This document shows, one piece after another, positions 1-30,038 of a stretch of 30,038 bases of DNA (positions within the stretch are counted from its first letter, which is position 1; every line of letters starts with the position of its first letter). This stretch comes from a virus (lineage: Duplodnaviria > Caudoviricetes). A program made the position numbers and the translations under genes. The stretch spans positions 1 to 30,038 of the IMG/VR virus record IMGVR_UViG_3300040811_002370; one strand, written 5' to 3'. The notes beneath the pieces are model-generated. The model did no database searches and was not told the DNA's origin. It saw nothing but the letters and a program-made list of their open reading frames with translations.

Positions 1-3000
1 TCATTATTCAAAAATCCAGTATTCCTATTCCAACCACCAGCAACTATAGAAGAAGAATCTATCCTATAGAAACCTTCATTTTCGAAAATTTCCTTGATAA
101 ATGCTTGTGATTTTGAAGTCTTTCCTATAATCAGTGAATTATTTGGGAATTGATTTGTTGTTTCTACTGTTAGGAATTCATTCTTCTTGTCAAATTTCAG
201 AACGGTACCTTTTTCTAGACTTTCATTTGAAATTGATTCTCCTACTATAAATGAATTTTTAGATAGAGTTGTTTTGAAGGATGGTAAGTACTCGCTAGGA
301 ACTACCTGTCCAGAAGAGTTTATGGGATCATATGTTCCTGGGGTTTCATTAGCACTCAGATAATTTTCCAAAGAGTATTCAATATATGCACCCGATCCGC
401 CAATACTTGGGTATACCCCAACGACAGGGAATAAAGAATAATCATAATTTTTGGAGTTATATCCTTTACTAGTTGACTCTAGTGTTGATATTCCTTCTAT
501 TAAAATATTGTCTCCAATAAAAAAGGGAAAATTATTTGGGTCACTGAATTGTCTATTTAGATAAACTTTTGTTGTTTTTGTGGTGGATTCATATTGTACC
601 GAACTAATTCCCAATCCATTTGAATTGTTTATTGCTATGATTTTCGGATCAACCCCATAAAGACCATTTGTATTTTTGAGTATAGTCACCTCTGGTTTTT
701 CTACATTATAATCCAATATCAAATCTTCTACTACTTTGTTTGTGACTCCATCAATAACCACTAAATCAGGAGAAGTATTATAATTTAATCCTGGAGAAAT
801 AACTTCAATTTTTTCTATTGTTGATAGTGGCTCTACTCTCAGTATTGTTGGATACTTGATTGTAGGTTTGATTGTATTGTCTATTGAGTAATTGTATCCA
901 ATATTAACTATTTTTCCAGAAGTTATTTTTCCGATCGTATCACTACTTGGTAGCAATATTGCGCCACTACCAGTAGAAGAACGAACACCAGAAATAAACG
1001 GAAGTCTTTCATACTCTCTTCCACCATAAATTACTTTTACTTTTTCTATTTCTCCAAATTCAGTTTTTGAATTTGTAAAATAATCATAATTTCCAGATAA
1101 GAATGAATTACTGGGGTCAAACTGATTATAAAAAGTGAATGAAGTTGAAGAAACACCAACAACAGTTTTTTCTCCACTTAATATACTATCAACAAAAAAT
1201 AGTTTGTTGAAGTCTATTATTTCTTCATCAACTTTATATTCTTTTTTTGATTTTGTTAAATCTATGTCTGTTCTAGGAATTAAATTATACCAAATAGAAT
1301 TTGGGAAGTCATTATCTAATGTAAATTCGACTCTTGCAACAGAAGATACCCCAATTGTCCCAAATTTTGATACCTTTTGTGTTCCATTTACATCAACAGG
1401 AAAATATTCTCCCTTGAAATTTTCATCAGTGTATAAATTAAAATCAAATGCTGGAGTTCTTCCAATTCCTAATGGATAGGACAAAGAAGAATCAGATAAA
1501 TCTATAACTACTTTTTGATTTTTTATTATGTTTATTTTTGGATTTATCTCTGCTAGTGTACCATAAGAAGAACTTGAAATATTGACAATATATCTGTTAC
1601 TAGAAGTGGAACCATAATAAGAATCTGATAGTCTAATTCTATCTTTATCATAAACTACGGCATAATAAATCTTTTCGTCCTCTAGTCCTGTAGCAGGAGA
1701 AGAAGAAGTATGAATTAATTTTTGTCCATCAGTATAATTATGATTCTCTATTGTTATTAGGTTATTTTCTATATCAACAAAAGAAAAATCTCTTGGATTT
1801 GCCACTAATCTACGATTGTAGTCATCATATTTTATTGTTATTGTAGTTGTTAGACCAGAAGATACATTTAAGTTAATTCTATCTCCTTTTTCTAGAAAAT
1901 GAGTAGAACCTGTTAATACTGTTATTGAATTTTTTGTTACATTTCCTTTGGATTGGTTGTCAAATTTTGTTTGGAAACTATGATAATTTCCTGTTCCTGG
2001 ATCTACAAAAAATAATGTAGATCCTGTTTGTGATATTCCAACTAATTCTCCTGTAGTACCAAGTCCAACTTTTATAGTTGATATTCCTATCAAATCATTT
2101 GTTATTTTTGCAACATATAGGTTGTCGCCATCAGTTAAGGTAAAATTATCAATTCCATCAGTTGATACGGAAATTCCGATTCCAGAATTGGTTTTGTATT
2201 TTATTTGGTCTCCAGTATTAAATTGGTGGTCTTTTAAATATATGGATTTTTGTGGAATGACTATGGATGTCAAACCAACTCCAGGATTTGAAAATGTAAT
2301 AGTGTGTCCAAATCCAATATAAGTACCTATACCTAAGGATTCGTTTGGATCAAAATATAATTCTCTGTTTAATTTGTAATTTTGATTCTGGACATCTCTT
2401 TGTAGTCTGATATAAAATTTTCTAGGATCTTCTAGCAGCAAAGAATATGCAGAATGTGCAGTGGATACCGTAGAATCTTGCTCTCGCAAAACCCTAATTC
2501 TAGAATTATCTTTATCAATATTAAGTACTTTTATTTTTTCGGAATTTATAGTCAATATATCATTTTCTCTGATTGTTGGATATTCTAATAATCCAGAAAT
2601 ATTGAAATATGTTGTTAATCCAGTAACTGATGCATTACCGACACTAACAGTTAAAATGAAACTAGAAGGATTGATTTCGGTATTAAACTTTCCGTTCAAA
2701 CTTTGATCGTGATTTGATAATGAATCTACAAAGATTAGATCATTGTTGGATAGTTTATGAGAAATAGTTGTAAATCCGACTAATTTATCATTTGTCCCCG
2801 AAAGAGGATAAAATTCTACATCTAATATTTTAGTGGTGCTTTGTGATATTCCTACTATTTCTCTTCCTTTTATATACTCTACTCTTGCGGAAGGATAGTT
2901 TCCCTTTGATTCTGTTATATCAAAAATTAAGCTGTCATTTACTTGGTAATTATTTCCGCCAGATATTATTTGTATTGAATCCAACGATCCTTTTTTTGTG

Positions 3001-6000
3001 TTTTGTATTTCTAGATCGTGCGATTTTATATCGTTGGTTCTATTGAAAAATTCATAAAATGATCTTTCACTAAGAGTATTATAAGGATTTGTGTTTCTTA
3101 TAATATTTTTTTGATCAAATATGAAATTGTTTTGGTTTATGGTCGAATCGAAATTGAAATCTATTGGTTTTGATTTATATGAATTTCCAATTATATAAGG
3201 GAATTTTGGTTTTTTGTCAGCACCAGAATTTGGAGTTTCGGATTCAAGAGTCATAAAATAAGCATATATTCCATTTGGAAATTCTGGAGTCACACAAAAT
3301 CTTCCATTGTGTTCGTCTAAGTCGCCAACTCCTTCAAAAGTATAGTCTTCTACAAAATATCCACTTGGAAATTTCTTTTTGTCTGGTCTATTTTCTGTAC
3401 TATCTACTGGAGCAGAGTATCCACTCAGAATTTGCCTTACTTTTTTATTTGTTGGCGAATCATAGCCATAAGGCCCATAGATTGGATTTCCATCATATGC
3501 CCATCCTAATATTGGAGAGTGATATTTCTCGGCGTCTGTGTCATTGCTATAATCACTCTTGTATTTTGCTTCTTGTTCTATACTTTTTGCGAATACTTTT
3601 TTTCTTAATGATCTAGGAGCATATGAATGTGTATACTGCAGCCCATAATTTTTGTTTTTTCCTTTGTATACTACACTATCATTTTCTTCTACTATTTTTG
3701 ATGTATTTGATAATCTCTCAAAATTATTGATAGTCCAAATTTGTGGATTAAATCTCAATTCGCATCCACTTCCAGGAGCAATGACATCAATAACAGTATT
3801 TTTCTGCTCATAATTTATTCCTTGGTTGATTATTTTTACTTCTATGATTTTTCCATCTTGTATAATTGGAGTTAAAACTGCCCCAATTCCAAATCCTTTA
3901 ACAATCAAATCTGGAGGAGAGTTGTAGCCATTTCCTTTCTCATTTATAACAACATTTACGATTTTTCCATTTGATACTATCGGTGTCAATATTGCACCAG
4001 ATCCAGAATTAAAATTGTAATTTGGTTGTTGGTTGTAGTTTATAATTTCTGATGACCCATAACCAACTCCGCCATCATATACAAAAACAGATGTTACTTT
4101 TCCTCTAATTATTGGCTGCACTCTTGCGGAGACATCACCATTTATGTTGGTAGAAATTCCAATTTTGCCGGAAATTTTTACTTCAATTGGGTCATAGTTA
4201 AAAATGTGATTGCCAGATCCTTGAGATTTTAGATCAACATATTGTCCTGTTTTGTAGTAAAAATCAAAAGCAGTCGATCCTATGCCAATTGTAGATAATT
4301 TAAATGATTGGTTGTCAACTTTGGTTAGGATATATCTTCCTGTACTTAATCCACTTATATTTTCTTCGCCACCATAATAGTAAATTATATCTCCGCTATT
4401 GTATGGAATTTGGTATGTAGTAATAATATCAAATGCAGTATTGATTCCAGAAGAAGGTATTGATATTTTATTATTTTTGTAACCAGATCCTGGATTTGTT
4501 ATGACAATAGAACTTACTCTTTTCTTTATATTAGTAGATTCTAATCTATGATTCCCAGATCCATAAGAAGTTAAATCAATTGTATTGATTCCTACTATAG
4601 AGTCATCAAATGTTTTGTGTAATGTTATCGTATATCCATCAACTACCTTTGTGTAATATTTTGAATTTTTTATCAATCCGCCAATTGGAGTATTTTCTCC
4701 TGGATTATAAACTATCAATTCTCCATTTCTAAACCTATGATAAGTTGAAAATCCTATTTTATTTTCTATTAAGTTTATTTTTTCATTAGTAGATGATGGA
4801 TTTAGGTCAATAAAATGATTATAAGAAACCATTTTTGCCTTTGCTGTGGCACCTTGTCCATTTCCCCCAGTAATATCAATTATTGGAGTATCAATATAAT
4901 CAAACCCACCATCAATAAGATCTATTCTTCGTAAAGATCCTTCTACTCCGCAAAAACCAAAAGCAGTGGATAGACCAGTAGAAGCAGGAGATATGTTGAG
5001 TACTGGCGGATTGATAACATCGTAATTATCACCAGGAGACAGGACATCTACCGTTTTTATTGCACCATAGTAAAGATAATCATCTGACTTATAATTTAAT
5101 ATCTCAACACCATTGATCAATATCCCTGTTGTGCCATGAGTTGTTTCGTAGTTTTCTCCGGTGTTTTCTGGAGATCTTAGCAATTTTATAAGTCTTTGGG
5201 AATCAATTTCTGATGGTAAGTTATTTTGTTTCGAGAACTTGAGAAGACTTATTGTATTATTTGTTATTGAAGTGGATGCTATACCAACAAATTTTTCGTA
5301 TCTTATATCGGATCTACTTCTTGCTAGTCTTATTTCATTGTCTGTTTCTTTTTTGACGAAATAAACTCCAGATTGAATTCCTAATGTATTAGTTTCACTT
5401 TCTGGAGAATAGACTATTACATCACCAGTTATGAATCCATGAGAAGCACCTAGATTTAATACTTCCCCAGAGAAAGTTCCACCAAAATTAATTTTGTAAT
5501 CATTTACTGTGGTTGTGTTTTCTCCATATGATGGAAGAGAAGAAGAAGTAACATAAAGATCATCAGAATCAAAATCTCGATATACATTTAGTACATCGGA
5601 AACAAACTTATTAGAAAACTTGGAAACTTTTCTTTTGATATAAAAAATGTTAGAAATTTCTATATTTCCGGTTGAAATTTGGAAGCTCTTTCCGGGAATA
5701 CTACCAGTTGGAATACTCGCATTAAAAACTGAAATTTCCCGTGATCCTGTTAGTGAATTAATATACTCTACTTCAACTGAATCCCCAGCAAAAATGCCAT
5801 TATCATCATAAGTTTCTATTGTATATTTGAATTCACCATCAGAAGTGAAAGATTTGACTTCGCACTTGACTGTTTTATTAAAAATCCAGGTATTGTCTTG
5901 TAAGTAATTTTTATTATAACCTAAGGTAAGAATCTTTGCGACATCACCTTTTTCATAATATTTGACATTTGCTGGAATATTTGCTTCTGATATAACTCCT

Positions 6001-7193
6001 GTGATCCTAAATCTTACTTCATTTCCAGAAGAGTCATATCCATATGCATAGGTATTAAGTGATATTTCTTTTCCCGGAATAATTGTTTCTATGATTCCGC
6101 TGCAGTTTAGAAACTGATTGATGGTTTTTCCACTGTATTGAATCAATATATTACCAAATTCTCCATCAACAACAAGTTCGCCGGACTCTGGAAATCCTAT
6201 TGTGGAGTCAACTGTAATATAATCGGTACCAATAGACGCATCATCTGTTAATACAGTTTTGGGATGTATTTTCAGATCACCAAAAATAGAACCAGAGACG
6301 ATGACATCTTTATCAAAGTCATAGTCAAGCATCAATGTATAGTATACTTTTCCATTCTTTATTTGTCTTTGTATGTCGGTTACCGTACCAAAAGACTTTG
6401 GGATATCTCCATATTGATCCTGAAAAACTGTTTGATTTAATAGTAGTTCGGGATCACCCTGTAGTGCCTCTACAACAAAGTTTCTTGTTACTCGATACTG
6501 GGCATTTGATGGTTCTATTAAGTAATTTCTTGGTAGAATAACTTCTACATCTTTTCCGTACAAGACACGAAACAGAATCTCAAATGACCTGTCTGTTCCT
6601 TTTGAAGTATAAAAATCTTTAGACTGCTTAAGGAAAAGATTTTGATCTACGCCAGGAAATAATTCTCGATTGTCAAAACCATAAAGGAATTGTTTCTTTA
6701 CTTTAATGAAAAATTCTTTTAGGAATAAAGAACTGAGATTTTTTACTTCTACTCCTGATGTGTGCTCTTGTATTTGACTAGAAGAGAAGGAAAGTTCTTC
6801 GGTATTTCCTACCGAATATTCTGTTGTTCCACTGAATCCTCTGATGCAATCATTAAAAGAAGTAGAAGTCTTGGATTTATATAAAATTATTTCATTGTCA
6901 ATTTGAATTAATCCATATGTTTGTGGAAATCCTTCTGTGCTAACTACATTAATTGTGGTATCAACAAAGCCAAAATCAGAAGTAAGAGTTGTGGTTTCAA
7001 CCAAGTTTGTTAGGTTATTAACTTTTATATACTGATCAATATTTTGTAGAATATCATAAGAAGAACCTTTTGATTCTAATGATCGGTAATATTCAGTAAG
7101 AAGTTCGGAAACAAGTGGATACTCCTCTCTCACAAAGAGAGGAAGTTGGCTTTCTACAATTGAACTAATCTTGATTCTATTATTCGGTTCCAT
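1..7193 (-). CDS. Very large baseplate wedge initiator / structural protein (T4 gp7-like, cyanophage type), 3' end outside window
   Basis: Not in ORF track because it runs off the edge. ATG at 7193 (MEPNNRIKISSIVESQLPLFVREEYP...) directly after gp6. Same frame confirmed at spot checks near 5090, 3500, 460 and 10. Has GGFDY..P/GGNGQGATA repeats and GWAYDGNPIYGPYG...GDLDEHNGRFCVTPEFPNG motifs. About 2397 aa or more. Confidence 0.8.
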   Translation of the reverse strand, partial: MEPNNRIKISSIVESQLPLFVREEYPLVSELLTEYYRSLESKGSSYDILQNIDQYIKVNNLTNLVETTTLTSDFGFVDTTINVVSTEGFPQTYGLIQIDNEIILYKSKTSTSFNDCIRGFSGTTEYSVGNTEELSFSSSQIQEHTSGVEVKNLSSLFLKEFFIKVKKQFLYGFDNRELFPGVDQNLFLKQSKDFYTSKGTDRSFEILFRVLYGKDVEVILPRNYLIEPSNAQYRVTRNFVVEALQGDPELLLNQTVFQDQYGDIPKSFGTVTDIQRQIKNGKVYYTLMLDYDFDKDVIVSGSIFGDLKIHPKTVLTDDASIGTDYITVDSTIGFPESGELVVDGEFGNILIQYSGKTINQFLNCSGIIETIIPGKEISLNTYAYGYDSSGNEVRFRITGVISEANIPANVKYYEKGDVAKILTLGYNKNYLQDNTWIFNKTVKCEVKSFTSDGEFKYTIETYDDNGIFAGDSVEVEYINSLTGSREISVFNASIPTGSIPGKSFQISTGNIEISNIFYIKRKVSKFSNKFVSDVLNVYRDFDSDDLYVTSSSLPSYGENTTTVNDYKINFGGTFSGEVLNLGASHGFITGDVIVYSPESETNTLGIQSGVYFVKKETDNEIRLARSRSDIRYEKFVGIASTSITNNTISLLKFSKQNNLPSEIDSQRLIKLLRSPENTGENYETTHGTTGILINGVEILNYKSDDYLYYGAIKTVDVLSPGDNYDVINPPVLNISPASTGLSTAFGFCGVEGSLRRIDLIDGGFDYIDTPIIDITGGNGQGATAKAKMVSYNHFIDLNPSSTNEKINLIENKIGFSTYHRFRNGELIVYNPGENTPIGGLIKNSKYYTKVVDGYTITLHKTFDDSIVGINTIDLTSYGSGNHRLESTNIKKRVSSIVITNPGSGYKNNKISIPSSGINTAFDIITTYQIPYNSGDIIYYYGGEENISGLSTGRYILTKVDNQSFKLSTIGIGSTAFDFYYKTGQYVDLKSQGSGNHIFNYDPIEVKISGKIGISTNINGDVSARVQPIIRGKVTSVFVYDGGVGYGSSEIINYNQQPNYNFNSGSGAILTPIVSNGKIVNVVINEKGNGYNSPPDLIVKGFGIGAVLTPIIQDGKIIEVKIINQGINYEQKNTVIDVIAPGSGCELRFNPQIWTINNFERLSNTSKIVEENDSVVYKGKNKNYGLQYTHSYAPRSLRKKVFAKSIEQEAKYKSDYSNDTDAEKYHSPILGWAYDGNPIYGPYGYDSPTNKKVRQILSGYSAPVDSTENRPDKKKFPSGYFVEDYTFEGVGDLDEHNGRFCVTPEFPNGIYAYFMTLESETPNSGADKKPKFPYIIGNSYKSKPIDFNFDSTINQNNFIFDQKNIIRNTNPYNTLSERSFYEFFNRTNDIKSHDLEIQNTKKGSLDSIQIISGGNNYQVNDSLIFDITESKGNYPSARVEYIKGREIVGISQSTTKILDVEFYPLSGTNDKLVGFTTISHKLSNNDLIFVDSLSNHDQSLNGKFNTEINPSSFILTVSVGNASVTGLTTYFNISGLLEYPTIRENDILTINSEKIKVLNIDKDNSRIRVLREQDSTVSTAHSAYSLLLEDPRKFYIRLQRDVQNQNYKLNRELYFDPNESLGIGTYIGFGHTITFSNPGVGLTSIVIPQKSIYLKDHQFNTGDQIKYKTNSGIGISVSTDGIDNFTLTDGDNLYVAKITNDLIGISTIKVGLGTTGELVGISQTGSTLFFVDPGTGNYHSFQTKFDNQSKGNVTKNSITVLTGSTHFLEKGDRINLNVSSGLTTTITIKYDDYNRRLVANPRDFSFVDIENNLITIENHNYTDGQKLIHTSSSPATGLEDEKIYYAVVYDKDRIRLSDSYYGSTSSNRYIVNISSSSYGTLAEINPKINIIKNQKVVIDLSDSSLSYPLGIGRTPAFDFNLYTDENFKGEYFPVDVNGTQKVSKFGTIGVSSVARVEFTLDNDFPNSIWYNLIPRTDIDLTKSKKEYKVDEEIIDFNKLFFVDSILSGEKTVVGVSSTSFTFYNQFDPSNSFLSGNYDYFTNSKTEFGEIEKVKVIYGGREYERLPFISGVRSSTGSGAILLPSSDTIGKITSGKIVNIGYNYSIDNTIKPTIKYPTILRVEPLSTIEKIEVISPGLNYNTSPDLVVIDGVTNKVVEDLILDYNVEKPEVTILKNTNGLYGVDPKIIAINNSNGLGISSVQYESTTKTTKVYLNRQFSDPNNFPFFIGDNILIEGISTLESTSKGYNSKNYDYSLFPVVGVYPSIGGSGAYIEYSLENYLSANETPGTYDPINSSGQVVPSEYLPSFKTTLSKNSFIVGESISNESLEKGTVLKFDKKNEFLTVETTNQFPNNSLIIGKTSKSQAFIKEIFENEGFYRIDSSSIVAGGWNRNTGFLNN

Positions 7194-7196
7194 TTA

Positions 7197-9098
7197 TTAA
7201 TTTCTTACTAGATTTCCGTTTGAGTAACTAGAGGAAGTGATGTAATTTGAGCCAGAAGTATCCGAACCAGATTCGATATTATCTGGTATGGTATTTACAT
7301 CTAATCTATTAATATCTATCTGCAAATATAAATCCTGTATTCCTAAGATGTCATTTGATTCTGGGATGGCAGAAATTTCAATGATTGGAGTTCCACCATC
7401 AGTTTTTTCTGTTGATATGATTCTTATTGGATTTGTTATGATCTCTCCAGTAATATAATCAATAGTTCCAATTGATTTTCTCACTATTACAGGATCAACA
7501 TTTGAATTCAGGTAGAATAAAAACAAAGAACCTTTTTTCATATCTGGATTTGGAATATCACCAAAGTAAACAGTATTGGATATTCCACTGACTTTGAATC
7601 CAGATGATTTTATGTTGTATCCAGTTGTATTCTTTATGTGAAATTGGTTTCTATAACAAATTTCATACTGAGCAAATTGATTCAGTGAAACCTTCAGGTC
7701 TCTGCGAATTTGAAGTCTTGTGATGTTTGAAGTAATTGCAGAATCGCTATCGTCAATAAGTTTTTGATATTTACTATACTTAAATCTTGCTCCATACTTA
7801 TTGAGTTCTTCTGAATCCGCGTATCTCTTGATATTATTGATCACTCTTGTTTTGAGTAAATCACTACTTAGAGAAGAATTAGTATCATAGTAAACATTAG
7901 AAGTCGGTTCGATGTAAAGATATTTGAGATCAAGAATTTCTGGTATTATTCCCGCAACTGCATATTTCTTGAGTTGAAACTTGATATTGTCTTTTACTGC
8001 ATTGGAAAGAAAAGATCCATAAAATGGTTTGATCGTTATGAATACCTTTCCGTATTGTGGTGGAGTCAGTTCCTCTCCGCCAAATGCACTGACAGATTCT
8101 GCTTCTGAGTAAATTTTTGGTATCAGAGTTTCATAATCTGCTGCAGTCACTGCCCTATTTTGCGCTGCATATGCTCTTGGAGCAAAGTTTCTGATAGAAT
8201 TGATTGATTCAATTGGTGCGCCACCACTAGATGGAAGATTTGTGGTAATTAGAGAGACAGTTTCATTGACTGGTGCTCCATCCTCATTAACCAAAATTCC
8301 GGCAAAATTAAATGAAGAAAAACCATTTCCATCCAATCCAGAAGAAATAAGATAAGATACCTGAATATAATTATTTTCTGCTAATTTCTGTCCAAATACT
8401 CCATCACCAAATAACAATTCATATCGTTCGTCTTCTATTTCCTGTATAAAAAATACTCTTGATGTTGCGGTGACATCTAGAATGCTGGAGGAGTTAATGA
8501 ATTTTTTTGCGCTGCTACTTGAAGAAGTATCTCTGACTGATACTTTCAGGGTTCTGGTGTCTACTCCTCTGTTTTCTAGAATATATCTTTGATTTGTTGT
8601 ATTTGGCGCAACTGTAAAATTAGTATTGATGTATGAACCTTCGTAGATTTCTATTCCATCAAAAGATGCTATTCCATCAATAACTGGAACTGTAACATCA
8701 TCCAAAACAGAGAAAACAAAAGATAACCTACCAAAATTTGATGTATTGCAGACAACACCACTTTTTAGGGTTACTATTTTTGTGGAGGGGTCACTCACCT
8801 CAACAAAGAAACTGATATTTGCCTTTGCTGCTCTTCTGGAATTTGGAACATATCCGATGTTCCTTGCAAGAGAAACAATATTTTCTCTTAGTGTTGCGCT
8901 ATCAATGAAAACCTCATTGCTCACCATGTTTGCATTGTAAGATGCAATATAGGTGTTGTATGCCAACATGTCTATCAGAACAGACAAGTTAGATCCTTCA
9001 AAATCATAATCAGTGAAATTTGAGTTTGCTCTCAAATAATCCTGAATTGATACCTTTATTTGATCAAAATCTAGGTTGGTGAAATTAGTTAATGCCAT
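7197..9098 (-). CDS. gp6: Baseplate wedge subunit (T4 gp6-like)
   Basis: 633 aa. LDFDQIK...FTDYDFEGSNLSVLIDMLAYNT, SLARNIGYVP, QNRAVTAADY and PPQYGKVFI are gp6 hallmarks. Follows gp25. Confidence 0.95.
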   Translation of the reverse strand: MALTNFTNLDFDQIKVSIQDYLRANSNFTDYDFEGSNLSVLIDMLAYNTYIASYNANMVSNEVFIDSATLRENIVSLARNIGYVPNSRRAAKANISFFVEVSDPSTKIVTLKSGVVCNTSNFGRLSFVFSVLDDVTVPVIDGIASFDGIEIYEGSYINTNFTVAPNTTNQRYILENRGVDTRTLKVSVRDTSSSSSAKKFINSSSILDVTATSRVFFIQEIEDERYELLFGDGVFGQKLAENNYIQVSYLISSGLDGNGFSSFNFAGILVNEDGAPVNETVSLITTNLPSSGGAPIESINSIRNFAPRAYAAQNRAVTAADYETLIPKIYSEAESVSAFGGEELTPPQYGKVFITIKPFYGSFLSNAVKDNIKFQLKKYAVAGIIPEILDLKYLYIEPTSNVYYDTNSSLSSDLLKTRVINNIKRYADSEELNKYGARFKYSKYQKLIDDSDSAITSNITRLQIRRDLKVSLNQFAQYEICYRNQFHIKNTTGYNIKSSGFKVSGISNTVYFGDIPNPDMKKGSLFLFYLNSNVDPVIVRKSIGTIDYITGEIITNPIRIISTEKTDGGTPIIEISAIPESNDILGIQDLYLQIDINRLDVNTIPDNIESGSDTSGSNYITSSSYSNGNLVRN

Positions 9099-9499
9099 TA
9101 TCGTGTTGACTGTAGTGCAAATGTAAGCTGTTGTGGTAGGGCATCAATTCCAACGATATAATATCTTATGGTAACATTGAACTCATAATCATCATAGTTC
9201 GGATTTACATCTACTCCTATCAATTCAACTCTTGGTTCGTAATTTTCTATTGTATTTTTAATTTCATCTTGTAAAATGGACGCAGAAACATCATCAATAT
9301 TTTCGAAAAGACTCTGAGATACCTTTGATCCAAGATTTTGATTGAAAAATCTTTCTCCTGGTAGAGTAAATACCAAATTACGAAGAGAGCGAGCAATAGC
9401 AGTCTCATTCTTAAGATCAATCAAATCATAAGTCAACGGATTGACATGAAGTGAAAGACTCATATCCTTGAAACTTTTACTGACTCGCTCTATTGGCAT
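9098..9499 (-). CDS. gp25: Baseplate wedge subunit (T4 gp25-like)
   Basis: AIARSLRNLVFTLPGERFF...IENYEPRVEL gp25/GPW motif. Overlaps gp6 start. Confidence 0.95.
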   Translation of the reverse strand: MPIERVSKSFKDMSLSLHVNPLTYDLIDLKNETAIARSLRNLVFTLPGERFFNQNLGSKVSQSLFENIDDVSASILQDEIKNTIENYEPRVELIGVDVNPNYDDYEFNVTIRYYIVGIDALPQQLTFALQSTR

Positions 9500-9520
9500 T
9501 AAAAATGTGTAAATTCTATC

Positions 9521-9528
9521 TTATTTAT
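9521..9528 (-). promoter_or_regulatory. T4-type late promoter (ATAAATA) for gp25-gp6-gp7
   Basis: Minus strand ATAAATAA about 22 nt upstream of the gp25 ATG. Confidence 0.7.
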
Positions 9529-9761
9529 CAACCAAAAAGTGGTTCTGTGCCATATTCCCAGTCATCGTAATCATCATCATTTCTAATGTGCGAATGTAAC
9601 TCATTTTGTAGGGTAAAATCGTGTGTTTTGGGAGTCATATCATCGCAATTGATCTCCCGAAGCATTTTTTGCTTCTTGATTTTTTCTTCCCAGCCATATT
9701 CATTGGATAAGTACTGTGTTCCCCACATTTTCATCATGTATTGTCTGTTTTTGTCGGTCAT
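9528..9761 (-). CDS. Conserved cyanophage-type hypothetical protein
   Basis: 77 aa, ATGA overlap with upstream gene, acidic DDDYDDWEYG tail. Confidence 0.75.
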   Translation of the reverse strand: MTDKNRQYMMKMWGTQYLSNEYGWEEKIKKQKMLREINCDDMTPKTHDFTLQNELHSHIRNDDDYDDWEYGTEPLFG

Positions 9762-10411
9762 TTTTTCTCCTGATTTTGTGAATCAGAACTTTTTATGGGG
9801 TTGCTATCCCATGTATCAATCAAAAATCCCTTCCTGTGGTAGTCTTCATCTCTTACAAAAGTTAGATTCTTGTGATTTTTTTCTTTTTGGTCTTTCCACA
9901 CCGGAATTGCGATAGAATTTCCAAATCTAAAGTCTGGATTTCTCCTAAAATGCACTTCTATGAGCTTATTTCCAATAAATTCGCAATTAATCCACTGATA
10001 ATTCCCCTTTAACTTATTTAACACTGCAGGAAAGGGTATATTCTTATCTATTTTTGACCATTTTTTCCATTTGTATAACGGGTCATCACCATTTTTTTCT
10101 CCTAACACCACTAATCTTGCCTCTTTCTCATAAAAATCTACACTTATGTGATCACCATAAAAAATCTCACACCAAAATTCGGCTGGATGTAGATGATCAG
10201 TTGAGTTTTCAATCCACTCAATACGAGAAAATCGCCCCATACCAAGTAAATTCATACTTGGTCGGACGACATAATACCCAGAATAAGGAACGGGGCATCC
10301 TGTTGGTCCACAGAGATGCCCTAGGTGTTTTGATAAAATGAGTTTATTATAAACCCATAAGTCTTCTAGGTGGATATTTTCCCATTCTTCTTGGGAATCC
10401 AAATAAGACAT
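9758..10411 (-). CDS. Hypothetical protein, possible ATP-grasp-like fold
   Basis: 217 aa. YVVRP..N..GMG, E.FYG.HISVD and INCEF....IEVHFR resemble ATP-grasp motifs. Translationally coupled to both neighbours. Confidence 0.55.
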   Translation of the reverse strand: MSYLDSQEEWENIHLEDLWVYNKLILSKHLGHLCGPTGCPVPYSGYYVVRPSMNLLGMGRFSRIEWIENSTDHLHPAEFWCEIFYGDHISVDFYEKEARLVVLGEKNGDDPLYKWKKWSKIDKNIPFPAVLNKLKGNYQWINCEFIGNKLIEVHFRRNPDFRFGNSIAIPVWKDQKEKNHKNLTFVRDEDYHRKGFLIDTWDSNPIKSSDSQNQEKK

Positions 10412-10554
10412 TAAGTTCCTTGCCCTCGGGATGGCTTTCGTGCCTTATTCCTGCTCGTTGCAGAATACTTTGTGTGCTTCCCACTTCCCTGCCGGGATTT
10501 CTTGGGTTTGGATTCAATTTGATCTGCACCATTCAGACTTTTAATTTTTGCCAT
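10411..10554 (-). CDS. Small basic protein (47 aa)
   Basis: Hand translation MAKIKSLNGADQIESKPKKSRQGSGKHTKYSATSRNKARKPSRGQGT. TAATG overlaps at both ends. Confidence 0.8.
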   Translation of the reverse strand: MAKIKSLNGADQIESKPKKSRQGSGKHTKYSATSRNKARKPSRGQGT

Positions 10555-10694
10555 TAGACTTCCTCCAATTCAATTTCATCAGCGTCAATTTCACCATCAT
10601 AAGATTTTTGTGCTAACTCGAAGAGAATCTCAGTGGATTCTTCTTCGGTTAGGTTATTATAGATTTTTCTTCCTTTGTAAAGGATGTTGATCAT
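10554..10694 (-). CDS. Small acidic protein (46 aa)
   Basis: Hand translation MINILYKGRKIYNNLTEEESTEILFELAQKSYDGEIDADEIELEEV. Fills the gap exactly. Confidence 0.75.
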   Translation of the reverse strand: MINILYKGRKIYNNLTEEESTEILFELAQKSYDGEIDADEIELEEV

Positions 10695-10696
10695 AA

Positions 10697-11467
10697 TTAC
10701 AACACACGCATTTTTTCATGTCCAACACGAACACGAGGATCACACCAAATTTCAAAACCTGCTTCTTTTGCATCTAAACAGAAAGAAACATCTTCTCCAC
10801 ACATGTCTTGCACAGCACCAGATTCAAAGACTTGCATCTTAGGAGCAAACCAGGGATACTCTAGATTTTCAAATACTCCATTTTTGATAAGAACCCAACC
10901 AAATCCAGTATAATCAACTGTAAATGGTTTACGACGCTTGCTGATACTTTCCACTGTCTCATGATTCATAACTCCACCATTCTGACGGAATTCTTCTTCT
11001 TCGAGCCAATGCGCAACAGAAGTAGTACGACCATCTTCTGTGCAATACCAACCAGCAACAACTTCTTTCTCTTCGCCTTCTTCGTTCAGTGCTAGATCAC
11101 AAAGTTGCCAGAATTTCTCTGAGTTGAAAACAATATCACTATCAATCCATAATTGATAATCATAATTCAACTTTCCATCCCAGGGAATCTGCTTTGGACC
11201 TCGAAGAACATTTGCACCGAGACATTTGCATCGTGCAAAGTTAACCATTGATGAGTAGTCTTGTGAAATCTGAATACTCATTCCATTTTGCACAAGATCA
11301 AAACACAGTTGTACAAATGATTTTAGGAAAGTAAAAGAACATCCTCGTCCTGGTAGACAGAAGACAATACTCTTACCTCTCATTCGTTCTTTGATTTTTT
11401 CATAGTCCCATTCTTCTGCTTTTTCTTTGATGGGAGCATTTGCTTTTACGGTAAAGCCTTTGGCCAT
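10697..11467 (-). CDS. Glycosyltransferase family 2-like protein
   Basis: LWIDSDI (DxD), TGFGWVLI, GEDVSFC and VGHEK motifs. Late promoter-like CTAAATAG at 11521-11528. Confidence 0.8.
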   Translation of the reverse strand: MAKGFTVKANAPIKEKAEEWDYEKIKERMRGKSIVFCLPGRGCSFTFLKSFVQLCFDLVQNGMSIQISQDYSSMVNFARCKCLGANVLRGPKQIPWDGKLNYDYQLWIDSDIVFNSEKFWQLCDLALNEEGEEKEVVAGWYCTEDGRTTSVAHWLEEEEFRQNGGVMNHETVESISKRRKPFTVDYTGFGWVLIKNGVFENLEYPWFAPKMQVFESGAVQDMCGEDVSFCLDAKEAGFEIWCDPRVRVGHEKMRVL

Positions 11468-11534
11468 AACTTATTTCTCCAATGTGTAATAAAAATAAAC
11501 TGCAATTCAATTGTAGCGTCCTATTTAGCTTTTG

Positions 11535-11732
11535 TCAATACGAGGAGTTCAGTGCCAAATCCTTTATGAGAGTGACCTCCTCATATTGAATATCCTCGTA
11601 ATTAAGATCTGTGAGCCATGTGAGTTTCTCTACAAAATCCCATAATTTATCGAATTCTTCTTGTGATAGTGAATGGTATATGCATTCATTCTTAACATAA
11701 ATGTGATAGATTTTATCCATGAGGTAGTTCAT
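11535..11732 (-). CDS. Hypothetical protein
   Basis: 65 aa, KIYHIY..NECIYHSL..EEF pattern, overlap with upstream ORF stop. Confidence 0.7.
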   Translation of the reverse strand: MNYLMDKIYHIYVKNECIYHSLSQEEFDKLWDFVEKLTWLTDLNYEDIQYEEVTLIKDLALNSSY

Positions 11733-11929
11733 CTTGACGCATTATATATCATGACCAAGATGAATCCAATGGGGATTCCAATCAGTTTTGCAAATGTTTT
11801 GGGATATCGAATCAACCAACCAGCAAACACAACCTTCCAAAAATTCCAATAAGGTGTTCGAGGTTTTGGGCGATTTTTTTGGCGGCGGATTTTTTTGTAG
11901 GAAAGTGTTTTTGTGTTTGGTTTTTGCAT
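11729..11929 (-). CDS. Small membrane protein
   Basis: PYWNFWKVVFAGWLIRYP plus hydrophobic C-terminus. Start uncertain. Confidence 0.6.
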   Translation of the reverse strand: MQKPNTKTLSYKKIRRQKNRPKPRTPYWNFWKVVFAGWLIRYPKTFAKLIGIPIGFILVMIYNASR

Positions 11930-12216
11930 GGGGGTTGGGGGCGATTTTTTATGGGCGGCGAATTTTTTTCTTATGGGGTATTTTTGTTTTTTTATGCGTT
12001 AAGGTTTTATGGTGGTTTTTATGTGGCGCGAATTTTTTTTTGTTCTTATGCGTTTGATATTCTTATGGCATGTACCTAATTTTGTAGCCTTATGGTACCT
12101 AACTTTTTTTAACGCATGGCCTCAGGATACCCCATCCTGGACGGTTTGGGGACTGTCCCTGTGCCACTTTGGTGGCTGTCACTTTATACCTTTATACGCT
12201 TTTATACTGTCAACAA

Positions 12217-12251
12217 TACCAGCGCACAGTTGTTTATACTGTGCGCTGGTA
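12217..12251. terminator. 14-bp perfect hairpin after the 12261 ORF
   Basis: TACCAGCGCACAGT-tgtttat-ACTGTGCGCTGGTA. Confidence 0.55.
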
Positions 12252-12260
12252 AATTATACG

Positions 12261-12584
12261 CTACCAGTTTACCTTAACCCACCCATTTTGTCGGCAATAA
12301 AATACACTAAACCCATGAGAATTCCAATCCCATGAGAACCAAACCACCTCAAGATCATCCCAATCCTGTTGACAATCGAAGCCAATCTCCACTGGCCCCA
12401 ACCTACCAAACCAGCGCCAGGATTGCCACGCCTGACAGAACCTAACTGCCTGTGCAGTTAAAGTAAACAATTCTTTCACGATTGCCACTGTGAAACAGAA
12501 CACTATCTCACACAGTTCTAGATAGATTCCAACCCAATCCTTAACGGTGGGAGTGTAAACAATGGTGCCGCGAGTGCTGATCAT
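12261..12584 (-). CDS. Hypothetical protein
   Basis: 107 aa, Trp-rich, preceded by a pseudoknot-like element. Confidence 0.6.
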   Translation of the reverse strand: MISTRGTIVYTPTVKDWVGIYLELCEIVFCFTVAIVKELFTLTAQAVRFCQAWQSWRWFGRLGPVEIGFDCQQDWDDLEVVWFSWDWNSHGFSVFYCRQNGWVKVNW

Positions 12585-12649
12585 GATGAAACAAATGCGA
12601 TGGGATTGTGGGGCAGTTTTATGTCATACCCCAGGACAGTTAGCTACAC

Positions 12650-13342
12650 TTAGAGGCCGAACTTTTCACGGCAGATGGGGCCAATCCCCAGCTCAATTGA
12701 CTCTCTATTTGTAAGCTCCCTGCCGCAGCAGGAGCAGCTTCCGGTTTCACGACCGTATCGAACTGCCGCGCTGAGAGGATCAGCGGATGCTGAAACTAGC
12801 GTCTCTTTGACACTATCAGGGATCCGGGAATCCATCCGGGAAGGTGTAACCTTGCCCAAATACTTGGGCTGCAGACCATAATCACCTTCCACCTTTTCAG
12901 TGGCAGACAATACCCAAATAGCGTCGCCTGATTTGTTTAGTTTCAGGATTGCGTCGCTAAAACGCATCGTAAGGCGGCGTGCACCTTTAGCGCGTGCAGC
13001 CATGAAAGGTGCAAATAGGCCAGCAAATTGCGGCTCCTCGCTATCATCCTGCTGCTGCGATTCCTGCTGCAGCAGATCAGTGGCAAGCTTGTGTGCCCAA
13101 GCCAGCTGACGCTCGCTCAGCTGGCGATCGCGAGACTGCTGATACAGCGACCGCGCAAAGCTGCCACGGCAGTACTGCAGGAGGTCCTGCGCGGCATCAT
13201 CGCTCAAACGCGACTGGAAGCTGATCAGCTCGCCGCGAGCGGTCACAGCCATCTCCTGAGGCTCGCGCAGGGAAGCGTGGGCTGCCGCGCGGGCGATGGC
13301 GGCGGTGGCGGTGGCGGTGGCGGTGGCGGTGGCGGTTTGCAT
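12650..13342 (-). CDS. Early protein with C-terminal CxxC/GIGPIC zinc-binding domain (DUF6011-like)
   Basis: YGRETGSCSCCGRELTNRESIELGIGPIC. GC-rich. N-terminal Thr-Ala repeat. Confidence 0.75.
   Translation of the reverse strand: MQTATATATATATAAIARAAAHASLREPQEMAVTARGELISFQSRLSDDAAQDLLQYCRGSFARSLYQQSRDRQLSERQLAWAHKLATDLLQQESQQQDDSEEPQFAGLFAPFMAARAKGARRLTMRFSDAILKLNKSGDAIWVLSATEKVEGDYGLQPKYLGKVTPSRMDSRIPDSVKETLVSASADPLSAAVRYGRETGSCSCCGRELTNRESIELGIGPICREKFGL
13301..13336 (+). repeat. (GGCGGT)6 microsatellite encoding (Thr-Ala)6
   Basis: Six perfect hexamers. Confidence 0.95.
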
Positions 13343-13441
13343 GGGAGGAATCCCTGACGACTCCCATAGTGTAGCGACTGGCCAGCCGCACCGCGAGCCA
13401 GCGTCAGGATCTCGTTACATTCATTTATAATTTTATTTTAT

Positions 13442-13486
13442 GGCAGGGTAAGCGTGGCTTACTTGTCGTCACTGGGCTTCGGACCC
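13442..13486 (-). ncRNA. 45-nt repeat element, copy 0 (inverted)
   Basis: GGGT-CCGAA-GCCC-AGT-GACGA-CAA-GTAAGCCAC-GCTTA-CCCTGCC on minus, with upstream TGG-TAGGAT -10. Confidence 0.6.
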
Positions 13487-13555
13487 TCTGCCGGTTTCAC
13501 CTATCCTACCATGCCAAGGGCGACAGCTGTGGCCGCCCTTGGCATAAAACTTTAA

Positions 13556-13717
13556 CTATTCTTTTTCTGCAAAAGTTTCAACCCTTGCATCATAAGATCC
13601 TAACTCATTATAAAAAGCGATCATACGCTTAGCTTCGCTTATTGTCTTGAATTCTTGGCACTTTCTCTCACCATTGAAGCGAGGATAGGGAGCATTGAAT
13701 GAGATGCGGATTGTCAT
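13556..13717 (-). CDS. Hypothetical protein (53 aa)
   Basis: Start reassigned to MTIRISFNAPY, just after the upstream stop. Confidence 0.7.
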   Translation of the reverse strand: MTIRISFNAPYPRFNGERKCQEFKTISEAKRMIAFYNELGSYDARVETFAEKE

Positions 13718-13725
13718 GATTAACC

Positions 13726-13926
13726 TCAGGCGGATTGCAGGTAGTTTGAGATAGCTTGCAGCATTTGCATTGCTATTCTCAGATCCAAAAGTTCCAGCGG
13801 ATCTGTGCACTGATCTGAGAGAATCTCAAGGTATTCTAGATCAATGGCGATAGATTCCAGCTGATCGCCTACACCTATTCCCAAAACAGGTTGGTGATAG
13901 TCAATGACAGTTTGTGCCCTTTTCAT
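13726..13926 (-). CDS. Hypothetical protein
   Basis: 66 aa, preceded by a pseudoknot-like element. Confidence 0.65.
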   Translation of the reverse strand: MKRAQTVIDYHQPVLGIGVGDQLESIAIDLEYLEILSDQCTDPLELLDLRIAMQMLQAISNYLQSA

Positions 13927-13988
13927 GAGAATCTAAAGCGATGAGATTGTGTGGGGGCTTTATACTCTGCCCCCTGAGAGTTTAGAGG

Positions 13989-14336
13989 TTAGGAGAAGAT
14001 GAAACCTTCCTCGAATTCATGCTCATTATAGACAGGAGTTGTGCCAATCTGCCCAATGTATTTGTGCACAAACCACTTAAAGTTGCGCTGGTAGATACAC
14101 TCTCCTGTGATGCCATTCTCTGCCAGGATTGCATTTAGGCGGCTTTTTGTGGTGTTTGTTTTGTATCCACAGCTATAAACCTCCACATAATTCTCGCCAA
14201 TGGTGGCGATGTGGTTGCCGTGCAGCATCACATAGGATGCCTCCCTTTCAGGAGAATAGATCACCTTAGTGTTGCCGGATTGCCAATCCTTACGATTAAG
14301 GATCGCGTCATTCATGGCAGCTTCGATCTTACGCAT
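13989..14336 (-). CDS. Conserved cyanophage-type early hypothetical protein
   Basis: MRKIE..M..AI, LHGNHIA and TTKSRLNAIL motifs. Confidence 0.8.
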   Translation of the reverse strand: MRKIEAAMNDAILNRKDWQSGNTKVIYSPEREASYVMLHGNHIATIGENYVEVYSCGYKTNTTKSRLNAILAENGITGECIYQRNFKWFVHKYIGQIGTTPVYNEHEFEEGFIFS

Positions 14337-14483
14337 TGGAGGGATTGCGTTTGCTCCGCTAACCTACAGCCGCTGCAGCAGCCGGAACCACCGTCTTGTG
14401 CCACTTGCCAAGCTGACCCAATTTGGCCAGAATCCGCCCCATTGGCCAGCCGATGCTGTAGAATAAGAGCAACAACAAGGGGA

Positions 14484-14528
14484 GGCTCCGAAGGCCGATG
14501 ACGACAAGTAAGCCACGCTAACCCTGCC
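14484..14528 (+). ncRNA. 45-nt repeat element, copy 1
   Basis: GGCT-CCGAA-GGCC-GAT-GACGA-CAA-GTAAGCCAC-GCTAA-CCCTGCC. -10 TAGAAT at 14459. Confidence 0.65.
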
Positions 14529-14552
14529 ATAAAATAATTAAGTAATTAAAAT

Positions 14553-14584
14553 AAAAAAAAGTTCACAATAAGAATTGTGAACTT
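14553..14584 (-). terminator. Intrinsic terminator
   Basis: GTTCACAAT-aaga-ATTGTGAAC stem with T8 tail on minus. Confidence 0.75.
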
Positions 14585-14601
14585 CTTAAGTGTAAAGAAT
14601 G

Positions 14602-14910
14602 TCAGCAAGTATAGGTGCCGACAATTACACTCTGGCAGGAATCTACGATCTTGACAAGTAGTCCAGCACTAGCGTACCAACTGTGCATCCCCTGCCAACC
14701 TTTCACCAGTAGATCACCAGAATGGATTCGAGTAAAGTCTGAAAGACAATAGGTTTGCCCTTTATAGTTGAAGAACATTGCGCAGTCGAACTCCTCATCA
14801 CTAAGGTAGTCGTACTCCTCGCGCAGTTCTTTATAGTTTGCGGTCGGCAGCTCGAAAGCTGAGATGAGATCGCGCGGCTGGTTGTTGGTGGTGATCTGAA
14901 GGGTGGACAT
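14602..14910 (-). CDS. Hypothetical early protein
   Basis: Start reassigned to MSTLQITTNNQPR, just downstream of the module promoter. Confidence 0.75.
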   Translation of the reverse strand: MSTLQITTNNQPRDLISAFELPTANYKELREEYDYLSDEEFDCAMFFNYKGQTYCLSDFTRIHSGDLLVKGWQGMHSWYASAGLLVKIVDSCQSVIVGTYTC

Positions 14911-15102
14911 CGGATCGGTTCCGAACGACCCCCATACAGTAACCCAATGGAATCGGTAGGTCAAGCATCCAACGGCATCCGACCCATAATTATACGAAAT
15001 ACGAAAAAGTTAAACGATAAAAAATACTTATTGAAAAATTCCTGTGGGAGCCCACCATACCGGCATCCAGCGTGGTAGACTATTCTCACAAGCAAAGAGG
15101 GA

Positions 15103-15147
15103 GGCTCCGAAGGCCGATGACGAAAGGTAAGCCACGCTAACCCTGCC
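15103..15147 (+). ncRNA. 45-nt repeat element, copy 2
   Basis: Matches consensus. TGG-TAGACT extended -10 at 15073-15081. Confidence 0.65.
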
Positions 15148-15171
15148 ATAAAATAATTGAATAATAAGAAT

Positions 15172-15194
15172 AAAAAAGGATCCGAAGATCCTTT
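15172..15194 (-). terminator. Intrinsic terminator
   Basis: AAAGGATC-cgaa-GATCCTTT with T tail on minus (UUCG loop). Confidence 0.75.
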
Positions 15195-15202
15195 GTAATT
15201 TT

Positions 15203-15385
15203 TTATGAAAATTGATTCATTACATCTTTTTCCATAAGATACAAAGATTCTTGATTCCAACGATCAATAATCATGTTTCCTTGGGAATCAAACAACTCAA
15301 AGAACCAGTAATAATAAAGATGCTTATTTGTTTGTGAAAGGTTATAGAAAGCGAGTGAAATGTTGTCCAAAAGCTCTTTGTTCAT
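15203..15385 (-). CDS. Hypothetical early protein
   Basis: Start reassigned to MNKELLD, after the TACTCT -10 and GGGAGTCG leader. Confidence 0.7.
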   Translation of the reverse strand: MNKELLDNISLAFYNLSQTNKHLYYYWFFELFDSQGNMIIDRWNQESLYLMEKDVMNQFS

Positions 15386-15536
15386 GGGTGAAATCCCTTT
15401 CGACTCCCATAGAGTAGCAGTCACCAATGCCTTCTGTCTATGGGGTCTTGTGCCAGTGGTGGAACTGGTTTTTTCTGGCCTGAATCGGTCGCAATGGGAT
15501 GCTGGTGTGGTAGACTATAGGGACAAGAGAAGAGGA

Positions 15537-15581
15537 GGCCACGAAGGCTGATGACGATAAGTAAGCCACGCTAATCCTGCC
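15537..15581 (+). ncRNA. 45-nt repeat element, copy 3
   Basis: GGCC-ACGAA-GGCT stem variant. TGG-TAGACT -10 at 15508-15516. Confidence 0.65.
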
Positions 15582-15693
15582 ATAAAATACCAAAGAAAAA
15601 AACGAAAAACGAAATTAAAAAAACGAAAAATTATAATTTTATGAAAAATGTAGAGGAGCCTGTGATACCTTTGCACAGGCTCCTTATACTACA

Positions 15694-15912
15694 TCAGAGG
15701 CTGAACATCTCCAAGAACAGATCACCTAGCGGTTGCTGCTTAGGTTCTGGCAGCACGGAAGCGTAGCAGACGCCAACAGCACGAGCGTGTTCCCAGATCT
15801 CAATAGTGCCAACACCGATGACGGTGCCATCCTTTGAGATCTCGTTGGTAACGGTGCGGTAGGGAGTGCCTTTGACCCACTTGCGAGTCGGATCAGGGAT
15901 AATGGCGGCCAT
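15694..15912 (-). CDS. Hypothetical early protein
   Basis: Start reassigned to MAAIIPDP. TATAAT -10 on minus near 15938-15943. Confidence 0.65.
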   Translation of the reverse strand: MAAIIPDPTRKWVKGTPYRTVTNEISKDGTVIGVGTIEIWEHARAVGVCYASVLPEPKQQPLGDLFLEMFSL

Positions 15913-16096
15913 GGGGGTGTCTTGCGTTGACTCTGTAATTATAGCGCCTTCCTGGGGCTTCTGGGAGGCTTCTGGTGAGGTTTCCGTCCGGTTCTGCGAT
16001 TGGCACAAGACCTTGGAAGAATACGAAAAAACGAAAAAAAGATCCAGAGAATACAAAAAATCTCTGGATCTTATGGGAGCCTGTGATACTGACAAA

Positions 16097-16234
16097 CTAG
16101 CGTAAGATCCTATGCCTTACATCAACGAAAGGTTGGATTTCATAAGACTTAAAGAACCAAATGTGTCCATTGGTATCTTTGAAAGTCCAGTACAGTTCTT
16201 TGGTTCTTATGTCAAATGTCTGCACAATCTCCAT
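16097..16234 (-). CDS. Small hypothetical protein (45 aa)
   Basis: Hand translation MEIVQTFDIRTKELYWTFKDTNGHIWFFKSYEIQPFVDVRHRILR. TGATG overlap with upstream ORF. Confidence 0.55.
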   Translation of the reverse strand: MEIVQTFDIRTKELYWTFKDTNGHIWFFKSYEIQPFVDVRHRILR

Positions 16235-16362
16235 CAACAAGACTCCGTAACTTTACAGATGAGTTCTGCTGCTTTTATGTCAGCAGATTTGGCGGATTTA
16301 ATGCTTGCTACTACACTATTGCCAAAGATGACAATGGCGAACATAAGGACAAAGATTCTCAT
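16234..16362 (-). CDS. Small membrane or secreted protein (42 aa)
   Basis: Hand translation MRIFVLMFAIVIFGNSVVASIKSAKSADIKAAELICKVTESC. Follows a pseudoknot-like element. Confidence 0.6.
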   Translation of the reverse strand: MRIFVLMFAIVIFGNSVVASIKSAKSADIKAAELICKVTESC

Positions 16363-16419
16363 GATAAAAGAAAGCAAGTTGGTTAGGGTAGTTTTATGAC
16401 ATACCCTAGGTCTTGTTAA

Positions 16420-16902
16420 TCAGAACAGACCTTCAGCAACAAGACGATCATAAAGAACAGCAGCTAATGCACCACAATGGGGGCAAGCTTTTGCGTATTT
16501 GATCTCAGATTTGAGGCTGTATTGTTGAGGAGAATTGTGATGCTTGCTATAGATGAACTTATAACGATGGACAGCAGAAACAAGCTTAAGCAGTTGGCGC
16601 TTGTCCAGATCTTCTCCAGCCATCTTATAGATGGGGATGAAGAATCGGTAGTCTTTAATCGCATTGCAGCGATTCAGGCGATCAACAATAGCCTTGGCAC
16701 CAGCACCACCGAAGTAAGGTGTCAGCTCTACCATCAGGAACGCCGAGAAAGGCGCGAGAGAAGCCTTGCCGGTGGTGCTAGGCTGTACGGTCACAGATGC
16801 AGCCTGAAGCTGCTGCAGAGCTTCCTGGAGAGTGCTGAGGCTATCTGCCATCGTGGCCAGCTGGCTGGTGATGGACTGAAGCTCGGTCTGGAAAGGTTGC
16901 AT
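16420..16902 (-). CDS. Hypothetical early protein, N-terminal coiled coil and CPHCG motif
   Basis: Start reassigned to MQPFQTEL, downstream of the TATCTT -10. Confidence 0.7.
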   Translation of the reverse strand: MQPFQTELQSITSQLATMADSLSTLQEALQQLQAASVTVQPSTTGKASLAPFSAFLMVELTPYFGGAGAKAIVDRLNRCNAIKDYRFFIPIYKMAGEDLDKRQLLKLVSAVHRYKFIYSKHHNSPQQYSLKSEIKYAKACPHCGALAAVLYDRLVAEGLF

Positions 16903-17041
16903 GGGGCGTGATTGCCTCGACTCCTTAAAGATACCAGCCACGATCGGCAGCGGTCTATCGGTCTTGTGCCGGTTCTGGAACTGGTTGCCGCGGCCACAGC
17001 TGGGTCTGATGGCTGCTAGAATTATGACAACAACCAGGGGA

Positions 17042-17086
17042 GGCTAAGAAGGCCGATGACGAACAGTAAGCCACAGTCACCCTGCC
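17042..17086 (+). ncRNA. 45-nt repeat element, copy 4
   Basis: GGCT-AAGAA-GGCC variant. TGC-TAGAAT -10 at 17014-17022. Confidence 0.65.
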
Positions 17087-17110
17087 ATGAAATAATAAGA
17101 AGAAAATAAT

Positions 17111-17133
17111 AAAAAAAGGGCGAAGATCGCCCT
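17111..17133 (-). terminator. Intrinsic terminator
   Basis: AGGGCGA-aga-TCGCCCT with T7 tail on minus. Confidence 0.75.
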
Positions 17134-17142
17134 CTAAATGTA

Positions 17143-17628
17143 TCAAATGTTGCGGAAGAAGTAGTTGTCTTCCTCCCAGTAATCGTACCGCAATGCACTA
17201 TCCCAGGTTGCCTGATAATCTATAACAATCCAGCTCGGCAGGTTATGATCTCCGAACTGAGCGATCATCTCCTCGGTAAAGTCTGCTTCCGAATCGAATT
17301 CGCCTTCATAAGCTTCCTCGAAATCATCGAAGTTGCCGATGTTTTCATAATAAATCTCCACAGCTTTCTGCGGATAATTCTCACAAAGTTCCTGGAACTT
17401 CTCCTCTTCTTCCTCACTATCGAAATCCAGATCAGTCTCTACATCTTCCCATTCTGCTTTTGGCAATCCATTGGGATACTTTGCTGCCAGAAGATTCTCA
17501 TAGAAAGCAACATAAGCAGCCTTGCCATCTTCCTTGATGTAACCACAAGCAAGCACGATGGCCGTCTTGGTGGCGTTGCTCTTGGTGAGCTTGTCAACAG
17601 TAGCGAGGAGTTCGGTTCCGGTGAGCAT
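17143..17628 (-). CDS. Fusion of cyanobacterial AbrB-like N-terminal domain and ArdA-like acidic anti-restriction domain
   Basis: MLTGTELLATV...KTAIVLACGY....G....AFYENLLAAK resembles the cyAbrB N-terminus. FEEAYEGEFDSEADF.EE...LPSWIVIDYQATW...YFFR resembles the ArdA C-terminus. Confidence 0.7.
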   Translation of the reverse strand: MLTGTELLATVDKLTKSNATKTAIVLACGYIKEDGKAAYVAFYENLLAAKYPNGLPKAEWEDVETDLDFDSEEEEEKFQELCENYPQKAVEIYYENIGNFDDFEEAYEGEFDSEADFTEEMIAQFGDHNLPSWIVIDYQATWDSALRYDYWEEDNYFFRNI

Positions 17629-17779
17629 TGCTCTGTTCCGTTTGGGACTCACCCATAATGGGTCAGGATCGGCAGCAGGTACAGCCGCATTGTGCAGGTT
17701 GTGGAACTGGCTGGATCTGACCAGGATCCGCCACAATGGCCAGCTGATACGCTAGACTACTAGCAACAAGAGAAGAGGA

Positions 17780-17824
17780 GAGCACGAAGCTCGATGACGA
17801 ACAGTAAGCCACGCTAACCCTGCC
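17780..17824 (+). ncRNA. 45-nt repeat element, copy 5
   Basis: GAGC-ACGAA-GCTC compensatory stem. TAGACT -10 at 17753. Confidence 0.65.
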
Positions 17825-17848
17825 TTGAAATAATAAGGTATTAAGAAT

Positions 17849-17871
17849 AAAAAAGGATCATAAGATCCTTT
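17849..17871 (-). terminator. Intrinsic terminator
   Basis: AAAGGATC-ataa-GATCCTTT, same stem as at 15172. Confidence 0.7.
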
Positions 17872-17885
17872 GTATTTGTATTGAA

Positions 17886-18071
17886 TTACAATTCGATGAG
17901 GTCTGGATATTGTTCCTGCACCACAGCGATCAATTCTTCATCAGTATAATATGATGAATAAGTTTCTTCCAGATGATCACCCACAATTCTCATAAGATCT
18001 TTGGTGCTCATGTTTTTGACAATACGATCAACATAATCAGAGATGAGTTGGCTGCGGTTGAAGTCAGACAT
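17886..18071 (-). CDS. Small acidic early protein
   Basis: Start reassigned to MSDFNRSQLISDYVDRIV, after the TATCTT -10. Confidence 0.75.
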   Translation of the reverse strand: MSDFNRSQLISDYVDRIVKNMSTKDLMRIVGDHLEETYSSYYTDEELIAVVQEQYPDLIEL

Positions 18072-18216
18072 GGTGGGGTGGAATCCCTTTCGACTTCCAT
18101 AAGATACAGCGGATCTCAGAGCCACACAAGAGACCTTGTGCCACCAAAACCACTGGCACACCACTGCCCCCATAAGGTCGTTCTGGGTCTTGTAGTTGTA
18201 TCAACAACAGGGGAGA

Positions 18217-18261
18217 GGCTAAGAAGGCCGATGACGACAAGTAAGCCACAACAATCCTGCC
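18217..18261 (+). ncRNA. 45-nt repeat element, copy 6
   Basis: Matches consensus. Weaker -10 (TGTAGT) at about 18191. Confidence 0.6.
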
Positions 18262-18377
18262 ATAAAATACCAACAAAAAAAAAACGAAAAACGAAATTAA
18301 AAAAACGATTTTTTATATTTTTTATGAAAATCTACAGGAGCCAGTGATACCTTCTCACCAGCTCCTTATACTGTATC

Positions 18378-18695
18378 TTATGGACGCCAGACATCAGGGA
18401 AGACATCTTTAATGTAATTCTTCACATATTCTTGTTCTTCTGCTGTGTCCAGTTCTTCATAATAATCCCACCATGCCTCACTAATGAACCACATCTCATT
18501 AGGATCAAAACTACCCACACCATGCTGATAGTCACCATCACGCTCAATGTGCCATTCTCTCTCGAAGATAGAATCTTCTATTGAATGTGCAACTCCTATG
18601 TAAGATTTACGATCATAAGAATTATGGTTCACAAACTTCATGCACTGATCCACAAACTGTTGACCAAGTTCATCCAGGTGAGTGATGGTAGGCAT
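18378..18695 (-). CDS. Acidic hypothetical protein
   Basis: 105 aa ORF. Confidence 0.7.
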   Translation of the reverse strand: MPTITHLDELGQQFVDQCMKFVNHNSYDRKSYIGVAHSIEDSIFEREWHIERDGDYQHGVGSFDPNEMWFISEAWWDYYEELDTAEEQEYVKNYIKDVFPDVWRP

Positions 18696-18801
18696 GATCG
18701 AAAAAAACGAAAAACGGAATTAAAAAAACGAAAATTAACAAAAATTGTTAATTTCTGTGGGAGCCAGTGAAACCGGCTCACCAGCCCATCATACCACAGA
18801 C

Positions 18802-19008
18802 TCAGTTCAGAATGTGACGATAATCAATGAACTTAACGCACCAACCATAGGCACAGGTAATCTCTTCGACAAGATCCTCCTCATCATCTGCCTCCCAGAT
18901 TTGACCAAGAACCTCATCATAGATCTCATCTTGTGATTCGACATCAAGTGCCTCATCATCAAGATCATCAGTGAAGTCAAACTCGATTTCAGTGACTTGG
19001 AACTGCAT
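18802..19008 (-). CDS. Highly acidic small early protein
   Basis: VTEIEFDF...WEADDEEDLVEEITCAYGWCV..IDY. Own promoter and palindrome at 19069. Confidence 0.8.
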   Translation of the reverse strand: MQFQVTEIEFDFTDDLDDEALDVESQDEIYDEVLGQIWEADDEEDLVEEITCAYGWCVKFIDYRHILN

Positions 19009-19078
19009 GGGTGATGTCCCGTAAACAATGGTAGTATTGCAGGGATCTCATGAGAACACAAGATCCCTTGTGACAGTT

Positions 19079-19354
19079 CTAGAACTGGGTGGTTTTTATG
19101 ATCTCCTCTGCAAGATCATTACCTACAACACCAGCGATGAACTCTTGTGTGGAATCATCATCCTCACCTTCTGCAACCCAAATATCTTCGATCAACATTG
19201 CAACATCAGTATCACTTTGGCCAGGATTTTTGTCAAAGGATTGCATCATCATCTGCATTGCATAAGAGAACAAATCATCTGCCTCCATGTTATCAATAAC
19301 TCGATAACAATGTGCAGTCAGCAGATCGGAAACTTGTTCAGAAGTGAGAGCCAT
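19079..19354 (-). CDS. Acidic early protein, likely paralog of 17886-18071
   Basis: Start reassigned to MALTSEQV. Shares R(I/V)(V/I).NM...DL. Confidence 0.7.
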   Translation of the reverse strand: MALTSEQVSDLLTAHCYRVIDNMEADDLFSYAMQMMMQSFDKNPGQSDTDVAMLIEDIWVAEGEDDDSTQEFIAGVVGNDLAEEIIKTTQF

Positions 19355-19494
19355 GAGAAGAAATGTCCTCGACCCCCATAAGATACCAACACCACCAGCA
19401 CCACACCAGCCAGCTTGTGCCAGTGGTTGTTCTGTCCCATCAGCGCCACACCAGCTGGATCTCATGCCTTATGATAGTATCAACAACAAGGGGA

Positions 19495-19539
19495 GAGCAC
19501 GAAGCTCGATGACGAACAGTAAGCCACGCTAACCCTGCC
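19495..19539 (+). ncRNA. 45-nt repeat element, copy 7
   Basis: Core identical to copy 5. TATGAT -10 at 19470. Confidence 0.65.
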
Positions 19540-19563
19540 ATGAAATAGTTAAGTATTAAGAAT

Positions 19564-19585
19564 AAAAAAAGGGATTGCTCCCTTT
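19564..19585 (-). terminator. Intrinsic terminator
   Basis: AAAGGGA-ttgc-TCCCTTT (GCAA loop on minus) with T tail. Confidence 0.7.
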
Positions 19586-19591
19586 ATTATA

Positions 19592-19801
19592 TCATAATGC
19601 AATCTCTACCCAATAACAATCAGGAGCTTCTTCATCTTGATAACTTGTAACAAGACCTTTTGTAATCAGTTGTCCCAGAACTCCAGCTGTAACATGATCA
19701 TTATTGAAAGGTGTGATCTCATGTAACCAACCACACCCAGGTTGATCCATTCCCTCTTTGATAGAATCCAGAAGCTGTTGTTCCTTATCAGTCAGAGTCA
19801 T
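19592..19801 (-). CDS. Hypothetical early protein, possible winged-helix
   Basis: LTDKEQQLL...GVLGQLITKGLV pattern. Confidence 0.7.
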   Translation of the reverse strand: MTLTDKEQQLLDSIKEGMDQPGCGWLHEITPFNNDHVTAGVLGQLITKGLVTSYQDEEAPDCYWVEIAL

Positions 19802-19938
19802 GAGAAGAATCTCTTTCGACTCTCATAAGATACATCAGGATCCAATGCCAGTAAAGCAGTCTTGTGCCAGTGATTCTTCTGGCACATCATGTGTCCCATA
19901 AGGTGCTGTGGGTCTTATGATAGTATCAAATCAAACGA

Positions 19939-19983
19939 GGCTAAGAAGGCCGATGACGACAAGTAAGCCACAGTCACCCTACC
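19939..19983 (+). ncRNA. 45-nt repeat element, copy 8
   Basis: Consensus except final CCCTACC. TATGAT -10 at 19916. Confidence 0.65.
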
Positions 19984-20077
19984 AAAAAATACGAAAAACG
20001 AAAATAAAAAATCAAAAAATCATAAAAATTAAAAAATCTTATGGGAGCCTGACATACCATCAGACTCCCTAATACTA

Positions 20078-20446
20078 TCACACACCTAGGTAAAAATCAT
20101 CACGATTCCCATACATCAGGTGATACCATTGTTCTTCTGTCTCTACTTCTACCTCACGATGTTGTTCATCTAGTTCTACATCATAAAGTCCACCACGCTC
20201 ACCAGCATCCACTGCCTCATGATAAGGTGCATTGAGTTCACGATACACATGATCCACTGCAATCTTGTAAGCTTTATCTACTGCATCAGCCCACACATAA
20301 AACCTATCAGTCTCAATAGTATTCTCCTGGATATTGTATGCTTTCCAGGTTTGGAAGCAATAACGAAATGCCGTTTGATCCTTATACTTGAAAGTATCAG
20401 TGCCGATCAGCTCGATACCACCAAGACCAAAATACTTTTGAGCCAT
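20078..20446 (-). CDS. Hypothetical early protein
   Basis: 122 aa, CTTCTCATG start context shared with neighbouring modules. Confidence 0.75.
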   Translation of the reverse strand: MAQKYFGLGGIELIGTDTFKYKDQTAFRYCFQTWKAYNIQENTIETDRFYVWADAVDKAYKIAVDHVYRELNAPYHEAVDAGERGGLYDVELDEQHREVEVETEEQWYHLMYGNRDDFYLGV

Positions 20447-20588
20447 GAGAAGAAAACGGATTTCCGACTTATTCAGAATACATCAGATCTCACCAGAAAA
20501 ACCACCTGTCAGCCAGTTAAACGACTGTCCACTGTCTGGCTCATGAGGTGCCATGGGGTCTTATGATTATGGAACAAGAGAAGAGAGA

Positions 20589-20633
20589 GGCTAAGAAGGC
20601 CAGAGACGATAAGTAAGCCACAGTCATCCTGCC
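20589..20633 (+). ncRNA. 45-nt repeat element, copy 9
   Basis: AGA linker variant. TATGAT -10 at 20562. Confidence 0.65.
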
Positions 20634-20657
20634 TTGAAATAATTAAGTATAAACAAA

Positions 20658-21158
20658 TTAACTAATAAGTTTATATCCTTTACATGTTGTATTAGGATTT
20701 CGCAAAGTTTTTAACATTGTGCCAGATGATGGATGATTCAGTGTTTCACGACACCATTTAGTTAAATTTCTAATTTCAATTATCTCCCCAGTTGGAGTTT
20801 GAATCAAACGAGTTTTTGCTTGAGAATACTCTACATTGTCAGCGTTGCTCATCCATTCTAAATTTTCGACTCTATTATCAGTTTTATCCTGGTTAATGTG
20901 ATTAACTGTATCGTAATTATGAGGATTTGCAATGTAAGTTTCAGCAACTAATCTATGAATACTAGTATTTTTTACTCTATTCGTATTTTGTTCTAGTATA
21001 ATTTTCAAGTATCCTTTGCGATCTAGTTGTGGTTTTAATTCTCTTTTATATGAATAATCAAGAACTTTACCTTTGCCGTGACCACCTGGTTTTTTATGAG
21101 AGAATACTCTACCATCAGTTGTGATAGAGTATTCTGGGTAATTCGGAATTTGTTTCAT
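20658..21158 (-). CDS. HNH homing endonuclease (NUMOD4-like N-terminus)
   Basis: IPNYPEYSITTDGRVFS, HRLVAETYIANP and VNHINQDKTDNRVENLEW. Confidence 0.92.
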   Translation of the reverse strand: MKQIPNYPEYSITTDGRVFSHKKPGGHGKGKVLDYSYKRELKPQLDRKGYLKIILEQNTNRVKNTSIHRLVAETYIANPHNYDTVNHINQDKTDNRVENLEWMSNADNVEYSQAKTRLIQTPTGEIIEIRNLTKWCRETLNHPSSGTMLKTLRNPNTTCKGYKLIS

Positions 21159-21210
21159 GTGATTGGGACTAAACTACTTCTATTTATACATAATTCAGTC
21201 CCAATCACAT
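21157..21210 (-). promoter_or_regulatory. Late promoter TATAAATA (21181-21188) inside a 14-bp start-occluding hairpin
   Basis: ATGTGATTGGGACT (21157-21170) and AGTCCCAATCACAT (21197-21210) form a perfect inverted repeat. Confidence 0.85.
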
Positions 21211-21214
21211 TTTA

Positions 21215-21604
21215 CTATCTTTTATATAACCAGCTGCCAGACCAGTCCGCTCTACGATAACATTGCTCACGAGACACTGGATCAAGAAGATTAAATCTCT
21301 CTCCTTTCGCAGGACTACGCCATGATGCTGATTTTAATACTGAACCAGTTTGTTTGTCCACAAAGCAATGTACACTCTTTGATCCTTTTGCGTTCATAAT
21401 GACCTTATAGTATTTTCTGCCCTCTTCGATCTCATAAGAATAGCCAAAATCATAAGTACCATCCGCAATCTCTTGCAGACAACGATTATGATAATCCATG
21501 TTAATTTCGCGTCTCACTGACTCTCTGTGGCTCCTGGTTGAGTACAGTCGGAAGTCAGTCTCCAGTGCATCACAGAGAGAACGGACATAACCAAGGACTT
21601 GCAT
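21215..21604 (-). CDS. Conserved phage hypothetical protein
   Basis: GRKYYKV...SVHCFVDKQTG.VLK.ASW..PAK motif. Start reassigned to MQVLGY. Confidence 0.8.
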   Translation of the reverse strand: MQVLGYVRSLCDALETDFRLYSTRSHRESVRREINMDYHNRCLQEIADGTYDFGYSYEIEEGRKYYKVIMNAKGSKSVHCFVDKQTGSVLKSASWRSPAKGERFNLLDPVSREQCYRRADWSGSWLYKR

Positions 21605-21744
21605 GAGAAGAAAACGGAATCTCAACAATCAAAATATACCTGAAAAATCCTGCGAAAAATCCTGTAGTGGCCAGTTAAACGACTGGCACAGAGCACCCAC
21701 ATACAGTCTCATGAGGCACTAGACTATAAGAACAAGAGAACAGA

Positions 21745-21789
21745 GGCTAAGAAGGCCAGCGACGATAAGTAAGCCACAGTCATCCTGCC
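21745..21789 (+). ncRNA. 45-nt repeat element, copy 10
   Basis: AGC linker variant. TAGACT -10 at 21720. Confidence 0.65.
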
Positions 21790-22050
21790 TTGAAATAATC
21801 GTTACATAAGAATCTTATATATTTAATATTCTTATGAGTCGGATAAGTATCTGATATATCTGATATATTTGAATGTTTTATGAATTGGGGTGGAAACGAT
21901 AAGTACTTGTGATATTTGCGATCCTTATGGGTCGGTGTGGGTCTTATGATTCTTATGCGACTGTGCCACTATTTTTTGTGTCCGCGCCTGTGTGATAAAA
22001 AAGCGTGCGCGTGCTATAATGGGTCGGCTTAAATGGCAAGGTCTCATAAG

Positions 22051-22118
22051 GATTAAATGGTATTAAATGGTATTAAATGGGATTAAATGGGATTAAATGG
22101 GATTAAATGGTATTAAAT
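22051..22118 (+). repeat. Tandem 10-mer (G/T)ATTAAATGG x6 plus partial copy
   Basis: Direct reading. Confidence 0.95.
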
Positions 22119-22120
22119 AA

Positions 22121-22320
22121 CATAAGAAAGAAAAAAACATCATAAGATCTCATAAGCACATAAAAAAGAAAAAAACATCATAAGATCTCATAAGCACATA
22201 AAAAAGAAAAAAACATCATAAGATCTCATAAGCACATAAGAAAGAAAAAAAAACATCATAAGAACAAAAGAAAGAAAAAAACACCATAAGATCTCATAGG
22301 GTAAAAAACATAAGAATTCA
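22121..22320 (+). repeat. 38-bp tandem repeat (3 near-identical plus degenerate units), rich in CATAAG and A tracts
   Basis: CATAAGATCTCATAAGCACATAA at 22141, 22179 and 22217. Confidence 0.9.
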
Positions 22321-22612
22321 TAACATTATATGCGTATACAAGCATATAATCATATAACGATATTGTTATGTTATTGTTACGAATTCATAACAAAAAAACA
22401 ATAAAAAACAATTAAAAAAACATTTTTAATATAAATTTATACAAAAATACGATATTTTTAACCAAATTTCATTATTTTTGGTGATTTCCCATGAGAGCCA
22501 GTGATACCCTTATCCAGGATGTTTAATCATCGTATCAGATGCCGAAGAGAAAAATAAAGTTGAGGATCAATCAATCTCTGATAGTAATAAAAACCAATAA
22601 AATCAAAAGACT

Positions 22613-23809
22613 CTATTGATTTTCTAGACGCTTCACAGCAGACGCTAAATGATGATTGTCACCATTTAGTCTTACTTCCGCTCCACATCCGTAATCGACA
22701 TACTCTGCCGATGAAAGTTCTTGAGAAGTTAGATTTCTCCAACCTTCCTTAAGAATATTGATAGAGGCATTAAGATCTCTATCGTGTTTAGAACCACAAG
22801 AAGGACAAGTCCATTCTCTTATTGAGAGAGACATCTTATCTTCTTTATGTCCGCAAGAACTACAAGTTTTACTTGAAGGAAAGAAACGGTCAATCTTGAT
22901 CAACATTTTTCCATACCAGTTGCACTTGTACTCCAACATAGTAACAAAAGTAGACCATCCTGCATCACTAATGGACTTCGCTAGTTTGTGGTTCTTTAAC
23001 ATACAAGAAACATTTAAGTCCTCAAGAACTATGAGATCAAATGTATTCACTATGGCAGTTGATACATTATGAAGAAAATAAGTTCTTGAATTGACGATAT
23101 TTTCGTGAACTTTGGCAACTTTAATGCGTTGCTTGTTATAGCGATTACTACCTTTGGTTTTACGACTTAAATGTTTTTGGTGCTTCTTAAGTTTAGATTG
23201 GTTCTCTCTAAACCATTTTGGATTGTTAATGACTTGTCCATTGGAAAGAATAAACAAGTCCTTCAAACCCAAATCAATACCTACAACTTTACCAGTTGAG
23301 GGTATTGGATTGAGTTCTTGTTTTACAAGTATAGAAACAAAATATTTTCCTGTAGGAGTTTTAGAAACAGTTATGCTCCTAAAATCGACATCATCGGGAA
23401 TAGGTCTATCAAGAACAACTTCAACAAAACCAATTTTTTCGAGCCTTACCAAAGAATTTTCTTGATCCAATTTAAACTTTTGATTTGGCAACCTAAAAGA
23501 TTGTCTATTAGATTTTTTCTTAAAAGAAGGTCTTCCAAGTTTAACTTTTCGTTTTTTGTTAAAGTATTGTTTCTTGAACTCAATAAAGTCATTTCTTTTT
23601 TGTTGAAGAGTTGAAGCAGAAACTTCTTTTAAGAATCCAAACTCTTCCTGTTCTTTGAGTGTTTTTTCTGTTAATATGACACCATCATTATTATTGAAGT
23701 TTTCGACAAGTTTGTTCCATACAAAACGAACACAACCAAAAGTTTTATTGAGTAAAACTTCTTGTTCTTTTGTAGGATAAATCCTATACTTGTATGCTTT
23801 TAAGTGCAT
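22613..23809 (-). CDS. tnpB: TnpB RNA-guided endonuclease (IS200/IS605 or IS607 OrfB), no tnpA adjacent
   Basis: KAYKYRIYP...FGCVRFVWN N-terminus, RuvC GIDLG / VLEDL / DRDLNA, Zn finger CSSC..CPSC. Confidence 0.95.
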   Translation of the reverse strand: MHLKAYKYRIYPTKEQEVLLNKTFGCVRFVWNKLVENFNNNDGVILTEKTLKEQEEFGFLKEVSASTLQQKRNDFIEFKKQYFNKKRKVKLGRPSFKKKSNRQSFRLPNQKFKLDQENSLVRLEKIGFVEVVLDRPIPDDVDFRSITVSKTPTGKYFVSILVKQELNPIPSTGKVVGIDLGLKDLFILSNGQVINNPKWFRENQSKLKKHQKHLSRKTKGSNRYNKQRIKVAKVHENIVNSRTYFLHNVSTAIVNTFDLIVLEDLNVSCMLKNHKLAKSISDAGWSTFVTMLEYKCNWYGKMLIKIDRFFPSSKTCSSCGHKEDKMSLSIREWTCPSCGSKHDRDLNASINILKEGWRNLTSQELSSAEYVDYGCGAEVRLNGDNHHLASAVKRLENQ

Positions 23810-23814
23810 CTGCT

Positions 23815-23905
23815 CTAATTTTGGTCGTGTACTATTATTTATAAAAATTTTGTTTTTTGGGGAGGAAACAAGTTCCTCCCAACCTAAAAAGCACGACCAA
23901 ATTAG
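23815..23905 (-). promoter_or_regulatory. Late promoter TATAAATA (23836-23843) inside a nested hairpin upstream of tnpB
   Basis: CTAATTTTGGTCGTG / CACGACCAAATTAG arms and inner GGGAGGAA/TTCCTCCC stem. Confidence 0.75.
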
Positions 23906-23919
23906 GCATTATTATTTAG

Positions 23920-24441
23920 TCAAGAATATTTACCAACAAGATACCAAACATAATCATCAGGAGCATCACCTAGATCTGTTTCTGGTGTTTCGGAATAATG
24001 ACCGAATTTCTTTAGTTTTTGTCCTGCTACATCATTATCACAAACAGCTATAATTGGACGATTTAGTGAAAGAAGAAAGTTAATATAGTCTTTTGGTGGA
24101 TCGTTAGTTAGTGTGGCCAATGCAGAGAAGTTTAGACTTGTCATTCTTGCTGCATCAAAGACACCTTCTGTCAGGAATACTGGTTTGTATGGTGAATTAA
24201 GACTCTCAGTACCCCATAAGGTTACAGTGGGATAATGTTTGTTTCTGTAGGTGTAATACTTGGAATGGAGTTTATCCTGAAAAATCGTTTTTGAACCATT
24301 GGGATTATAGAACTGATAACCAGTTAATTGTCCTGATAAGTTGTATAAAAGAAAAGTAGCTGTGTTGGTTGTTTCGTCAATAATTGTTGGGTGGAGATTT
24401 GTGTTAAGATGCCTTTGTTTTAGGTGGGTTTTGATGTTCAT
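23920..24441 (-). CDS. Toprim-domain (primase-like) protein
   Basis: VFLTEGVFDA and AVCDNDVAG motifs. No Zn-binding domain seen. Confidence 0.8.
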   Translation of the reverse strand: MNIKTHLKQRHLNTNLHPTIIDETTNTATFLLYNLSGQLTGYQFYNPNGSKTIFQDKLHSKYYTYRNKHYPTVTLWGTESLNSPYKPVFLTEGVFDAARMTSLNFSALATLTNDPPKDYINFLLSLNRPIIAVCDNDVAGQKLKKFGHYSETPETDLGDAPDDYVWYLVGKYS

Positions 24442-24670
24442 AATTCTTCATAAGAACCAAACGACGCATAAGTTCTGTTGAATTTGGGTTTTTTGCTACG
24501 CAATAACGAACATTACCATACTTATCAGTTGCTAGAACCTTTAGAGCCTCTGGTGGTGTGTTTGGGTTTGTTGCTACCCAATAACGAACCTCCCAATCCT
24601 CATCAGTTGCAAGAACTTCTAATAGTTCTGGTGGTGTGTTTGGGTTTTTTGCTAGTTTATTTTTGTTCAT
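24404..24670 (-). CDS. LRV/HEAT-like repeat protein
   Basis: A.NPNTPPE.L.VLATD....VR repeats. Confidence 0.75.
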   Translation of the reverse strand: MNKNKLAKNPNTPPELLEVLATDEDWEVRYWVATNPNTPPEALKVLATDKYGNVRYCVAKNPNSTELMRRLVLMKNYEHQNPPKTKAS

Positions 24671-24848
24671 TGTTCAGAAGAATAGAAACAAAATTGTTCA
24701 GTTGTTCTCTACAAAAAAATGCAGTGAGAATAAGATCAACTCCAACTAATGCAAGGAAAATATTAAGATTTTGACCAGAAATTAACCAGAAGATTCCAAG
24801 TTCAATGATCTGAGAAATGAAGAATGTGATAATAAGATTTGTTTTCAT
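24657..24848 (-). CDS. Small membrane protein
   Basis: Two hydrophobic segments. Overlaps both neighbours. Confidence 0.6.
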   Translation of the reverse strand: MKTNLIITFFISQIIELGIFWLISGQNLNIFLALVGVDLILTAFFCREQLNNFVSILLNNEQK

Positions 24849-25003
24849 GAGAAATAGTTCATAAGAAACAAACGACGAATGAGTTCTGTTGCATTTGGGT
24901 TTTGTGCTGCCTCATGACGAACAGTCCAATCCTCATCAGTTGCTAGAACTTCTAGAACTTCTGGTGGTGTGTTTGGGTTTCGTGCTAGTTCAATTTTGTT
25001 CAT
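24845..25003 (-). CDS. Short LRV repeat protein (52 aa)
   Basis: Hand translation MNKIELARNPNTPPEVLEVLATDEDWTVRHEAAQNPNATELIRRLFLMNYFS. Confidence 0.7.
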   Translation of the reverse strand: MNKIELARNPNTPPEVLEVLATDEDWTVRHEAAQNPNATELIRRLFLMNYFS

Positions 25004-25631
25004 AATTCTTCATAAGAACCAAACGACGCATAAGTTCTGTTGAATTTGGGTTTTTTGCTACGCAATAACGAACATTACCATACTTATCAGTTGCTAGAAC
25101 CTTTAGAGCCTCTGGTGGTGTGTTTGGGTTTGTTGCTACCCAATAACGAACCTCCCAATCCTCATCAGTTGCTAAAACTTCTAGAACTTCTGGTGGTGTG
25201 TTTGGGTTTTGTGTTACGCAATAACGAACACAAGCATCCTCATCAGTTGCTAGAACTTCTAGAACTTCTTGTGGTGTGTTTAGGTTTCGTGCTGCCCCAT
25301 AACGAACCCCAGAATTCTTATCAGTCGCAAGAACTTCTAGAACTTCTTGTGGTGTGTTTGGGTTTGATGCTACATAAAAACGAACATTCCAATTCTTATC
25401 AGTCGCAAGAACTTTTAATAGTTCTGGTGGTGTGTTTGGGTTTCGTGCTACCCCATAACGAACCCCAGAATTCTTATCAATCGCAAGAACATTTAGAGCC
25501 TCTGGTGGTGTGTTTGGGTTTTTTGCTAGTTTAACTTTTTCATCAAAAGAAAGACTAGAAACATCAGGAGTTTCAACTTCCTTAAGAACCTCAAGGACAA
25601 TAGAGGAAATTTGTTCTGGTGTGTAGTTCAT
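24990..25631 (-). CDS. LRV/HEAT-like repeat protein (six full 26-aa repeats)
   Basis: Start reassigned to MNYTPEQ, downstream of TATAAT (25656-25661, minus). Confidence 0.85.
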   Translation of the reverse strand: MNYTPEQISSIVLEVLKEVETPDVSSLSFDEKVKLAKNPNTPPEALNVLAIDKNSGVRYGVARNPNTPPELLKVLATDKNWNVRFYVASNPNTPQEVLEVLATDKNSGVRYGAARNLNTPQEVLEVLATDEDACVRYCVTQNPNTPPEVLEVLATDEDWEVRYWVATNPNTPPEALKVLATDKYGNVRYCVAKNPNSTELMRRLVLMKNYEQN

Positions 25632-25714
25632 TTGGGGTTGGTTGCTTATGAAGTCATTATAAAGCAAAGCACCACCCCTGAGAAGAGGTGATGTGACAGT
25701 TTTTTGGGTGTCCA

Positions 25715-26602
25715 TTATGCTAGGGTGAATCCTTTGTATGAACTAATTTTTCCTCTTATGAGTTCATGAATACCAGAGATAGCAATTTTTCTATCTTCTC
25801 TCGTGTAATTTCTACAAAATCGACTTATGTTTGTCTCATGGACGATTTCACCTTCTGGGGTTTTTATAGTGAAATTCACATAAAATTTCAATTCGGTATC
25901 TGGGAGGTGGAATCCATAATGATGGCATATTTTTCGATCCAGAACTTTAACAAATGAGGTTTTAATCAGATTATGTTCCCTGCAAAATTGATCAATATCA
26001 TCACCAGTAAAAACTTCACCTTCTGCTGATACCACAGTAAATTCTCTTCTTGTTTTTTCTCGATATTCTTCTGGTGTGAGCAATCTTCTTTTTGATGTGT
26101 CTATTCCATTACTTTTCTGGAATGAAGCTAATCCTCTTGCACTTGAAATAAATCCTGTTTCCAGACAAATGTACTTCAATTCTGATATTTGCCGAAGATG
26201 TCCCGATTCTACATTCGTTCTTCCGCCTAACAATCCGCCTCTTCTTGATATTTCATGATTTGGATCGAAACATCCTGTTCCATTCTTCTTATGAGTTTCG
26301 GCAGCTTTCTTGCCAGCTTTTTTATATTGTTCTAATGAAACAAATCCTCCAACATTTTCATTAAGACACCATTTTTCGTTTAGGAATGGCTTGATCAATC
26401 TTTTTTCGATTTCATATGCCTCGTGTCGAGTGGAAAATAATCGCAATATTTGCTTCTTTGGAGTGTAAAGTTCCCATGCCCATTTATTTGTTTTGGGAGA
26501 ACCCCAATATTCTTCGTCAAATACTTTTTCTAGGTGCATACCATAATAGTAATATGGTACTTCCTCGAATGTGATTTTATACACATAAATGCGTGGTTGC
26601 AT
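25715..26602 (-). CDS. GIY-YIG-like (Seg-type) homing endonuclease
   Basis: IYVYKITF...YYYYGMH, YWGS, EIE..LI and CLNEN, plus two C-terminal F..../EGE../I..FCR repeats. Start reassigned to MQPRIY. Confidence 0.8.
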   Translation of the reverse strand: MQPRIYVYKITFEEVPYYYYGMHLEKVFDEEYWGSPKTNKWAWELYTPKKQILRLFSTRHEAYEIEKRLIKPFLNEKWCLNENVGGFVSLEQYKKAGKKAAETHKKNGTGCFDPNHEISRRGGLLGGRTNVESGHLRQISELKYICLETGFISSARGLASFQKSNGIDTSKRRLLTPEEYREKTRREFTVVSAEGEVFTGDDIDQFCREHNLIKTSFVKVLDRKICHHYGFHLPDTELKFYVNFTIKTPEGEIVHETNISRFCRNYTREDRKIAISGIHELIRGKISSYKGFTLA

Positions 26603-26699
26603 AACTGCTCTTGAATTGACTGCATTATTATTTATAAGAAAAGGTGCCCAAAAGAGCACCTTTTCCACCTGTAGAGATTGCAGTCAACTCAGGCAGTTC
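26603..26699 (-). promoter_or_regulatory. Late promoter TATAAATA (26629-26636) inside a nested hairpin
   Basis: AACTGC..TTGACTGCA / TGCAGTCAA..GCAGTT outer arms and inner AAAAGGTGC/GCACCTTTT stem. Confidence 0.75.
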
Positions 26700-26717
26700 T
26701 ATTTATGAGGGTAAGGA

Positions 26718-27149
26718 TCAATCTCCCCAGTATTCGTACATAAAACCTTGTGGAGTTGAGTAGTGAACATGTACGACTTTACTGCTGTTAATAATAAAAT
26801 TTGAGCAAATTCTACAAGGTCTAGCATCTCTCAGTTCTTTCCCACCATGACCACCAACTCTACAAACTACAATCGTATCTGCATCTTCTCGTGCCTTTAC
26901 CAAACAAAATATCTCTGCGTGTCCGAAGATTTTTTTCTCAAGTTGTGGTTCATTAAAAATTCTTGCTGCATTTTGTGCTGCAAAAAATTGTACAGGATGA
27001 GTCCTGGTATAATTGTTTGTTGCAGTTGCAATTACACGATTCCTCTTATCAAGTAAAATGGCTCCCATTTTCTTGGGAGCATCAGAAGCCATCGCAACGG
27101 CAATGGCCTGGTTGAGAATACTTTTTTTCAGTGGCGATCGAGTTGGCAT
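26718..27149 (-). CDS. Zinc-dependent cytidine/dCMP deaminase-fold protein
   Basis: HAE and PCRIC motifs. Confidence 0.85.
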   Translation of the reverse strand: MPTRSPLKKSILNQAIAVAMASDAPKKMGAILLDKRNRVIATATNNYTRTHPVQFFAAQNAARIFNEPQLEKKIFGHAEIFCLVKAREDADTIVVCRVGGHGGKELRDARPCRICSNFIINSSKVVHVHYSTPQGFMYEYWGD

Positions 27150-27151
27150 AA

Positions 27152-27472
27152 TCAGACTTTAAGTTGATAAAAATCATCCCATTCACGATCTGTCCATGCA
27201 ATCATGTCATCTGTACATTCTTGCACATCGCCAGAGAATGCAATCCACATTTCTTCGGCATCACCAAAATCTTTCATTACTTCATCGGTTTTCATCTGCT
27301 CTAGCAATTCATCATACTGAGAAAGATCATCATCATTGTAGGCATCTTGAATTTCTTTGAACTTATCTTTTGAAATTACGATTTCACTATAAACAATTTG
27401 CCTACGAACTAGAGTGACATTATCACTATTTGAATCTTCAATTACAGTTGCAAGTTGACTTAGAGTTTTCAT
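27152..27472 (-). CDS. Acidic hypothetical protein
   Basis: Start likely MKTLSQL, directly after the upstream stop. Confidence 0.65.
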   Translation of the reverse strand: MKTLSQLATVIEDSNSDNVTLVRRQIVYSEIVISKDKFKEIQDAYNDDDLSQYDELLEQMKTDEVMKDFGDAEEMWIAFSGDVQECTDDMIAWTDREWDDFYQLKV

Positions 27473-27473
27473 T

Positions 27474-27698
27474 TCAATAGACTCCATAACCATAAAGTTC
27501 GTCCTTAACCCATTCCTGGGCATAAGATCGTCCTTTGACAATCAAATAGGCAATACCAATAAAGGTAATATATGTGACGCCAAATACGATTCCAATCAAC
27601 ATAAAAGGCACTGCAGCCATATTCTTCATAATCACATACCACGGCAACAGATTGTTGTTGCGAGTGCTCGGCCAGTTCCAGTTGATTTTCATTGTCAT
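27474..27698 (-). CDS. Small membrane protein
   Basis: Long hydrophobic stretch and ATGA overlap. Confidence 0.65.
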   Translation of the reverse strand: MTMKINWNWPSTRNNNLLPWYVIMKNMAAVPFMLIGIVFGVTYITFIGIAYLIVKGRSYAQEWVKDELYGYGVY

Positions 27699-28069
27699 GA
27701 AGGAATTTCTACGATTTTGGCAGTTTCAACATCATAACATACCCATTCACCATTGGTAAAGAGATAGGCATATTCTTCGCCATCAGAAAGATATTCATTC
27801 AAATCTTTATCATGACGAGGAGGACAATCTTCGCCACGCTGGGAATAATACTGCACACCATAAGAACCATCGGCACTATCATCCCAACGATCCTTTGTCC
27901 AACAAGAACTCATATCACCACCATCAATCAATTCTGATGCACTTTGGCGAGTATTATAATGAGTTTTTAGTGTTTTGCCGAGCCATTCAGGATAGCCATC
28001 CCAGTGATGATATACCGAAAGAATTGAACCATTCTTCAGTTCAATTCCAAGTCTGGATCTTGTGGCCAT
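27695..28069 (-). CDS. Conserved phage hypothetical protein (HHWDGYP motif)
   Basis: MATRSR.G...SVYHHWDGYPEWLG...EEYAYLF. Confidence 0.8.
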   Translation of the reverse strand: MATRSRLGIELKNGSILSVYHHWDGYPEWLGKTLKTHYNTRQSASELIDGGDMSSCWTKDRWDDSADGSYGVQYYSQRGEDCPPRHDKDLNEYLSDGEEYAYLFTNGEWVCYDVETAKIVEIPS

Positions 28070-28118
28070 GATTAAAAATAAATTGGTTTGTTGGATGGGG
28101 GGAACCCCTTTGTTTTAA

Positions 28119-28421
28119 TCAGCGATTGCGGATCAGAAGATACCGATTGCCGATCTTTTCTTGTGCTCGGCCTGTACGCACCCCACGCTCTTGCAAAAGC
28201 TTAATTTCGGCCTTCAGGGCAGGATCAGTCACAGAGACCGTTCGACGGCCATTACAGACGGTCACAGAGCCCTCTGGCACGCTGATCTTGGTCTTCTCGG
28301 CAGCATCCATCAGACTCATCAGATTCTGTTCGGCAGCAGAAAGCTCGGCAAGAATAGAATCACGCTGCCCTTTGATCGCGGCAATCTTCAGGACTGCAAC
28401 GGAAATGTCGGTGGTGTTCAT
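28119..28421 (-). CDS. Early hypothetical protein (GC-rich)
   Basis: Own TATACT -10 (28444-28449) and palindrome at 28480. Confidence 0.7.
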   Translation of the reverse strand: MNTTDISVAVLKIAAIKGQRDSILAELSAAEQNLMSLMDAAEKTKISVPEGSVTVCNGRRTVSVTDPALKAEIKLLQERGVRTGRAQEKIGNRYLLIRNR

Positions 28422-28491
28422 GGGGTTGTTTGAACTGAAGTCAGTATAGGGGATGGATGGAGTGCTTGTGGGTGGTGCTTGTGCCGGTTTG

Positions 28492-28644
28492 TCAGGTGTC
28501 CATCAGATGATCAATCTGGTTCTGATAATAGCGAATATCATCAGTAATTGATTCCCTGATGTTCCTGTTGTTTGTTTCTTCTCGTTCTTGTTTTAGTTTT
28601 TTGATTTGTTCTTGCAAAAGTTTAATTTTTTCGTCTTCAGTCAT
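28492..28644 (-). CDS. Small coiled-coil protein (50 aa)
   Basis: Hand translation MTEDEKIKLLQEQIKKLKQEREE...DHLMDT. ATGA overlap. Confidence 0.65.
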   Translation of the reverse strand: MTEDEKIKLLQEQIKKLKQEREETNNRNIRESITDDIRYYQNQIDHLMDT

Positions 28645-28892
28645 AACAGATTGATAGGTTCATCTTTTATTGTACTTTTGTGTACTTTTTCCATGATTTT
28701 AACATCTGGAAAATATTTCTTGATATATCTCTTTTCTGTCATAGAATCCTTATAACCAACTACACTTAGTGGAATTTTTCCTTGTCCACAATCCACTAGC
28801 CAATAAGAAATGACGGAATCAGATCTCGGAACTCCACAATAATCTTTGCTATGAATGAGGTGATAAGTTCCATTAACTTTGATTAGTGGCAT
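28641..28892 (-). CDS. Hypothetical protein
   Basis: 83 aa, tightly packed with neighbours. Confidence 0.65.
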   Translation of the reverse strand: MPLIKVNGTYHLIHSKDYCGVPRSDSVISYWLVDCGQGKIPLSVVGYKDSMTEKRYIKKYFPDVKIMEKVHKSTIKDEPINLL

Positions 28893-28893
28893 C

Positions 28894-29085
28894 TCAGTTT
28901 TCCTCCTTGCAATAATCCTCCATAAAATTCTTCAACACCTTGAACCTATCTTCACTGATGTCCCACACAAGTGTTTGGATAATTGTTTGCATGAGAATAG
29001 GATCTTTGGGAGCAAGTTCCTCCAGAAGATCAATCATTTGAACTCGTGGGTGCATGGTGAAATGCCTGTTCCAACCTCCATACAA
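28894..29085 (-). CDS. Hypothetical protein
   Basis: Start uncertain, MHPRVQ is an alternative. Confidence 0.55.
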   Translation of the reverse strand: MYGGWNRHFTMHPRVQMIDLLEELAPKDPILMQTIIQTLVWDISEDRFKVLKNFMEDYCKEEN

Positions 29086-29140
29086 TAAAACCTCCAGTGG
29101 TGTGCTGGAGGCTGGGGTGGACAGTTTTTCGGTTGTCTAC

Positions 29141-29434
29141 TTACTTTTTCTTTTTCTTTGGCTTTGGTAGTTTCTCTGCTGCTTGTTGTTTCTCCAATCT
29201 TCTAAATGCTCCTGCTCCACTTGCTCTCATAATTGCCGCAACTTGCGCTGCTCTTTCTGGTGATCCTGGCGCAGTCTCGACTGGTCTTTCGGTGTCTCCA
29301 ATGTTAAAATCTCCAGTATGTCCTGTCTTTACAACTCCTCTAGTGAGTTCTTTTTTTTGTTTTTTACTTAATTTTGGCTCTTTGTCCTTTTTCTTCTCTT
29401 GAAGAATCTGATTAAATTCGTTAAATGTTCTCAT
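29141..29434 (-). CDS. Basic hypothetical protein with MRTFNEF N-terminus
   Basis: 97 aa. An M(K/R)TFxEF start is typical of T4-like head-targeted proteins. Confidence 0.65.
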   Translation of the reverse strand: MRTFNEFNQILQEKKKDKEPKLSKKQKKELTRGVVKTGHTGDFNIGDTERPVETAPGSPERAAQVAAIMRASGAGAFRRLEKQQAAEKLPKPKKKKK

Positions 29435-30038
29435 TTTCTTTTTGGTTGTGTTTTTGTTCTTCTTGGTTTGCCCGATGCTCTAAATGTTGGTTGTGGATTT
29501 TTGACAATGGAGCGATTTGCCACATCTTTATCCACAACAACATAAGATCCTCTTGGTAAATCTTTTTTGGTTGGATTCTCATGAGCATCTGGTACTCTTA
29601 CAATTTTCTTTCCAGATTCAATCGCTGCCTTTGCCTGTTTTCTTGGATCAACTGGTTTGTTTTTGTCCTTTACCAAATCTTCATCAGAACTATTCTTCAC
29701 CCAATTTTTCATTTTTGTACGAAATTGTTTTGGAGAATCAGTAGAGTGAACTTTAGGATTCACGATTCTCAAATTCACATCGGAATGTCCATAATCTCTT
29801 GTTACTCTTCTGCTCGGTGAAGTATAAACACCTTGACCATAAGATCCAGTTGATGGGGAATCCTTAAATCCAGAATCTTGGATTCTTTTCTTGTTATCTC
29901 TGGATGTAGAATGAATGAGATTTAAAACTCTCATTCTTTTTGCTTCTTCTACAGTTTTTGGTATTTGTGTTTTGGTTCTTCTTTTAAATGGAGAAAGATC
30001 TCGATATTTCTTCGGAACTTTTGGTGCCGGAATTGTTG
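29431..30038 (-). CDS. ADP-ribosyltransferase-like (PARP-type H/Y) domain protein, probably 5'-partial
   Basis: IHST...I..SGF....GSYGQGVYTS. The frame stays open from 29934 to the window edge. Confidence 0.55.
   Translation of the reverse strand, partial: TIPAPKVPKKYRDLSPFKRRTKTQIPKTVEEAKRMRVLNLIHSTSRDNKKRIQDSGFKDSPSTGSYGQGVYTSPSRRVTRDYGHSDVNLRIVNPKVHSTDSPKQFRTKMKNWVKNSSDEDLVKDKNKPVDPRKQAKAAIESGKKIVRVPDAHENPTKKDLPRGSYVVVDKDVANRSIVKNPQPTFRASGKPRRTKTQPKRK

Follow-up and report, generated by a model that had tools for sequence, protein, structure and literature searches.

A repeated hairpin-and-box element of T4-like cyanophages as a candidate family of early phage small RNAs

In a T4-like cyanophage, an array of short repeated elements lies in the region of the early genes, which raises the question of what such a repeat does for the phage. 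In the window (the whole stretch of DNA that was analysed, 30,038 nt), a pattern search recovered 11 copies, against 0 matches in each of 100 dinucleotide shuffles, with every coordinate and strand as given in a preliminary description of this DNA. The consensus proposed there, stem4-NNGAA-stem4-N3-GACGA-N3 in the 5' part and N4-A-YCCTRCC at the 3' end, fits all window copies; the four stem variants listed (GGCT/GGCC, GAGC/GCTC, GGCC/GGCT, and GGGT/GCCC) are present, as is the asymmetry by which non-Watson-Crick stem pairs are G-U only and only in the orientation of the element. A length of exactly 45 nt without indels, also claimed, holds for all 11 copies but not for relatives, in which the spacer after GACGA varies: it is 2 nt instead of the usual 3 in seven distinct sequences (L054, three times, L088, L093, L237, and L417), and a single one, L370, has 4 nt. 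The conserved unit itself runs slightly beyond 45 nt and includes the GA that immediately precedes the stem on its 5' side, as well as AAATA (+49 to +53).

The array accompanies a minus-strand cluster of small early-type genes (12650..21628; DUF6011, Kyano_Gp96, two DUF7326, ArdA-like, HNH, and DUF7717), most of which have their own predicted promoter, back to back with that of an element. Ten copies are antisense to their flanking genes, as had been noted. The exception, copy 1 (13442..13486, minus strand), has a type A core, is the sole copy co-oriented with the genes, and lies upstream of the DUF6011 gene, with a predicted -10 box (TAGGAT) at 13503..13508. The plus-strand pattern matches, with the -10 boxes predicted from their sequence, are copy 2 (14484..14528; TAGAAT, 14459..14464), copy 3 (15103..15147; TAGACT, 15076..15081), copy 4 (15537..15581; TAGACT, 15511..15516; A-tract tail class, family D7), copy 5 (17042..17086; TG-extended TAGAAT, 17017..17022), copy 6 (17780..17824; TAGACT, 17753..17758), copy 7 (18217..18261; A-tract tail class), copy 8 (19495..19539; TATGAT, 19470..19475), copy 9 (19939..19983; TATGAT, 19916..19921; A-tract tail class), copy 10 (20589..20633; TATGAT, 20562..20567), and copy 11 (21745..21789; TAGACT, 21720..21725), with which the early cluster begins. 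Copy 5 is convergent with an anti-restriction (ArdA-like) early gene (17143..17628, minus strand; PHROG 36653, E 1.4e-8) that matches annotated antirestriction proteins of Synechococcus phages in tblastn, and copy 10 is convergent with an HNH endonuclease gene. Terminator-like hairpins lie downstream of copies 2 (14556..14587), 5 (17115..17135), and 8 (19568..19585), where they were called on the minus strand, and of copies 3 (15175..15194) and 6 (17852..17871), where they were called on both strands. A -10 box had been described before each copy; a TAnnnT hexamer does stand 16 to 21 nt upstream of 10 of them, but copy 7 is preceded only by a degenerate hexamer, TGTAGT/TAGTTG.

Related contigs hold about 200 distinct homologues of the window element (type A), and these define the promoter more sharply. 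A TAnnnT -10 box lies 14 to 22 nt upstream of 209 of 210 type A loci, compared with 19% in shuffles, and in 168 of the 209 it sits 19 to 21 nt from the element. The box is TG-extended at 130 of the 210 loci (1% in shuffles, 0 on the opposite strand), and positions -12 to -1 are nearly free of T. Type B loci have a -10 box in every case (67/67). The hairpin is similarly constrained: among distinct type A sequences, all 200 of 200 have Watson-Crick pairs at 2-12 and 3-11, even as the letters that form these pairs vary, and 100% of type A stem cells are paired, a level reached by 0 of 500 shuffles. Across 72 sequences of the wider family, four of the five stem pairs change on both sides, again with 100% of stem cells paired. 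All 836 cells of type A pair on the strand of the element, versus 733 on the opposite strand, and the corresponding counts for type B are 90 of 90 and 71. We note that the type A stem has only 4 bp, that it appears in the minimum-energy fold of two of five window copies folded singly, and that type A covariation derives from three stem haplotypes and thus from few independent events. Taken together, the covariation, the G-U strand asymmetry, and the tightly spaced TG-extended -10 boxes, absent from the opposite strand, make a promoter-driven small RNA on this strand, as first suggested, well supported by comparison.

By sequence comparison, the window element is one amplified subtype, with 6 to 11 copies per genome; in the wider family to which it belongs, 1 to 3 copies are usual. 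The hallmark of the wider family is a covarying hairpin followed at fixed spacing by a 3' box, of which GTAAGCCAC is the subtype spelling; the looser form reads G-N-Y-A-C, N5 or N7, C-W-G-C, N6, ATA. When the box alone was searched for, 40 of 65 matches had a hairpin 14 to 24 nt upstream, versus 1 of 33 chance matches. The family is spread among T4-like cyanophages of Prochlorococcus and Synechococcus from marine and freshwater settings, with 1 to 3 copies in most lineages and 6 to 11 in the window lineage and in B3. Five of 20 cultured cyanophages tested have members (P-SSM2, S-SSM7, B3, S-SRM01, and DSL-LC03); no credible match was found in the other 15, so the element is either dispensable or too diverged in those isolates. 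The strict pattern matched once in 185,579 prokaryote genomes, and that match had no stem.

No Rfam family accounts for the element. Searches of Rfam 15 returned nothing near a cut-off for the window, one copy region, the 11 excised 59-nt copies, 11 type B loci, or 15 further diverged loci, in agreement with the preliminary description; the nearest score, 15.8 bits for PhotoRC-I where the cut-off is 45, came from a single copy of the 11, read on its opposite strand. As judged by these searches and by its occurrence across related viruses, the family is uncatalogued. Short words are common to type A and the 3' strand of the Rfam cobalamin riboswitch consensus, and to type A and a T. tengcongensis sequence as presented in PMC9911696. 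The riboswitch (RF00174) was rejected: excised copies gave no match even with truncated matches allowed, the partner strands are absent, and family model R3 scored a true riboswitch at 9.4 bits (E 8.6). Two RNase P loci share with type A a stretch on the 14-nt scale, in the P9-P11 region of that RNA, again with partner strands absent, and mimicry of that RNA was also rejected (0 matches at E <= 10 for 23 loci with filters off, none known to be cyanobacterial). Both resemblances fade in types B and D. A small protein gene fits poorly: positions 15 to 17 read ATG, GTG, or TTG in 199 of 210 loci, yet the frames range from 7 to 23 codons, no third position varies, the sites that do vary are non-synonymous, and types B and D have no start codon. 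Antisense pairing with the phage's own early mRNAs was likewise discarded, with a mean duplex energy of -17.4 kcal/mol versus -17.1 for shuffled RNA and -18.2 for shuffled targets (11 x 11 pairs).

We tentatively favor an early, independently transcribed RNA of about 100 nt that would act as a decoy for a conserved host protein and would have been multiplied by cassette recombination like that of the promoter-early stem-loop (PeSL) cassettes. Each copy would be a small RNA gene driven by a predicted promoter of the host sigma-70 type, which stands back to back with that of an early gene. Transcription would start at an A about 13 to 14 nt before the stem and give a U-poor, unstructured leader, a hairpin with a probable kink-turn-like tandem G-A motif at its base, an unpaired box (in the looser form given above) that would be read by protein, and a 3' end set either by the shared terminator hairpin or by trimming. 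Hairpin and 3' box would likely bind and titrate a conserved host protein, one that binds RNA or a ribonuclease, within minutes of the onset of infection, at an RNA dose set by gene copy number (1 to 3 versus 6 to 11) that may rise, as for PeSLs, by recombination between repeated promoter-terminator cassettes. Almost every combination of leader, stem, linker, and tail types is found (Cramer's V 0.07 to 0.32), as expected from exchange between copies. Action in trans rather than in cis is suggested by three features: the adjoining gene differs for every window copy and among isolates, each type A genome has one inverted copy, and genomes with a single copy retain the element. The short invariant blocks, the variable linkers of fixed length, and the lack of excess pairing with early leaders point to a protein rather than an RNA partner. 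It is possible, if doubtful, that an undescribed early RNA, common to T4-like cyanophages of hosts as distant as ocean Prochlorococcus and lake Synechococcus, disarms by mimicry a conserved cyanobacterial protein of RNA surveillance or anti-phage defence, with a dose that lineages tune by carrying 1 to 11 copies.

The gene context could also be read as action in cis. Within the early region every element lies between genes, and almost all are antisense to, and convergent with, the 3' end of a gene; terminators and promoter regions are common to elements and neighboring genes; and about half of the tails have no terminator-like hairpin close by. Of 204 tails, 106 have a nearby hairpin and 60 have a U-tract on the element strand, so that read-through into the upstream gene may be frequent. 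In such a scheme, divergent transcription from the shared promoter region would expose a nascent hairpin and box as a cue for RNA polymerase or an RNase, and antisense or interference would tune or insulate early genes; the unit would then be a PeSL to which an antisense module had been added, PeSLs being promoter-terminator cassettes documented in T4-type phages in the account of PMC2839356. We regard this as unlikely, since neither the invariant box nor the covarying hairpin is needed for antisense or interference, the recurrent inverted copy is out of place, and 1 to 3 copies suffice in most lineages despite many early genes.

Base pairing in trans between the unpaired 3' box and a conserved host mRNA, tRNA, or regulatory RNA seems less likely still. 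Box positions 19, 39, and 44 are mainly C/U and position 27 mainly A/G, changes that wobble pairing could tolerate, but transitions are the commonest kind of change anyway, the invariant blocks are just 4 to 5 nt long and interrupted by variable linkers, and pairing with the window's early translation-initiation regions does not exceed that of shuffles, of which 8 of 40 and 35 of 40 were as strong.

It is quite improbable that the transcript forms an R-loop, as a primer or by opening a single-stranded DNA hairpin for the initiation of replication or recombination. Origins of T4 combine a promoter with an unwinding element, and the predicted transcript is purine-rich and U-poor (A+G 62%, U 12%) and followed by an AT-rich tract; the elements are clustered in one region, and the G-T pairing of the stem fits RNA and a displaced plus strand of DNA alike, so that it does not discriminate between them. 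A long G-run and an extended unwinding element are both absent, however, copy number ranges from 1 to 11, many relatives without the element replicate alike, and conservation of loop and box at a fixed distance from the start site suits contact between RNA and protein equally.

We consider it very unlikely that the box is a site in double-stranded DNA, whether for a regulator of phage or host origin or as a bipartite restriction-type decoy, with an incidental hairpin. In favor of such a site, three blocks recur at intervals of about 10 nt across spacers that vary in sequence and not in length, palindromes of early promoters contain a similar core (G-N-C-A-C), and the cluster includes the anti-restriction gene, but compensatory changes and one-strand G-U asymmetry are unexpected for a duplex, the fixed distance is to the element's own -10 box and not to a gene promoter, and 40 of the 65 matches to the box alone have the hairpin as well. 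It is hardly credible that the element is a neutral or selfish repeat homogenised by gene conversion within duplicated cassettes: the copies do exchange parts freely, but the reading is largely refuted by position-specific conservation (identity 0.89 to 0.98 in the invariant blocks versus 0.55 to 0.68 in the linkers between them and 0.29 to 0.47 in the flanks), and single copies persist in distant marine and freshwater phages.

The early genes of cyanophages are mostly of unknown function, and the hosts that these phages take over have few known defence systems. With family members in cultured, experimentally tractable phages (the five isolates named above), the manner of this takeover is directly testable. 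Dispersed, separately promoted gene copies would be an unusual dose mechanism for a phage RNA and, if the mimicry reading is true, the partner would be a factor that serves the most abundant phototrophs in defence or in the control of RNA.

Among known systems, the closest in layout are the PeSLs of the T4-type phages RB49 and phi1, which supply a terminator, a promoter, and a Shine-Dalgarno sequence to the downstream gene (Arbiol et al. 2010, PMC2839356). In PeSLs, recombination between copies is described as shuffling genes and yielding mini-circles. Both are repeated intergenic cassettes of a variable early region with a sigma-70 promoter, terminator hairpin, AT-rich tract, and small genes of unknown function, exchanged likely by recombination, and by prediction the cassette surrounding the element has the defining PeSL arrangement of a repeated intergenic sigma-70 promoter and terminator hairpin flanking small variable-region genes. 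The element is an extra unit of opposite orientation that also occurs as 1 to 2 copies without an array; the PeSLs as described in that paper have no divergent second promoter or conserved noncoding unit, and the words "cyanophage" and "antisense" are absent from its main text (PMC2839356). The element hairpin itself was rejected as a PeSL stem-loop, being of 4 to 5 bp, 13 to 14 nt after a promoter that points away from the gene, and separate from the terminator. The noncoding RNAs abiF, wcaG, manA, glnA, PhotoRC-II, and CfrI are likewise structured elements of T4-like cyanophages, but as presented in those sources they are cis-regulatory or single-locus and lie near metabolic genes, unlike this early-region antisense unit (PMC9964418, PMC12197685, PMC10665884). 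No Rfam match linked the element to any of the six.

The base of the hairpin resembles a kink-turn, whose consensus has a GA 5' of a canonical stem, a 3-nt bulge, and a GA on the 3' side. Here a GA lies directly 5' of a stem that begins with a G-C or G-U pair, and a 3-nt linker, usually with a purine first, precedes a second GA. Both are present in 202 of 210 type A loci (of the two, the search had prescribed only the 3' GA) and in 19 of 29 distinct sequences from the box-only search, in which neither was forced. The second helix of a kink-turn beyond the tandem G-A is not borne out, with the 19/-3 pair in 65 and the 20/-4 pair in 39 of 210 loci; some subtypes are without the motif, and alternative weak pairings use the same bases.

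Phage RNA decoys offer the nearest functional parallel. The pseudo-ToxI repeats of phage phiTE and the RNA anti-CRISPRs (Racr) are short, promoter-driven phage noncoding RNAs, sometimes amplified, that occupy a host protein by mimicking a recognisable host RNA, namely a type III antitoxin pseudoknot or a CRISPR repeat. The element differs in having no Rfam match to a host RNA and no supported pseudoknot, in its dispersed copies with one promoter each, and in a host range from Prochlorococcus to freshwater Synechococcus. By analogy, we suggest that the element would most likely work as these RNA decoys do.

The pattern GAA-N7-GACGA-N3-GTAAGCCAC matches the window 11 times, ten on the plus strand and one on the minus, and matches none of 100 dinucleotide shuffles of the same sequence, confirming the eleven copies where the preliminary description had placed them. 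The fixed length of 45 nt without indels that it gave them applies to all 11 window cores and fails among homologues, where the spacer after GACGA varies in length. The window, an entire 30-kb virus record with an estimated completeness of 14%, has baseplate wedge genes further to the left than a cluster of small minus-strand genes encoding a DUF6011 protein, Kyano_Gp96, two DUF7326 proteins, an ArdA-like anti-restriction protein, an HNH endonuclease, and a DUF7717 protein. The phage is a T4-like cyanophage (Kyanoviridae) and the copies lie in its variable early region, where the ten plus-strand copies are indeed antisense to the small genes around them. Nine of them are separated by 138 to 193 nt from the left-hand gene's start codon and face the 3' end of the right-hand gene; the predicted promoter of the left-hand gene is directed away from the copy. 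Five copies have a terminator-like hairpin within about 30 to 45 nt downstream, two of these hairpins being called on both strands, and a tRNA/tmRNA scan of the window returned none. All element copies in three longer relatives are confined to one cluster in the same early region.

The surrounding region has further features of its own. Early-gene promoters on the minus strand (13342 to 21640) share a -10 box followed 5 to 8 nt on by GTCG, and their leaders are short, with a pyrimidine run before the ATG and mostly no Shine-Dalgarno sequence; similar leaders also occur in relatives without the 45-nt form (type A). Palindromes of the TGTGCCA/TGGCACA type (repeat families D9 and D10) lie between back-to-back promoters at 14396, 15444, 16960, 17686, 19064, and 19858; a transcriptome study of Syn9 reportedly described palindromes in early promoters, and ours are possibly that motif. 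Phased A-tract repeats (D7) form a second tail class at 15593, 18275, 18698, 19982, and 22389, and because the tract at 18698 occurs without an element, they suggest bent-DNA modules. Seven tandem 10-mers followed by 30- to 38-nt repeats (D4 and D6) occupy 22040 to 22300, in a long noncoding stretch heading the early cluster, which is adjoined by an IS605-type TnpB gene (Cas12f1-like TNB, OrfB_IS605; 22613 to 23809, minus strand). The ArdA-like protein (17143 to 17628, minus strand) has its nearest isolate relatives in 42- to 47-kb Synechococcus phages, not in T4-like isolates. At the N terminus of the DUF6011 protein (12650 to 13342, minus strand), a hexamer repeat in the gene encodes a run of Thr-Ala dipeptides, the corresponding region of one homologous locus (L271) contains a long 6-mer tandem repeat, and three adjacent proteins of 26-residue repeats (D1) are encoded at 24404 to 25715 on the minus strand.

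Searching IMG/VR with the exact pattern recovered 45 stretches from 12 contigs, including one whose 11 copies are those of the window; two half-relaxed patterns added a few further variants, and loosening the pattern again brought 118 stretches from metagenomes. A pattern search of 185,579 prokaryote genomes yielded a single match, without the stem, and a blastn search of one copy against 50,697 phage records returned only A/T-tail noise. Covariation of the stem, as first described, is borne out: in 200 of 200 distinct type A sequences, Watson-Crick pairing holds at 2-12 and at 3-11 although these pairs switch between A-U and G-C and between G-C and C-G, respectively, with few independent events since the changes derive from three stem haplotypes. 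RNAalifold predicted the 4-bp hairpin and nothing else from the 11 window copies, with two-sided changes at two of its pairs. All stem cells are paired in 70 diverse copies versus 82% after shuffling (0 of 500 shuffles as high), and sliding the stem along these copies gave 19 to 50% pairing. The asymmetry proposed in favor of an RNA on the reported strand also holds, with 836 of 836 cells able to pair there versus 733 on the opposite strand. The 200 distinct sequences have 20 invariant columns; the search pattern itself imposes many of these but not A-1 and G1.

A predicted -10 box behind each copy is likewise a property of the homologues. A TAnnnT hexamer lies 14 to 22 nt upstream in 209 of 210 type A sequences (19% in shuffles), at 19 to 21 nt in 168 of the 209, and is TG extended in 130 of 210 (1% in shuffles); the opposite strand has 139 such hexamers, none TG extended. 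T is nearly absent from the 12 nt 5' of the stem. Identity between random copies is 0.89 to 0.98 in the invariant blocks, 0.55 to 0.68 in the linkers, and 0.29 to 0.47 in the flanks; nearly every combination of leader, stem, linker, and tail types is present, and length varies only in the spacer after GACGA. Of 210 copies, 199 have ATG, GTG, or TTG at positions 15 to 17, and in 113 these positions begin a 7-codon frame, but this frame is not conserved as a peptide, and a peptide-coding reading is not supported.

Of 62 loci surrounding relatives of Kyano_Gp96, 4 contain type A, and its covariance model and HMM gave weaker matches in other relatives, from which we defined two diverged types, B and D. 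These have a -10 box, an A-rich leader, a 5- to 6-bp hairpin with an RRGGUA-type loop, and GACGA or UGA, followed by UCG-Y-CAC, five variable bases, C-W-G-C, and an A/U tail. The type B pattern occurs at at least 124 loci (39 of 64 parts scanned), with the upstream hairpin form in 66 distinct sequences, the remaining loci being mostly chance matches in coding DNA. Across 72 aligned sequences of the wider family the stem is 100% paired, with two-sided changes at 4 of 5 pairs and G-U as the first pair in 62. The type B model found members at an E value of <1e-4 in 20 of 56 Kyano_Gp96 loci, many of which are short fragments; it also scored 10 of the 11 window copies at E values of 0.011 to 3.3 and 11 of 11 in the record matching the window, and types A and B are therefore linked. 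As an independent test of the hairpin-box association, a search with the diverged 3' box alone found a hairpin 14 to 24 nt upstream in 40 of 65 matches, the corresponding figure for chance matches of an earlier scan being 1 of 33. Every type has a promoter, a leader, one hairpin, and a box consisting of G-N-Y-A-C, N5 (N7 in type A), C-W-G-C, N6, and ATA in that order.

Members were found in five of 20 chosen cultured cyanophages and share both an early-region location and one relative orientation: P-SSM2 (one copy), S-SSM7 (one, E = 0.04), B3 (six, E = 5e-12 to 0.4), S-SRM01 (two), and DSL-LC03 (one). The P-SSM2 copy, at 66481 to 66546 on the minus strand of NC_006883, is intergenic, antisense, and behind TG-N-TATAAT; this phage was used to train the third model, and its support is the E value of 0.003 from the second model together with its anatomy. 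No credible match was found in the other 15, namely, Syn9, S-CRM01, S-PM2, S-SCSM1, Bellamy, ACG-2014f, S-B05, S-SM2, P-TIM68, S-SKS1, DSL-LC02, S-T4, SynMITS9220M01, Sf-FS3, and S-CAM9, a match in the last (E = 0.22) lying inside a baseplate gene and being taken as chance. In S-B05 (L442), at 15972 on the minus strand, a -10 box in antisense orientation precedes a GGGUA-loop hairpin just upstream of a glycosyltransferase gene; the family models give it no score, and it is possibly a relative that has diverged further still. We conclude that these structured, promoter-linked elements of T4-like cyanophages form a family that is real, conserved, and uncatalogued, represented here by an 11-copy subtype, and that its members are very probably small RNAs. 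The family is directly testable in cultured phages.

The first hairpin of the element is established. Types B and D could form a second short hairpin (three pairs 97.7% paired), and type A could do so in two registers (97.1% pairing at 16-32, 17-31, and 19-29), with no two-sided change in either case; the short B3 copies do not have it. The kink-turn consensus comprises a GA 5' of a stem, a 3-nt linker, and a GA on the 3' side. A GA before the hairpin and a 3-nt linker and GA after it occur in 202 of 210 type A sequences and in 19 of 29 from the box-only search, where neither GA was forced, but unlike a kink-turn the element has no paired helix continuing beyond the G-A motif, which is absent from type D and some B3 copies. 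Single-sequence folds are weak, and of 5 window copies 2 have the covarying stem in their minimum-energy structure, which suggests a fold stabilized by a partner. A closing helix of the leader with CCUGC forms in the inverted copy and is not conserved in homologues, and a hammerhead reading of the CUGAUGA-like word of type B was rejected as the downstream GAAA is absent.

That the element is transcribed at all is likely. Host RNA polymerase would then produce an RNA of roughly 100 nt per copy, together with the back-to-back early gene. Because each copy has different neighbors, one is inverted, and genomes with a single copy retain it, this RNA would act in trans; a cis-acting antisense or interference module, which the antisense placement might otherwise suggest, is unlikely. 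Short invariant blocks with variable linkers of fixed length, and pairing with early leaders no better than in shuffles, point to a protein rather than an RNA partner. The same pairing result gives no support to an antisense action on the phage's own early leaders. A base-pairing RNA with a host target is an improbable alternative. An R-loop primer or single-stranded DNA signal is just as doubtful or slightly more so, a duplex DNA site is highly improbable given pairing that favors one strand, and a neutral repeat is scarcely credible for a conserved family.

A protein partner could be encoded by host or phage. The 133-kb relative G001, which has the same element and is 68% complete, carries the standard T4-like cyanophage set (psbA, psbD, gnd, PstS, PhoH, a RegA-type repressor, and T4-like core genes), and comparing 117 of its 172 open reading frames (ORFs) with PHROGs revealed no clade-specific RNA-binding family. 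We therefore set aside a phage-encoded partner, within the limits of this incomplete genome, and suppose a host factor whose conservation extends from Prochlorococcus to freshwater Synechococcus. Our preferred reading, held tentatively and at somewhat less than even odds, is a putative early small RNA that serves as a dose-dependent decoy of a host protein, which fits the anti-restriction gene in the early region and the amplification to 6 to 11 copies in two lineages. Separately, at L420:15201-18739 and L422:12598-14818 of G001, a GIY-YIG-type endonuclease gene divides nrdA, and psbA is broken in front of an endonuclease gene. Plasmids searched for psbD gave no picocyanobacterial record. RNase P RNA-like sequences were seen at 23 viral-contig loci (L604 to L626), nine on contigs of 100 to 500 kb.

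Among described systems, pseudo-ToxI and RNA anti-CRISPRs are phage RNA decoys, and the element would work in a similar way; we do not group it with them because no mimicked host RNA has been identified. The preliminary description did not recognize it as a known RNA family, and no Rfam family is matched by type A, type B, or the diverged loci. Likeness to the 3' strand of the cobalamin riboswitch and to RNase P RNA is at the word level, with no score, and neither is supported. A full-text literature search, with most subscription papers outside its scope, found no description of the element, nor did supplement files 3 to 6 of a paper on 10,000 candidate viral RNAs (PMC10690425), whose likely alignment files lay outside the search. 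The accessible parts of PMC3037559 and PMC2518516 mention nothing comparable. The named cyanophage noncoding RNAs abiF, wcaG, manA, glnA, PhotoRC-II, and CfrI are, from the accessible parts of their sources, distinct from the present family (PMC9964418, PMC12197685, and PMC10665884). The cassette surrounding the element resembles the promoter-early stem-loops (PeSLs) of RB49 and phi1, which the accessible text describes as terminator-promoter units serving the downstream gene; that text includes no divergent noncoding unit, whereas the element here is such a unit (PMC2839356).
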